From assembly GCA_965198115.1 (NCBI GenBank), contig OZ240241.1:4192001-4256000 (forward strand): a stretch of 64,000 nucleotides of DNA. Direction: 5' to 3'. Below, in pieces: positions 1 through 64,000 of this stretch. Source of the stretch: Candidatus Latescibacterota bacterium (GTDB lineage: Bacteria > Latescibacterota > UBA2968). A model generated the notes under the pieces. It was not told the origin of the DNA. It saw only the letters and a program-made list of their open reading frames with translations, and did no database searches. Position 1 is the stretch's first letter, and the number at the start of each line of letters is the position of its first letter. Position numbers and translations under genes: made by a program.

Positions 1-947
1 ACGTCACCAAAGCGTTTCACGACCTGGCAGACCACTCGATCGCAATCCGACGTCTCCCTCCCGTGAATCATCGTAAACAGGTTATACGGCCAGTCCTCGA
101 ACATCGGTCGCTCGTAGCAGTGGCTGATCTCGGGGATCTCTGCGCAGAACCGGCCCACAGCCTCGACCCGCGCAGAAGGCACCGCCCACACGACCATCGC
201 ATTGGCCGCAAAGCCAACAGCCCGATGGTGCAGAACAGCCGCGACCCGACGTATGCGGCCAGTGTCAGTCATTCTCCTGATCCAGTCGAGAAGCGCGTCT
301 TGAGTGACGATCAGCCTGACAGCCATGGGGGCGAACGGCTCAGCTACGACGGGAAAGTCTTCTTGCAGCACACGGACGAACGCCTTGTCCCGTTCGGTCA
401 ACGGCGTGAGCGGACCGGGGTGGCTTGGACCGTCAGACGCAGACACCGGCCGACGGTCTCGACCATTCAGACCCAACCGAACGCCGATTCGAAAGGTTCG
501 GATCGCCGGCAGGATTAGATATCGCACGAACCCGGCCTTGCCCGCCAGATCGTCAGCGGCCGCAGCCAAATCTTCGCCCGGTGGTGTCGCAAGGGTGAAC
601 CAGAGATTGTAGCGGTGGTCCCGCTCGTAGTTGTGACTCACACCGGGGTGCGCACTCACCACCGCAGCGCCAGCTTCGAGACGATCGGGGGGTAGTTCCG
701 CGGCGATCAACGTGCTCTCATACCCGAGTTTGCGTGTGTCGAAAATCGCGCTGATCTGTCGGATGATGCCGGAATCCCGCAGACGGTTAACGCGATCGAT
801 TACGCTGGCTTCGGTCGAGGCGATCGTCTTCGCTACCGCGGCGTACGGCCGCAGGGTCACGGGGAATTCAACCTGAAGCTCATCCAGCAGAACCTTGTCC
901 TCATCGTCGATTTTGACTCTTTCGTTGACCGATTCCGCGATGTTCAT
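1..947 (-). CDS. Fused siroheme decarboxylase AhbA/AhbB (NirDL/NirGH-like, tandem Lrp/AsnC-like repeats); runs off the window edge
   Basis: Not in the ORF track; translated by hand from ATG 947 (RBS GGGAGG): MNIAESVNERVKIDDEDKVLLDELQVEFPVTLRPY...IFDTRKLGYESTL...HPGVSHNYERDHRYNLWFT...SHCYERPMFEDWPYNLFTMIHG. The frame stays open to position 1. Confidence 0.9.
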   Translation of the reverse strand, partial: MNIAESVNERVKIDDEDKVLLDELQVEFPVTLRPYAAVAKTIASTEASVIDRVNRLRDSGIIRQISAIFDTRKLGYESTLIAAELPPDRLEAGAAVVSAHPGVSHNYERDHRYNLWFTLATPPGEDLAAAADDLAGKAGFVRYLILPAIRTFRIGVRLGLNGRDRRPVSASDGPSHPGPLTPLTERDKAFVRVLQEDFPVVAEPFAPMAVRLIVTQDALLDWIRRMTDTGRIRRVAAVLHHRAVGFAANAMVVWAVPSARVEAVGRFCAEIPEISHCYERPMFEDWPYNLFTMIHGRETSDCDRVVCQVVKRFGD

Positions 948-1054
948 GTCTATTCCTCCCAGTTACACATGCTGCCCGGGAACCTCCGGATCTGCGGGCG
1001 ATTCCAATCAGCTGGATTCAGTGTCGTGGGCACGCGATGGCACGTCCGCGAACA

Positions 1055-2113
1055 TCATCTCGAGAGTGGCTGGAGGAATTCGACCGAGGCAGACCCCTCT
1101 TTTTGAAACGACAGACCCGATGTAGCGCGGGCGTGCGTGCTAGGCCCTTCTCCTCTCCATACAATGAGTCCTTCCGCGTCTTCGATTCTTTCAAGCAGCG
1201 CGATCCCTTCGTCCGGCCCCAAAACAAACAGAGCCGTGGAAAGCGCGTCGGCGTCGACACCGGTTGGTGTCACAACCGTTGCGATGAGCATCCCATCGAC
1301 GGGCCTGCCCAAACGTGGGTCTAGGACGTGGCCATAACGCCTGCCTTCGATTGTGACGAATCTTTCATACCCTCCTGACGAGGCAATGGACGCATCTCGT
1401 AAGCGTATCGTCCCCAACAGATCATCTAATTTCAGCGGATTCTCGATTCCCACGGTCGATCCAGGTCCCTGGCCGAAGCTGAGCATATTGCCGCCCAGAT
1501 CGACTACGGCGCCGTGTGCCCCGTTCTTTCTGAGGGCCACAACCGCCCGATCGAGCGCGTAGCCCTTCGCGATTCCGCCCAGGTCGACTTCAACGCCCGG
1601 TTCCAGTCGTGCTCGTTGGCCATCCGGATGAAGGTGGACTCTTCTGTAATCAACCGATTCCAGGTGTCGCGCGATCTCTTCATCTTTTGGAATCCTGGGA
1701 GGTCCTCCCCGAAACCCCCAGAGTCGCATCAGTCCCAACACGGTAATGTCAAATGCACCTTCGCTCAGTTCTCCATAGGTGCGAGCTCTGTGAAGCACGT
1801 CATACACTCTCGAATCAACTTCCAACCACTGCGATCCTGCGGCCTTGTTGAGCTGCGAGATCTGGCTGTCTGGCTTATACGTGCTCATTAAGCGGTCCAC
1901 GTCGGTCATCTCCTGAAATCCAGCCTGGATCGCCTTCTCGCACATCTCAGCCGTCTCTGCCCGGACCTCGATTCGTGCGGTCGTCCCCATCAGGAACCGT
2001 CGATACTCGAGCGTTTCGGCTGTCGTTCGACCACCAATAAGCAGAATCAGGAGCATTGTAATGCATCGCACGTAGCGCATTCTGGCAAATCCTCTGGGTC
2101 GCTCGGGGACCAC
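1055..2113 (-). CDS. apbE: FAD:protein FMN transferase (ApbE family), exported
   Basis: Motifs MGTT, S..ISQLN, GAFDIT, DLGGIAKGYALD, DLGGN, ASSGGYER, HVLDP, ADALST; N-terminal hydrophobic segment. Start codon uncertain. Confidence 0.93.
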   Translation of the reverse strand: MVPERPRGFARMRYVRCITMLLILLIGGRTTAETLEYRRFLMGTTARIEVRAETAEMCEKAIQAGFQEMTDVDRLMSTYKPDSQISQLNKAAGSQWLEVDSRVYDVLHRARTYGELSEGAFDITVLGLMRLWGFRGGPPRIPKDEEIARHLESVDYRRVHLHPDGQRARLEPGVEVDLGGIAKGYALDRAVVALRKNGAHGAVVDLGGNMLSFGQGPGSTVGIENPLKLDDLLGTIRLRDASIASSGGYERFVTIEGRRYGHVLDPRLGRPVDGMLIATVVTPTGVDADALSTALFVLGPDEGIALLERIEDAEGLIVWRGEGPSTHARATSGLSFQKEGSASVEFLQPLSR

Positions 2114-2272
2114 ACCATCGTATCCTTACGTGGTGGGAATGGCTAATTCCTCGGTGCTCCGGCTCTTATCCAGGCCAGAACATCCTGGAACGCGTTACTG
2201 GTCTCTGAAAACTGAGTGCCTCCTCCGTGTGCTGAGGAATTCGTCGCCTTCGTGAGGAGGATGCTCTTTTTA

Positions 2273-3692
2273 GGCTCTATCCGGGTTTCTCAACGGTGAA
2301 ACTATAGAATGACAAGGTCATAGATCGTTCCCTACGCTTGGTTGTGTGTGTAGGACAATCAAAGCGAAGGGGGTGCGACCTATGACCGGGAGCAGATTAC
2401 TATCGAAACTGCTGAGATTCAAGGGGTTCCGTGTTGTCAGCTGGTGGTTTGAGGGGAGAAGCTGTTTCGTCATCGCCGTAAAGCCACATAAGAATGGTTG
2501 TTGTTGTCCGGAGTGCGGCCGTCGAGGTAAAATCGTCCGCACAATGCCCCATCCGCGTCGGTGGCGTGACATTCCGGTGTGCGGGTGGAGGGTCTGGCTT
2601 CTCTACCATCCTCGGGAGATTCGGTGTCCTACCCACGGTCGTGTGGTCGAGGAGATTCCGTGGGCGGAGCGGTTCTCTCGGGTGACGTATCGCTTCGAGT
2701 ATGCCATGCTGCGCTACTGCCAGACCATGACGCAGAAGGCGGCGTCCGAGTTACTGCGCATCTCTGCCTCGACGCTGTCGGATCTCCGTCACCGATCCAT
2801 CACGCGGCTTCGTGAAGGTCATCGTATCCGAGGGCTCAAAACCATCGGGATCGACGAGATCTCCTACGCCAAGCGTCACAGGTACGCCACGCTCGTTTAC
2901 GATCTGGACCGCTCCTGCGTGGTGTGGGTTGGCCGCGGCAGGGCGCGTAAAACGATCGATCGGTTCTTCACAGAGGCTCTCAGTCCCTACCAGAGATCCA
3001 AGATCGAGTGGGCCTGCTGCGACATGAGCGAAGCTTACATCGGAGCCATCCAGGAACACTGTCCGAATGCCAAGCTGGTCCTCGATCGCTTTCACATCGT
3101 CAAGGCTCTCAATGCCGCCGTTGACGAGGTCCGTAAGGACCAGTGGCGTAAAGCTGCCCCGGATGAGCGCAAAGCCATGAAGGGCCTCCGATGGCTCCTC
3201 TACCGGCACTCAGCGACACGCTCCAGAGGGGATACTCGGACACTCAAAGCACTGGAGAAGGCGAACTACCGAATCTATAGAGCCTGGAGACTCAAGGACG
3301 AGTTCGAGCAGTTCTGGGAATACAAAGCGCCCTGGGCTGCCGAACGCTTCCTGAAATGCTGGACGACGTCCGCACTCAGAAGTCGACTTGAACCCCTGCG
3401 AAAGTTCGTCAGGACCCTGCGACAGCACTTCTTCGGCGTCCTCGCATTCGTGAACACGCGTCTTACCAACGCCATCGCCGAAGGCCTCAACCGAATCGTC
3501 CAAATCGTCAAGAACCGAGCCAGCGGATTCCGCACACTCGACGCATTCAACGATATGATCTTCCTTACCGTCGGAGACATAAACATCCCTGAGCAGATTC
3601 CGAAGAGGTTCCGCACACGCTAACCGCGCCCCCATGCCAGGAACCACGGCACCTTCACCCACTTCATCTCGTTGAGAGATCCGGATATAGCC
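2273..3692 (+). mobile_element. ISL3-family insertion sequence, complete (1420 bp)
   Basis: Terminal IRs GGCTCTATCCGGGTTTCTCAACG and (reverse complement) GGCTATATCCGGATCTCTCAACG; 8-bp target duplication TCTTTTTA at 2265-2272 and 3693-3700. Confidence 0.96.
2346..3623 (+). CDS. ISL3-family transposase
   Basis: CPECG zinc finger, IGIDE, CCDM, LDRFH, TNAIAEGLN...KNRASGFR motifs. The true start may be ATG 2382. Confidence 0.95.
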   Translation: MCRTIKAKGVRPMTGSRLLSKLLRFKGFRVVSWWFEGRSCFVIAVKPHKNGCCCPECGRRGKIVRTMPHPRRWRDIPVCGWRVWLLYHPREIRCPTHGRVVEEIPWAERFSRVTYRFEYAMLRYCQTMTQKAASELLRISASTLSDLRHRSITRLREGHRIRGLKTIGIDEISYAKRHRYATLVYDLDRSCVVWVGRGRARKTIDRFFTEALSPYQRSKIEWACCDMSEAYIGAIQEHCPNAKLVLDRFHIVKALNAAVDEVRKDQWRKAAPDERKAMKGLRWLLYRHSATRSRGDTRTLKALEKANYRIYRAWRLKDEFEQFWEYKAPWAAERFLKCWTTSALRSRLEPLRKFVRTLRQHFFGVLAFVNTRLTNAIAEGLNRIVQIVKNRASGFRTLDAFNDMIFLTVGDINIPEQIPKRFRTR

Positions 3693-3985
3693 TCTTTTTA
3701 GGCTCGTTCAAATCGATCTGGGGGATGACCTGATCGTAGGCCTGAGGCCCATCACCATAGGTCCAGTTTCCGGTGCCACCCGCGTGACACTGAGTACATC
3801 TCTTCAAGGCTGGTTTGACCGAAACGTTGAAACTGACGGCGCCCGCGATCCCATCTTGCAGATCGCCTCCGGCGCCTTCCAGTCCGCGGCTGAAAGGATG
3901 CTCGGTACCACAGCTCGCGAGGATTCATCACGACAGGAAGCAGACTGACCGTTACAACCATTGATTTTTTCATGGCTCGACCTCC

Positions 3986-4576
3986 TTACTGTGGGTGCTT
4001 GGCATTCTTTCGACCCAGGAAGTCGACGATACATACACCGTGCTGAACGCCGAGGGCAACAGCGGACGATGTGTGCGTGGCTCCTGTTATGCCGATCACA
4101 TCCTTACCCAATCTGAAGGAGTGGCCTTTGTTGTATCCGATGAACTGAGACATAAAGGACTTCCGCATGGCCGGCTTCCCACGTTCCTCCCCGAAGACCG
4201 TGAACCCGATATCGTATACCTGTCCGTCATCCTTATTTACCGCAACCACGAGTTGAAGTGGGCCTTCCTTTCCTTCGATGTCCACCACCACCGCGTAGCC
4301 TATCGGCTGCTTGTCTTCATCGATGCCCGTGTAGATAACGTATTGCTCGTTGGGATCGAAACCGTAGGTCTTGGCAACCTCTTCCTGTTCGGACTGTGTG
4401 AGAGTGACTGCTCGCTTCCTGAGACTGCGGGCCCCCTTCTTCTGGAGCATCCCCTTCAGCGCATCCCGTAGCGTGACGACCCCCGTCATCTGGCCCGAGA
4501 CGTTGACCTGAACGAACGAGAACATCACAGTCGCGAAAAACCCAGCTACGAGTAGACCAACCCACGTTCGGCCCAT
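3986..4576 (-). CDS. Exported FMN-binding domain protein (RnfG/NqrC/NosR-type flavinylation substrate)
   Basis: N-terminal signal/TM segment; DVIGITGATHTS contains the [S/T]GA[S/T] ApbE flavinylation motif; GKEGP and F..QFIG also fit the family. Confidence 0.85.
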   Translation of the reverse strand: MGRTWVGLLVAGFFATVMFSFVQVNVSGQMTGVVTLRDALKGMLQKKGARSLRKRAVTLTQSEQEEVAKTYGFDPNEQYVIYTGIDEDKQPIGYAVVVDIEGKEGPLQLVVAVNKDDGQVYDIGFTVFGEERGKPAMRKSFMSQFIGYNKGHSFRLGKDVIGITGATHTSSAVALGVQHGVCIVDFLGRKNAKHPQ

Positions 4577-4584
4577 AGCACCCC

Positions 4585-5163
4585 TCACTGGGCAGAGGAT
4601 CTGCGGAACCACATTTGATAGATGCTGATTCCAAAAACCAGCGCGAAAGAGACAGCCATAACGGATCCGGACAGCATCACCATCCAGGCGAACCCCGGAC
4701 CGATGAATCGTGTCAGCAAAATGCTCCCGATATCGAAAACCGACGCGACGAACGGTGCCAGGATCAGGACCTGCTTCCCTAACACTGGCATCCGGGCAAA
4801 CGAAACGATGAAACCACAGATGAAAAAGATCATCGCGTAGCTGAGCAGGTGGAAATGGCCTTCGGCCACGAGACTTTTAAAACTGGGGATGGGTCTTACG
4901 GGCTCATCTCCCTGTTCAGCCTCGAACTCCTCGAAGCTGAATTCCTGCTCGGCTGGTGCATCGTCCTGCTCGAGCGATCTGCGCGTAGCTTCGTTGCCCC
5001 AATAGTGCTCGACGATCTTCACAGGTGTCAGCCCAACGGCCAGCCCTACGTTAGCCAGTGCGAAGAGATACCCCATACCGAGCGTCAACAGTGTTGCGGT
5101 AAACAGAATGCGAATTGTCGTCGGCAGTTCGGTCAGCGTGAGCTGTAAAAGGGTCTTGGTCAC
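4585..5163 (-). CDS. Uncharacterised ~4-TM membrane protein with an HxH motif
   Basis: Four hydrophobic segments, an acidic loop, and SLVAEGHFHLLSY preceding TM2. RBS AAGGAG before GTG. Confidence 0.7.
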   Translation of the reverse strand: MTKTLLQLTLTELPTTIRILFTATLLTLGMGYLFALANVGLAVGLTPVKIVEHYWGNEATRRSLEQDDAPAEQEFSFEEFEAEQGDEPVRPIPSFKSLVAEGHFHLLSYAMIFFICGFIVSFARMPVLGKQVLILAPFVASVFDIGSILLTRFIGPGFAWMVMLSGSVMAVSFALVFGISIYQMWFRRSSAQ

Positions 5164-5212
5164 GACCTGCTCCTTCGCGGTGGATCCGGGACTGCTGATT
5201 CCCGGGGAACGG

Positions 5213-6412
5213 CTACTCAGAGAATCTCAGCTGCGCCGATTCTGTCGACACAGCGTGAGCAATGGCTGCGTTGTCGAACACGGCGACCCCGAACGGGAAG
5301 ACTGCCCCAAGATCGCTGAACTGCACGTCCATTGCCCCACTACCCGTCTCCAGGGACCGTCTGAACTCCAGCGTCCACACCCCAGTGTATCTACCGACGG
5401 CATCGATATCGCCCCGATCCCCTTCGACCGGTCTTGTGAACACGCTCGGAGGAAGCTGGCTACCATCCCGGTGATAGCGAACATCTGTATTGGGGTCGAT
5501 CGCTGTGCCGTCGCTGAGCGTGAGGGCGCCCATAGCGTCTACGTCCGTGACCGCCAGGGCGAGACCCGCATCCTGTAGTACTGGATTCGACCCGTCCGTC
5601 TCCACCCAGTAGTATCGTTGGGGCGCATCCGGGATTATGAATTTGGGCACACTCACTCCGTTCAGCGTCTGTTTGTTGTTCGAGTAGGCACCTGTACCAG
5701 GATCGCTCTTTCGGCCACCGTTCCTGGCAGATCGCTGGGAGTCCGTGTACTGATCGTCATACGTGTCTTGTGACGTGTTCCGAACGGATTTCCAGTGCCA
5801 CATGTCCAATACTTCGCCGGCTGCATTCGTGTATTTGAGAGCAGTCTTCCCTCCGTTATTGCTGTTCGGATTCAGTCCCGTATGGCAGGCTACCCAGCAT
5901 CCCTGCTCTCCGAATCCGGCAACGGGGGTAGCCTCCCAAATCAGAGACAGCTTGTCCTCGTAGAAGGGCCTCCGGCTCACGGATCCGTCTGCAAACTGTG
6001 GCCATCGGGATTCTTGCTTCCACGCTCTCTCAGCCGGATCGAAAAACCAGGTCTCGCGATCCAGGTCGATCTGGGGATCATCCCACTGAGCCAGAAAGTA
6101 AATGTGGGAGTCATCATACATCGATTTGAGGATGACCTGGTATCCGCGACCTTCATACCCCGCAAACGCTTCGATGGCCGGTACCTCGGTGACGACCGAG
6201 ATGGCTGCAGCCTGCTCCCATTCATTACTCACAGCCATTCCATCGAGCACTGGAGGGGTCTGTGTTCTAGCCGCGATCAGTGTCGCGGGACCCTCAGCAG
6301 TCCCTCCTGATACAATCGTCTCGACGCCATCCCGATCACACGCGGGTTGCACCAACAGCAGCCCGACCGCGCTCAGGAGGGTCATCCGTCTCTTCAAGTG
6401 TCGAGTGATCAT
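5213..6412 (-). CDS. Lipoprotein of the ethylbenzene-dehydrogenase gamma / DOMON-like heme-binding family, with a CxxxCH motif
   Basis: RBS AAGGAGG and ATG 6412; lipobox-like VQPAC; motifs P.LDG...EW, YFLAQWDD, YEDKLSLIW, GCWVACH, DMWHWK, WTLEFRR.L, FGVAVFDN...H. Confidence 0.8.
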   Translation of the reverse strand: MITRHLKRRMTLLSAVGLLLVQPACDRDGVETIVSGGTAEGPATLIAARTQTPPVLDGMAVSNEWEQAAAISVVTEVPAIEAFAGYEGRGYQVILKSMYDDSHIYFLAQWDDPQIDLDRETWFFDPAERAWKQESRWPQFADGSVSRRPFYEDKLSLIWEATPVAGFGEQGCWVACHTGLNPNSNNGGKTALKYTNAAGEVLDMWHWKSVRNTSQDTYDDQYTDSQRSARNGGRKSDPGTGAYSNNKQTLNGVSVPKFIIPDAPQRYYWVETDGSNPVLQDAGLALAVTDVDAMGALTLSDGTAIDPNTDVRYHRDGSQLPPSVFTRPVEGDRGDIDAVGRYTGVWTLEFRRSLETGSGAMDVQFSDLGAVFPFGVAVFDNAAIAHAVSTESAQLRFSE

Positions 6413-6437
6413 GACACACCTCCTTGTCTGTTTTCCC

Positions 6438-7538
6438 CTAGAACTCAACGACCGCGTGCAACCGAAACAGATCGTTCGGTACTTCGTCTACTTCCTCGAA
6501 ATTCCAAAAGTGCTCCGCTATCACGACGAGGGGCCCCATGCGTCGGATGGCCGCGACGTTGATACTGTGCGTGTCGTTGTTCGTTACGACATCGTCGAAA
6601 TCGATGTAGGAACCGTACCTGACTCGGAAGGTCAGATCGGGTTGCCATCGTCCGTAGTGAACTTCGACAAAGTCTCCATACTTGTAATACCAGCCCTGGT
6701 CGTTGTTCGCAGACTCAACGAGAGTTCGATCCCTGATTTCCGCTCTGGCCGCCGCACCGCTAAACCGAAGATGGCGAATCCCCGGCGCCTTAAGCAGGCC
6801 GTAGGCCGTTGAGAAATCTCCGCCCCACAGGAAGACTTCCTGGTCATTGTCGGTACCCCATTTATTGTAGAGGGCGGAGCCTGCAACAGTCAGGCGGTCT
6901 TTGAGCGTCTTGATCGTCAACCGTTGGCCATACGCGAAAACGTCATCGCTGCCCCCGGCATTGAGCGCGAGGACCCGACCCGATGCTTCTTCGAATCCAC
7001 GGACGATATAGCTGTCGCCGAATACCGACAGACCCCGCCAATCTTTCAGGATGGGGTACCGGATCGATGCGCCTAGCTCTGCCCAGACATTGGGGAGCAA
7101 TTTCCCCGTGAAGGGATCTCCCTGGACGCCTCCGTAGTAGTGATGAAAAGGAGAGAGCCCGAATGGCACCCAGATCTTTCCCGCTTTCAGTTCGACGCCG
7201 TCCGTAAGTCGATACGTCATCTCATAGTAGACTTGATCGATCAGCTCTGCCTCGAGCAGCAACTTTTTGCTGATGTCTGCCTTTAGAAAAATGAAGTGGT
7301 GATACGTGCGGAATCGGTCAGGTTTTGCTCCGTCGCCACCGAGATTCTCCATCTCCAGGTTGAAGTCGAATCGTCCAGACAGGTGGATTCGGTCCGACCA
7401 GCTCTTCAGAGTATGTGGTGCTCTCTCTTCGACATCGTCGAAATCGACTTCCTCTTCCTCGTCATCTTCTGCGGCGTTGACAGTCGTAATCAGCAACGCG
7501 GCGAGGATGATCAAGGATCTGGCGACCCAGTTTGACAT
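6438..7538 (-). CDS. Putative outer-membrane beta-barrel porin
   Basis: Signal peptide ending VNA, acidic N-terminal stretch, amphipathic beta strands, LKAGKIWVPFG motif, C-terminal FRLHAVVEF. RBS GAGGTG before ATG 7538. Confidence 0.75.
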   Translation of the reverse strand: MSNWVARSLIILAALLITTVNAAEDDEEEEVDFDDVEERAPHTLKSWSDRIHLSGRFDFNLEMENLGGDGAKPDRFRTYHHFIFLKADISKKLLLEAELIDQVYYEMTYRLTDGVELKAGKIWVPFGLSPFHHYYGGVQGDPFTGKLLPNVWAELGASIRYPILKDWRGLSVFGDSYIVRGFEEASGRVLALNAGGSDDVFAYGQRLTIKTLKDRLTVAGSALYNKWGTDNDQEVFLWGGDFSTAYGLLKAPGIRHLRFSGAAARAEIRDRTLVESANNDQGWYYKYGDFVEVHYGRWQPDLTFRVRYGSYIDFDDVVTNNDTHSINVAAIRRMGPLVVIAEHFWNFEEVDEVPNDLFRLHAVVEF

Positions 7539-7662
7539 TGCACTCACCTCTCTTTCAGGCGTTTCGATTGCGGTACTATCTGAGTTTCTTCCAAACCTTG
7601 TTACTGCGAGCAGACCGTGGGTTCCATCCGCGTTCCGACGTTCTGCTGCTTGAAGCATTAGT

Positions 7663-7677
7663 GCAGGTTTTATGCCA
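7663..7677 (-). promoter_or_regulatory. sigma54 -24/-12 promoter of the porin/ApbE operon
   Basis: Minus strand TGGCATAAAACCTGC (GG-N10-GC), ~125 bp upstream of the porin start. Confidence 0.7.
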
Positions 7678-7740
7678 ATCATCTATCTATCAGAAACCGT
7701 TGTTCGATGCGGCAGCACCGTCGGCGCACTGCGATCGGTC

Positions 7741-7777
7741 TGTGACCTGAAAGTCCCGATGTGACCGCAAGCCCTCA
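7741..7777. promoter_or_regulatory. Tandem putative upstream activator sites
   Basis: TGTGAC-CTGAAA-GTCCCG followed by TGTGAC-CGCAAG-CCCTCA; same motif as at 9373, 15223 and 29175. Confidence 0.55.
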
Positions 7778-7945
7778 GCTGGACATCAAAAAACCCACTC
7801 AATGAGTGGGGGACGGATTCATCGGTACGTCTCGACGCTGGAGCGATTTCGGCCGTCGTATCAGGCTTCTATCAAGCACGAGACGCTGTTTCTTCCCGCG
7901 TTCATCTCAAGCTCGCCGTGAGACTCTCAAAATCGGAGCCCTTCA

Positions 7946-9123
7946 CTACATACGCGTCCGCCCACCGATCTCACAATGCTGGCGGTGCTTCGCGATCAGC
8001 GAGGACCGCGGTTCAAAGTCACAAAACGGCTCCTCGGCCATATAGTTTCCCGTCTCGCCGAGCGCACGGGCGCGACACCCCGCACACGTTTCGATACTCG
8101 CAGAGCCCACACTTGCCCTCGACCTCATCGGGGTTTCTCAACTCCGAGAACAACGACGCGTTCGCCCAGATATCCTCCAGCGACTGCTCGCGGATGTTAC
8201 CTGCTGCAACTGGGAAATACCCGCACGGCTGTACGTCACCCTTGTAGGACACAAAGCACACCGCCGACCCGGCAAGACACCCCCTCGTCATCGCTGCCAT
8301 CCCATCGGTCTTGGGTGTGATGTGGCGACCTTCCTCACGCGCCTTCTGACGAATGACCCGATAGTAATGGGGGGCGCAGGTGGCTCTGATTTCGAGCGAC
8401 GACCTGCGCGATGCCTCGTAGATCCAGGACAGCACCTGCTCATAATCTCGCCCCGTGATCTGCTGCTCTTCCGTGATCTCCAGACCCGCAGCCGACGGGG
8501 ACGAGCAGGAAAAAGTGCAGGGCTTTTGCGCCCTGTCGTTCAGTCAGGTCAAGAATCGCTTCGAGCTCTTCCACGTTGTGGCGTGTGACGGTCGTGTTGA
8601 TCTGCAGCTCCACATCGTTCGCACGCAGCAGCCGGCTACCCTCCATCGCCGCCTCGAACGCCCCAGAGACACCGCGGAACGTGTCGTGTGTGGAAGCCTG
8701 CACGCCGTCCAGACTGATGCTCACACGTCGTATGCCCGCGCCGGCAATGTCGGCGGCGATCTCGGGATCGATCAGCGTCCCGTTCGTCGCCAGGGCCACT
8801 CGCAGCCCCGCGTCGCTGGCGAAGCGTGCGATGTCGAGGATGTCGGGCCGATACAGAGGCTCGCCTCCGCTCAGCACGAGAATCGGCGAAGCGAACGAGA
8901 CGATGTCCTCTACGAGAGCGAACGCCTCGGCCGTCGAAAGCTCGTCGGGCGCCCGGCCGGGCGTAGCGGTCGCGCGACAGTGGGCGCAGCGCAGGTTGCA
9001 TCCGAGCGTGGTCTCCCAAAAGACGAGTCGCAGATCGGGTCCGATCATCGCTCTTCCTGACGTCCTGATCTTCGGTTGAAGCTCAGGGTTCGAGGGTGGC
9101 CCATATCCCATAGCGGTCACCAT
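7946..9123 (-). CDS. Radical SAM/SPASM heme biosynthesis enzyme (AhbD/AhbC/NirJ-like), frameshifted near 8485 and 8080
   Basis: [18 protein letters not shown] (CxxxCxxC), [19 protein letters not shown]...C, VQPCGYF, GKCG.CEY..VCG/GCRARA...EEPFC spread over three frames. Confidence 0.88.
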
Positions 9124-9274
9124 ATATCATCAGAAGCACGGGCAGGACCAGAAACAGTTCCAGACCTGTCACGACCACGAGGCGAAATACCATCGTCTTC
9201 AATCGTCCCCCCTGATTCGTTAGGTAAACGGGCGTTGTCCAGCGTGGGCACACTCCAATCGCCTGGTCAGATGG

Positions 9275-9289
9275 GCAAATTATGTACCA
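9275..9289 (-). promoter_or_regulatory. sigma54 -24/-12 promoter upstream of the radical SAM gene
   Basis: Minus strand TGGTACATAATTTGC (GG-N10-GC). Confidence 0.65.
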
Positions 9290-9372
9290 CGTCACGAAGG
9301 TTGCTATCAGGCGCGAAAACGCCTTTGGACTGCGAGGTTCCTGCGTGACTCAACCAGGCGGCGGCGTGTAAA

Positions 9373-9390
9373 TGGGACGCGGAAGTCACA
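9373..9390. promoter_or_regulatory. Putative upstream activator site (best match to consensus)
   Basis: TGGGAC-GCGGAA-GTCACA, which is TGTGAC-N6-GTCCCA on the other strand, 84 bp upstream of the sigma54 site. Confidence 0.6.
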
Positions 9391-9399
9391 CGCGCCACG

Positions 9400-10756
9400 T
9401 AGATTATTGAGGGGCTGGTCTTGAACAGAGTAATCGCGAGCAACAGAACGGCCACGATCCCGATCGGCCCAGACAGACCGAACGAGACGGCGAGAAAGGT
9501 GGGGGGTACCCCCGAACGGGTCAGGGGCGATTCAAGCAGGAGCGGAACGATCCTCAGCACAGCAGCCAGAGTCCAGAGAAGGGTCGCAGGCCAGAGACCC
9601 GACGAGCGTGGATAAAGCCCGGAATCATGCGAGGCGCCATACCGAACAGCAGCGTCGTTAAAAACCCGGCGAGATAAACGTGACGAAGTGCGTCGGCGTC
9701 GACCCAAAGCGCGCGACCGGCACCCGTCTGGACGCCGGTCACCACCTCGAGGACGGCCGCGACGGTCAGCCAGCCATAGGCTACATAGAGCGCCCACTCG
9801 AACCGTCCGAATTCACCCCGATCGGGCAGCCCGATGCGAGTTGGATGGGGCCTCCGGTGGCCTCGGCCAAACGATCGATCGTCCAGGGCGGTCTTCGCCG
9901 CAACAGGATGTCGAGCTTCCAGACGAAATAGAGCAGCACGACTCCTTTGGTCACGTGACCCAGCCAGGCTACGCCAACCTGGTCGACGCTCGGAACCACT
10001 CGATGCGCCACCACCATCACGGCGGCTCCGACATACACAAGGGATGCCTTTGCCACGGGCCAGTCGATCGGAGGAAGCCGGAGATAGAGAGGAAACGTGC
10101 GGACGGAGAAGGCGAGTGCAACGGGAACGAGCGTCAGCGCCAGGAACAGATCGATGGCGGTCCGATTCCAGGTCAGATCCACGATCGCCGTTCTGGCGTA
10201 CATGGCGTCGATTGAAATCGCGCCGTTGATGGCCCGTAGCTCAACCACCCTACCATCGCCGCTACCAGAAGCGGGCGCACAGCGGCGAGGGCAGCGCGCT
10301 GATCGGACGCACGGAGAACGATGAAGATCGCCGTCCCGACATAGAGAACGATGGCAAGCGCCGTCAGCAGGCCGGAGACACCGATGACCACCGGACCGAC
10401 ACCGAGATCGACCCCCAGACCAGTCATACTTTGACCGACTGCGCGAGTCACCACGCCGACAAACAGAAGACCCACCGTAAGTTGCACCACAGCCGGTCGA
10501 GGCAGCGGTATGCCGGCCAGCCTGGGTACGAAGTAGAGGCTGACGCCCACGATGAACAGCCCGAGCCAGCCCATAAGCTGGGCGTGACCGTGCCTAGAGA
10601 ACGGGCAGCCACCACGTACCGACGGACAGCCCGAAGCCCACGTGGATCGACAGAATCGTCGCGAACCCGAACCCGGCTGTCAGTGCGATCGCCGTTGCCG
10701 TCGTGACTGCGCCGAACCCGAAGTCCGCGTATCCTCCGGCGCGGCCCTTTTGACAT
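9400..10756 (-). pseudogene. NnrS-like multi-TM protein with several frameshifts (3' end approximate)
   Basis: Pieces in different frames: HGHAQLMGWLGLFIVGVSLYFVPRLAG, RTFPLYLRLP, DALRHVYLAGFLTTLLFGMAPRMIPGF, AAVLRIVP. Confidence 0.65.
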
Positions 10757-10827
10757 CGCCGTGTGTCTTCTCGGTTCACGGACGAAAAGTAGGTCTCGCA
10801 CAAGGGTCGTCAAGAACGACGAAGACC

Positions 10828-11666
10828 TCAGGCAGCGGTCAGTTCCTGCGCGCGGCGTTTCAGCCGCCTCATCGCCAAGGTCTTAATCTGACGGACGCGC
10901 TCGCGGCTCAAATGCATCTCGCGACCGATTTCCGCGAGATTGCCCTCTCCGTTCCCCTCGAGCCCGTAATACCGTCTGACGACCGAAGCCTCCCGGTCGG
11001 GCAACCCTGTCAGCAGGATATCGACCTCCTCGTCTTCGGCGATGTGCTCGAGGATATTGGGCGTCTTGTAAACATCGTCGAACGTGGTCTTGACCAGTCG
11101 TCGTTCCCCGTCGGGCAGCGAATCAGAACTCGTGGTCGAGGGAGGATGCGTCCTGGGCGTTCTTCAGAGCCATCAGAACACTCCCCACGGGCTCGCCGAT
11201 TTTCGCAGCCACGTCCTCCGGGCCGGGAGGATATTCCAGTGATTGATGAAGATCGCGAAAAGCCCGCTGAACCTTGTGGATCAGCTCCTGAACGTGTGCA
11301 GGCAGGTGGACGGGGCCGGCTTCCTTCATCCAGCGCACGGCCCACGTACCGTCGGATCCACCAGCTCGCATATGTAATGAAGCGTGCGCCGTTTCTGCTG
11401 TCGAATCGGTCGGCGGCTTCGATCAGACCCTGGTTCGCCGCACTGATCAGCTCGTCGAGGGACAGACCGCGGCCCTGGTAACTCTTCGCCATCGCCACAC
11501 CGAAACGCAGGTTCGCCGTCACCAACTCGTTCCGCGCCTGCAGGTCTCCTTCCTGAATGCGTTGGCCCAGCGCCTTCTCGTCCTCGCGTGAAAGCGGGCA
11601 CGTTTTCCGCACGTCCCTGAAGTAGGCCGCGATACCAGCCTGATCGCCCTGGTTATAGAATGCCAT
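10828..11666 (-). CDS. Alternative sigma70 factor (RpoD/RpoS-like regions 1.2-4), frameshifted near 11330 and 11120
   Basis: ARNELVTANLRF..AMAKSYQGRGL...LISAANQGLIEAADRFD...RFITYASWWIR; region 4 LAEIGREMHLSRERVRQIK lies in another frame. Confidence 0.85.
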
Positions 11667-12084
11667 TGGAGACCTCTACTTTGCGATGTGGGATTCCGTG
11701 CTGTGCGATACGCCCTACTGCTCCTACCAGGCGTTCTAGATCGACGGGCTTCCGAAAGTGATGGACCACGTGCTCGTTCGCAATCAGACGAGCCTCTCTC
11801 TCATTCGGAGGGTTCGAGAGCACGACCACGGGAAGATCGGGTTTCGCCCTCCTCAGTATCTGAAGTGTCTGTTTGCCATCGAGGTCCATCAGGTCAAGAT
11901 CCATCACCACGAGATCGAACGGGTCCTCGAGGGCACGATAAAGTAGTCTGCCGCTGCGGGGTGTTGCCGCGACGCGACAGTCCCGGGTTCGCAAAAGGCG
12001 CGAAACCCGGTCCAGCAAGGACAGGTCCGCACTCGCAACCAGAACACGCGGCCGAAGGTCAGGTTCCACCACGAGACCGGCCAC
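11653..12084 (-). CDS. Single-domain response regulator receiver
   Basis: RVLVA...DLVVMDLDL...VVVLS...RKPVD; the N-terminal acidic pocket is degenerate. Confidence 0.75.
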   Translation of the reverse strand: MAGLVVEPDLRPRVLVASADLSLLDRVSRLLRTRDCRVAATPRSGRLLYRALEDPFDLVVMDLDLMDLDGKQTLQILRRAKPDLPVVVLSNPPNEREARLIANEHVVHHFRKPVDLERLVGAVGRIAQHGIPHRKVEVSNGIL

Positions 12085-12088
12085 CTCC

Positions 12089-12829
12089 CTACCGCCTTGC
12101 CTTTAGACGAAACCGAATGGCTCTGGCCATCCTGACCGCAACGGCCCTGTCATTTTGAATCGCGGGCTTGAACCGAAATTGGGCAACCGCCGTCACGGCT
12201 GGCTGGTAGAAGATCACCGGACCCTTGAGAACGATCACATCGCGGACGGTGCCATCCCGTCCGACGACGAACTCGACGAAGACGGTCCCTTCCAGACCGG
12301 CCCGACTTGCCACATCAGGATAGATCGGCAGTACCTCCTTCACGAGGACGGGGGACTCTTCGACGGCCCAGAACTCCACGACCTCCTCCCCCATTGCCTC
12401 TTCGTCGAAGCGACCAGGCGGAGGGGGCGGGGGAAGGTTCAGATTGACGTCATCGAAGTCCAGGTCCGTCGATTCGATCGTGATGTCATCCGGCACGTCA
12501 TCACTCTCCGTCTCGATGGGAACGGCCGGACGAGCGGGAGGCGGGGGACGGACCATCTGGCGAGTCTCGGGAATGTCGGCCACGTCGATCACCGTCTGGA
12601 CTCGCCTCCCCCGTATCTGCTGAGCTTCGAGCTCCGGGAACCAGACGGCCAGGGCGATGTGCAGGATGAACGTCAACAGACAGCTGGCCTGGAATGTCCT
12701 GCGGTAAGACAGCTTCAAGTCGGCTGAAGGATGTTTGGTCCGGATCACTCGATCGTCGATCCAGACGATAGCCATCAGCTCGGGGTCTGCGCGTCGCTCG
12801 GCCACGGGATCGATCGTTGCGGGGGTCAC
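12089..12829 (-). CDS. tonB: TonB-family energy transducer
   Basis: TM helix with H (FILHIAL), Pro-rich linker, C-terminal YP..A..AG.EGTV.VEF.V...FKPA domain. Confidence 0.85.
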   Translation of the reverse strand: MTPATIDPVAERRADPELMAIVWIDDRVIRTKHPSADLKLSYRRTFQASCLLTFILHIALAVWFPELEAQQIRGRRVQTVIDVADIPETRQMVRPPPPARPAVPIETESDDVPDDITIESTDLDFDDVNLNLPPPPPPGRFDEEAMGEEVVEFWAVEESPVLVKEVLPIYPDVASRAGLEGTVFVEFVVGRDGTVRDVIVLKGPVIFYQPAVTAVAQFRFKPAIQNDRAVAVRMARAIRFRLKARR

Positions 12830-13820
12830 GGTTGACCTCCTTCCATCTCGAACCCACAGAGGGCGCGCACGTAGCTGGCACGCTCGAACGCCGAATCGGC
12901 CCGGCCGTGTTGGCTCACCCGGCCTCGGAGCTGTGAGATCGAGTCATAGCCGTGGGATGCCAGCCACGAGGTCAGGTCCCCGATGATCTCCTGCACGTGG
13001 GCAATGCCGTGTCTCAGGAGGGCGGAGGTCATCATCGTCACCCGGGCCCCAGCCATCAGCATTTTCAATACCTCCTCGGCCGAGTGGACGCCGCCGGACG
13101 CCGCGAGATCTGCCTCCACAGTCCCGTGGAGAGCGGCGATCCATCGGGCGGGCAATCGCGCGGCACCGGGATCACTCAGCTGTATGCCCGGGACGACCTC
13201 CAGCGTTTCGAGGTTGATATCGGGCAGACACGGCCGACTGAAGAAGACGATCCCGTCGGCGCCAGCGCCGTCCAGACGATGCACGACGTGGGCGAGTGAA
13301 CTGAAGAAAGGGGCAAGCTTGATCGAAACTGGGATGTTCACGCTCTTTTTGACGTCGGAGAGGATATTGAGATAGCGATGCTCCACACGCTGCCGGGCTG
13401 AAGGGGGTCCGCTGCGATATAATGGATGTTCAACTCCAGGGCATTGGCGCCCGCCGCCTCTACGCCCCGTGCGTAATCGATCCACGTGCCCGTCGTCACG
13501 CCATTGAGGCTCGCGATGATCGGAATGTCCACCGCGTCCTTTGCGCGCGAGATGTGCTCCAGATACTCGTAGGGGGTTTCGACATCCCGTTCGGGCAAGT
13601 CGAAGAGTTCCCCATAGCCGTCGACGCGATAGCGACGGTATGGAAACACTTCGCGGATTTCCTTGCGGATCTGCTCTTCGAACAGGGAGAACAGCACGAC
13701 CGCCGCAACGCCTGCGTCTTCCATCGAGCGAATGCTGTCGAGGTCTTCGGAGAGGGGCGACGCTGATGCAATGATCGGATTCTTCAACTCGAAGCCGAGG
13801 TAGGTCGTCGTCAGATCCAT
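12826..13820 (-). CDS. Dihydroorotate dehydrogenase-like FMN protein, frameshifted near 13390
   Basis: MDLTTTYLGFELKNPIIASASPLS...SLFEEQI...PIIASLNG...LELN, then IPVSIKLAPFFSS...AASGGVH...LMAGA in the next frame. Confidence 0.88.
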
Positions 13821-13870
13821 TGGTCCCCCCTTGTAGTGGTCGGCTGAAGCAGCATCTTCTCCCTCGGCGA

Positions 13871-13885
13871 GCAACGGGTGTGCCA
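13871..13885 (-). promoter_or_regulatory. sigma54 -24/-12 promoter of the DHOD-like/tonB/REC/sigma operon
   Basis: Minus strand TGGCACACCCGTTGC, close to consensus TGGCAC-N5-TTGC. Confidence 0.8.
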
Positions 13886-13929
13886 CCTGCAGAGGTCGCC
13901 GAAAGGGCCGAATCGGGGGGCTTCGCACT

Positions 13930-15195
13930 TAGTACTCCTGTTCGCAAATACGGTGACGTATTCTAAGCAGACTTTGCCAAGGGCGTATCGTAGAACCTGA
14001 GTTTGTCGATCATCTCCGCGAGATCTGTTCGTGTGAACTTCCATTTGAAGGGTGTGGCGATACGTCCGTAGCGTTCCTGAAAACCGAGGATTCTTGCCTC
14101 AAGCTCTTCGAGCGATGCAAATTCGATAGGTGTCAGAGCCTTGCGTTTGAGGATCGAGAAGTAGATCTCGATCTGATTGAGCCAGCTTGCGTGGATCGGA
14201 AGGTGAACGGGGTGGATGTTTGGCCACTTCCCCTGGATACGGTCGATGCATGTTTGCCCTCGGTGCGAGGAGCCATTATCCACGATGAGGTAGACTTTCT
14301 TTGCCGAGCAATAGGGTTTCCGGCTCATGATCAGGCTCAGGAGCCGGTTGAAGGGCTCGATACCCGAAGAAGACTCACAGAGACCGAAGATTCGACCATT
14401 GTGCACGTCGAGAGCAGCCAGATAGGCCAGGGCTCCTTTCCGCTCGTATTCGTGTTTCAACGCGTGCCGCTCTGTTCGAGGCTGGCGGTAGGGTAACGTG
14501 CTTGCGAGCTCGTGCTTGAATACTGGTCTTTTCGTCGGCAGAAAGTACATATTCCCTCGGCCCTAAAGGCTTTCCTTGCCATTGGCGGTGATACAGATCA
14601 AGGACTCTACCTGCTTTGGTTTGGAAGTCCGGGTCCCGTGGGAAAATCCAGGAGCGATGATACCAAGGACGAATCGCGTCCTCGTTCAACCAGCGCCAGA
14701 CAGTGGCGCCGCTGATCTTGGCAACGAAGCCCCTTTGCACTGCCTCGGCGGCAATCTCGGAACAGCTGAACCGCGAGAGCGGTATCCCGCTCTCGCTCGG
14801 TAGTTCACACGCCAGCGCCTTGATCTGAACGACCACCTGAGGGGGGAAAACCGGGCGGGCGCCCGGGACGAGATCTATCTTCGAGTCCCGAAAGACGCTC
14901 TTCGAAAAAGCGCTTACGCCATTTGCTTACGATCGGACGCGGAACATCCAACCGTTGGGCGATAATCTTGTTGGATAATCCCTCGGCGGCGAGAAGCACG
15001 ATTTTCGATCGGATCACTTGATAATACGGTAACGTATATTGTCCAGCCATTCGCTCGAGGTCGACCCGTTCCTTCTCAGACAGTAGCACCACATAAGGCG
15101 AACGTCTTGGCATTGTTCTCCTCCTTTTGAAGGAGAACATAAGCTACAAATAATGTTCAGGACATACGTAATAATGTTTATGAAACCATGCACTA
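13930..15195 (-). mobile_element. IS630-family insertion sequence
   Basis: HTH orfA (14805-15140) plus DDE orfB (DEKTSIQA, VDNGSSH, HASWLNQIE). Slippery TTTTCCCCCC at ~14850 and a further frameshift near 14510. Imperfect IRs TAGT...ACGTA with TA at each end. Confidence 0.88.
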
Positions 15196-15222
15196 AGCTA
15201 CAGGGTTCCACACCGGGACAAC

Positions 15223-15240
15223 TGTGACAGTCGTGTCTCA
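15223..15240. promoter_or_regulatory. Putative upstream activator site displaced from its promoter by IS630
   Basis: TGTGAC-AGTCGT-GTCTCA; it would lie ~75 bp upstream of the 13871 promoter without the IS. Confidence 0.55.
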
Positions 15241-15340
15241 GAACTCGGTCCGAGCGCACACCTCGTCCGTACGGAAAGGGCCGCCCACGACTCCAGTCGT
15301 GAGCGGCCCGTAAACAACCGCTGCTTCCGGCTCTCTGGGG

Positions 15341-16489
15341 CTAGGCCTCCACCACTGCGCTTCTCCTTCTTCGCCCCTTCAGGGCGTTGAGGGACACGCG
15401 CTGCGCGATGAACCCCAGGATCGTTTCGAGACTCTCCCGAGATTTCCCGAGGAATCGAAATCGACCAAACCGGCATCCACCGTCGTCACCTTCGCCAGCC
15501 ACCCTTTCAGGAAGGCTGGGCCCTCGTCGCCGGGATGGAGCCTGATAAGATCCCCTTCCTCCATCGTGACAGGGCTCTCCAGGACCAGGCCGCTCCCGCT
15601 CAGTTCGACCAACCGGACCGGGATCTCCGCCAGGTCCGGAAACTTGTCGAAGAGTCCGTCCGTGGGAGTCCCTCGACCATAAGTCGAACCCGGAAGGTGG
15701 GTCACCGTCGCCCCCAAATCCAGATCGCAACTGAAAATCTTCCGGCCTTTGCTATGGACCAGCTCGTCGTCGTGCTCCAGGACCAAGTAGGGTAGAGGCC
15801 TTTCATACTCCTTCAGAACTTGTGTCTTGAAACGGCACTCGCCGCCATCCGGCGACCAGAAGAAAGCCCACACTGGATGGCGAGGCCTGATCCGGACGAC
15901 ACCTTCTCCCTCCCGAAACGGCTCGGTGTAGATCGCAAGGTCGTTGAGTTCCAGAATCTCCGCTGAGCAGACGGAATCCCGATGTGCTTCGTGCCAGCAC
16001 GAAGAGTTTCTGGCCGAGCAAGAGATGCCGGGTGTTCCTCGGACGCCGGTCAGCCCGGATATAACGAAACCCCATTTTCTCACGTACAGCCGCCATCCGA
16101 TCGACCGCATCTCCCAGCTTCAGCCAAGGCAGCTTCCGAGCTCGTCGCACGTAGGCTCGTGCGGCCTTATCGAACCCGTCGAGTGAGGAAAGAACCGTCT
16201 CCGGATCGAGGTCGGGCACCGCGTCGGCCATGGCCTCCACGAGCCTGCGCTCCTTTGGATCGAACGCATTCTGATCCGCTATCTTTTCGAGTTGGTCGAA
16301 CCCCCACAAGAGACGCTTCCGGCGTCGGATTCGCTGGCGAACCGTGTTGGCAACGAGTGGGAGGAGTACCAGCAGAACCAGCACGATTCCGACCAAAAGA
16401 ACCGTATGACCGACCGGATCCTCGCGGTCCTGGAGCTTCTGCAGCACGGGTCCGAATCCTTCCACCTTTAGAGGTATGAACGAAACCAC
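15341..16489 (-). CDS. Membrane-anchored PilZ/YcgR-like protein, frameshifted near 15975 and 15460
   Basis: N-terminal TM, CRFKTQVL...YLVLEH segment, LVELSGSG (D/NxSxxG-like) motif; continuous only across three frames. Confidence 0.55.
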
Positions 16490-16593
16490 GATCGCCTCCT
16501 AGGTCCACCGTCACAGTGTTGAACATCCCGACCAGGTTTCTCTTTTAGACACGGGCTTCGAATCGCCTGCGGCGCCCACAGCCCCAAGCAGGA

Positions 16594-16608
16594 GCAAGGT
16601 GTGTGCCA
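16594..16608 (-). promoter_or_regulatory. sigma54 -24/-12 promoter upstream of the PilZ-like gene
   Basis: Minus strand TGGCACACACCTTGC. Confidence 0.78.
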
Positions 16609-16630
16609 CACCTGCGCGGTCACACAGCAC

Positions 16631-16656
16631 AAAAAAAGCCCGCCTCGACAGCGGGC
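16631..16656 (-). terminator. Intrinsic terminator after the sigma54 activator gene
   Basis: GCCCGC-7nt-GCGGGC hairpin followed by T7 on the minus strand. Confidence 0.65.
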
Positions 16657-16680
16657 CCCATCCGCGCGCGATCCGATACC

Positions 16681-18066
16681 CTATTGTGAAAAGCTGGATG
16701 CGTCGATGCCGTGCTTGGCGAGGAGCCGATGGAGGGAACGGCGGTCGATGCCGCTGGTCGCGGCAGCGCGGGAGATGTTTCCACCGTGATTCGCTAAAAG
16801 GTGTTCGATGTACTCCCTCTCGAACCCTTCGATGACAGCCTCTTTGGCTTCCTTGAAAGGAAGATGAAGCCGAGACCTGGCGATTCCACCCGTGGCGCCT
16901 CCACCCCTCAACTCCTCGGGCAGATGGTCCACGCCGACGCTCGGCCCGTCGCACAAGGCAACGGCACGTTCGATCACGTGCTGCAGCTCGCGCACGTTGC
17001 CGGGCCAGGCATAGCGCAGCAGAACGTCGAGGGCTTCGCTCGAGATATCGCCCGGACGATCGTCTGAGTACACCCGTAAAAAGTGACGTGCGAGGAGCTC
17101 GATGTCGTCGCCTCTCTCCCGGAGAGGGGGAACGTGAATATCGAATGTGTTGATCCGATAGAAGAGATCTTCACGAAATTTTCCCTCGTCGATCAGTCGC
17201 GCGCAGTCCTGGTTGGTCGCCGAGATCAGCCGGATGTCGATTGAGCGCTCTTTGTTGCTCCCGACCCTGCGAATCTGTCGTTCCTCAAGAACGCGCAGAA
17301 ACTTCACCTGCAGGTCGGTCGGCAACTCTCCGATCTCGTCCAGAAAGAAGGTTCCGCCGTTCGCGTGTTCCATCAGCCCCGCGCGCGTCGAGGTCGCTCC
17401 CGTAAACGCGCCCTTTTCGTGTCCGAACAGTTCACTTTCGACCAGATGCTCGGGCAGCCCCCCGCAATTCAGCGGCACGAAGGCCCCCGTCTTGCGCGGG
17501 CTGTTGGCGTGGATGCTGCGGGCGATCAGTTCCTTCCCCGTCCCGCTCTCGCCCGTCACGAGCACGTTCGCCTGGGTGCCGGCGATCCTTCGGATCAGAT
17601 CAAACATATGCTGCATGGGCGCGCTCCGACCGATGATCTGGTCGAAGCTGAACTTCACCTCCAGTTGTTCCTGAAGCGCACGGTTCTCGCCGGCCAGCCG
17701 ACGATGTTCGAGCGCCCGACTGACGGACAGAAGGAGATGATCGGGCGTGAACGGCTTGGTGATGAAGTCGAACGCCCCCTCCTTCATTGCCTCGACGGCG
17801 TCGTTGATCGTCCCGTAGCCTGTGAACATCAGCACCATGATATCGGGCTGATTCTCCCGCAGACGTCGCAGCAACTCCATGCCATCCATTCCAGGCATTT
17901 TGAGGTCGGTAATGACCAGGTCCGGCGCAAACGCATCGGCCGTTTCGAGCTCTTTCCGACCGTCCTCGGCCACACGCACGGCGAAGCCTTCGCGTTCCAA
18001 AAACCTCTGGCACGTGCTCAGCATATCTGGTTCCTCGTCGACTACTAAAACGCGTCCTTTAGACAA
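16681..18066 (-). CDS. sigma54-dependent response regulator (NtrC/AtoC family: REC-AAA+-Fis HTH)
   Basis: DLKMPGMDG, GESGTGKE, ESELFGHEKGAFTGA, FLDEIGE, WPGNVREL, GNISRAA. The probable TTG start overlaps the kinase stop. Confidence 0.95.
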   Translation of the reverse strand: MSKGRVLVVDEEPDMLSTCQRFLEREGFAVRVAEDGRKELETADAFAPDLVITDLKMPGMDGMELLRRLRENQPDIMVLMFTGYGTINDAVEAMKEGAFDFITKPFTPDHLLLSVSRALEHRRLAGENRALQEQLEVKFSFDQIIGRSAPMQHMFDLIRRIAGTQANVLVTGESGTGKELIARSIHANSPRKTGAFVPLNCGGLPEHLVESELFGHEKGAFTGATSTRAGLMEHANGGTFFLDEIGELPTDLQVKFLRVLEERQIRRVGSNKERSIDIRLISATNQDCARLIDEGKFREDLFYRINTFDIHVPPLRERGDDIELLARHFLRVYSDDRPGDISSEALDVLLRYAWPGNVRELQHVIERAVALCDGPSVGVDHLPEELRGGGATGGIARSRLHLPFKEAKEAVIEGFEREYIEHLLANHGGNISRAAATSGIDRRSLHRLLAKHGIDASSFSQ

Positions 18067-19222
18067 GCTTCCACTCCTCTGGCAGATAAACGTGGAACGC
18101 GGACCCTTTCTCCGGCTCGCTCTCCACCTCGAGCCGCCCGCCGTGCTCTTGGACGATTCCGTAGCTGATGGCAAGGCCTAGGCCGGTCCCCTTCCCGACT
18201 TCTTTTGTCGTAAAGAAGGGGTCGAACAGACGATCCATATGCTCTCTCGGGATTCCCGTTCCGTCGTCCTCCACCGAGATGCGCACCCACCGCAGGGATC
18301 CTTCTGAGACTGATTCTGTGCGAACAGTCAGCCGCCCCCCCTCGGGCATGGCATCCATCGCATTGTTGATCAGGTTGAGCATTACCTGCTCTATCCGCGT
18401 GGTATCGAACTCCGCGATCGGCAGGTCGGCATCCAGGTCTACGCGTATCTCGATCTTGCGGTTCTTGATCACGTTCTCGATCAACTCGATGGCGCTCCTG
18501 ACCGTGACATTCGCATCGGCCGCCTGCGGGTCGAACGGAGACTCTCGGGAGAACGCCAGTAGGCCCGACGTGATCTGGGCGACCTTCTCGCATTGCCGCT
18601 GGATTACTTCGATGTCTTCGATCACCTCGGGTGGACAGTCTTCTTCCTTCGCTGCCCGCATCAGACTGGCCGCCCGCATGAGGATGATACCAGCAGGATT
18701 GTTGATCTCGTGCGCGATGCCCCCGACAAGTTCGCCCAGGGATGCCAGCTTGGAGGACTGGATCAGCTGCTCCTCCAGCCGCTTTCGTTCTGCGATGTTT
18801 CGAACAATGCCCGTGAAGATGCGTGCGCCGTCACGCGTAAACTCCGTCACGGCCAGATCCATCGGAAACGTAGACCCATCCTGCCTCCGCCCCTGGACCT
18901 CCCGGCCCTTCCCGATGATCTGGGCCTCCCCGGTCTCCAGGTACCGCGAAACATATCCCTCGTGCTCCGACCGATACGGTTCCGGCATCAAGATGTTGAC
19001 CGGCTGGCCCGTCACTTCGGCCGCTTCGTAGCCGAAGATCTCCTCGGCAGCTCTGTTGAAAGACTGAATCTTGCCGTGTACATCGATGGTGATGATCCCG
19101 TCCAGGACGCTATCGAGCTGGGATTGGAGCCACCCCTCGCCTTGGCTCTGGTTGGATTCCAGGTCCTGGATGCGTTTGTTCAACGCTTCGATTTCGCGCT
19201 TTATGGATTCGGACTTCGACAC
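18059..19222 (-). CDS. Cytoplasmic FixL-like heme-PAS sensor histidine kinase
   Basis: PAS segment LMPEPYRSEHEGYVSRYLETGEAQIIGKGREVQGRRQDGSTFP; H-box AHEINNP; N/G/F boxes NLINNAMDA, DDGTGI, FDPFFTTK, GTGLGL. Confidence 0.92.
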   Translation of the reverse strand: MSKSESIKREIEALNKRIQDLESNQSQGEGWLQSQLDSVLDGIITIDVHGKIQSFNRAAEEIFGYEAAEVTGQPVNILMPEPYRSEHEGYVSRYLETGEAQIIGKGREVQGRRQDGSTFPMDLAVTEFTRDGARIFTGIVRNIAERKRLEEQLIQSSKLASLGELVGGIAHEINNPAGIILMRAASLMRAAKEEDCPPEVIEDIEVIQRQCEKVAQITSGLLAFSRESPFDPQAADANVTVRSAIELIENVIKNRKIEIRVDLDADLPIAEFDTTRIEQVMLNLINNAMDAMPEGGRLTVRTESVSEGSLRWVRISVEDDGTGIPREHMDRLFDPFFTTKEVGKGTGLGLAISYGIVQEHGGRLEVESEPEKGSAFHVYLPEEWKLV

Positions 19223-19438
19223 GGGAGTGTCCTCGCTGAGCGAGTAATATACCAAACTGTAGTCGAGCCGGTGAACACACCGACCGTCCTCTCTGAGGGT
19301 TCTCGAATCATCCGATCGCCGATCGGCCGAACCGTGCACAGGTGGTCTACACGTTCGATCCGAATCCCCTTGATGGACGCACCAGAATGGTTCACCATTC
19401 GTTCAGTGGACTCTATCCCAATTCGCAGGTGGACCCTC

Positions 19439-20566
19439 TTGAAGCTGCTCAAGTCAGAGCCTTTTCGCGTTCTGTTTCCAATCGGCGCGGCAGCCGGTTT
19501 CGTCGGCGTGGCGCATTGGGGATGGTACTATTCAGGTCTGATCGAGACCTACTCCTGTAACTACCACGGCCTGATGATGATCCAGGGGTTTGAGGGGGCC
19601 TTCGCCGCGGGCTTCATCCTGACCGCCGTTCCCCGCTTCCTCGACGCACGTCCTGCCGCCTTGTGGGAGGTCATCCTCGCCCTTTTTCTCATCGTCCAGA
19701 CAACCGTGCTCCTACAACTGGACAGCTGGGCAACGGCTCAGGTCTGCTTTGCCCTCGTCACACTCCACCTATTGGTCTTTTGCCTCCGTCGTTATGCGTC
19801 GCGCGCCGATTCGCCGCCCGCTTCGTTCGTATTCATTCCCGTCGGTCTTGCCCTCGGGTTCATCGGCACCGTACTCGTCGTCTTTCCGATCCAGGGCTTC
19901 GTTAAGCTAGGTCATCGGCTCCTCGAGCAGGGCATGTTCGTCTGCCTGCTCCTGGCCTTCGGCGCCTACCTGGGCCGACGACTCGTAGACGGGGTAGCCG
20001 CCGAATCCCTCGAGTCGGATCCCACGAAGAAGGTCGACTTCAAGCCCGGATTCGTCCTGGGCCTCTTCCTGATCGGGTCGTTCGTCCTCGAGTCCGGGTG
20101 GACCGAGGGTGGAGGCCGCCTCATACGAGCAGCCGTCCTCACGCGCTTCTTCGGCCAGGCACTACCGATCTTCCGCCTGCCGGGCGAACGTCGTTTCTCG
20201 AGCTGGTCCCTCTGGATCGGTTTCTGGTCCGTCCTCATCGGGCAGTGGCTTGCCGGTTTGTTTCCAGACTACGAAGTCGTTGCACTACACTTCACGTTCG
20301 TGGGTGGCTTCTCGCTCATCACGTTCGTCATCTCCACACGTGTTGTTGCCGCTCATTGCGGTCCCGAGTCCATCTGGCAGGGAAAAGCCCGGCCGCTCAA
20401 AGCGATCGGGCTTCTGGTACTGTTCGCCCTCGTGGGACGCGGAATCTCCGACTTCTTAGAATGGTACTACTTCGGGATGCTGCACGTCGCTGCGGGGTTT
20501 TGGATGATGGCGGCTCTCGTCTGGCTCGTCGCATACGGCCGGCGCGTTTTCTGTATCGCCGATTGA
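19439..20566 (+). CDS. nnrS: NnrS family membrane protein
   Basis: EPFRVLFP.G, YHGLMMIQGF....AGFILTAVPRF, ALHFTFVGGF...TRVVAAHCG; ~12 TM segments. Probable TTG start. Confidence 0.88.
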   Translation: MKLLKSEPFRVLFPIGAAAGFVGVAHWGWYYSGLIETYSCNYHGLMMIQGFEGAFAAGFILTAVPRFLDARPAALWEVILALFLIVQTTVLLQLDSWATAQVCFALVTLHLLVFCLRRYASRADSPPASFVFIPVGLALGFIGTVLVVFPIQGFVKLGHRLLEQGMFVCLLLAFGAYLGRRLVDGVAAESLESDPTKKVDFKPGFVLGLFLIGSFVLESGWTEGGGRLIRAAVLTRFFGQALPIFRLPGERRFSSWSLWIGFWSVLIGQWLAGLFPDYEVVALHFTFVGGFSLITFVISTRVVAAHCGPESIWQGKARPLKAIGLLVLFALVGRGISDFLEWYYFGMLHVAAGFWMMAALVWLVAYGRRVFCIAD

Positions 20567-20569
20567 ACG

Positions 20570-21067
20570 CTACGCCCGCAGGCCGACCGGCACGCAACCC
20601 AGAGCGATCTCCTCCTCGAGCAGTGCTGCCACAACATCCACTTCGTCCTCCCCGAATCGGAACGGAAGACTCGCGACCACGCGGCCTCGTGGATGTGAGT
20701 CCCTCGACGCGCCGGCGGCGTCGTGCACTTCGATACGGGGCAACGCATACCAGTGAAAGCCCTCGGCCAAAACGAGGTCGGCGTCGGGAAACAGCCACGC
20801 GGCAGCTTCTCGCGGGTCCGGCTCACCATCCCTAACAAGGGCGAAACCCTCGGGTCCGATAACGGCCGTGCCCATCGATCCTGCCCGCCGATGTCGCCAA
20901 CTGTCTTTGCCGGGTCGATCGACGTCAAACGCGCAATGACAATGTTTCAGCGTCCCCACTCGGTACCCTCGAGTGACCAACTCCTGAAGCAGACGTTCGA
21001 TCGCGGTCGTCTTGCCCACATTCTTGTAGCCGGTCACCGCAACGACCGGCGGCACACGTGCGTTCAC
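20570..21067 (-). CDS. mobB: Molybdopterin-guanine dinucleotide biosynthesis protein B
   Basis: GYKNVGKTT Walker A, GTLKH, D.PGKDSWRH..AG, DLVLAEGF. Confidence 0.9.
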   Translation of the reverse strand: MNARVPPVVAVTGYKNVGKTTAIERLLQELVTRGYRVGTLKHCHCAFDVDRPGKDSWRHRRAGSMGTAVIGPEGFALVRDGEPDPREAAAWLFPDADLVLAEGFHWYALPRIEVHDAAGASRDSHPRGRVVASLPFRFGEDEVDVVAALLEEEIALGCVPVGLRA

Positions 21068-21120
21068 AGGGTTCCCTTTCTCTGATTCGGTCGATCGACT
21101 GGTCCTGCAACATCACCTGA

Positions 21121-21987
21121 TCAGCTTTGGGCGACAGGGTCGAAGGGTCGGTCCTCCGAAGATGAAATGCCACCCTCAGGTCCTCCGCCAGCGAGTTCGC
21201 ACGCCGCGCAGGTCATCTCCGGTTCGTCCTCGGCGTGATTCGGCGACACCAATTCTTTCGGCGCCGGAATGCCCAGCCACCCACGCTCGAAACTGACGAA
21301 TGCCGCCAGCGCTTCAGACAGAGCACCGTGGAATGTGCTTGTCGTCGACGGTTGGCTCCCCTCGGACTTCTTCCGTAACGCGGTGCAGAACGCCGGCACC
21401 CACCAACTCAAGTGATCGGTCAGAAAGTGTTCCTGCCCGTCCGCACAGACACCTACGTGTTCCTCCGCCTCGGGACCGCCCTTTCCTACCGCCAAACGCA
21501 TCTTCCCGATCAACCACGCCATAAACTCCAACTCGAGTGACACATGATCCGGTCGCTCCGGGAAGTCCCGGCCCGACTCAAGCCCAAACGCTGAATAAAA
21601 GCCAGCGACGTCCGCCATCTTGTGCGACCGGTAGATTGAGAACGTCTGCGGGCAATACTCCGTCTCGTAGGGGGGACAATCTTTCGTTAACAGAAACCCG
21701 AAAATGCGGCCGTGGGCTTCTTCTGCTTCGCCGGCTCGGAGATGTCGAAACGCGATGTCCAGCCGGAGATCAGCCAACGGCCTCTCACCCGGCGCCACGG
21801 CGTCCACGGACGCCTGCCCGGCTTCAGCCCTCAGGAAATCTGCCGCCGCGATCGCGGTACGCTGGTAACGGGGGTCGTGCAGAAGACGCCACCGGCCTGA
21901 AGCCGGGTCCGAAGTGGCCTTCGCGAAAAACTGGTAGCACGTCTGCCGTGCCAGCATCATCGTTTCGTTGAATGCAAGCTCATTCAT
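21121..21987 (-). CDS. TorD/DmsD/NarJ-type molybdoenzyme maturation chaperone
   Basis: CPPYETEY, ADVAGFYSAFG, ERPDHVSLELEFM, FL..HL..W motifs. Confidence 0.9.
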   Translation of the reverse strand: MNELAFNETMMLARQTCYQFFAKATSDPASGRWRLLHDPRYQRTAIAAADFLRAEAGQASVDAVAPGERPLADLRLDIAFRHLRAGEAEEAHGRIFGFLLTKDCPPYETEYCPQTFSIYRSHKMADVAGFYSAFGLESGRDFPERPDHVSLELEFMAWLIGKMRLAVGKGGPEAEEHVGVCADGQEHFLTDHLSWWVPAFCTALRKKSEGSQPSTTSTFHGALSEALAAFVSFERGWLGIPAPKELVSPNHAEDEPEMTCAACELAGGGPEGGISSSEDRPFDPVAQS

Positions 21988-22004
21988 CTTGAAACGCTCC
22001 GTCT

Positions 22005-23315
22005 TCAGATAGAATTCACGTGAGATTTCGGACGCTCGAACGTCGGTTCCTCGACCGTCACCCGAACGACCTCTTTCCCCAGCTTGTTGTAGCCAACGAC
22101 GGTATCGTTGTAGAGCTCCTGTGTTCGTCTCTCTCCCGAAGGCATCGTCACTTCCGCTTCGCCGATCTTCGGTCCCTTCTCGATCGTGTAGCGAAACAAA
22201 ATCTGCTGGGTGGCACGGAACAACTGGAGGACAGCCAGGAGCTCCCTGTCCGGACAGCTATACTGATCCACTGCGTTTCGTACACCGGGCCCGAACATCT
22301 GCTCCAGATGGGTCCTCGGCACCCAACGCGGCGGAATGTAGAACCCATTGGGCTCCGTTCCGAACTGGGGGTAGAGAGGCAACGCCACCTTTCGTTCCCG
22401 AATCAAGTAGTAGAGCGGGCTATCGGCCATCGGTGCCCAGTTCCCGTCCTCTTCCACCTTCACCAGGCCTTGCAGGCGAATTTTACCCACGCACGCCGCC
22501 ATGCACCGCGTCTCTGCGGGCTCACCGTTCGGACTGATCTCCGGGTCCCGCCCCTCGATCCGAGGGTAGCAGGCCACGCATTTCTCACTCACGCGCGTCG
22601 TCGGCCGATACATGGCCTTCTTATAGGGGCAGGCCGCTACGCACTTCCGATACCCACGGCACCGCTCCTGATCTATGAGCACGATGCCGTCCTCTTTGCG
22701 TTTGTAGATCGCCGACCGGGGGCACGCGGCCAGACATCCGGGATAGGTACAGTGGTTGCAGATCCGTTGAAGGTAGAAGTACCACACCTTATGTTCCGGG
22801 AGTTCAACCGAGTGACCCCACTCCCCTTCCTTCATCACTTCACCCGTGGCCGTCTCTTCCTGCATGTTGGGCGCGTCCCAGTCCGAGTCCGCCGGCAAGT
22901 AGCCCAGCACTCGATTCGGACCATCCGCTCCCTGGTGTTTCTCCGCCGCCTCGAAAATCGTTTGGCCATCGAACCGCCCGTTCGGGGCTCCCTTCCCGGT
23001 GCCGTCTTCGCCCTCCCCGATGTCCTGACTCCAGCTTTGTCCCCCGGGATTGGCTTGTTCAAGCAGAGAAAGCAGCTTTACGTCCCAGTTCTGGGGATAC
23101 CCTCCGTAAGGCTTCGTCTCCACGTTGTTCCACCACATGTGCTCTTGGCCCTTCGAAAACGTCCACGTGGACTTGCAGGCCATTGTGCAAGTTTGGCACG
23201 CGATGCACCGGTTGATGTTGAACACGAAGGCGAACTGCCAGCGCGGGTGTGATTCATCGAACGGATACTCCATTTCCCGGCCCAGCTGCCAGTTGTAAAC
23301 AGTCGGCATGATCAA
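22005..23315 (-). CDS. nxrB: Nitrite oxidoreductase / nitrate reductase beta (Fe-S) subunit, Nitrospira/anammox type
   Basis: VYNWQLGR.M.Y, FVFNINRCIACQTCTMACKSTWTFSKGQE.MWWNNVETKPYGGYP, RICNHCTYPGCLAACPR, CRGYRKC...CPY, SEKCVACYPR, PQFGTEPN. Confidence 0.92.
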   Translation of the reverse strand: MIMPTVYNWQLGREMEYPFDESHPRWQFAFVFNINRCIACQTCTMACKSTWTFSKGQEHMWWNNVETKPYGGYPQNWDVKLLSLLEQANPGGQSWSQDIGEGEDGTGKGAPNGRFDGQTIFEAAEKHQGADGPNRVLGYLPADSDWDAPNMQEETATGEVMKEGEWGHSVELPEHKVWYFYLQRICNHCTYPGCLAACPRSAIYKRKEDGIVLIDQERCRGYRKCVAACPYKKAMYRPTTRVSEKCVACYPRIEGRDPEISPNGEPAETRCMAACVGKIRLQGLVKVEEDGNWAPMADSPLYYLIRERKVALPLYPQFGTEPNGFYIPPRWVPRTHLEQMFGPGVRNAVDQYSCPDRELLAVLQLFRATQQILFRYTIEKGPKIGEAEVTMPSGERRTQELYNDTVVGYNKLGKEVVRVTVEEPTFERPKSHVNSI

Positions 23316-23323
23316 CCCTTTCC

Positions 23324-23707
23324 TCAGGCATCCTCGATGTTCAAAACGTCTGCGCCACGCAGACCGCTATCCGGATCCGTGACAGTTACCGTTCTCACAC
23401 TGAACACACCGCACCTGGCCAGAGTCGATTCCACGCGCCGCCGAATGGTTTCCTCTCCCAAGAGACATTTCAACCCGTGCGTCGCCTGATAGAACGGCTG
23501 CTCGAACAGATCCAGAATCTCGCGCTTCGATAGGCCCTGGCGGGCGTATTCTTCAATAAGGCAATCCAGCATGACGAACGGATTCCCGTCGACACGTGCG
23601 GCCGTCGTCTCCATCGGGTCGGCGGGCTCGGCCGGGCGGTTGCCCGGGTGCTCGCGTTCCAGGAATTCCTCCAGGCTTTCACCGTCAGCTTGCGGATCAC
23701 GTTCCAT
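23324..23707 (-). CDS. Small uncharacterised protein between the alpha and beta subunit genes
   Basis: Tight operon spacing; DPME...GNPFVMLDCLIEEYARQG...LFEQPFY segment. Start uncertain (23707, 23716 or 23782). Confidence 0.7.
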   Translation of the reverse strand: MERDPQADGESLEEFLEREHPGNRPAEPADPMETTAARVDGNPFVMLDCLIEEYARQGLSKREILDLFEQPFYQATHGLKCLLGEETIRRRVESTLARCGVFSVRTVTVTDPDSGLRGADVLNIEDA

Positions 23708-23789
23708 TCCTCTCATCCTTTCCGGTTCGCCGCTCTTCCCACAAAAACGCAGAGGCTCATCGAAAGCGAGGCAGGCGGCCATTCAGCCG

Positions 23790-26700
23790 TCAACTCTGCA
23801 CGTGGGTCAGGTCGCCTTGCAGGTAGCGTTGCATCAGTTCGGATTCGTTTCCCGGAGCGTAGCCCGTCGTCCCTGGCTTCCAGACACCTTTTCCGTCCAG
23901 CCCACCCGGTTCGGCCTTCTCCACCCGAACCAGCGTCTCCTTCGGAACCGTGTTCACGCCGTGGTTGTCAACCGCGAAACCGAAAGTAAAGCCCATCGAA
24001 CCCGTCTTCTTATGGAACAACGTGTCGGTCTGATGCATGGGCATCAGCCAGCTTCGAGTGATGCTCTGGTGAGAACCGTAACGATAGTTGGATTGGTAAC
24101 CGGTGTCGGCGGCCAAGGCCATGCCGTCGGGCCGTGTCTCGTGCGCCTTGACCGTGCGCTCCGTCGCGATCCAACCGGTGTGTTTCATGATGGTCATGGA
24201 GTAAGGCAGTGCCGGGTTGTATTTCAGCCGGACCAGGCAGCGGAACGCACGACTGCGATCGTCACCCGCCCGCGCACCCACGAACGGCCGATCTTCCGGG
24301 TTCGCGTCCACATATACGTAGTCGCCATCATTCAGGTCCGCGTCCTTCGCAGCCTGCGGGTTCATCTGAATCTGGCGATCCCCTACACCCGGGTCGCGCT
24401 TGTCTTTGCGGAAGGGATCCCCAAAATTCGTGCTCCAGATCCAGTGCCAGTCCACCGTCGACCATGAAGAGTGAGTCGTGTGGCGGCTCTTGGGCGTTGA
24501 GCAGAAGAATCGGAAGCCCCGCGCCCAGAGCGGATTCACCGTTTCCTTTACCTGTGACCAGGGCATCATCACGTTTCGAACCGTCCGTAGATCGGGGTCC
24601 ATCTCCTCGAGTGGAATGCCGTAGTCTTTGGGCCGCAGGAACGGACTGGTCGACACGATCACGTTGGGCAGGTAGGGTGTGGCCTCGGGACCTTCCCGGT
24701 GCACAATCAGGTTCTCGCCCGTGTCGATGGCTTCGGGCAAGTCGCAATATGCCGACAGTCGTCCGGAATCGGTGTAGAACGGAATGCTATCGTGAATCTG
24801 CTCGTAGAACGCGACACGTGGGTAGGTTCGGAACAGCATCAGCGCCGAGCCGGGCTCACCGCCGTAATCTCCGTGCAGGATCTTGTCTAACTCATAGGGA
24901 CCGTCCTCCCCGCGTGTCGTAGTCGAATTGTCCAGCACGCGCTGGATGTAAACGCGGGCCTTCTTTTCCGTCACGTACTTCCAATAGTCCGCAAAACGCC
25001 GCTCGCCAGTAATCTTCGACAACGAGCGTCCCACCGCCGCGAAGATCTCCGCGTCATCCCGCGAATCGTGCACAGGCTTGATGCCGTTCCCACCCCACAC
25101 CTGGATAAACGGGTTCGAGCACGACCCTCCGAGCTCCAGATCTTCGAACTCCACCCAGGAGTTCGCTGGCAGTACGACGTCCGCATACTCCGCTGAGCCG
25201 GTCCACTCCACCTGCTGGTCAACGATCATGTCAATCTTTGGGAACACGTGTACGATCAGTTGGTAAGCCCATTTCGCCTGGTTGATCAGGTTCGCGTTGC
25301 TGTACCACATTAGCTTTGTGGGCGAGGGCATGTGCGTTTGACCGGTGAATACCTTCCGTCCCTCCTCCGGCGTCTGAACAATCAGCGGCCGATCGCCGTG
25401 GCCCCAGAATGCCACGTCCTCGCCGTAGGTGCAGTTGCGTAGATCGTGCTCCGTGATCCTCGCCTTCTCGTCCAGTACCGGTTTGAACGGGTTTTCGTGC
25501 GCGTATGTCGCTGCGCCGGGGCCTGACCAGGGCGAGCCCTGCAGCAACGCCCCCTTGTAGTTGCCCGCCCACGTGAACACACCCGATCCGTGCTTGCCGA
25601 AATTTCCCGTCAACATCAGTGGCAAGTGACAGGCCCGATTGTGCAACGTTCCGTGGAAGTAGTGATTCGTGCCCTCGCCGTGGTGGAGCGACACGGGGCC
25701 TCCGGCCTGTGTTGTCTCCCAGATGTCTCGTGCCAGCCGCTCCACGAGCCTCGGCTCCGCGCCACTGATCTCGCGTACCGTTTCCAGATCGTAATCCTGA
25801 AGGTGCCGCCGGTACATCTCGTAGACCGGCATCACTTCCACCGCTTCACCCATCACGGTTTCCACACTGAAAGTGCCGGTCAGAGCTGCACTCTCCAGGG
25901 CCTTTGCACCCACCTCATCGCGGCTCACCGCGGCTATCGTGCCGGCATTTTCATCCCACACGACGAAGTCCCCGATCTTCTCGCGCTGTTCCAACGGCAC
26001 CACCTCGGCGTCTCGACGATCCGTCCGTCAGGTTCTGAATCGTGTAGGACGGTCCGCCTTTCAGGTTCTTTAATTGATAGCCCGCGATCACCTCCTCGGG
26101 TCGCAGACGTTCGAGCGTGTCTGTGCGTACGAGAAGAGGAAAATCGGTGAAGGATCGGACGAACTTCTTGTCCACCCAATCGTTGTCCATCAGGATTTTC
26201 GTCACGCCCAGCAGCACCGCCGTGTCCGACAACCCGGGACGGATACCGATCCAATAGTCGGCCTTCGCGGACGGCGCACTGTAGTCCGGCGTGATCACCA
26301 CGATGCGGCCGCCCCGTTCCATCACCTCGTTCAGCCAGTGGCTGTCTGCCATCTTATTCTCGATCAGGTTCTTCCCGATCTGGATCGTCAGCTTCGAGAA
26401 GCGCAGGTCGTTCATGTCCATGTCTGACGTCTGCAACCCGTGAACGAATGGCTGGCCCGGCGCCTGGTCTCCACGCCAGGTGTATTCGGTCCACTCTCTG
26501 CAACCGATGGCGTCCGCCTCGCTCACGTCACGCACGTGGTGGTCGATCAGTCCAGTCATGTTCGCGAAGCGAAACAGCCCGAACTTGCCGACAAGACCGT
26601 GAATCGGCAGGTTCGAACCGATCTTCATCGTCCGCGTGCCGGCGCCTCCCCAGTGGGTCAACATCTCGGGCTCATAGCCGTCAGCTTCCAGTCGCGCCTT

Positions 26701-27312
26701 ACCCTCGTCGCCACTGTAGGTCTTCGCAACCGCAGCATCCCGCGCGCCACGAAGTCCGATGCCTTTTCCCACGACACGCGCACGAACGTGTCGTTTCCAC
26801 GATCGTCAAATTTGTAGCGCGTCCGCAGCGTTGGGTCGTCGGACAAGGATGGGAACCCCGCATCGGCCCAGTCCTTCCATCCCTTCCGAAGGACAGGACC
26901 TTTCAGTCGGTGCGCGCCATACACACGGCGTTGGAACGTGAATCCCTTCGGGCAGGCCCTGGGGTTCCACGCTTGCGTCGCTCGATTGCCATATAGGTCC
27001 CCGACGCGGTCGTGGTCGTAATTCTGCTCCGACCGCACCATCACGCCGTTGCGGACGAAGGCCCGCATGGCGACACATGTGCGTATCGTTGGGCGCGCAG
27101 ATCCACGTGAAGGTCGTATCGAAGTGGTATTGGTCGCGGTAGATCTTCTCCCACCCGCGGCTCGGATAGTGGTCCAGCGGATTGGTCACGTCCACTGGAG
27201 CCAGTCCACCGAGGACGTCCATCGGGCTCGCCAGAAATGCAGCGCCTGCACCCAGGCTCTTCAAGAAGGCGCGTCGGTGCCAGCCTTTCGTGCTATCGTT
27301 CGATTCGTTCAT
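23790..27312 (-). CDS. nxrA: Tat-exported NXR/NAR alpha subunit (type II DMSO reductase family Mo-bis-MGD enzyme), frameshifted near 27069, 26735 and 26025
   Basis: Tat motif RRAFLK; NPL..YP.RGWEK.YRDQY; FS0 motif C-APN-D-THM-C...NPRACPKG; YTWRGDQAPGQPFVHGLQ; GKNLIENKM; GEGTNHYFH; WAGNYK; TPKSRHTTHSSW; C-terminal NTVPKETLV. Confidence 0.92.
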
Positions 27313-27394
27313 CTTCTGGTCTCCATCGCTTCCCGTGGGTTTCTCCCTGAGATCAACACGGCTTGTTCGATCGGGCTATGAGACGCGAAAGGCT

Positions 27395-28987
27395 TCATCT
27401 CTCGATCACCAGGTCGTGCCAGATACTCACTGACTTCTGCCCGTTCCGATCACCGGCGGCGCCATCCCAGATCGCCGCCGACATTCGCACGCCCCGATCC
27501 AACCGCACGTCGCCCTCATCCCGAGCCTTCATTTCCCGTACGAAAGTGACGGTCCACCACCCGTTGTCCCACACGCCCTTACCTCGAACGCTTCGGCGAC
27601 CGGGCTGCTGGCTCGTCAACGTACCGAACCCCTTGGCACGCAGATCCTCGACAGACGAGACGTGATTCGTCCCGGACACCGGATTCCCCGCCACGATACC
27701 CGTCGCATATCCCGGCAGATCCGGGTGTCCGGGATAGGCGTGCTTCGGCATCGCAGGGTGTGAGGCAGTGAGCTGCGGGGGACCGTCCGCCTGATCCCGT
27801 TCCCAGGCCGCTCGCCAGTACCAGATACTCACGTGACTGTCTGGTGTCCCCATCGCAAAAAGCGGTGGATCCGTCTCTTCGCTGAACTGCAGGGCCACAC
27901 CGTCCGTGAACGCCGTTTGCCCAAGCACCGCATCGTCGGCCCCCGCGTCGCGCCACCGCAGCCGTACCGCCAGGCGCTTGCCATCGTGTACGGCACGGGC
28001 CTCCGCCTCGTCTACCCGCTCGTTTCGCCACCAGAGCGGCATCAAGGTCACTCGGGTGGCGGGAATGTCCTTCCACGCCTCATCGGCTTCGGGGAGCCGC
28101 TTCACGCGAAGCGCACGAATCGTACCGGTTGTCATCAGCGCCGCATTGCGCTGCTCGGCTGTCGATAATTCCAGCACGAAACGCACCAGATGCCACGCAT
28201 TGTCCCCGTAGGACCAATCGCTCATGGGCATTGGCGTCCCCGGAAGGCCTGCTACGATGTGACGGTAGACCGATTCGGGATCCGGCCTGCCCTTGTAGAT
28301 CCCGCGTGTGAGATCTCGAGGCCGTGTCGGGAACCCCTCGTTATCGACCTGCTTCTGCTGACCGTCTCCTCTGCCATCGAACCCGTGACATCCCGCGCAG
28401 GCATCCTTGAAAAACGAGGCGGCCAGCTCTTCGTCGCCATCCTGGTGTGGCGGCTCCGGAGGAACGCGAATGACACCGGTGCCCGAAGCGCCTTCGCCAG
28501 GAGGATCGCTCGACGGTGCGATGTCCCAAGGCTCCGCCGCCAGGGACTTGACGTAGTCGACGAGTCCCCATCGCGTTCGCTCAGGCAGATGCCCCCACGA
28601 CGGCATGGCAGATCCCGGCATGCCTCGGGTAAGCGTATCGAACAGGTCCTGATCCGTCGGCACTCGCTCCCACGTCGAGATCAGACGATACCGGGCCACC
28701 ACAAAGTCTCTTGGCTTGGGGTAGAGGAGATAGGCCGCAATGCCATCGCCCCTCCCCTGGTCACCGTGGCAGGCCACGCATTTTGAGACGTAGGTCGCCC
28801 TGCCGAGCTCGACCAGATCAGGGCCTGGTACCGGACGAGGTGGATGCTCAGATGCGGTAAGAGAAAGGCTTTTTAGGAGGATCGAACCAAGAACGAGGAA
28901 GATGACAGCGAAGCAGCGGCGGTCTGAATCCATAAAAGCAGCCTCCAGGATACTGAGATGGATTTCAGGACCCGATGGCATCACCAT
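27395..28987 (-). CDS. Diheme cytochrome c fused to an EB_dh/DOMON heme-b domain (candidate NxrC/gamma subunit)
   Basis: CVACH and CAGCH, each followed by PRD...GMPGSAMP / GLPGTPMP; C-terminal AVHDG...LRWRD, DGVALQF, FAMG, WYWRA, A.GFGTLT, AIWDG...DRNGQKS. Start uncertain (28987 or 28933). Confidence 0.88.
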   Translation of the reverse strand: MVMPSGPEIHLSILEAAFMDSDRRCFAVIFLVLGSILLKSLSLTASEHPPRPVPGPDLVELGRATYVSKCVACHGDQGRGDGIAAYLLYPKPRDFVVARYRLISTWERVPTDQDLFDTLTRGMPGSAMPSWGHLPERTRWGLVDYVKSLAAEPWDIAPSSDPPGEGASGTGVIRVPPEPPHQDGDEELAASFFKDACAGCHGFDGRGDGQQKQVDNEGFPTRPRDLTRGIYKGRPDPESVYRHIVAGLPGTPMPMSDWSYGDNAWHLVRFVLELSTAEQRNAALMTTGTIRALRVKRLPEADEAWKDIPATRVTLMPLWWRNERVDEAEARAVHDGKRLAVRLRWRDAGADDAVLGQTAFTDGVALQFSEETDPPLFAMGTPDSHVSIWYWRAAWERDQADGPPQLTASHPAMPKHAYPGHPDLPGYATGIVAGNPVSGTNHVSSVEDLRAKGFGTLTSQQPGRRSVRGKGVWDNGWWTVTFVREMKARDEGDVRLDRGVRMSAAIWDGAAGDRNGQKSVSIWHDLVIER

Positions 28988-29072
28988 CGGGAAAGCTTCA
29001 GGGGTCGGTGACTGGGATGGGCGAGGCCCTGGTGAACCCTCGTTGGGATCTCACGAACGTTGCTCCACAAAC

Positions 29073-29087
29073 GCAATCTGGATGCCA
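29073..29087 (-). promoter_or_regulatory. sigma54 -24/-12 promoter of the nxr/nar operon
   Basis: Minus strand TGGCATCCAGATTGC. Confidence 0.75.
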
Positions 29088-29174
29088 CTCCTGCGAGAGT
29101 GAATACGGAATCCTATGAACCCCTGTAATTGCACAACTTGCTTCGGGAATGCGCCAAGAAGCAGCAGAGAAACT

Positions 29175-29214
29175 TGAGGGGAATCGGTCCCACTCGAATG
29201 ACATCCACGTCCCA
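29175..29214. promoter_or_regulatory. Tandem putative upstream activator sites
   Basis: TGAGGG-GAATCG-GTCCCA and AATGAC-ATCCAC-GTCCCA, 88-127 bp upstream of the promoter. Confidence 0.5.
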
Positions 29215-29276
29215 CGACAGGGAGCCCACCCTATTCCGTCACCGATGCAACAACGGCGTAGCGCGATCAGGTCTGT

Positions 29277-29510
29277 TCACGATGGAGAATCCTGATCCTC
29301 GTCTTCTTCCCACAACCGGCTCCATAAAGCCAGCACGTCTTCACGGCTTGGCAGAAACACCGATAGACACTTACCATCGCGCCGTACCAGTTCGAAGAGG
29401 TAGCGTCCATCCTCGTAGAGCCAGACTCTGGCGTTCCCCTGACGGGGATCTTCCCAATGGTCGACGAGTGTGGGCGTGTTTACCGGCAAGGAAGCTCCCG
29501 TTTTGCCTGC
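29277..29510 (-). CDS. Small hypothetical protein (start unclear)
   Basis: Protein-like C-terminal part (LVDHWED...RVWLYEDGRYLFEL...LWSRLWEE) lying just downstream of a sigma54 promoter. Confidence 0.35.
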   Translation of the reverse strand, partial: AGKTGASLPVNTPTLVDHWEDPRQGNARVWLYEDGRYLFELVRRDGKCLSVFLPSREDVLALWSRLWEEDEDQDSPS

Positions 29511-29561
29511 GATGGCGAACGAGCTCAAACGGTGTGGGGTAAGGGGACGTGTGCCGGATCC

Positions 29562-29576
29562 GCAATTATGATGCCA
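29562..29576 (-). promoter_or_regulatory. sigma54 -24/-12 promoter
   Basis: Minus strand TGGCATCATAATTGC. Confidence 0.7.
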
Positions 29577-29688
29577 CCGGAAGACATGCGGAAAGGGCAC
29601 CTCCTCTGGAGATGCCCTTTTGGTATTCGTTAAAATTTCTGATTCAGTTTGTCAGCCAACCGACCTCTCATTCCCGGTCATTGTGCCC

Positions 29689-30096
29689 TCACAGCCGATC
29701 CTGCAGCAACTCCAGCAAATCGATGTAGCCGATGATGCCGAGCAAATGATCCGCTTCATCCACCACCGGAATCGCCCCGACCTTCTCCTCTATGAACATA
29801 TCGATCGCCTCGTGGAGATCCACGTCAGGCGCAATAACGATCGGATCTGTATGCATCACGTCTCCCACAGTCGTGTCCAGGTCCAATGAGAAAACCATTC
29901 CACCTTCCTCCGCTCCGTCGACCTGCATCCCCAACAGCCGGATATCCCGATCGCTCACGATCCCGGCCAGGCGTCCGCCGCTCACGATCGGAAGATGCCG
30001 AACGTGAGCGTGATTCATCTTGGAGAAGGCCTCCTTCAACGGCGTATCGGGTGTCGCGCTCACGACATCCTTTTTCATGAGATCGGATACAGTCAT
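29689..30096 (-). CDS. CBS-pair domain protein
   Basis: VSDLM...VRHLPIV...GIVSDRD...VGDVM...GAIPVVD...GIIGYIDLL; RBS GGAGG. Confidence 0.9.
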   Translation of the reverse strand: MTVSDLMKKDVVSATPDTPLKEAFSKMNHAHVRHLPIVSGGRLAGIVSDRDIRLLGMQVDGAEEGGMVFSLDLDTTVGDVMHTDPIVIAPDVDLHEAIDMFIEEKVGAIPVVDEADHLLGIIGYIDLLELLQDRL

Positions 30097-30239
30097 AGAC
30101 ACCTCCCGTCCGTGACCAGATCGATGGGCAATCTGACGTGCTATAGGCAAATTTACTACAAAATGTTGTTACAGATTCCTATTGTGCCTAATTTGTCAGG
30201 GCTGAACGCGTCATTTCGACATTTTTCCTTCGGGGCCCG

Positions 30240-31400
30240 ATGACCACCGTCTACCTCTCGCACCCCTTCCGGTCCGCAATCGGCCAGTTTGGGGGAGCCT
30301 TTTCTACCTGTCCCGCCCCCAAAATTGCCGCCTCTGTCGTCGAGTCGGTGCTGACCTCCAGCGAATATGCACCACAGGACATCGATGAAGTCGTCATCGG
30401 CAATGTGATCGGCGCCGGCCTCGGTCAAAACGTCGCCCGGCAGGTCGCCCTCGGCGCCGGTCTCCCAGCATCCATCCCCGCGACGACGATCAACAAAGTC
30501 TGTGGGTCCGGCCTCAGGACAGTGATTTCCGCCGCCCAGGCCATTCAAAGTGGGGATGGGACGACAATCATCGCCGGGGGAACGGAGAATATGACCCGCG
30601 CTCCCTTTCTGTTGGATCCCGCGAAGGAAGGTCGCCGAGGCCCGGGCGATGGCGATCCCGTCGACAGTATGATGCGCGACGGGCTCTTGGATGCGTACGA
30701 CGCGACGCATATGGGAACGTGCGGCGACCGCTGTGCACGAAGGATCGAAGCCACACGCGAGGAACAGGACGACTATGCGGTGGAAAGTTATCGGCGCGCG
30801 CTACACGCACAGGCAGAGGGTCATTTCACGGCGGAGATCGCACCGGTCACCACGACGAGCGCCACCGTAACGGTCGACGAGGAGCCTCAGCGCTTCGACG
30901 AATCAAAACTGCGCTCGCTCAGACCCGCCTTCGGGGAGGACGGGACTGTCACCGCGGCCAACGCGTCGAGCGTGAACGACGGCGCCGCCGCCCTGCTCGT
31001 CACGTCGGGCGTCCCAACCGGATCGGGCCCCCGAGCGGTCCTCGTCGGTCACGCGACGGTCGCGATGGAGCCCGCCTGGTTCACCCTCGCCCCCATCGAG
31101 GCCATTCGCGCGCTTCTCGATCGGACACGATGGTCTCTCGATGACGTCGACCTGATCGAAATTAACGAAGCCTTTTCGTGTGTGCCGATGGCAGCCATCC
31201 GCGAACTCGGTCTGGATCCCGAACGCGTGAACGTCAACGGCGGCGCCGTCGCCCTTGGCCATCCTATCGGCGCGAGCGGAACACGGATCCTCGTCACCCT
31301 CCTCCACGCCCTGCAGTCGAGAGACCTCAAACGCGGCATCGCCGCGATCTGCATCGGCGGCGGCGAAGCCATCGCAGTGGCCGTCGAACGCCTCGACTAA
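30240..31400 (+). CDS. Thiolase (acetyl-CoA C-acyltransferase)
   Basis: [35 protein letters not shown]. Confidence 0.95.
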
Positions 31401-31592
31401 CACCATTATCGAGTATCGAGAAAACAGGGCCGACGCCGTCAGGCGCACGGCCCCCTACCTATCCCTGATCCCGATGCCAGCGACACACAATCGGGTAGAC
31501 CTGGCCCCTACGTGCGAAAGTGGTGAAGCTCCTGTTGAGTCCGAGGATCACGCGAGACAATGCTTCAATGATCAATGTTCGATTCTCGATGT

Positions 31593-32744
31593 CTACACGC
31601 CATCGGCACGCACGTATCCCAGCGGCAGCGGACACCACGCCTCCAACAGCCGGGCACCTGCCGGAAGCTCAACGACGTTCGACGGCGGTTCCGGCCCGAA
31701 CAGGATGCGATGCGCGTCGAGGGCGGAACAGACCAGATCCGGCTCGTCATCCGTCAGCGTGCACGACGTCGCGCCGTCTGACACTTCGATTTCCAACCTG
31801 GCCTCCGTCACATCGATCACGGCGCGGCCATCGGGCAAGGGCGCGAACCGGCCTTTGACCGCCATCAGCGAACCTACTACCGTCGGCCAGTCCACGACGC
31901 GCCAGTTGCGGGGGGGATCGACGGTGCTCGCCTCGCAGAAAGTCCCGAGGCGGCGAATGAACGGCACGTCGTCGGGCTGGCACGTCACGAAAACCCGGTC
32001 GCGATCCCATCGTTCCAGCCAGGCGCGAATCATACCGACACGCGTATCATCCGACGTGCCGACGAGCTCGTTGATCTTCCATCCGCCTTCCTCTACAAGG
32101 ACGTAGCCGACGATCGCATCATCCTCGTCCATCGCGACCCACGGCTCCTGATACCACGTCAACAGATGCTTGACGAAATCCTCGAGGGGGCGCACCCCGT
32201 GTACCACCGCCTGCTCGTATAGCCCCTTGCAAGCGGCGACGCGGTCCGAATAGTGTTCGCCCAGGGGCTCGAAGCGGAGTGATGGCGTCGGATCGTCGAA
32301 CGTGTGACGAATGTTGCTACGACCGATCGTGAAGATGGGGTTGACCCCGCACTTTTCGTAACCCCAATAGGCATACCGTTGTCGCTGCCCGCCCAGGAAT
32401 GAAATGTGGGCCTCTTCGAGAAGATTTGCGACAGCTCGATCCATAAGAATCTTCATCAACCCCGTTCTGCGATAGTCAGGGTGTACGCAGACACCCCCTA
32501 TCCCCGCGACGTTCCATCGAACATCCCCAACCGCGGTCACCCGCGGATAGACGCCCACGACCGCTGCGATTCGACCATCCCGCCGGATCGCATAGTTACA
32601 CCGCATCCACTCGTCTGTTGGACGATAAATCGCCGGATGGAGCGTCGGAAACTCGCGAGGCGGCTCGAACCCGAACGAGTATTCCATCATCGCCATCGCC
32701 TCGTCAAAGTCGGCTGCCGTTAGGCGCTCGATTATCTCTGGCAT
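31593..32744 (-). CDS. Eis-like GNAT acetyltransferase
   Basis: GIGGVCVHPDYRRTGLM, YAYWGYE, C-terminal SCP2-like region. Confidence 0.8.
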   Translation of the reverse strand: MPEIIERLTAADFDEAMAMMEYSFGFEPPREFPTLHPAIYRPTDEWMRCNYAIRRDGRIAAVVGVYPRVTAVGDVRWNVAGIGGVCVHPDYRRTGLMKILMDRAVANLLEEAHISFLGGQRQRYAYWGYEKCGVNPIFTIGRSNIRHTFDDPTPSLRFEPLGEHYSDRVAACKGLYEQAVVHGVRPLEDFVKHLLTWYQEPWVAMDEDDAIVGYVLVEEGGWKINELVGTSDDTRVGMIRAWLERWDRDRVFVTCQPDDVPFIRRLGTFCEASTVDPPRNWRVVDWPTVVGSLMAVKGRFAPLPDGRAVIDVTEARLEIEVSDGATSCTLTDDEPDLVCSALDAHRILFGPEPPSNVVELPAGARLLEAWCPLPLGYVRADGV

Positions 32745-32886
32745 TTCATACCGATTGGTCGATGTTTCGCAAACAGCGACGAGGGTTCGCGAAGACCGAC
32801 ACTTCGACTCCGCTCAGTGTGACGGTGGTTTTCTGAACACTCAACACCGAACCGCTGAACACCTATTTCGTCTTCTGTGGTTCCCT

Positions 32887-33871
32887 CTACGTTTCCAAGT
32901 CCTGGCGAGGAATCCTATACAACCGGATCTCGTGCGCACCGTTTTCCTTCTCGACCTCCGCAAACACGCGAAGCTCATTCTCGACCCACATCCAGTGAGA
33001 ATAACGCCACGTGTGAAGACGACCAGGCGTCGGGCTGATCAGCAGCGGCGCATCCGGCGTCAGGTCCGTCACGCGATGAAGATCGAACGTGAATCCCAAC
33101 CCCGTCGCAATGTTATAGCTCGGATCATCCCAGGCCGTGCTCGATCCTTCGTAAACGAACAGATGACCGACGCCCACAGGCAGTAGACTCGCGGGACGAA
33201 CCGCGTGGGTATGCCATCCGTCCAATCCCATCGTCGAGAGATTAGGATTGCCAACCGGCTCCCACGTGTCCCCGTCTTCGCTGCGAAAGTGGAAGATGCG
33301 TTCGCCTCGCTGAATCCCGATCACGTAGCAGTGGTAGACGCCGTTCGCGATCAACACCACGGGATCTTTGAACCCCGTCGGGCCACTCGGACCTCGCTCG
33401 TAGACCCCGGTTGGGCGATACCTCCTCGGTCGTCTCGGCCTCAATCACCGTCTGTACAGCTGAAGGGGCGAACTGATTGGGTCGGATCGCATCGCCCCAC
33501 TTCAGGACCGTCCACGTACCGTGGATGGGCGAGCAACCGTAGAGGCGAAACACCCGTTGGGCAGCGTCGTAGACCAGGGACGATCGTTCGAACCCGTCCA
33601 GCGGGATCTCTTCGCGCTTGATCGAGTGGACCGGTTCGAACGCCAAACCGTCATCGCTGCGGAAAATCCGAATCTCATAACCTCGATAGCCGAGAGGAGC
33701 GTCAGCCGTACGCATTCGGGCAGACATCCAGAACACGCCGTCCGGCCCTCGCGCGACCGATGGTGCACCGGCCCACCACTCCGCCTCATCCCGATCGGAC
33801 CCGGCCACCACTGTCCAGTCGAGGAAACGATCGCGAATCGCGTCAGTGAAGCGGGTTGTTTCAACAGTCAC
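32887..33871 (-). CDS. Beta-propeller glycoside-hydrolase-like protein, frameshifted near 33420
   Basis: WAGAPSV, FRSDDG, FERSSL, then GFKDPVV, FRSEDG.TW, FVYEG, TWRYS in the next frame. Confidence 0.65.
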
Positions 33872-33902
33872 AGACGGCTCCTGGGGCAGTCGACATTCAA
33901 TG

Positions 33903-34916
33903 TCATACGGTCAGTCCGTAAATCCGTACATCCGGGGTCGAGGGATCGTGATGGTTGTAGTCGTCTCGCAATCTCGACTCCAAGAGAAAGCCCCGATCCT
34001 CGAACCAGGCAATATCCGAAGAGGCGTCTCCATGGAGAAAGGTGGTCACGTGTCCGCCGTTGGGCATCGCTCCGTCGAAAAGTCGCTCACGCTCCGACGC
34101 AAAGCGCGGATGAACATACATATCGAGGACGTGGGCGTTCTGTGGCTCCACACCGAATCCATCGCTTCGTCTGAGCAGGGCCTCCCCCACGATCTGACCT
34201 TCCGGTAGGACGAGAGCCAACCAGCGACAACGTTCCTGCCCGGACTCGATCATCCGGCTCTCGAAATCGCTGACGAGCGGATGGTGGGCGTCAGGCGATC
34301 TGCCCCACATCAGCGCCCGGTGCGGCAACCAGTGACACCAGTCGACCTCGGTCACGACCGCCCCGGCGGGCTCGCCTTGATAGTAGCTGTCCCACGAGGA
34401 ATCGCCGAAATGCTGTTCCATCCCTGTTCGACCGTTGCGCTGCCACGCCGTCCGATAGCCGAACGATTCGAACATGACTTCGGCGGGACTCCCGGTGCAC
34501 GTCGTGAAGAATCGAACGTGCCCACCCCCTTTGAAATCTTCCTCCAGCGCACCCATCAAGCTACGCGCGATCCCCAGCCTGCGTTTCTCACGGACGACAA
34601 ACGTGCTGTTGATGTACCCGACCGAAGACGATTCCGATGTCACGATGCACCCGACGATCTCCCCGGCAAGCCGCATCGCATAGAAGCTCACGAGGAGACC
34701 AGGCAGATCGCTCGTGAGCAGAAAACGATAGAGCGATGGACCCAGCGGTGTTGGCGGACGGTTCAGGAACGTGCAGAGCGGGTCGACCCACTCCGCATCC
34801 GGCGCGTCGATACGAATCAGCTCTGCCCTCTGCCCGTCGCGAAGCCGGACTTCTTCGGTGCGATCAACACTCAAGGATGCACATCCTAACCATCGCCAAC
34901 TTTGGTCACTGGTCAC
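33903..34916 (-). CDS. Tandem GNAT-family acetyltransferase (start uncertain)
   Basis: FVVREKRRLGIARSLM, FESFGY, and a second domain with MYVHPRF...WFEDRGF. Confidence 0.7.
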   Translation of the reverse strand: MTSDQSWRWLGCASLSVDRTEEVRLRDGQRAELIRIDAPDAEWVDPLCTFLNRPPTPLGPSLYRFLLTSDLPGLLVSFYAMRLAGEIVGCIVTSESSSVGYINSTFVVREKRRLGIARSLMGALEEDFKGGGHVRFFTTCTGSPAEVMFESFGYRTAWQRNGRTGMEQHFGDSSWDSYYQGEPAGAVVTEVDWCHWLPHRALMWGRSPDAHHPLVSDFESRMIESGQERCRWLALVLPEGQIVGEALLRRSDGFGVEPQNAHVLDMYVHPRFASERERLFDGAMPNGGHVTTFLHGDASSDIAWFEDRGFLLESRLRDDYNHHDPSTPDVRIYGLTV

Positions 34917-34933
34917 TTGTCAATCGTCAGTGG

Positions 34934-35998
34934 TCAATCTACCCGGTACTTCTCGAGCTTCCCCTCATCCACCTCGACACCGAGCCCCGCTCCTGTGGGC
35001 ACGGTGAGCTGACCGTTCTCGAACTGCAGCTTTTCGACGAGGATGTCATCGACCAACCCGTGGTAGCAGGTGTCATTCGGCCCTGACCAGTTGGGAGTCG
35101 CCGCAGCCACGTGTGTGATGGCTGCCGTCTTGAGGCCCAGATCGTGCGAGCAATGCATCAGGCAAGGCACATCCCACGCTTCGGCGACGGCGGCGATCTT
35201 GCGCACGCCAAGGAGGCTACCGGCTACCGGCGTATCCGGCATCAATGCATCTCCCGCCTCGGCGATCAGCATCTCGCGGACCGCATCCAGCGAAGTCACG
35301 CCCTCGTTGATCAGCACCCTCATGCCTGTTTCACGTATTCCTCTCAGGATCTCCGTGTGATCGGGTGAACACGGGTCCTCGAAATCATTCACGCCGACGT
35401 CCTTCATTCTTGCCATCGCTTCTGTCGCCAGGTCCGGTCCGTAGCCGCTGTTAGCGTCGGGACGCAAGGTCGCGTCGTGCTGAATTTCCTTCACGATTGC
35501 GTCGGCTGCCGCAAGGTCGTGCTCGAGATCGTCCCCCGCCTTCGTCTTGAGATGCGTGAAGCCCCATCGGTCCACGACTTCTCGAGCTGTAGACCCGCAT
35601 TCTGCGGGCGACTTGATGCCCTGGCAGGCCGTGAAATCGACCCGATCCCTGAGCCTGCCGCCCCAAAGCACGTGCACGGGGAGTCCGGCGTGCTTCCCAA
35701 GGAAATCCCATAGGGCCATCTCCACACCGGACATTGGCCCCCGCGGAATGCCAGCCTCAGCCATCGCCGCAACGGCACCCTCCACATCGGATATGTCCCT
35801 CCCGACGAGGACCTCGGCCGGGTCCATCTCGAACTGAAATCTGCCCTCTCCCCAACCCACGAGCCCGTCACTCTCGACTTTTACGATCAGCCCGCTTCCT
35901 CCCTTCGTCCCCTCGCCTTTTCCGCGACCTTTGTATGGCCCCACAGGCGCCTCGTAGGGTACAAAAACGGATGTTGCAGTGACTTTCGTGATCTTCAT
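34934..35998 (-). CDS. Mandelate racemase / muconate lactonising enzyme (enolase superfamily)
   Basis: EMALWD..GK, LKTKAG, RPDAN, FEDP, INE, PTGAGLGVEVDE. Confidence 0.88.
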   Translation of the reverse strand: MKITKVTATSVFVPYEAPVGPYKGRGKGEGTKGGSGLIVKVESDGLVGWGEGRFQFEMDPAEVLVGRDISDVEGAVAAMAEAGIPRGPMSGVEMALWDFLGKHAGLPVHVLWGGRLRDRVDFTACQGIKSPAECGSTAREVVDRWGFTHLKTKAGDDLEHDLAAADAIVKEIQHDATLRPDANSGYGPDLATEAMARMKDVGVNDFEDPCSPDHTEILRGIRETGMRVLINEGVTSLDAVREMLIAEAGDALMPDTPVAGSLLGVRKIAAVAEAWDVPCLMHCSHDLGLKTAAITHVAAATPNWSGPNDTCYHGLVDDILVEKLQFENGQLTVPTGAGLGVEVDEGKLEKYRVD

Positions 35999-36049
35999 AG
36001 CCTCATCCTGTATTCGATTACGGGTTTTCAATATTCAATGTTCAATGTT

Positions 36050-37156
36050 CTATGTTCTATGCCAGTTTCTCGAGTCCGGTACTTCCAACCACGCCCCATC
36101 CTGCAGAATCGAATCCTGACTGATCAGGCCGGGTATTGTCATATCCATCGCCTCGTGAATCCCGATGCAGCACCAGGGTTCCTCACCCTGAATCGCCCTC
36201 AGGAAATCTCGAACAGCGTGATAGTCGCTGCCTCCGTGTCCACCTGTTCCATCCTTCGGCTCGGCACGCCAGATGTCGGGCAGGTATTCGTCGCCGATCG
36301 TATCCAGATCCCGCCAAGTCTCCTTGTCGTCGCACAGGTCTTCCAGCCAGATCCGATGCCTTCCGTCGCGGTCGCGAGCGGACTCGAAGACCCCATTGGT
36401 ACCCTGTAGCTGATAGGTACAGGTCACGCTAGGACGCTCGGATATCATATCGATCCGGATCTTGATCAGCACGCCGCGCGCTGTTTTCGCGAGCATCACC
36501 GCCGTGTCGTCGTGGTAGGGCTGACCTCGTGGATCCTTGAAGTGACTGCCCGATCCTTCGCAGCAGACCCGGACGATGCGGTCTCCTTCCAGCCAGCTCA
36601 GGATGGGTCCAAGCTGGTGAGTCGGATAGGTGATGCCACGCACCCCCGTCTGCCAGGTCCGACGCCACGGTGTGCGCTCGTTGAGATCCTTCAGCTCGTG
36701 GAGGTATTCCCCATCCGCGAAAGTCGGCGAGCCGAAAAGCCCGTGCTGAACCAGAGTTCGAACGATCGCGTTCTGACGCGTATAGATCACGTTCTCACCC
36801 ATCCAATACATGGCACGGGAATCCGCGACGGCGGCAACAAGCTGACGGCATTGGTCCAGGGAAACGGCCGCTGAAACTTCGCTATAGACGTGGATGTCTC
36901 GCGCCAGCGCATCGATGGACTGGGCGGCGTGCAGATGCATCGGAGTCGATACGATGACCGCATCGAGTTTCCCCTCGTCGAGCATCTGCTCGTAGTTCGT
37001 GTAACACGTGACGTCGCCCCAGTGGTCCCGTGCGCTGTCCAGGGCTTCCTCGTCGACATCACAGACAGCCGTCACGCGACCGCCCCCAGCCTCGATCCCG
37101 GACTTGAACGACCTCCCCCGACGCGTCCCAACGATGCCGATTTTCACGGCTGCCAT
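36050..37156 (-). CDS. Gfo/Idh/MocA oxidoreductase
   Basis: IGIVG..RG, STPMHLH, YSEV, GEN, GEYLH, YPTH, GHGGSD. Confidence 0.88.
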   Translation of the reverse strand: MAAVKIGIVGTRRGRSFKSGIEAGGGRVTAVCDVDEEALDSARDHWGDVTCYTNYEQMLDEGKLDAVIVSTPMHLHAAQSIDALARDIHVYSEVSAAVSLDQCRQLVAAVADSRAMYWMGENVIYTRQNAIVRTLVQHGLFGSPTFADGEYLHELKDLNERTPWRRTWQTGVRGITYPTHQLGPILSWLEGDRIVRVCCEGSGSHFKDPRGQPYHDDTAVMLAKTARGVLIKIRIDMISERPSVTCTYQLQGTNGVFESARDRDGRHRIWLEDLCDDKETWRDLDTIGDEYLPDIWRAEPKDGTGGHGGSDYHAVRDFLRAIQGEEPWCCIGIHEAMDMTIPGLISQDSILQDGAWLEVPDSRNWHRT

Positions 37157-37227
37157 TCTTACGTCGTATCCACTACGGCAACCACCCCACAATTTTCATT
37201 TTGCATTCTTCAATTTTCATTCCGCTC

Positions 37228-37944
37228 TCAGGCCGTAGGCCTCTTGTAATACTCCTCCCACCGCTCCGAAGGCTCGAACCCCAGAATCCGACGCGCCTTG
37301 TCGACCGTGTATTTACCGTGCGCTTCGAAGCTGAGCATGTTGAACTCCTGGTAGTCCTCCGGCACGGACTCGATCTCCAGCGCCAGCTTGCACACGGCCG
37401 CCAGATCGTCATAAATGACGGTGAATGGAGGGAAGTCCGTCTGTGTCTGTGGGCCATCGGGACGCGGCCTCAGTCCGTTGAACACGAACGTTACCGTCTG
37501 AATCCCGTAGCGACGGGCGAAGGTCCTGCAGATTTCGTAGGACATCGTCTTCGTCAGCCCATAGATGCCCGATCCCGGGGCGCGCGGCACATCCGACACG
37601 TCGAACGCGTGATCAGACGAACCGCGAATGCACTGGGGCCCTGTATGGACGACTTTCTTGATCCCAAGCTCAGACGCGGCTCGCATCACGTGCCAGGCGC
37701 CAGTGACGTTCACGGCGAAACCAGGATCCCGAATCGATCGCAAGACGGTGAAGTTCATCAGCGCGTCGCATCCACGCGCAGCCTCCAGCACCTGATCGTA
37801 GTTCGTAATGTCAACGTGCGTGATCTCCCGCCCATCGGGATAGGGCGCGATGTCGGACAGGTGAAGTTCGTAGTCTTTCTCGAGCATCGGGACGATGTGC
37901 GGCGCGATGTTACCTGAAGCCCCGTAAAGTGCGATCCGCTTCAT
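37228..37944 (-). CDS. NAD-dependent epimerase/dehydratase (uronate dehydrogenase-like)
   Basis: GASGNIA, VNVTG, YGLTK catalytic YxxxK. Confidence 0.85.
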   Translation of the reverse strand: MKRIALYGASGNIAPHIVPMLEKDYELHLSDIAPYPDGREITHVDITNYDQVLEAARGCDALMNFTVLRSIRDPGFAVNVTGAWHVMRAASELGIKKVVHTGPQCIRGSSDHAFDVSDVPRAPGSGIYGLTKTMSYEICRTFARRYGIQTVTFVFNGLRPRPDGPQTQTDFPPFTVIYDDLAAVCKLALEIESVPEDYQEFNMLSFEAHGKYTVDKARRILGFEPSERWEEYYKRPTA

Positions 37945-38627
37945 GACGCCCCCCCGAAGTTTCTTCGTTCTATCTCGAGCATCGGCCGAAGCCCGGCAAT
38001 ACGCGGGTCACCTTTAAGGAATCGAGGATTCGGGTGATCGCCAACAACGTGAAGGATTCCGTAGCGCTGCTGCCAGTTGAGCTCGTCGGACGTGTCGCGA
38101 TCGACAGCCAGCCCGATAGCTTTGGCCGCATCCCGATAGTCGAGCCAGTCCGTCTGTGGTTCACCTTCGACTGAATCCACATCGACCAGATGTCCGAGTC
38201 GCACCACCGTCACCGCAACTGCGTGATCGCGGGCGAACTCTCTGGCAGCGACCTCAGACAGCAGCGGCAGCAGCTGGTCGAAGTCATCCGTCGGCTCCGG
38301 CCGCCAGTACGGGGTGATGTAGACGTCATCGGGATACGCGCGGAAGAACGCGAGCGTGCTGCCCAGAACGATCCGTCGCACACCTGCGTCCACGGCCGCT
38401 TTCACCAGCATATAGGTTCCCCGTGTGGCGAGATCCATCTGACGATGTTCATCTTCACCAACGAGCTCCCCCAAATGGACGACAGCATCGACTTCGCGCA
38501 CCGCTTCCCAGACTGCCGTGTCATCCGTCAGGTTCTCGGGCTCGAACGTTGTACACTCGTCGTCCGATCGTTCGCCTTTGATCGCCTCGATCAACCGATC
38601 GTCTTGTCCCGCGATAAGGATTCTCAT
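37941..38627 (-). CDS. Degenerate NAD-dependent epimerase-like protein
   Basis: DAVVHLG, TRGTY.LVKAA...GVRRIVLGS, VVRLG; lacks the glycine-rich loop and YxxxK. Confidence 0.65.
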   Translation of the reverse strand: MRILIAGQDDRLIEAIKGERSDDECTTFEPENLTDDTAVWEAVREVDAVVHLGELVGEDEHRQMDLATRGTYMLVKAAVDAGVRRIVLGSTLAFFRAYPDDVYITPYWRPEPTDDFDQLLPLLSEVAAREFARDHAVAVTVVRLGHLVDVDSVEGEPQTDWLDYRDAAKAIGLAVDRDTSDELNWQQRYGILHVVGDHPNPRFLKGDPRIAGLRPMLEIERRNFGGAS

Positions 38628-38644
38628 AGGCTCCTCGCACTGAC

Positions 38645-38667
38645 TCGCGGCTGAAAGCCGCTCCTAC
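38645..38667 (-). repeat. GTAG-family REP-like palindrome
   Basis: Minus strand GTAGGAGCGGCTTTCAGCCGCGA: GTAG foot followed by a GCGGCT/AGCCGC hairpin. Confidence 0.55.
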
Positions 38668-38789
38668 CCGCTCTGGTCACCGTCCGGTTCGCAGTCGGGA
38701 GACTGCTCCCACCGAAGACGTTGCCACGCCTGCTCGCGCACTCGCCCACTCTGGTATTGGTCACCTGTCACCGGTCAATGGTCATTGCG

Positions 38790-40019
38790 TTAAGCCAGCA
38801 CATCCGTAGCAACGCGCAATATGTTCCCGCCAATGATCTTCCGAATGTCCTCGTCCGAATACCCACGCTGAACGAGCCCGACGGTGATCAATGGCCAGTT
38901 CGTCCAAGCGAGACTCTGTACCTGATGATCCTGTTTGAACTCCGGCCATCGCATCGGATCGTTTTCAGGCCACAATGCTTCCCACCGCGCCCGAAGCGCT
39001 CGTGATTTCGGCACCTTGCGATTCTCCTCTTCGGTATAGATCGATGTGTAGGAGCGATCCGTCCCGATCGTCACGTAATCCGTCCCGTAGGTCTTCGCAA
39101 CGAAGTCGATATGGTCGAGCATCGCGCTGATGTCTCCCTTTCCGCCGAGGAACCCCGGAATATTCGTAATTCCCATCGTTCCGCCCGTTCCGATGATCGC
39201 GCGAATCACGTCGTCGTCCTTACAGCGAATGTGGGCGTTCAGCGCGTGGGCGCACGAATGGCTCACGACCATCGGGCGTTCGGTGACGGTCGTAGCATCC
39301 AGACTCGTCTGTCGCCCTGTATGTGCGACGTCCACGATGACACCCACGCGATTCATCTCATCGATCACGGCGCGGCCGAAGTCGCTCAGACCCGCATCAG
39401 CCGGCTCGGCGCATCCGTCACCCATCGGATTGCGGCGATTGTAGGTCAGATGCATCATCCGCACGCCCAGTTGGAAGAAGACGCGGATGAATCGCATTTC
39501 CTCTTCGACGGTTCGCTGATCCCGCGCGAGAGGTATGCCATTGCCCGTCATATAGCGGCAATGCTTGCCCTCCGCTTTGGCCGCCTCGATGTCTTCCGGA
39601 CGTGTGGCGCGCCGCATCAAGTCCGGCATCATATCCGTGACATAGGTGTGGCGCGCCAGCCGCTGGATGAGCACACTCGGATCGTTCCCCTCCTCGCCCG
39701 CGTTCTGAAACGTGCACGTCACGCCCGCGGAGGCCCAAGCTTCGGCGAACTCTTTGCTCAGCTTCGGAACCGTCGCCCATCGAGTCATCCGATGGTCCTC
39801 CGTCAGGTCCTGCAGCTCGACTTCGGTGGCGCCATCCTCGACGGCCTTCGCGACCACATCACCGTCGATCGGCGCCGACAGACCCAGCCCATAAGATTCC
39901 ACGACGACCGAGTCCTTATGAAGCTCCATCCCGTGATCCAGGTCTTTCTGACTCGGCTGAAGGATCCCGAGCCCGATTTCCCGTGCTTTTTTGATTTGGT
40001 CATTCTTTGCAGAGATCAA
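38790..40019 (-). CDS. Membrane dipeptidase (M19) family amidohydrolase
   Basis: GVRMMHLTYN, GLSDFG..VI.EMNRVG..VDVAH, SHS, IGTD, IIGGN.LRV. Confidence 0.88.
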   Translation of the reverse strand: MISAKNDQIKKAREIGLGILQPSQKDLDHGMELHKDSVVVESYGLGLSAPIDGDVVAKAVEDGATEVELQDLTEDHRMTRWATVPKLSKEFAEAWASAGVTCTFQNAGEEGNDPSVLIQRLARHTYVTDMMPDLMRRATRPEDIEAAKAEGKHCRYMTGNGIPLARDQRTVEEEMRFIRVFFQLGVRMMHLTYNRRNPMGDGCAEPADAGLSDFGRAVIDEMNRVGVIVDVAHTGRQTSLDATTVTERPMVVSHSCAHALNAHIRCKDDDVIRAIIGTGGTMGITNIPGFLGGKGDISAMLDHIDFVAKTYGTDYVTIGTDRSYTSIYTEEENRKVPKSRALRARWEALWPENDPMRWPEFKQDHQVQSLAWTNWPLITVGLVQRGYSDEDIRKIIGGNILRVATDVLA

Positions 40020-40091
40020 CTTTTATCAATGGTCAATGCGTCCATCGCTGTCGAAACGTTGTGGGCGCAAACATCGGACGAGCACGTCGTG

Positions 40092-40154
40092 CTTCGACTC
40101 CGCTCAGCATTACGTATCATCCACGACATGGTCACACTGAGCGCAGTCGAAGTG
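40092..40154. repeat. Inverted pair of a dispersed repeat (CTTCGACTCCGCTCAG), with another copy at 32800-32823
   Basis: 40092-40107 is a direct copy; 40131-40154 is a near-perfect reverse complement of 32800-32823. Confidence 0.65.
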
Positions 40155-40226
40155 CGGCCAGATCGCGCCTACGCCCACGTGTGCGGGCAAAGCCGTCGTA
40201 ATCGTCCACTGTCTCCCGTCAACCGT

Positions 40227-41138
40227 CTACTCCACAATCCTTCCGTAATGTTCCACCCGCCGATTCTTCTCGAAGTTAAACGTCGTCTCCTTGTAGACCT
40301 GCGCCTGGTCCAGATCGCAACTGGCGACGATGAGTTCGTCCTCGAGCGTCGTGCACATCGCGACGACTTCACCAGACGGAGCAATGATGCAGGACTGACC
40401 GATCTGGCTCACCCCTTCTTCTACCCCGGCCTTGGCAACGCCGACAACCCACGTCGCATTCTGGTAGGCCCCAGACTGCATACAGAGCAAGTTGTGAAAA
40501 TTGGCGAGGTGGTTGCTCCCTGGACTGGCTGGGTTGTTGTCAGGCGTGTTGTATCCTAGAAGAATCATCTCCGCACCTTGAAGACCGAGCGTCCGGTAAG
40601 ACTCCGGCCAACGGCGATCGTAGCAGATGCACATTCCGATCGTTCCACCGAACGCGTCCCACACTCGGAATCCCAGGTTGCCCACGTCGAAGTAGAACTT
40701 CTCCAGATTCTGATACACGTGGCCGGGCTGGTAGGCATCGTATCCCGGCAGGTGGATTTTCCGATACTTGCCGATGATCTGCCCGTCTTTCCCCACGAGA
40801 ATCGACGTGTTGTAGTACCGCGTCTGCCCGTCTTCCACGGCCAACTCCGCATAGCCCAGACAGAACCCGACGTCCAACCGTGCCGCCTCATCGAACAGCG
40901 GCTGCGTCTCAGGACCCGGCATCTCTCGCTCGAAGTAGCCATCGATCTCCCCCTGATCCTCCATATACCAATGAGGGAAAAACGCGGTCAACGCCACTTC
41001 GGTGAAGACAACCAGATCGCAGCCCCGCCCGTGAGCTTCACGGAGAAGGTCGAGCAACCGTTTCACGACATCCTCGCGGCTCTCCGATCTAGAGACCGGC
41101 CCAAACTGTGCTGCCCCAACGATGATATTTCGTGCCAT
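40227..41138 (-). CDS. N-carbamoyl-D-amino-acid amidohydrolase (nitrilase superfamily)
   Basis: VFTEVALT.FFP, YRKIHLPG, NLEK.YF, CICYDRRWPE, GYNTP, QSGAYQN.TWVV.VAKAG.EEG. Confidence 0.9.
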   Translation of the reverse strand: MARNIIVGAAQFGPVSRSESREDVVKRLLDLLREAHGRGCDLVVFTEVALTAFFPHWYMEDQGEIDGYFEREMPGPETQPLFDEAARLDVGFCLGYAELAVEDGQTRYYNTSILVGKDGQIIGKYRKIHLPGYDAYQPGHVYQNLEKFYFDVGNLGFRVWDAFGGTIGMCICYDRRWPESYRTLGLQGAEMILLGYNTPDNNPASPGSNHLANFHNLLCMQSGAYQNATWVVGVAKAGVEEGVSQIGQSCIIAPSGEVVAMCTTLEDELIVASCDLDQAQVYKETTFNFEKNRRVEHYGRIVE

Positions 41139-41213
41139 CAGACCGCCTTTAGTGCTCATCTACCCAGCGGGAGCCATCGTTCGAAGGTCGCAACCTCGCC
41201 CTGCCGCCACTCA

Positions 41214-42806
41214 TCACGACAGAAAGCGGCGGAACACGTTACCGGTGATCTTTGGCAGGGTGTCATCGATGACAAGCGAGCTGCCATAGGAAATCGATCC
41301 GACGGAAAACACTTCACCGCCGCTGTCCGTCCTGTGGTAGACAATCTCCGCGCCGCCGTCGTCCGGGTTGAGACCCTTCGCCAGCAGCTGGGCGTTCGCG
41401 GGCGAACTCGGGGACATCTTATCGGTCTCGTGTCCCGACGCGCCGCCGGGACATCGCATATGCAGGTATTTCTCCCCAAAGAGGTCTCCCTCTCGGAGGC
41501 CGGTCCCTTCGAACGCCCAGTGCGTCGAGTCGATCACACGGTAGGGGGCGCCTGTCATAATGCCGGTCTCCGTGCACGACACGCCGAGTAAATTCGCTTC
41601 CGACTCGTGATAAAGATGAAGACGACTCTCTTTCCCCACGGCTTTGAGGATGCCGGCCGAGCCCCCGTATCGGCCGTTTCGAACTTTCATCGTATACTCG
41701 TCTTCGAACTCGACCTCACAGTTGAGGCCGTTGCCCCCAATGTAGGCCAGCTTCCCTCCACGTTCGAACACCCAGTCCTTCAAGCCATAGTACATCTCCT
41801 TCGACCAGTACTCCGGATGGGAGTTGAGGACGAGCACTTTATAAGCGTCGAGGTCGAGTACGCCGCTGTGCAGCTGGGTCTCGGCATATAGGTCGTACTC
41901 GAATCCCTCGCGCTCCAGCCATCCCAGCAGTCGCCATTCCGCGGGTGCAACGTGACAATTGGAGCGGCCCTCGATTGGATCGGTGATGCGCTCATCCTGT
42001 GCCACGTGGTTGATCGGCTCCGGCCGATCGAATGAAAGAGGCTGGTAGTCCTCGAAGGTGAATCCCGCGTAGGTCGGGTTCGTGTAGCGGTCGAGCTCGA
42101 TTCGGGCGTTCACCGTAGGTCGACAAGGCATGCTTTCCGGATGGATGTAGTTGCTGCGACCGCCGAAATTGTTGTAGGCGTTCCAGTTGATGTTGGAGGC
42201 CAGCACCGCGATGTCGGCGGAGGGCTCGGCCGGTGCGACGATCCAGGGAAACGAGAAGAAGTCGCTCGACGCCCCCATGGCGTGAAGGTAGTAGAGGCCC
42301 GATCGATCGGGCGCCTCGAGGAATTGCTTGTGCGCCTCCCGCGTGTAGCCCGTCTCGTTCCATCGCACGCCGGTCTGCGTGTAATCACCGTCCGGCGTGA
42401 TCTGCACGGTCGCCCGGGGGCCGTGCTCGTCATACCAGCCGATCGGCGTTACAAGCTCCTTCTCCCATCCGTACCGCCACAGCTCCAGCTTATAGGACTC
42501 GGCCGAGTGAACCCGAAACTCGGATCGCTCGCCGCTCCGCACCCACTTGGGCCACATATACGCGAGCAGCTGGTCGCGCATCAATCTGAACTGATGCGGC
42601 GCGTCGTCGGGCAGCGTCAGCGTGACACGTTTCGACCCGTAGCCCGGATGGCCGAGCGTAACCTCGTAGGTCCCGGCATCCAGTTCCCCGTGGACGGCGC
42701 CCGTCGCCCTCGACCTGGTCTCCCACGAGTCCTCCCCCCGCCTGAATTCCAGCAGCGCGTCGGGTAGCGCCACGTAGCGTTCGTCGCTCACGTATCCCAG
42801 CAGCAT
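41214..42806 (-). CDS. N,N-dimethylformamidase large-subunit-like protein with an N-terminal beta-sandwich
   Basis: SGLYY...FPWIV, WNAYNNFGG, LSFDRP, LLGWLEREG, SHPEYWS, LAYIGGN, SGHETD, VFSVGSI. Confidence 0.8.
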   Translation of the reverse strand: MLLGYVSDERYVALPDALLEFRRGEDSWETRSRATGAVHGELDAGTYEVTLGHPGYGSKRVTLTLPDDAPHQFRLMRDQLLAYMWPKWVRSGERSEFRVHSAESYKLELWRYGWEKELVTPIGWYDEHGPRATVQITPDGDYTQTGVRWNETGYTREAHKQFLEAPDRSGLYYLHAMGASSDFFSFPWIVAPAEPSADIAVLASNINWNAYNNFGGRSNYIHPESMPCRPTVNARIELDRYTNPTYAGFTFEDYQPLSFDRPEPINHVAQDERITDPIEGRSNCHVAPAEWRLLGWLEREGFEYDLYAETQLHSGVLDLDAYKVLVLNSHPEYWSKEMYYGLKDWVFERGGKLAYIGGNGLNCEVEFEDEYTMKVRNGRYGGSAGILKAVGKESRLHLYHESEANLLGVSCTETGIMTGAPYRVIDSTHWAFEGTGLREGDLFGEKYLHMRCPGGASGHETDKMSPSSPANAQLLAKGLNPDDGGAEIVYHRTDSGGEVFSVGSISYGSSLVIDDTLPKITGNVFRRFLS

Positions 42807-42825
42807 TGTCTTCTTTCTGTCCCCC

Positions 42826-44541
42826 TCACTGGCTACGTTCGGCTCGAAGTTTCGTCGTGGCCTCCGCGTCCACCTCTCCCCCGTTCAACACGACACCGTA
42901 GTGCTCGCGTGCCGCTTCGACGGACACCTTGTCGTTCTGAACATCGCGAGCAACCGCTTGCGGGTTCCGCTCGAAGGGATCGCCCCATCCCCCACCACCG
43001 GGCTGCCGATGATACAGCTGCTGACCCTCCGTCATCGTGGTCGAGATCATCGTGGGCAACACCTGCTCGCCGTCGTCGCCTTTCAGGAGGTTGATCGACC
43101 CCGTAGCGGCACCGCCCCCGGCCAATCCGTAGGGAAGGTGGTCTCGACGATCCGAGCGAATCGCAAGGTGAGCCGCGCCCTTCAACAGACACCACTCTCG
43201 CTCGATCGCCAGACCGCCGCGATTCTTGCCCACGCCCCCCGAGTTTTGGACGAGACCGTAGCGTTCGATTCGGATCGGGTATTCACACTCGGCTTCTTCG
43301 ATCGGGATATTGGCCGCCACGTTGGCAGGATTGCTCAGCCCGTCATTTCCGTCACGTGTGGGGTGAGCACCCCACGTTCCCGTCAGCAATTCGAAGAAGA
43401 CATAGGGTCGCCTGTCATCGTGCTCGCCTCCGACGACGACCAGGGTATTGCCTCCCTCGCCGGCAGCCGGAACGCGATCGGGTAGCAGCCCAGCCAGGGC
43501 CCCGAGGACCGAGTCGACCATTCGGAAGGCCGTGACGCCTCGCATCGATGACGCCGCCGGCATCACCCCGTTGGCCACGGTCCCGGGCGGAGCGATCACC
43601 TCGATCGGCTTGAACATGCCTGCCGTGTTCGGAATACTCTCCTTCATCATACAGCGAACACACATCACGACCGTCGACACTGTGAACGAGAGGGTGTTGT
43701 TGATCGCGCCCTGAACCTGCGGGGACGTTCCAGTGAAGTCTACCGTCAGGCCGTCCCCTTCGACGCTCACGTTCACCTGCAGCTTCACGCGTGGACCCCC
43801 GACTCCATCGCTGTCCATAAAGTCGGTGAACGCGTGATTGCCATCGGGCCAGGAGGCGATCTCGGCCCTTAGAAGCCGCTCGGTGTAGTCGATCAGATCC
43901 GTGCAACACGCCGCGAACCTCTCCGGTCCGTACCGATCGATCAGATCGTGGACCGCGCGCTCGCCGATGTGGCAGGCCGCCACCTGAGCTCGCAGATCGC
44001 CGAGGGTCATCCTCGGAACGCGGACATTCACGCGCAGCAGCTCGAACAGCGACGCATCCGGCTCTCCCGCACGATACAGTTTGAGCCACGGAATGCGCAG
44101 TCCCTCCTGGAAAATCTCCGTGTTGTCGCACGCCGAGCTGCCCGGCAGACGCCCGCCTAGATCGAGGTGATGAGCGGTACTCACCGCGAAGGCCACGCGC
44201 CGCTGTTCCCAGAACACGGGCTTGACGATGAAGATGTCGGGAATGTGCATACCGCCGTCGAACGGATCGTTGAGGATGAACACATCCCCCGGCTCCATAT
44301 CATCGCCGAATTTCGCAAAAAGCGCCTCCATCGCAAAAGGCACCGCCCCCAGGTGGAGGGGAATCGTCACGCCCTGCGCAATCATCTCGCCCTCGGCATC
44401 ACACAAGGACGTGGAATAGTCGAGACAGTCACGCACAATCGTGGAATATGCCGTGCGATAAAGTGCCATCGACATCTCGTCGGCTGCAGCCGCGAGCCCA
44501 TTCTTCACGATCTCTCGTGTAATCGGATCGACTTCAGTCAC
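42826..44541 (-). CDS. Hydantoinase B / 5-oxoprolinase family subunit
   Basis: RTAYSTIVRD..DYS, NDPFDGGMH.PD, HH.DLGG..PGS, QEGL.IP, GGGGWGDP. Confidence 0.93.
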   Translation of the reverse strand: MTEVDPITREIVKNGLAAAADEMSMALYRTAYSTIVRDCLDYSTSLCDAEGEMIAQGVTIPLHLGAVPFAMEALFAKFGDDMEPGDVFILNDPFDGGMHIPDIFIVKPVFWEQRRVAFAVSTAHHLDLGGRLPGSSACDNTEIFQEGLRIPWLKLYRAGEPDASLFELLRVNVRVPRMTLGDLRAQVAACHIGERAVHDLIDRYGPERFAACCTDLIDYTERLLRAEIASWPDGNHAFTDFMDSDGVGGPRVKLQVNVSVEGDGLTVDFTGTSPQVQGAINNTLSFTVSTVVMCVRCMMKESIPNTAGMFKPIEVIAPPGTVANGVMPAASSMRGVTAFRMVDSVLGALAGLLPDRVPAAGEGGNTLVVVGGEHDDRRPYVFFELLTGTWGAHPTRDGNDGLSNPANVAANIPIEEAECEYPIRIERYGLVQNSGGVGKNRGGLAIEREWCLLKGAAHLAIRSDRRDHLPYGLAGGGAATGSINLLKGDDGEQVLPTMISTTMTEGQQLYHRQPGGGGWGDPFERNPQAVARDVQNDKVSVEAAREHYGVVLNGGEVDAEATTKLRAERSQ

Positions 44542-46633
44542 GGTTCCACTCCATCACAAGGTTGTTGTGTTCGTCGACGTGCGCCCGCACATCGGGAGGC
44601 ACGACAATCGTCGAATCATACTCGTCGATCAACAGCGGGCCTTCGACGAATCCGTCGATCTCGCTACAACGCACGACGGAGGCGACTTTCCTCGCGCCCT
44701 CGAAGTATGTTTCGCGGCTCGTCTCACGCTCGCCGGCCAGTTCGGCCGCCTCGAGGTTCGTCCCGATCCCTTTTACACCCGCTCTCCCCACGAGGCGTAC
44801 GGCCACGACTTCGATCGGATTGTCCGGATCCGAACGGTGGCCGTAGAGCCGCTCGTGTTCGTCTTCGAACGCCACACACAAATCCGTCACAGCTTCAGGC
44901 ATCGAATCCGACGTCAGGGGAACCCTGATTCGGGACGTCTGGCCCTGGAACCGGACATCCACGGCGAAGGAGAATTCCACGAGCGACGCTTTGTAGCCTT
45001 CGGTGTCGAATCGGGCGGTCATTTCGTGCCGAAGATCATCGCACACACGACCGAGTGTCCGCGCATTCAGACCGTCGCCCACGAGCTGGCACGAGCGCAC
45101 GTCGTGATGCTCGACGCCCGAAACTAGCAAGCCCAGTGCGCTGAACAACCCGGGCAAAGGCGGCACGAGGATTCGTCTTGCGTGCAACTCCCGCGCCAAC
45201 CCAGCCGCGTGAACCGGCCCCGATCCCCCGAAGGCGATCAGCACAGAATCGCGTGGGTCTCGACCCCGCTCGCTCGACACCTGCCGCAGTGCACGCATCG
45301 TCTGCGCATTGGCGATACGGTGAACACCCTCGGCCGCCTGGTGGACATCCATTTCGAGCGGGACGGCAATTCGATCGTGAATCGCGCGCTCCGCCTCCGA
45401 CGGATCGATGCTCACACCACCGTCCGCGAGTGTCCCGGGACGAATGTAGCCCAGCACGACGTTCGCATCCGTCAGGGTCGGCTCGGTGCCCCCGCGCCCG
45501 TAGCACGCCGGCCCCGGCTCCGCACCAGCGCTGAGCGGCCCGACGCGGAGCCCCCCAGCGGTGTCGAGCCAGGCAATGCTGCCTCCGCCGGCCCCTACTT
45601 CGGCAATATCGATGCTCGGCGCACGGATGACGTCCCCACCCCCACCCACGATGCGATTGCCCGCCGACAGAGACGCCCCGACTTCGTACTCCGAACTGTA
45701 GGCGATCGCACCGGCTTCGATCATCGACGCCTTGGCCGTCGTGCCACCCATATCGAGTGTGATCGCATTCTCGATACCCGCGCGATCGGCCGTGTGTGCG
45801 GCAGCCAGAACGCCGGCAGCCGGCCCCGATTCCAGCGCGAATACCGGCCGTGCGGCCGCATCCTCTTCCGGTGTCAACCCCCCCGCTGACTGCATAATGT
45901 GCAACGGGGCGTCGATCCCCCGGCCGGCCAATCCCTCCCGAAGCGCGCCGAGATAGCGCTTCATTAACGGCTGTACGTAGGCATTAATGACCGTCGTCGC
46001 TGTGCGCTCGTATTCTCGTCGCTCGGGTAAGACCTCGTGCGAAAGGGAAACGGGTATGTCGCCCAGGCGACTTCTCAGAAAAACTCCTGCCTTCTGCTCG
46101 TGCTCGGGACAGGCATAGGCGTGTAAAAAGCAAACCGCCACCGACTCGACTTTTTCTCCTTCCAGGCGATCGACCAACTCGCTCAGAGCGTCCTCGTCGA
46201 GCGGCACGAGCACTTCGCCTTCGGCCGACACGCGCTCTGTTGCCTCCAACCTCAAGTGGCGTTCGATCAGCGTAGGTGGCTTCTCGAAGCTCAGATCGTA
46301 TAGCTGAGGTGCCTTGAGACGCCGCAGTTCCAGGACGTCGCGGAATCCACGTGTCGTGATCAGCGCGGTACGCGCACCTCGTTGTTCCAGGACCGCATTC
46401 GTGGCAACCGTCGTTCCGTGGGCGACTTCCCGCACGCGTGCACCAGCCAACCCCGACACGTCGAGCAGATGCTGCGCCGCGAGGAGTACGGCCCGATCGA
46501 AGTCGGGAGGCGTGGAGGGAACCTTGTGGGTCCACAGTCGGCCCTGGTCGTCGATCAGGACGACGTCCGTGAAGGTCCCTCCCACGTCGGCACCGATACG
46601 TGCGGCAGCGGCTGTTTTCTCGGTCGAAATCAT
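44534..46633 (-). CDS. Hydantoinase A / 5-oxoprolinase family subunit (ATP-binding)
   Basis: DVGGTFTD, HGTTVATN, REYER, SGPAAG, DMGGTT, GAGGGSIA, GPACYG.GG. Confidence 0.94.
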   Translation of the reverse strand: MISTEKTAAAARIGADVGGTFTDVVLIDDQGRLWTHKVPSTPPDFDRAVLLAAQHLLDVSGLAGARVREVAHGTTVATNAVLEQRGARTALITTRGFRDVLELRRLKAPQLYDLSFEKPPTLIERHLRLEATERVSAEGEVLVPLDEDALSELVDRLEGEKVESVAVCFLHAYACPEHEQKAGVFLRSRLGDIPVSLSHEVLPERREYERTATTVINAYVQPLMKRYLGALREGLAGRGIDAPLHIMQSAGGLTPEEDAAARPVFALESGPAAGVLAAAHTADRAGIENAITLDMGGTTAKASMIEAGAIAYSSEYEVGASLSAGNRIVGGGGDVIRAPSIDIAEVGAGGGSIAWLDTAGGLRVGPLSAGAEPGPACYGRGGTEPTLTDANVVLGYIRPGTLADGGVSIDPSEAERAIHDRIAVPLEMDVHQAAEGVHRIANAQTMRALRQVSSERGRDPRDSVLIAFGGSGPVHAAGLARELHARRILVPPLPGLFSALGLLVSGVEHHDVRSCQLVGDGLNARTLGRVCDDLRHEMTARFDTEGYKASLVEFSFAVDVRFQGQTSRIRVPLTSDSMPEAVTDLCVAFEDEHERLYGHRSDPDNPIEVVAVRLVGRAGVKGIGTNLEAAELAGERETSRETYFEGARKVASVVRCSEIDGFVEGPLLIDEYDSTIVVPPDVRAHVDEHNNLVMEWNRD

Positions 46634-46661
46634 CCGATTGGTTTTCCGATTCGTGACATCT

Positions 46662-48302
46662 CTACTCGGCGACCGAAAGCATCACGTGAGAGGATCGATC
46701 CGGGCTACAGTGGATCGTTTGCTGCGCCTCTACCAGCTCGGCATCGCTGCCCTGTTCGTGACCGGTGTTGGGGTTCCGATCCCACAGGGGAAAGTTGCTG
46801 CTCGTGACGTGAACGCGAATCCGATGTCCGGGCAGGAAGACGTTGCTCGTCGCCATCAGATCGATCTCGAACGCATAAACTTGACCGGGTTCCATCAACC
46901 GCTCGGGTTCCCAGATCGACTCGCGGAACCGCCCGCGCAGGATCCCCTCAGTCAGGTTGAAAGCCGTTCCATCGGGATAGACGTCGATCAGACGCACGAC
47001 CCAATCGGTGTCGCGTGCACTCGAGGCGGCATATATCGTCGCGGTCACCGGGCCCGTCACCTCGACCGGTTCGTCAACCGGCTCACTCGTGAACACCAGG
47101 ACGTCCGGTCTGTCTTCGTTCGGCCGCTGATCGACGGGCCCTGCCCGAATGACGCCCTCGATGAGCGGCGAGGAATGATTACCCCCTCGCGTCGGCACCG
47201 GGTCCTCAGGATTGTAGACGTATTCCAGCGTCGTATCGTCCTCTGGCGGATCAGGACTGAGCCCGCCATCGTGCGGCCCCGTTCCGACGTGCAGATAGTA
47301 GGGCACGGCGCTCGTCCGTGCGGGAGGCCACTGGTCCTCCAGACGCCACTCGTTCACACCCATCGTGAAGATCCGCACAGGTGGCTCCGCACCGATCCCG
47401 TCATCGTGCCCTTTCAGCACCGCGTCGAGCCACCGAATCGCCAGCGCGATCTGGTCCTGATCCGCATCCTCCCCGAAATCCCGGTCACCTACAACGGCGA
47501 ATCCGCTATGGGTCGTCGGAAAGATCGCGACACGAATCTCGTCCGTCGCTCCGACTTCCTTCATCCGATTGAAGTATGTGAGGGTGGCACCCGGGTAATT
47601 GTCGTACCAGCCGCTCATCATATACACCGGGATGCGAACCTCGCTGTAGTGGTCGCGTGTCCCGATGGCGCGCCAGAAGTCGTCGTACTCGGCGTGGTTG
47701 AGGTAATCCTGGTAGAGTCTGTTCGGGGGCGTGTCTGCAACCGTGTCCAAATCGCGAAGAGGGAGATGTTTATACCAATTCAACAGACCGAAGCGTTCGA
47801 CAAGCTCTTTGCCCTTCTCGTTGTAGTCGTAGATGCGACGAGCGGTGTGGGCCAGCTGCAGCGCCCCGTGGTCCCGATACTGCCGCTCCCACGGATCGGG
47901 GTTGATATTCTGCGGAACGATGGCTTTCAGGTTCGGGTGCTGCAGCGGCGCCACCAGCCATTGTGTCGCCCCATAGTAAGAGCTGCCATACATCGCCACA
48001 TCGCCGTTGCACCATTCCTGTTCGGCAGTCCAGGTAATGGCGTCGTAGCCGTCCTGCGCGTCGTCGAAGAACCGGTTGTCCATCGCGTGGGCGCCCTCCG
48101 ACCCGATATGGCCCCGGGTGGCCTGCCCAACGTAGACGTAGCCCGCGTCCACGAAGCGGTCCGAGACCCCTCCCCAGAAGTCTGTGTTGTAACCACGGAT
48201 CAGAACGACCGGACGAGGTGTATCGTCGGCGCGGGCGATCTTCGTGCGCAGTCGCACGCCGTCCGGCATCGCAACCATCACTTCTTCCTCGATGGCGTTC
48301 AA
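46662..48302 (-). CDS. CocE/NonD family serine hydrolase
   Basis: MPDGVRL, RG...SEG, DGYD.ITW...Q.WCNG.V.MYGSSY.G, GWYD, C-terminal jelly-roll (SSNFP..DRN.NTG). TTG start overlaps the upstream stop. Confidence 0.92.
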   Translation of the reverse strand: MNAIEEEVMVAMPDGVRLRTKIARADDTPRPVVLIRGYNTDFWGGVSDRFVDAGYVYVGQATRGHIGSEGAHAMDNRFFDDAQDGYDAITWTAEQEWCNGDVAMYGSSYYGATQWLVAPLQHPNLKAIVPQNINPDPWERQYRDHGALQLAHTARRIYDYNEKGKELVERFGLLNWYKHLPLRDLDTVADTPPNRLYQDYLNHAEYDDFWRAIGTRDHYSEVRIPVYMMSGWYDNYPGATLTYFNRMKEVGATDEIRVAIFPTTHSGFAVVGDRDFGEDADQDQIALAIRWLDAVLKGHDDGIGAEPPVRIFTMGVNEWRLEDQWPPARTSAVPYYLHVGTGPHDGGLSPDPPEDDTTLEYVYNPEDPVPTRGGNHSSPLIEGVIRAGPVDQRPNEDRPDVLVFTSEPVDEPVEVTGPVTATIYAASSARDTDWVVRLIDVYPDGTAFNLTEGILRGRFRESIWEPERLMEPGQVYAFEIDLMATSNVFLPGHRIRVHVTSSNFPLWDRNPNTGHEQGSDAELVEAQQTIHCSPDRSSHVMLSVAE

Positions 48303-49426
48303 CCGGCCACCTCGACGGGACCAGTCACCAGGCTGGCGAAATCGGAAAGGGCGGGCATGCCTCGCGAAGTCACCATCCCCATCGACAGAAGGGTCGTCGG
48401 ATCGCCCTCCAGACGGCTGCCGTTGCCACCGCCGTGACTGATCACCCACGGCGGATCGAGCAGACGCTCTCCCTCCCAGACGCCACCGCTCGCCACGAAC
48501 AACCCGTAGCGCGCAAGATCGCTCGCCGACATAATTGCCCAGCCCCCTCCCCCTCTGACCTTGTGGCCGTCCATCTCGTAAGGTGGGTCGATGAAGTCGC
48601 CGTAGCCAGGCATACTGAGGTAGAAATCCTTGTTCTCAAAGACCTCTCTACCCGTCACCCAATCCCATCGGTCAGGGCGAATGCCGATCTTCCCGAACAA
48701 CCTGTCATCGAGCACGTCCTTCACGTCTCGACCCCAGAGCGCCGTCAGCGCCTGACTAAGACGCCAGATGCCACCACTCGCGTAGATCCCCTGCGTGCCC
48801 GGTTCGACGTGGGAATAGTTGTCGTAAAGCGGATCTCCCGTCCACTTCGCCCAGGACGGCACGGGGCGTCCCGGATCGTCTTCCGCATCCGGCCGAGGCG
48901 TAAACACGCCATCGATGAACCCGCCCGTGCTGTGCGCGTAGGCTTTCTTTTTCCAGAAGTAACCGTTGGTCACCGGAAATCCACCGAAGTGCGCAGAGGT
49001 CTTGTCGGGCGCACCGATCAAGTGTCGCCAAGTCAGCTTGGGATGATGGCCCTCGGTCAGAACCTTGTGTGGATGCGACAGCTGCCCCTCACCGGTCCAC
49101 GTCTCGCAGATGGGATCGTCCTCGTGAATCATCCCCTCTCCCACGGCCAGACCGATCAGCGCCCGCGTGAACGTCTTGGCCACCGAGGCCGTCTGGTAGG
49201 CATAGTCGGGATCCCCCCAGCCGTTGACGATATAGCCTCCTCGTGTCAGCACCACGCCCCACTCGTTTCCCTCGTGCGTTTCGCCCTCCCACTCTGCACC
49301 CTCGATCGTCGCATCGGAAATAAGACGGTCGAAGCGATCCGTGTCGAGTCCCGCTTCCGTCGGGGGAATCTGCTGCCATTCTTCTCTCGGGTAGGTCACC
49401 CAATCAGGGATGCCCGTGTCAGCCAT
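48299..49426 (-). CDS. Beta-lactamase-like serine hydrolase
   Basis: ASVAK (SxxK), PG....YAS, GGGW..MSA.DLAR.G, HGG. Confidence 0.82.
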   Translation of the reverse strand: MADTGIPDWVTYPREEWQQIPPTEAGLDTDRFDRLISDATIEGAEWEGETHEGNEWGVVLTRGGYIVNGWGDPDYAYQTASVAKTFTRALIGLAVGEGMIHEDDPICETWTGEGQLSHPHKVLTEGHHPKLTWRHLIGAPDKTSAHFGGFPVTNGYFWKKKAYAHSTGGFIDGVFTPRPDAEDDPGRPVPSWAKWTGDPLYDNYSHVEPGTQGIYASGGIWRLSQALTALWGRDVKDVLDDRLFGKIGIRPDRWDWVTGREVFENKDFYLSMPGYGDFIDPPYEMDGHKVRGGGGWAIMSASDLARYGLFVASGGVWEGERLLDPPWVISHGGGNGSRLEGDPTTLLSMGMVTSRGMPALSDFASLVTGPVEVAG

Positions 49427-49538
49427 GGTTTCCTCTCCAGTCACCATTTAAGGCCAGCGTAGCCTGGGCCATACTCTGAACAGAAGGATGCTCGACCGCT
49501 TTCTCTTGTTGTGGTTCCACACATCTCGGTCGTTTCCC

Positions 49539-51518
49539 TTACCAGTTGTGCACGGTGTGGGGCTCGCCTGGGAACCAGATGGCATCGACCGCGCCCGAGC
49601 AACCAATCCCGAACAGATACCCGAGAATGGCTCCATACCAGAATGGCAGCGTACGCCGATAAAGCAAGCCACCGCCATAGCTGATCACACCCCGTTTCAT
49701 CATCCACACCAGCATCAGGCTGAATCCATAGCGGCGTGTCGGAAACGCAATCGCAGCAGGATGGAACGGGAACCGGAGGTATTTGGCTCTTAGGTATGTC
49801 AAGAGACCGGCTTCAGCGAACCCTAAAAACCAGATCCCTGCCTTTGCAAAATCGAAATAAGTTTGCCGACTGCCCTCAATGAATGGCGTTCTTGCAATCA
49901 GCTGGCGCCAATCATAGGTGGGCGCCAGCCCGTTGAGGGCTCCTTCAGTATAACACCGGTAGAGCTCCAAGCCCGCCGAGAGGGCGAAGCCACTGAGGAA
50001 TGCGACGGGTACGCACCCCCACACCAGCGGATGTCTCTTGAGACGATCTCCCATCATCTGAAAGAAGTGGGATACCGAAGGGATCGATGCTGTTCGAATG
50101 GGCACGCCACCAATACAGTTGCTGTTGACCAACCAGAGCGCAGTTTGCGTACTCGGCTGCGTGTTGACGGTCCCGACCAGCGAGGTCATGATTGCCGCGC
50201 CCTTGCCACCGGCGGGAGACAGAAACGTAAATCCCGTCGTTGCCGCGTACTTGGCGATTCCAAAGTAGCACGTGAACATCAGGAGGAGTTGCGCGAGCGT
50301 GGAGAAGAAACCCATTCCAGCCGAGACGCACCAGCCACCCAAAATGACCGCCGAAAATGTCAGCCCGAGCCAGGCCGTTCGGTAGGAAACCGGAAGACCG
50401 TCGTCGTCCTCCCGTCGCCTAGAGCGAGCCTTATCGACCGTCTCCTTGAGATGTCGCCGCGACAGCCAAACCGACCAGCCCACGAGAAACACAAGAGCAC
50501 CGTGAGACTCCAGTGTGGTGAGCTGTCCACCTGAGGCAGCCTGACCATGGCGCCCTACGCTGAAACCCGTTCGATTCAGGACGCCAACCTTATAAATCTG
50601 CAGAAGGTTGTAGACCCAGAAGCTGAACAGGACGTCCAGCGGACACAGGTAGGCCAAACCCATAATCATCGGCTGTACCCGCGTGTAGTAGTCAGGATAG
50701 TACCGCCCGACGGTCACTGCTTTCAAGACAGTGGTATCGAAAAGCGAGATCCTCGGGATGCTCGGCCTGAAATAGCCGACGATGTTCCAGCCGATGATCC
50801 CCGCTGCGAGCCCGAAACCAATCCAGAACACGCGATCCTTGAACAGATCGGGCACCACCTGGTCCCGCGGCCCCTCCAACAGGGCCGTGGGAAACGCGGC
50901 CATCGGAAACACCAAACGTTCCTTGTCTCGCCACTGTCTGTAAAACAGGACACTCCCGAAGAATCCGGCCCCCACGAGCGCCAGACACGCCACCAGCCAC
51001 CAGAAAAGAGGCCTGATCCAGGCAAGCCACGGAACCCCGTCACCGGGTCTGAGCCCGGTGAAAAAGGAACTGATCACAATGGGAGATGGCTCAGGGAACA
51101 GCCAGTCGGGCAGAAGGGGTATCAGGAGGTCGCGCGCCCGGTTCTCCGGGGATGCGAAGTGCTCGGGGGCGGCGAGGTCGGTCACCATATAGCTGGCCCA
51201 TCCGATGCCCGGCAGGTTTCCCACCACCCACAACATCGACAGGATGGTCAGCATTTCGGTGCGCGTCAGAGCCACGCGAGGAAACAGGATCTTGAGAAGG
51301 ATGTTGGCCCCGACCCAAGCTGCAAAGGGCAACATAGCTGCAACGGGCAGGTATGTCTTGCTCAGGCTCCGACCGAAGTACGTGACATAAAGAACCATGC
51401 CCGCAATGGTGAGAACGCCAAGGACCAGGGATCTGCCCGTTACCTGTTCGCTCGCTTGCGCTCCTGGCGCAGCTGCGAATTCAGCCGATCGGTCGACTTT
51501 TTCGGCGTCAACGGTCAT
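49539..51518 (-). CDS. Large multi-TM putative peptide transporter (DUF6785/DUF6784-like)
   Basis: More than 12 TM segments; PW.AWI.PL..W, RQW...ERLVFP, FPFHP, RRTLPFWYG.ILG. Confidence 0.7.
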   Translation of the reverse strand: MTVDAEKVDRSAEFAAAPGAQASEQVTGRSLVLGVLTIAGMVLYVTYFGRSLSKTYLPVAAMLPFAAWVGANILLKILFPRVALTRTEMLTILSMLWVVGNLPGIGWASYMVTDLAAPEHFASPENRARDLLIPLLPDWLFPEPSPIVISSFFTGLRPGDGVPWLAWIRPLFWWLVACLALVGAGFFGSVLFYRQWRDKERLVFPMAAFPTALLEGPRDQVVPDLFKDRVFWIGFGLAAGIIGWNIVGYFRPSIPRISLFDTTVLKAVTVGRYYPDYYTRVQPMIMGLAYLCPLDVLFSFWVYNLLQIYKVGVLNRTGFSVGRHGQAASGGQLTTLESHGALVFLVGWSVWLSRRHLKETVDKARSRRREDDDGLPVSYRTAWLGLTFSAVILGGWCVSAGMGFFSTLAQLLLMFTCYFGIAKYAATTGFTFLSPAGGKGAAIMTSLVGTVNTQPSTQTALWLVNSNCIGGVPIRTASIPSVSHFFQMMGDRLKRHPLVWGCVPVAFLSGFALSAGLELYRCYTEGALNGLAPTYDWRQLIARTPFIEGSRQTYFDFAKAGIWFLGFAEAGLLTYLRAKYLRFPFHPAAIAFPTRRYGFSLMLVWMMKRGVISYGGGLLYRRTLPFWYGAILGYLFGIGCSGAVDAIWFPGEPHTVHNW

Positions 51519-51665
51519 CGAACGCTCATAACCACCGAAGACTTCAGCCTTTTAGAGCAGACCGGGGGGAATCGTCCAGCAAGCGCGCACACAACGCCCT
51601 CGTTCGCCGAGACTCCCCGATGGCCAACGCTATGTCATAGCTCTGTGGCGGATGAGGTCCTCTGT

Positions 51666-53105
51666 TCACACGTTGTCCAACAAATGCAGGAACCTATCGA
51701 CGCACTCTCTCAACCCACCAGCCAGCCGGTTTTCCGCTCCCAAAACCATGAATCCGTCGAATCCGGAACAGCGTAAAATCGAAATCAACTCCTTGATCTC
51801 GGCATTGCCACGCCCAAGTTCGGTCGGTCGACCGTCGTACGTCACGTCCGACACGTCGAGCTGGTCCGTCAGCGCCTTCAATCTCGCCCGATGCATCTGG
51901 TGAAAGGGCTTTTCTCCCAGACGAGCGAAATTGCCCCCGCAGTAAGTGAGGTTCGCGAGAACGCCGGCTGCCCGCAGATGCTGGATCGCGTCGTGCGCGT
52001 CCGTCGTGCTCAGGTGAACATGGTAAAAGGAAAGTTGGATCTCACTCTCAGATGCCACCTCTATGAGACACTCGTTTGGCCCTGCCAGGGGAAGGACGAC
52101 GCGTCCAACGCCGCTGTTTAGGGCCGCGGCCAGAATGTCCTCTACGTTACAACACGTGTAACCACGCAGAGCCGTCACGACGCATCCGCCGTCCGTAAGT
52201 TCCTGAACGGCCGACACGATACGCGCCGCCCCGAGCGACTGTAGGGGCCGCCCTTGCAAAGCATCTATCTCGACGTGGCCGATGCCGACAGCCCGACAGT
52301 TTTCGATCATCTCTGGCACGTACCGGCCGGCCAAGCTCGCAGATGTCACGAGCGTGAAGTCCTCGGCTTCCCATCTCGTTCGGAAGAGATCGGCGCGCTG
52401 ATCGATGCACGCTTCGCAGTTCGGGTTGTCGCATAGCGCAAAATCTGGATGTGTCTTTCCGAATTCGAACAGGTAGTCGACCAACTCCTTGCTCTTCATC
52501 AGCCTTACGGCCGATCGCCCGATCCGCCCAAGCTTCACGATGCCCTGACGGCGCAGCATTGCATCGAGACCGATGAAGTCCCGATGCGGCCCCGGAAAGT
52601 AATCCCACGATCGCGTCACTTCGCCTTCCGGCGTGTCGAAGGTGTGCTCTTGCGTTCGGTTCAGATACGAGAGTCGAAGCATCGACTCCACGGCGTGTAG
52701 CGTTGTGTTGCGGTCCTGATCCACGCCTAGCAGGCAGACGTACCCGCCGAGGTCTCCGATCCGGGCATAGGGTGTGCCCTCCGTGTGGGCCATCTCAGCC
52801 TTCCAGTGGTCCTGGCAGACCTCTGTCGCCTTTCCACCGACGGCTGCAACACTCGCGCGGGGATGAATGCTCTCCACGACACCGGGTCGCCGTTTAACCT
52901 CTTCCATAATCGCACCGAAATCACCGAATGTCGGAACGACGAGCGTCCCATCAGGCCCCAGCACCTCGAGAAAAGCATCGACAACGGTCGCGGCGCCTCC
53001 TTCCACCGGTCCGAGACTGGACAGAGAGCTATGAACGAGCACGTGATCCCCCGTCATCAACCCGAGGTCTCTCAACCCGCTCTCGATGTCGCCTTTGGTC
53101 AACAC
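51666..53105 (-). CDS. AAC(3)/YokD-family acetyltransferase fused to an AP-endonuclease/xylose-isomerase-like TIM barrel
   Basis: N-terminal LVHSSLSSLG.V.GGA, GTLVVPTF, SIHP, LLGV....NTTLH; linker CDNPNCEAC; C-terminal D......LGRGNAEIKELISIL...GFDG...L. Confidence 0.75.
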   Translation of the reverse strand: MLTKGDIESGLRDLGLMTGDHVLVHSSLSSLGPVEGGAATVVDAFLEVLGPDGTLVVPTFGDFGAIMEEVKRRPGVVESIHPRASVAAVGGKATEVCQDHWKAEMAHTEGTPYARIGDLGGYVCLLGVDQDRNTTLHAVESMLRLSYLNRTQEHTFDTPEGEVTRSWDYFPGPHRDFIGLDAMLRRQGIVKLGRIGRSAVRLMKSKELVDYLFEFGKTHPDFALCDNPNCEACIDQRADLFRTRWEAEDFTLVTSASLAGRYVPEMIENCRAVGIGHVEIDALQGRPLQSLGAARIVSAVQELTDGGCVVTALRGYTCCNVEDILAAALNSGVGRVVLPLAGPNECLIEVASESEIQLSFYHVHLSTTDAHDAIQHLRAAGVLANLTYCGGNFARLGEKPFHQMHRARLKALTDQLDVSDVTYDGRPTELGRGNAEIKELISILRCSGFDGFMVLGAENRLAGGLRECVDRFLHLLDNV

Positions 53106-53132
53106 GCGAAGCGTCTCCCGGTGTTCAACGTT

Positions 53133-54018
53133 CTATCTTCGATTTTCGATGTTCAATGCCCCTGCCATCGCCCGTACCTGTTCCGGTCCCGACCCGCAGC
53201 AGGAACCGATGTAGTCGATCCCGATGTCACGCGCGCGTCGTGCGTAGTCCGCCATCCCCTCCGGAGACACCACCCGCCCGGTCCAATGCCCTTCTCCTGC
53301 GCCCATATACAGATGAGGAGTACACATCACGGCGACGGGTTGCGCGGCGATAGGACCGTCCACGGCGTCCCGAATCCGCTCCATCATCGGTAACATCAAC
53401 TCGGGATCCTGCATACAGTTCAGCCCCACGATATCGGCGCCCGCGGCCTTCAACCGTTTCGCGCACTCGTCCATATCCAATCCGTCTCTCGATCTCAGTT
53501 CCGGCTTGCAGGACATCGTCACCATCACCGGAAGGCCCGTTGGGCGAGCAGGCATCTTCGATGTAGTAGAGCGTCTCGAGGATCAAAAAGTCGACACCTA
53601 ATTCTGCGACGAGCTCGCATTCTTCCTGGTAGAGTCCCCTCGCGTCGTCGGTCGAAAGACCCTCCGCCGCAAGGCCCTTCGACCCGACAGCCGATCCGAT
53701 CGAGCTGGCCAATAGCCCATCCTCACCAATCACGCTCCGGGCTACTTCGACGGCTTTCCGATGGATCTCCTCGTAATGATCGGCCGCACCAACACCCTCG
53801 AGACGGTTTCGAGTGCCCTGAAATGTCTGCGCCTGGATGACCTCCGCCCCCGCATCGAAGAATTCCTGATAGAGGCCGCGAACTGTTTCCTCGTTCGACA
53901 GAATCCCGTACGGGGAGTAGTCCTCCATCGGAACACCGCGTTCCTTCAAGATGAACACGTATCCGCCGTCGCCCAGCACGGGACCGTCAGCCAATCGATC
54001 AAGAATGGATGCGGACAC
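53133..54018 (-). CDS. Homocysteine S-methyltransferase family protein, frameshifted near 53550
   Basis: LGDGG, F.DAGA.VIQ..TF, DFLILET, GLNC, IGSCCGSGP (Zn-binding cysteines). Confidence 0.88.
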
Positions 54019-54067
54019 GATCGTCTCCTGTGGTTTCCGTGACCGTAGAGCGTATTGCAATACGCCC

Positions 54068-54805
54068 CTACGGCGCGCGCTCCTTGGAAAAAACGTGCCG
54101 CGCAACTTCGTGATGTTCGCCGGCCATCATTTCCTCGAGGTACGTCACGGTCCGTGAGACCGCCGCCTCGACAAGTTTTTCGCCTTTCTCCAGGGACGCA
54201 GCGAGCGGCTGCTTCTCCTCCTGATCGTTCATCGCATCCTGCCTAATGCCACCCGGAAACAACGCATAGGCAGTCGACGTCTCGTATTCCCCGGCGTGGC
54301 CCGGAACGCGAGCCTCGCACACCTTTTCAGCGTCATCCCGGCTGAGATTCCAATAGGATTGGAACTGCACGTTTGCGTCAGGATTAGTGGACTGGAAGTA
54401 GAGTTGCCACTGTCTGATCATCCCGTAGATCGGCATCTCGTTTCCACCGTGGCCATTCAGAATCAGGACATTCTTGACCCCGTGGCGTATCAGGCTCTCG
54501 ACCGAATCGAACAGGACAGCCAGCCACGATCCGGGCTTTGCCGTAACAGTGCCCTTGTGAATCATATGGTGCTCGGAAATGCCGACGGCCATCGGCACAG
54601 CCACAATCACCTTGGGGTGAAGTCTGCGAGCGGCTTCCTCCGCAATCGCCGTCGAATGGGCGATGTCGTGCCCCATCGGCAGATGTTCCAGGTGTTGCTC
54701 GATGCTCCCCGTGGGGATGATCCCTGCTTCGAATTCGCCACGTTCGAGTGCCTCGCGAAACTCACGTCGTGTCAGACTCTCGATTCTCACTACCTTGTCG
54801 GCCAT
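54068..54805 (-). CDS. Creatininase family amidohydrolase
   Basis: P.GSIEQH..HLP...D, G.SEHH, NGHGGN, HAGEYETS. Confidence 0.92.
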   Translation of the reverse strand: MADKVVRIESLTRREFREALERGEFEAGIIPTGSIEQHLEHLPMGHDIAHSTAIAEEAARRLHPKVIVAVPMAVGISEHHMIHKGTVTAKPGSWLAVLFDSVESLIRHGVKNVLILNGHGGNEMPIYGMIRQWQLYFQSTNPDANVQFQSYWNLSRDDAEKVCEARVPGHAGEYETSTAYALFPGGIRQDAMNDQEEKQPLAASLEKGEKLVEAAVSRTVTYLEEMMAGEHHEVARHVFSKERAP

Positions 54806-54836
54806 ATCGTTATCCTCGCTTAGTCACACACGGAAA

Positions 54837-56225
54837 TCAGAGCGGCGGAATGGGGTACCGATCCGTCCAGGCTTTCAGTTTTTCTTCCAGGGACGTCTGT
54901 ATCTGGGCAACATCCGGTTCTCCGTAACGGTTGTTCAGCTCATCCGGATCATCATCCAGCAGATACAGCTCGAATTCGTCATTCGGGTTGTGGATCAGCT
55001 TGGCGGACTCCGTCCGGACCATCGTCGCTGCATCCTCCAAACGGGATGAGACCGCGATACCCTGCGGCAGGTTGTGCACGTTAACGACGGTGTTCCGCCC
55101 CACCGAGGCGTAGACCGCGTCGCGATGGACGTCGCCTGTTTCCCCTCGAGCCAGGGGAAGGATGGATCGACCCCGGTTGGAGGGCGGAGAAATGCCAGCC
55201 GCCTCGCAGATCGTAGGCCCCAGGTCGAGCGCCTCGACCAGCTGATCGCACACCGTACCTCTGGGCAACTGCCCTTCTGGTGCGCGGACAACCAGGGGCA
55301 CGTGCAGCAGGCAGTCGTAGAGCATCTCCGCCTTCGTCATCATCCGGTGCTCACCCGTAAAGTCACCGTGGTCCGACGTGTAGACAATCCACGTGTTGTC
55401 CAGCAGCTCCCTTTCCTCCAGGCAATCGATGACGCGCTGGAATTGCCGATCGACGTGACTGATCATCCCGTAATACATCGCGATCACTTTGCGCACCTGG
55501 TCATCGCCGCACAGATCCATTCCCTCTTCTTTGGACAACCGCTTCAACCGTCCGATTGCCTTATCCCACACAGGGTCGGGCGGCAGCTCGATCGTATCGG
55601 GATCGTACATCGTGTCGTACGGCGGCGCGACCATATAGGGCGGATGTGGGTCCTCGTGAGAGACGTGGAGGTAGAAGGGTCCCTCCGTGCGATCCAGGAA
55701 ATCGATGGCCAGGTCCGTGATCACCGCTCCCGTCGACGAACTTTCCGGCACGGGGCTCGTATCGCACCACCAACCGACCCATCCGAATTCGGTCTGCGGC
55801 GCGTGTTCTTCGGAGTACTCCCGCACGGGTCTCACAGACTCGATGATGGGTGACTCGTGCATATCGTGGATCCAGTCGAATCCCCTGCTGAACCCTTTAT
55901 TCGCGTGGAGATGTCCGACAGCACCGCACGTGTAGCCGTGGGCCCCAAGGACTTCCTGAAACATCTCCCGATCGGGGGGAACGCCATCCGTTCGCGAAGA
56001 GTTCCCCATCACGCCGTGTTCTTGAGGGTAGGTACCCGTCAGAATCGAGGTGCGCGACGGCTGACACAGCGGACTCTGGACGAAGCAGCGCGTGAAGTTC
56101 ACCCCTTCGGCCGCCAATCGATCCGCTGCAGGCGTGACGAGCTGCGTGTTGCCGCCCACCCGGCTTGCCGAGAACTTCTGCTGGTCCGATGTCAGCAGGA
56201 TGATGTTGGGTCGATCATTCGCCAC
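54837..56225 (-). CDS. Cys-type sulfatase (formylglycine-dependent)
   Basis: PNIIL..SDQ, SPLCQPSRTSILTG (CxPxR), GHLH, DPHPPY, TSDHGD, C-terminal DPDE..N. Confidence 0.9.
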   Translation of the reverse strand: MANDRPNIILLTSDQQKFSASRVGGNTQLVTPAADRLAAEGVNFTRCFVQSPLCQPSRTSILTGTYPQEHGVMGNSSRTDGVPPDREMFQEVLGAHGYTCGAVGHLHANKGFSRGFDWIHDMHESPIIESVRPVREYSEEHAPQTEFGWVGWWCDTSPVPESSSTGAVITDLAIDFLDRTEGPFYLHVSHEDPHPPYMVAPPYDTMYDPDTIELPPDPVWDKAIGRLKRLSKEEGMDLCGDDQVRKVIAMYYGMISHVDRQFQRVIDCLEERELLDNTWIVYTSDHGDFTGEHRMMTKAEMLYDCLLHVPLVVRAPEGQLPRGTVCDQLVEALDLGPTICEAAGISPPSNRGRSILPLARGETGDVHRDAVYASVGRNTVVNVHNLPQGIAVSSRLEDAATMVRTESAKLIHNPNDEFELYLLDDDPDELNNRYGEPDVAQIQTSLEEKLKAWTDRYPIPPL

Positions 56226-56334
56226 GTTCCTCTCCTCAGATCCTCTTCGTCGATCTCTCCCCGGAAACAAGGAAAGGCCCGACTGCGTGTTCCGCAACCG
56301 GGCCTCGTGGGCGTCTTCTCCCATTGAGAGACGA

Positions 56335-57420
56335 TCAGCCGTCCTCCAACGCGTCGAGAATCCGGACCACGATCTCGTTCTGAATGTTCACCCTTTCAAC
56401 CTCATCTTTGACCTGGTTCCACGTGCCTGGATTCTGAGAAACCACGAGCCCCAGCCGGGGGCAGACCCAGATGTGCTTGGCGCCCGCACCCGAAGCGGCA
56501 AAGGAATCGCGTGGAAGGTCGGGCCACTGCTTGCCGTGATCGTTCACCCAGAACCCGTGACCATATTTCCAGTTCTTTTCGGGCTCGTTTTCCAGAATGA
56601 ACCGGTTCGTGACGGTAGCTTCTTTCAGATAGGCTTCCGGGATGACCTGCAATCCGTTCCAGTTCCCCCAGTTGAGCCAAAGATGTCCCGCGCGTGCTGT
56701 ATCCCTCGCCGTCGCGACCACCCTGAGGGAGTGTCCGAAGATGTTCTTCTTGGCTTGAGGAGGATGGTCGAAGTCGTTGTATCCGTGTGACCACGTTCCT
56801 CGAATCGGATCGCGTATCCACTCTTCGACCAGTCTGGCGCAACCCAACAGCCGATCCGGATCTCCACTATCGTAGAGGCCGCAGATCGTGGCGATCGAGT
56901 TCGCGAGAAGGTTCATCCCGAAAGTCTGATAATGGAACACCTTTCCTGGCTCCTCACCCGGCTTCATATACCCAGAGGTGTTGCAGATGAGCTGGCGGAA
57001 CGTGATGTCCCGGTCCTTTTCAAATGGATATCGGCCGGGTTTCGGCCCCTCGTCCTCTGCGATAGCCATCATCTCAGGATAGTATTCGACGACCTTGGCG
57101 TCCGGACTCGGAACCTTCCCTCGCTCGACTGCAACACCAAGCACGCAAGAGAAATAGGACTTCGACGCGGACGCTTGCCCCAGCTCTTCATCCCCTTCGA
57201 TGCCTTGGTTCCATTCGGCCACAAGGTATCCGTGACGCGCGATGACCACTCTGAACTTCGCGTCAGGATTCGTATCCCTCAGCCACCTTTCGACGCCATT
57301 CAGCCTTTCCAAGGATAGACCGAGGTCTTCGGGCGACCGTGTTTCCCATTCCTCACCAGGAAAGGTCGATTCCGGCCTCGCGATCTTCGACGTCACATCC
57401 GTCACGGTCATTCTACGCAT
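56335..57420 (-). CDS. Beta-lactamase-like serine hydrolase (paralog of 48299-49426)
   Basis: ASASKS, IT.RQL...TSG, PG..FHY, ARD.ARAG.L.L..G.W.G, YGHGFW, AASGAG. Confidence 0.85.
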   Translation of the reverse strand: MRRMTVTDVTSKIARPESTFPGEEWETRSPEDLGLSLERLNGVERWLRDTNPDAKFRVVIARHGYLVAEWNQGIEGDEELGQASASKSYFSCVLGVAVERGKVPSPDAKVVEYYPEMMAIAEDEGPKPGRYPFEKDRDITFRQLICNTSGYMKPGEEPGKVFHYQTFGMNLLANSIATICGLYDSGDPDRLLGCARLVEEWIRDPIRGTWSHGYNDFDHPPQAKKNIFGHSLRVVATARDTARAGHLWLNWGNWNGLQVIPEAYLKEATVTNRFILENEPEKNWKYGHGFWVNDHGKQWPDLPRDSFAASGAGAKHIWVCPRLGLVVSQNPGTWNQVKDEVERVNIQNEIVVRILDALEDG

Positions 57421-57441
57421 CCTTTCTAAATAGAGCCGTTC

Positions 57442-58185
57442 TCATTCCAGCTTCAACAGACGCGCGATGGTACCCCAAAAGAGATTGTCACGATCGTCAT
57501 CGCTGATCTCGAGGCCCCGAATCCGGTCGATTTCAGATCTCGCATACTCTGCCAACGTGGGATAGGGATGGGGCCCGTCGATGCCGAAAGCCATCCTGTC
57601 GGATCCGACTCTCGTCACGGCATCCTGAATCTTCCAGGACAGCGTCACCCCGCTCGTGTCCAGAATCGCATTCTCGCATTCTTCGGCCAGCTCGATGAAC
57701 TGATCGAGCAATCCTGCGGCCGTACACAGATACTTTCCCATATGGGCGACAATGATGGTCGTCGCTGGAAAAGCACGGAGGATGCGTCGCGTGTGTTCCA
57801 CGTTGCCCACGAAGTCGACCAGACACGGCACATCCAACCGGCCAGCCAGCTCGAACACGGGATCGATGATGTGCTCGGCCAGCCTGGTTTCCCCACCGTG
57901 GATCTTGATGCCCCGGAACCCCCAGTCGCTGACCGCCTCCTCGACGAGGCGGAGGGCGGGCACTTCGATGTGGGGAATGGCATAGGCGTAGGGAATCAGC
58001 CGATCCGGGAACGACTTCGCGGCTTCCCGCGCCATCTGGTTGGCTCGGCAAGAAGTGGTCGACATCGCGAAAACGACGGTTCTGTCGATACCCGCCTCAT
58101 CCATCACCTCGACGATCGTCTCAGGTGAATACTCGGTCTTGTCCCTGTTGCCGTGCTTCAGATGACAATGCGAATCACAAATCAT
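57442..58185 (-). CDS. Amidohydrolase_2 family metallohydrolase
   Basis: DSHCH, GIKIH, IVAHMG, LDTS, FGIDGP. Confidence 0.85.
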   Translation of the reverse strand: MICDSHCHLKHGNRDKTEYSPETIVEVMDEAGIDRTVVFAMSTTSCRANQMAREAAKSFPDRLIPYAYAIPHIEVPALRLVEEAVSDWGFRGIKIHGGETRLAEHIIDPVFELAGRLDVPCLVDFVGNVEHTRRILRAFPATTIIVAHMGKYLCTAAGLLDQFIELAEECENAILDTSGVTLSWKIQDAVTRVGSDRMAFGIDGPHPYPTLAEYARSEIDRIRGLEISDDDRDNLFWGTIARLLKLE

Positions 58186-58251
58186 CGCCCGTCTTTTTCC
58201 TGACGACTGAACCCTGAACCCTGACAACTGCCGTGGGGCACTGCCGCACGG

Positions 58252-59499
58252 CTACGCGAATCGATCGACGCGAGTCAACGACAGATCGAACCCGTGATCC
58301 TCTCCCGTCACAATCCCCGCCGCGATCTTGCCCGTAACGGGTCCAAGAGAGATGCCGATCATCGCGTGGCCGGCCGCGACGGTCAGGTTCGGATGGGCCG
58401 AGGAGCGTCCGAGGAAGGGAAGCCCATCAGGCGTACAGGGCCGAAGACCCCGCCAGATCTCCAGCAATTCCATCTTGTTCGGATCCAGATCGGGCAGGTA
58501 TTTCGGAAACGCGTTCAGAATGGCCTGAACCCGGCGCTGGTTGATCGTGAAATCGAGCCCTGCGAGCTCAAGAGTTCCCGCGAACCGGAGGGTATCCCCC
58601 ATCGGATTGATGCCGACTTTGGCCTCCGTCAACATCATCGGAATGGTCGGCGCGATCTCTGGCATTCGTACCGTCACGCTGTAGCCCTTGGCCGGCTGAA
58701 TCGGCAGGCGAAGATCGAGCGACTGGGCGATTCCGGGCGACCACGAGCCGCCGGCCAAGACGACTTCCTCAGCTTCGATATCGCCTCTCGTGGTTCGAAC
58801 GACACCGATCGCATCTCCCTTGCGCTCGAAACCGAGCACTTCGGTTTGGGTGCGAATCTCCACACCCGTATCCTCGACCCGCCTGGCAAGCGTCGTCACA
58901 AAACGAGCCGGGTTTATATGTCCGTCCTGGGGGTAGAACACACCACCCACGATGTCGAGTCGAACACCAGGATTGAGCGCCTGCACCTCTTCAGCCGTCA
59001 GCACTTCGATCTGGATACCGAACTCGGCGATATGGCGCGCCTCAGCTACCACCTTTTCCCGGGCCTGTTCGGTCCGGTAGACGTGAATGCCGCCGACCTG
59101 CTGCAGTCCGAAATCGAATTCTTTCGCGAGCGCCTCGTACAGGCGGACGCTCTCGAGGCTCAGATCGCGGATCAGCGGCATCGCTGAGGCAACTTGCCGA
59201 GAGTTAGCCGACCGCATGAAGCGCCACAGCCAGGCGATCAGGTCGCGGTTCAGTCGCGGTTTGATGTAAAAGGGACTGTCAGGACTGAACATCCATTTGA
59301 GACCCTGGGAGACCGCCTTCGGTTCGGCGAGCGGCACGCAGTGGCTCGGTACCAACAAGCCTGCGTTCCCGTAGGAGCATCCCGAACACACCTCCCCGCG
59401 TTCGACGACGACGATGCGCTTCGACGTTTCCGAAAGGTAGTGCGCGGTACAGATCCCGATCGCACCAGCCCCCACAATCACGACATCAGCGTGATCCAT
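58252..59499 (-). CDS. dadA: FAD-dependent D-amino acid dehydrogenase
   Basis: GAGAIG, SYGNAG, PAKGYS, W.GLRP.TPDGLP.LG, GH.M.G.SLGP.TG. Confidence 0.88.
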   Translation of the reverse strand: MDHADVVIVGAGAIGICTAHYLSETSKRIVVVERGEVCSGCSYGNAGLLVPSHCVPLAEPKAVSQGLKWMFSPDSPFYIKPRLNRDLIAWLWRFMRSANSRQVASAMPLIRDLSLESVRLYEALAKEFDFGLQQVGGIHVYRTEQAREKVVAEARHIAEFGIQIEVLTAEEVQALNPGVRLDIVGGVFYPQDGHINPARFVTTLARRVEDTGVEIRTQTEVLGFERKGDAIGVVRTTRGDIEAEEVVLAGGSWSPGIAQSLDLRLPIQPAKGYSVTVRMPEIAPTIPMMLTEAKVGINPMGDTLRFAGTLELAGLDFTINQRRVQAILNAFPKYLPDLDPNKMELLEIWRGLRPCTPDGLPFLGRSSAHPNLTVAAGHAMIGISLGPVTGKIAAGIVTGEDHGFDLSLTRVDRFA

Positions 59500-59771
59500 T
59501 TGCGCCCCTCACGACTCGAGGATGTAGGGAAGCAACTCTCGTGTTTCGAAAAACTCGAAATTGGCGACCCCCGGTGGCGTGCACTCTGGGGGAACCCGAT
59601 AAGCGGTCGACCACCCTACTCCGGTCGCGCCGGCGACGTCCTTTTTCAGGTCGTTTCCCACGAAGAGGATTCGGTCTCCGCTACACCCCATCACGTTCTC
59701 GGCGTGCCGGAAAATCATCGGATCCGGCTTTGAGATCCCAAGGTCGCCGGAGTAGGTGCGCGTTTTAAAAA

Positions 59772-60069
59772 GGCTATATCCGGATCTCTCAACGAGATGA
59801 AGTGGGTGAAGGTGCCGTGGTTCCTGGCATGGGGGGCGCGGTTAGAGTGTGCGGAACCTCTTCGGAATCTGCTCAGGGATGTTTATGTCTCCGACGGTAA
59901 GGAAGATCATATCGTTGAATGCGTCGAGTGTGCGGAATCCGCTGGCTCGGTTCTTGACGATTTGGACGATTCGGTTGAGGCCTTCGGCGATGGCGTTGGT
60001 AAGACGCGTGTTCACGAATGCGAGGACGCCGAAGAAGTGCTGTCGCAGGGTCCTGACGAACTTTCGCAG
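59772..60069 (-). mobile_element. Inverted 3' fragment of the same ISL3, including its right IR
   Basis: Reverse complement of ~3395-3692 with one substitution seen; begins GGCTATATCCGGATC. Confidence 0.92.
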
Positions 60070-60365
60070 TCACGTTCTACGACTTCCCGAAGGAACACTG
60101 GAAACACCTGAGAACCACGAACGTCGTCGAGAGCCCCTTTGCTTCCGTTCGGCTTCGCACAAACGCCGCCAGGCGATTCAAGAAAGTCAGGAACGCCACG
60201 ACTCTCATCTGGCGTACGCTCAAGGTCGCAGAGAGCCGATTCAGGAAACTCACCGCGCCACACTTGCTACAACAAGTCTACGATCAGAAACACTCAACCG
60301 GACCGCAGGTCGAAGCCGGGAAGATGGCCGCCTGATTTCTTTTACACACCTATTGACCTGAACTC
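60070..60365 (+). mobile_element. IS256-family 3' fragment (transposase C-terminus plus probable right end)
   Basis: Translates as TFYDFPKEHWKHLRTTNVVESPFASVRLRT...AESRFRKL...KMAA*, followed by TTTACACACCTATTGACCTGAACTC. Confidence 0.78.
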
Positions 60366-60379
60366 TTTCACCGTTGAGA

Positions 60380-61780
60380 AACGGTGAAACTATAGAATGA
60401 CAAGGTCATAGATCGTTCCCTACGCTTGGTTGTGTGTGTAGGACAATCAAAGCGAAGGGGGTGCGACCTATGACCGGGAGCAGATTACTATCGAAACTGC
60501 TGAGATTCAAGGGGTTCCGTGTTGTCAGCTGGTGGTTTGAGGGGAGAAGCTGTTTCGTCATCGCCGTAAAGCCACATAAGAATGGTTGTTGTTGTCCGGA
60601 GTGCGGCCGTCGAGGTAAAATCGTCCGCACAATGCCCCATCCGCGTCGGTGGCGTGACATTCCGGTGTGCGGGTGGAGGGTCTGGCTTCTCTACCATCCT
60701 CGGGAGATTCGGTGTCCTACCCACGGTCGTGTGGTCGAGGAGATTCCGTGGGCGGAGCGGTTCTCTCGGGTGACGTATCGCTTCGAGTATGCCATGCTGC
60801 GCTACTGCCAGACCATGACGCAGAAGGCGGCGTCCGAGTTACTGCGCATCTCTGCCTCGACGCTGTCGGATCTCCTTCACCGATCCATCACGCGGCTTCG
60901 TGAAGGTCATCGTATCCGAGGGCTCAAAACCATCGGGATCGACGAGATCTCCTACGCCAAGCGTCACAGGTACGCCACGCTCGTTTACGATCTGGACCGC
61001 TCCTGCGTGGTGTGGGTTGGCCGCGGCAGGGCGCGTAAAACGATCGATCGGTTCTTCACAGAGGCTCTCAGTCCCTACCAGAGATCCAAGATCGAGTGGG
61101 CCTGCTGCGACATGAGCGAAGCTTACATCGGAGCCATCCAGGAACACTGTCCGAATGCCAAGCTGGTCCTCGATCGCTTTCACATCGTCAAGGCTCTCAA
61201 TGCCGCCGTTGACGAGGTCCGTAAGGACCAGTGGCGTAAAGCTGCCCCGGATGAGCGCAAAGCCATGAAGGGCCTCCGATGGCTCCTCTACCGGCACTCA
61301 GCGACACGCTCCAGAGGGGATACTCGGACACTCAAAGCACTGGAGAAGGCGAACTACCGAATCTATAGAGCCTGGAGACTCAAGGACGAGTTCGAGCAGT
61401 TCTGGGAATACAAAGCGCCCTGGGCTGCCGAACGCTTCCTGAAATGCTGGACGACGTCCGCACTCAGAAGTCGACGTGAACCCCTGCGAAAGTTCGTCAG
61501 GACCCTGCGACAGCACTTCTTCGGCGTCCTCGCATTCGTGAACACGCGTCTTACCAACGCCATCGCCGAAGGCCTCAACCGAATCGTCCAAATCGTCAAG
61601 AACCGAGCCAGCGGATTCCGCACACTCGACGCATTCAACGATATGATCTTCCTTACCGTCGGAGACATAAACATCCCTGAGCAGATTCCGAAGAGGTTCC
61701 GCACACGCTAACCGCGCCCCCATGCCAGGAACCACGGCACCTTCACCCACTTCATCTCGTTGAGAGATCCGGATATAGCC
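60380..61780 (+). mobile_element. Second ISL3 copy lacking the first 19 bp of its left end
   Basis: Near-identical to 2292-3692; the transposases differ by two amino acids (R/L, L/R). Right IR ends at 61780. Confidence 0.95.
60434..61711 (+). CDS. ISL3-family transposase (copy 2)
   Basis: Same protein as 2346-3623 apart from two residues. Confidence 0.95.
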   Translation: MCRTIKAKGVRPMTGSRLLSKLLRFKGFRVVSWWFEGRSCFVIAVKPHKNGCCCPECGRRGKIVRTMPHPRRWRDIPVCGWRVWLLYHPREIRCPTHGRVVEEIPWAERFSRVTYRFEYAMLRYCQTMTQKAASELLRISASTLSDLLHRSITRLREGHRIRGLKTIGIDEISYAKRHRYATLVYDLDRSCVVWVGRGRARKTIDRFFTEALSPYQRSKIEWACCDMSEAYIGAIQEHCPNAKLVLDRFHIVKALNAAVDEVRKDQWRKAAPDERKAMKGLRWLLYRHSATRSRGDTRTLKALEKANYRIYRAWRLKDEFEQFWEYKAPWAAERFLKCWTTSALRSRREPLRKFVRTLRQHFFGVLAFVNTRLTNAIAEGLNRIVQIVKNRASGFRTLDAFNDMIFLTVGDINIPEQIPKRFRTR

Positions 61781-62236
61781 TTAAAAAAAGGCAGCAATCC
61801 AACACCCGAAAACGCGCGGTCCATACAGAATCCGGGCCACGACGTATTGGCGACGACGCCCATCGGCAGTCCGGTACGATGGAGTGCTTCAATCGTCTCG
61901 ATCGTCCCTTCAAAGAGCCAGGAGGCGTAGCGGGGACCCGCATACGAATCGGCCAAGCTAGCCGCAATCTCCGCCCCTACGCCCAGACGTTCGCAGTAAC
62001 CGATCAACAATCTGAAAAAGTTATACGCTGCCCCGAGTTCCTCCGAGCGCGTCGTTTCGAGGCTTGATAAACTCGCGCATACCTCGTCGGCGCCGACATC
62101 GACGCCATACGTGGTCAGACCAGCCGCCACGCGCTCGAACCGCCCACCCCTGACCTCGGCCGGAGACGGATCGGATCCACCCTCTTTACCGTAGAGGGTG
62201 CCGCCCGAGTCGAAGAAAACGACATCGAATCGCACG

Positions 62237-62944
62237 TCAGCCTTCCAAGTGGACCCAAAGGGGAAGGTGGTCACTGAGAGACGTCTTCCCTTCCAGATCG
62301 ATGGCCAGGTCGTCGACGTCCAACGTCTGGTATCCCGTCAGACGATCCAAAACGCTCGATTGAACGAAAATCCGATCGCCGCGTTTCCCGCTCAGATTCG
62401 TGGGGCGCGCCGTCTGTCCGGTGTGTGCCGCCGCGTCTACATACCCCTTGTCTGTGAGGAGCTGGTCGACCGAACCGCCGGGGGGTTCGTTGAAATCGCC
62501 CAACACAAGGTCGGGCCGATGCATCGTTGCTTTGGCGATTTCATCCATCCTCTGGACAGCCGCGCGCGCTTGCCCTAGCTGTCGACTCGATGGAAGATGA
62601 ACATTGCAGACACTGAACCCTCCGCTTTTACCAATCTGCCAGACACGCTGCGTCCCGTCACCGGATTCCGAGGTCCGCAGGATCTCCCCCTCACGCCAAA
62701 GGATTGCACCCCCATACTGGCGCAGAGTCGCACCCTCTGTATAGTGCACGTCGAATCCCAGGGAGCGAGCTGGAAGATCGGCCGATTCCGGACTCTGGAT
62801 CTCCTGGAGACAGGCGATGTCGGGTTCGATTCGCCGGTAGAGACCCATCAGATCCTGCACCACCTCGATGCGTGCGTCCCCCGGCTGATCCGTATCGAAC
62901 GGAACTCCCTGAAACCAGTAGACGTTGTGACTGAGGATCGTCAC
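62237..62944 (-). CDS. Endonuclease/exonuclease/phosphatase family protein
   Basis: ILSHNV, DIACLQE, NVHL, LGDFN, D.IF, SDHLP. Confidence 0.88.
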   Translation of the reverse strand: MTILSHNVYWFQGVPFDTDQPGDARIEVVQDLMGLYRRIEPDIACLQEIQSPESADLPARSLGFDVHYTEGATLRQYGGAILWREGEILRTSESGDGTQRVWQIGKSGGFSVCNVHLPSSRQLGQARAAVQRMDEIAKATMHRPDLVLGDFNEPPGGSVDQLLTDKGYVDAAAHTGQTARPTNLSGKRGDRIFVQSSVLDRLTGYQTLDVDDLAIDLEGKTSLSDHLPLWVHLEG

Positions 62945-63809
62945 CCTACTCCGAAAGCTTCCATCCGCTCCAGGACGCCTTTTGGAATTTCGAAGTTGAT
63001 CGCCTCCTTGAACACGACGGACCAGTCCTGCCTTTTGTAAAAGTCCAAGTAGACCTGCCGATCTTGCGTCTTGAAACCGAGCTCCGTCTTCGCAGTATGC
63101 ATACTGAGGTTGGCGTAGGGTGTATCGTTGCTCAATTGGTAGATCCGGAACCCGGAAGCCTCGCTCTGGACCGCGAGACTAAAGAGTCTTGCGGCGTCCG
63201 TCACCGTCGTGTGACCGCTGACCAGCAGGTGAAGCGGGTTAACGACTTTGTCATTGTCGCTTCCGGGAGCGGTCATATCGTCCCACATCAGGTTGCCGGG
63301 ACGAATCGCGGTCACGGATAGACCCTCTCGGGCGTAGCGCTCGCAGACCTGTTCACACAGCCATTTGTGAAAGAAATAATTCTGGGTTTCCAGTCCGGGA
63401 AACAGCCCGTAGCCTTCGTAAATCGGGAAGAAGCCATCCCAGAAATCGCTGTCGAAGAAGCTCGGACCGAACATCGGATGATTGTCGTAGACCGGATCGG
63501 ATAGGAGATTCCGCCCGAGGACGTGTAGGCCACGCGGCCAACGCCAGTCTTTTCAGCCCCTTCGAGGATGTTCCGGATCCCGTCGATCGATACTTCCAGG
63601 TTCCCCACCACGAAAGTGATGATGGCGTCGTGTCCTTCGCAGGCTCGCGCAACCCCATCCGCGTCCAGAACGTTTCCGGCAATCAGACGACACGAAAACT
63701 CGGGTGTCGTCTCTTTCAGTTCGAAGACAGAAAGATCGTGCTCTGCGGACAGTTTCTCGGTGATTCTGACGCTGTAGCGACCCAGTCCACCAAACACGAG
63801 CACCTTCAT
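62941..63809 (-). CDS. NAD-dependent epimerase/dehydratase, frameshifted near 63490
   Basis: VLVFGGLGRY, NILEGA...GVGRV.YTSS, then YFFHK (YxxxK), IRPG, ELGF in the next frame. Confidence 0.75.
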
Positions 63810-63907
63810 GGCATCCTCCAAGGCGTTCATCGCAGCAGAGTTTTCAAAAGGTACAGCGGACCCTCCCCATCTCCTACGAAGGTCGCAGGCGTAGGAAGGT
63901 CAAAACG

Positions 63908-63950
63908 AAAAAAGGACCGCCCGAGCGGCCACAACCACTCGGGCGATTCC
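63908..63950 (-). terminator. Intrinsic terminator of an upstream gene outside the window
   Basis: CGCCCGAG...CTCGGGCG stem with an adjacent T-tract on the minus strand. Confidence 0.55.
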
Positions 63951-64000
63951 TATCACCTGTTATCTGACGACTGATGTCTGAAACTGCTTTTCAGTCCGCG

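What the first reader, a model, noticed from the sequence alone, without database searches (positions are those of the whole stretch)
1..7777. Porin, heme lipoproteins, flavinylated protein and ApbE in one operon: a candidate undescribed envelope-spanning electron transfer system
Seen: one co-oriented unit behind a sigma54-type promoter, encoding in order a beta-barrel ending in F, an EB_dh/DOMON lipoprotein with CWVACH, a 4-TM HxH protein, an exported TGAT-motif protein, a cytochrome c lipoprotein, ApbE and fused AhbAB. Known: ApbE attaches FMN covalently to [S/T]GA[S/T] motifs of extracytosolic electron carriers, and porin-cytochrome pairs conduct electrons across outer membranes. Inference: the proteins form a chain from inner membrane via FMN protein and heme lipoproteins to the porin. 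It matches none of the Rnf, Nqr, Nos or Mtr architectures I know. It could serve the neighbouring NXR/NAR enzyme, or act in metal reduction or uptake.
Basis: partly seen in the sequence, partly recalled or inferred. Interest (0 to 1): 0.85.

Follow-up and report, generated by a model that had tools for sequence, protein, structure and literature searches.

The report
Conserved porin-flavin-heme operon, partly broken
This is a real, conserved gene set (outer-membrane pore, heme lipoproteins, flavin-carrying protein, flavin-attaching enzyme and an unstudied four-helix membrane protein) that likely carries electrons from the inner membrane into the periplasm to reduce a solute such as ferric iron, but in this genome its small cytochrome gene is broken by a frameshift and a transposon.

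Summary
The genes and their order are confirmed. Porin, 4-TM protein (Pfam Aq_1264_TM), FMN-binding protein, cytochrome and ApbE keep their order in other lineages; the EB_dh lipoprotein is optional and ahbAB is not part of the unit. Orthologous porin+FMN gene pairs in this phylum are followed by either a PepSY-type membrane protein (21 of 30 loci) or Aq_1264_TM (9 of 30), never both, and that form usually faces feoAB. Aq_1264_TM models as a four-helix homotrimer with its invariant His at the interface, so it is likely a new membrane heme b partner for flavinylated proteins. The barrel models as about 16 strands without heme: likely a solute pore, not an Mtr-type wire. A link to the neighbouring NXR-type enzyme is not conserved (0 of 4 relatives). 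I found no description in print, but this scan reported the core before in at least 16 other genomes, and this cytochrome-rich form in a Rhodothermales genome. Verdict: new variant of flavinylation-linked periplasmic electron transfer; substrate untested.

The parts
7794..7810 (-). terminator-like hairpin with T-run between upstream ahbD and the operon promoter
   Evidence: such sites overall are not above chance (7 found, shuffles 5.6 +/- 2.6)
7662..7677 (-). sigma54-type promoter candidate (GG-N10-GC), 139 nt upstream of the porin start
   Evidence: 4 strict sites in the window against 0.59 per 64 kb genome-wide; rpoN present; not found upstream of homologous operons L052-L059
6438..7538 (-). 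outer-membrane beta-barrel, 366 aa, about 16 strands, OprO/P-like, no heme motif
   Evidence: distant homologue of the feoAB-linked porin (hhalign 94%, E 9e-8)
5213..6412 (-). EB_dh/DOMON lipoprotein, 399 aa, with CX3CH motif; optional member
   Evidence: PF09459; CX3CH in 120 of 120 listed homologues, CX2CH in 0; present in 4 of 11 informative loci; lipobox read by eye
4585..5163 (-). four-helix inner-membrane protein, Pfam PF27139 Aq_1264_TM; invariant His103, near-invariant His105; predicted homotrimer
3986..4576 (-). exported FMN_bind protein (RnfG/NqrC-like) with TGAT flavinylation motif
3693..3973 (-). 5' part of monoheme cytochrome c lipoprotein pseudogene (start 3973, +1 frameshift near 3925, lipobox and CxxCH)
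2273..3692 (+). ISL3 insertion sequence, 1,420 bp, 8-bp target duplication, transposase 2346-3623; 223 near-full copies in the genome
2143..2272 (-). 3' part of the cytochrome c pseudogene with the conserved HGGG motif (likely distal heme ligand)
   Evidence: 44-47% identity to residues 89-136 of intact homologues
1055..2089 (-). ApbE flavin transferase
1..947 (-). fused AhbA-AhbB siroheme decarboxylase, runs off the window; neighbour, not a conserved member

Best explanation
The operon encodes a conserved porin / Aq_1264_TM / FMN-protein / ApbE module with added heme lipoproteins that likely works as a periplasmic reductase: electrons would pass from the membrane quinol pool through heme b predicted to sit in an Aq_1264_TM trimer, to FMN that ApbE likely attaches to the TGAT protein, then to the heme lipoproteins and to a small acceptor (most likely chelated ferric iron or another metal) that likely enters through the porin. 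Shown: genes, order, conservation, the PepSY/Aq_1264_TM swap, the feoAB link of the related form, the broken cytochrome. Modelled: 16-strand barrel, four-helix fold, trimer. Inferred: heme binding, flavinylation, direction, donor and acceptor. In this genome the copy is likely under sigma54 control and is decaying together with the neighbouring anaerobic-respiration genes, while a second locus (ferritin-feoAB-porin-FMN-PepSY-ApbE) is intact.
For: Order conserved in 12 of 12 short-form metagenome loci as far as each contig reaches; all six genes in L052, L053, L059. Behind orthologous porin (49-74% identity) and FMN genes (44-60%) lies PepSY_TM in 21 and Aq_1264_TM in 9 of the 30 best loci of 51 genomes, none both, none neither. 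PepSY-like proteins are heme-binding membrane electron carriers linked to iron reduction (PMC8238504, PMC11334425, Results read). The Aq_1264_TM form faces feoB in 8 of 9 loci fetched from family f3 (FeoB by Pfam in L161, L162; the rest by their N-termini). Own genome's second locus. His103 invariant in 22 of 22 diverse members. Trimer score 0.88, best of 3 controls 0.00, runs agree in at least 95% of contacts, pLDDT at least 82; the mark was reached by 20 of 30 solved homo-pairs and 1 of 23 single chains; residues 102-104 lie in the interface. A longer form carries its own CxxCH in the loop before that His (24 of 24; short form 0 of 71), and 18 of 28 such loci have a multiheme neighbour within 3 kb (no background control).
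Against: No Fur box before the window's porin (best 10 of 19; 88 of 100 shuffles as good) nor before any of the 15 other upstream regions scanned, the feoAB-linked ones included. FeoB in 0 of 6 window-type loci. The genome already has a PepSY-type iron locus, so the window's copy may do something else. Only one His is invariant, unlike the four of PepSY/MsrQ/DUF4405, so a two-heme wire across the membrane is not indicated. The heme was not scored in the trimer job and only the trimer was tested. Foldseek found no solved fold at E <= 0.001 and styrene oxide isomerase was not among the listed rows. The PepSY swap follows family lines and may be one event. No experiment supports any step.
Confidence: 0.45

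Rival explanations
1. A true envelope-spanning conduit: lipoprotein cytochromes on or in the porin pass electrons to insoluble extracellular acceptors, as in Mtr/Pcc systems.
For: Porin, two heme lipoproteins and flavin protein in one operon; an eight-CxxCH lipoprotein is divergently encoded next to the porin in L053, L054, L056; hexa- and pentaheme neighbours in other variants.
Against: About 16 strands, far fewer than MtrB-type barrels (recalled: 26 or more); no CxxCH in 51 of 51 barrels; OprO/P-like look-alikes; the homologous porin occurs with no cytochrome at all in the feoAB-linked form; no multiheme gene in the window's operon.
Confidence: 0.15
2. Same parts, opposite direction: the module oxidises an external donor such as Fe(II) and feeds electrons into the quinone pool.
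For: In Methylovulum (L022) the heme-c-fused form of the 4-TM protein directly follows a gene with an N-terminal CxxCH and a C-terminal F that I read as Cyc2-like (label recalled; no Pfam hit); long forms sit among multiheme cytochromes.
Against: Covalent FMN carriers are low-potential (general knowledge); the PepSY swap and feoAB link point to reduction; hosts named (Rhodothermales, Eisenbacteria, Bdellovibrionales, Vulgatibacter) are not known to me as iron oxidisers.
Confidence: 0.15
3. The 4-TM protein is not an electron carrier but a heme-dependent catalyst or maturation factor (styrene-oxide-isomerase-like trimer, or helper for attaching heme to CX3CH/CxxCH proteins), and the operon installs cofactors.
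For: Weak atlas lead to PF26512 SOI (score 0.83, 13% of that cluster); in SOI the interface haem is a Lewis acid (PMC11374702, passages); neighbours include ahbAB/ahbD here and hemA in L173, L176.
Against: It replaces PepSY_TM in an otherwise orthologous cluster that has no c-type cytochrome; fusion to a heme c domain fits electron transfer better; the genome has three CcmC/CcsA-family genes elsewhere.
Confidence: 0.13
4. The module is the electron link of the neighbouring periplasmic NXR/NAR-type enzyme (21121-28987).
For: Same strand, 13 kb away, sigma54-type sites before both; alpha subunit closest to Kuenenia NXR 7B04 (E 3e-282) with a twin-arginine leader; both are decaying here.
Against: No module gene in 20-40 kb around the enzyme in 4 of 4 relatives, one 78% identical; window-type barrel in 1 of 5 NXR-bearing relatives tested, on another contig; the NXR cluster has its own diheme-EB_dh subunit; no shared upstream motif beyond chance 8-mers; the sigma54 site is absent before homologous operons.
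Confidence: 0.1

Closest known systems
PepSY-like flavinylation clusters (Meheust et al. 2021, PMC8238504; FoxB/VciB-type membrane cytochrome)
   Same: ApbE, a flavinylated periplasmic protein and a small inner-membrane protein, linked to iron uptake; in this phylum PepSY_TM and Aq_1264_TM occupy the same slot.
   Different: The membrane protein is PF27139, with no PepSY hit and one invariant His; substrate is FMN_bind, not DUF2271; a porin and heme lipoproteins are added; no Fur box or iron transporter at this locus.
MsrQ-like and DUF4405 flavinylation-associated membrane cytochromes (PMC8238504, PMC11334425)
   Same: ApbE + FMN_bind + His-containing membrane protein proposed as electron source.
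   Different: Those have six helices and four central His; this has four helices, an HxH at the start of helix 2 and models as a homotrimer.
Styrene oxide isomerase (PF26512; PMC11374702)
   Same: Small membrane trimer with a His-bound haem b at the subunit interface; the model here places its invariant His at a trimer interface.
   Different: No sequence or Foldseek match; SOI is a catalyst, not an electron carrier; the likeness is a lead only.
Porin-cytochrome conduits (MtrCAB, Pcc, Cyc2) (recalled)
   Same: Porin gene next to cytochrome lipoprotein genes.
   Different: Small barrel without heme motif, no periplasmic multiheme subunit in the core, flavinylated protein and ApbE included.
Rnf / Nqr / NosR
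   Same: RnfG/NqrC-like FMN domain (weak NCBIfam hits far below cut-off) and ApbE.
   Different: No RnfD/NqrB, RnfA/E, NqrF or NapH-like subunit in the unit.

Membership tests
ApbE-flavinylation extracytosolic systems (general) | apbE gene beside an exported FMN_bind protein | tested here: met
   PF02424 and PF04205; together in L052-L054, L059, L061, L062
ApbE-flavinylation extracytosolic systems (general) | [S/T]GA[S/T] motif conserved | tested here: met
   TGAT in the window; strict pattern in 9 of 11 loci (L058 is cut or frameshifted, L062 has the four-letter motif)
ApbE-flavinylation extracytosolic systems (general) | covalent FMN shown | not testable with these tools
   needs co-expression
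PepSY-like system | PF03929/PF16357 membrane protein in the cluster | tested here: not met
   no Pfam hit for 4585-5163; met at the genome's second locus
MsrQ-like / DUF4405 system | six-helix protein with four conserved His | tested here: not met
   four long helices; one invariant His, a second in 19 of 22
NapH-like, DsbD/DUF3570, NQR/RNF-like systems | PF12801, PF02683, PF12094 or NqrB/RnfD-like gene in the cluster | tested here: not met
   none among the unit's proteins; flavinylation motif in 1 of 51 barrels
Mtr/Pcc porin-cytochrome conduit | large barrel plus multiheme periplasmic cytochrome in the operon | tested here: not met
   about 16 strands; no multiheme gene in the unit; an eight-heme gene is divergent in 3 related loci
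Cyc2 | N-terminal CxxCH fused to the barrel | tested here: not met
   0 of 51 barrels
OprO/P-type porin | about 16-strand barrel with family match | tested here: inconclusive
   strand count fits and atlas look-alikes are Porin_O_P, but no Pfam or PDB sequence hit; fold search of the model not run
Pfam PF27139 Aq_1264_TM | family match | tested here: met
   precomputed hit on the window protein and all 95 listed homologues; name
Styrene oxide isomerase fold | structural match to the solved trimer | tested here: inconclusive
   trimer supported; Foldseek no match; the wider structural search could not be run
c-type cytochrome (EB_dh lipoprotein) | CX2CH heme-binding motif | tested here: not met
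   CX3CH in 120 of 120, CX2CH in 0; covalent heme on CX3CH is possible (recalled) but untested

The most novel reading that the evidence does not exclude
Aq_1264_TM (about 1,300 clusters at 50% identity) is an unrecognised class of trimeric membrane cytochrome, a quinone-pool port that bacteria plug into either a flavinylated carrier (with porin and ApbE, interchangeable with PepSY) or a built-in heme c domain feeding multiheme cytochromes; the window's form, with both flavin and heme lipoproteins, would be a new route for moving electrons to or from metals at the cell surface.
Probability: 0.3. Interest if true: 0.8.

Novelty: new variant of a known kind. Interest (0 to 1): 0.56.

Why it matters
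Meheust et al. assigned membrane electron sources to only part of the flavinylation clusters that lack a known system. A widespread four-helix family that stands in for PepSY, and that in proteobacteria carries its own heme c instead of a flavin partner, would fill part of that gap and give a directly testable new quinol-linked cytochrome. The locus in this genome is a poor model, since its cytochrome gene is broken; intact copies (L052, L053, L059) are the ones to study.

Tried and rejected
Fur box: none above shuffles in 16 of 16 upstream regions. Shared activator motif among six sigma54-like sites: only scattered 8-mers. PDB sequence searches: 4-TM profiles gave only chance hits; barrel profiles none; EB_dh only NxrC at E 0.95. 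Foldseek of the 4-TM model: no match at E <= 0.001; the wider VIA-align search was never accepted by the busy machine, and the barrel model arrived too late for a fold search. Plasmids: no 4-TM homologue. PF27139 is not in the local Pfam copy. Sequencing-error explanation of the frameshifts: rejected as far as contigs show, with the caveat that X1/X2 may be the source sample. No RNA holder listed, so expression is untested. ahbAB as a member: rejected (0 of 12 loci; in G002 no module gene downstream, upstream cut by the contig end). Own family: 4-TM gene not found with these queries in 30 of 30 genomes. Paper searches with no hit; one irrelevant-looking listing (listing only). One search missed a paper that one search found under the spelling 'haem', so these blanks are weak. 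Supplementary file 1 of PMC8238504 (all clusters) was too large to read and may list this cluster unnamed.
Full report
Observation. The minus strand of 1-7777 carries, in order, a barrel (6438-7538), an EB_dh lipoprotein (5213-6412), a four-helix membrane protein (4585-5163), an FMN_bind protein with TGAT (3986-4576), a cytochrome c lipoprotein, ApbE (1055-2089) and a fused AhbAB that runs off the window. Gaps are 25, 49, 8, 12, 53 and 107 nt. A sigma54-like site lies 139 nt before the barrel; the window has 4 strict sites against 0.59 per 64 kb in the genome and rpoN is present. The element separates the CxxCH from a conserved HGGG that is likely the second heme ligand. Short-read contigs agree with the window at the frameshift (X1, X2, and X3 from another sample) and at both IS ends (X1, X2); no IS-free joint was listed. 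X1 and X2 may be the source sample. The frameshifts in ahbD and in the NXR-type alpha gene are also in contigs, so the island looks to be decaying.

Conservation. The barrel has 50 homologues at 33-64% identity, named from Eisenbacteria, Rhodothermales and Flavobacteriales where named; 14 of the 50 share a longest-contig length with a 4-TM homologue (my count by eye). A metagenome scan kept 80 of 92 loci; 12 are of the window's short type. In all 12 the neighbours present keep the order: barrel upstream in 10 of 10 that reach it, FMN protein next in 11 of 11, EB_dh between barrel and 4-TM in 4 of 11, all six genes in L052, L053 and L059, ahbAB in 0 of 12. L054 lacks EB_dh, L056 lacks EB_dh and a nearby apbE, L060-L062 have one- to three-heme lipoproteins in the cytochrome slot. 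An eight-CxxCH lipoprotein is divergent in L053, L054 and L056. So the core is porin, 4-TM, FMN protein, cytochrome, ApbE.

The 4-TM protein. It is Pfam PF27139 Aq_1264_TM, with 1,337 clusters at E <= 0.001. His103 is invariant in 22 of 22 diverse members and His105 is kept in 19. AlphaFold2 gives four long helices, pLDDT 91.5; Foldseek finds no solved match. Three copies with heme riding along score 0.88 against a best control of 0.00, with at least 95% agreement of contacts and pLDDT at least 82; 20 of 30 solved homo-pairs and 1 of 23 single chains reached that mark, counts that hold only roughly here; helix 1 packs on helices 2-3 of the next copy and residues 102-104 are in the interface. 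Heme was not scored and no other oligomer was tried. Styrene oxide isomerase is a membrane trimer with His-bound interface haem b (PMC11374702, passages) and appears as a weak atlas lead, but no sequence or fold match was obtained. A longer form, mostly proteobacterial, has a CxxCH domain in the loop before the His (24 of 24, against 0 of 71 short forms); its loci gave no FMN or ApbE hit (0 of 93, many short) and 18 of the 28 with 3 kb on both sides have a multiheme neighbour (no background control).

The slot swap. In the window's phylum 29 of 168 genomes match the 4-TM profile, none of 30 in the own family (one search adds several f3 genomes). In family f3 the gene follows a porin and an FMN protein, and this triad faces feoB in 8 of 9 loci fetched (part's output was cut, not these loci). 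The window's own genome has a second locus: ferritin, feoA, feoB, porin, FMN_bind, PepSY_TM, ApbE. With its FMN protein as query, 51 of 168 genomes match; in the 30 best loci the order is porin, FMN, then PepSY_TM in 21 or Aq_1264_TM in 9, never both or neither. The split follows family lines and may be one event. That porin is a distant homologue of the window's barrel. Since PepSY-like proteins are heme-binding membrane electron carriers tied to iron reduction (PMC8238504, PMC11334425), Aq_1264_TM is likely their functional stand-in. This is the strongest evidence for a redox role and it is inference from position.

The barrel. The model is all-beta after a signal helix and a disordered acidic stretch, about 16 strands, pLDDT 86, in line with 16 alternating segments and OprO/P-like look-alikes. 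It has no CxxCH (0 of 51). It looks like a solute pore, not a sheath for a heme wire.

What it serves. Against iron uptake at this locus: no Fur box (none was found before the feoAB-linked forms either, so the test is weak), no FeoB in 6 of 6 longer window-type loci, and a separate PepSY locus in the genome. Against the NXR link: the enzyme is of the Kuenenia NXR type and occurs in 8 other genomes of the phylum, but no module gene lies within the 20-40 kb fetched around it in 4 of 4, and the sigma54 site is not kept before homologous operons. I therefore commit to a periplasmic reductase fed from quinol, with a porin-admitted metal chelate as the likeliest acceptor (0.45), and leave surface electron transfer, the oxidative direction, a maturation role and the NXR link as rivals.

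Comparison with print. I read the whole Results of PMC8238504 and PMC11334425, passages of PMC11374702 and PMC12052999 ('porin' and 'PepSY' occur 0 times), and listings. None of the classes described (NapH-, MsrQ-, PepSY-like, DsbD, NQR/RNF-like, P19, DUF4405) has this membrane protein. Searches were blank; they are literal and cover open-licence papers only, and the large cluster table of PMC8238504 could not be read. Mtr, Pcc and Cyc2 features are recalled. Earlier notes of this scan report the same cytochrome-rich form in a Rhodothermales genome and the four-gene core beside iron genes in at least 16 genomes; they are unchecked AI notes and not independent support. I had seen the feoAB link.

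Verdict. Real and conserved, not found in print, repeatedly seen by this scan, broken in this genome. New variant of a known kind; interest 0.56.

Noticed in passing
G000:C1:8047819-8055081 (L179): Second, intact locus in the same genome: two ferritins, feoA, feoB, porin, FMN_bind (TGAT), PepSY_TM, ApbE.
   Followed up: yes
window 21121-28987: Periplasmic NXR-type molybdoenzyme cluster (alpha, beta, chaperone, diheme-EB_dh subunit); alpha gene split over four ORFs, breaks also present in short-read contigs.
   Followed up: partly
whole genome; window 2273-3692 and about 60380-61780: ISL3 burst: 223 near-full copies at about 99-100% identity, several in tandem pairs; contigs show IS end-to-end joints. 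A second, IS630-like element at about 13960-15140 is also multi-copy.
   Followed up: partly
window 8019-9123 and 9267-10813: Frameshifted heme b synthase AhbD and a frameshifted membrane protein that I read as NnrS-like (label recalled; no Pfam hit).
   Followed up: partly
window 13871, 16594, 29073, 29562: Four strict sigma54 sites and a sigma54 response regulator with PAS kinase (16681-19339): likely a sigma54-controlled anaerobic island; a similar island is in G042.
   Followed up: partly
L022:3243-5576 (Methylovulum psychrotolerans): Heme-c-fused Aq_1264_TM directly after a Cyc2-like gene (label recalled).
   Followed up: no
L173:5730-10476, L176:5794-16774, L172:8444-11785, L171:6626-9606: Variant in family f10: 4-TM followed by an unassigned 367-395 aa protein ending in F with its own [S/T]GA[S/T] motif, then ApbE (and FMN protein); hexaheme lipoprotein, hemA and a small CxxCH protein upstream in L173 and L176; here His105 is Tyr in the three rows aligned.
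   Followed up: partly
L219:11603-14273 (G131): Window-type barrel, FMN protein (SGAT) and a lipoprotein with the same N-terminal motif as the cytochrome but no CxxCH; the 4-TM gene is on another contig.
   Followed up: no
EB_dh homologues P0147-P0266: A large EB_dh lipoprotein subfamily (562 hits, many Bacteroidota) with an invariant CX3CH motif, a candidate non-standard heme c site.
   Followed up: partly
G000:C1:4187988-4188548 (L180): Fragment with one CxxCH left of the window that I read as the C-terminal piece of a hydroxylamine-oxidoreductase-like multiheme protein (recalled; no Pfam hit).
   Followed up: no
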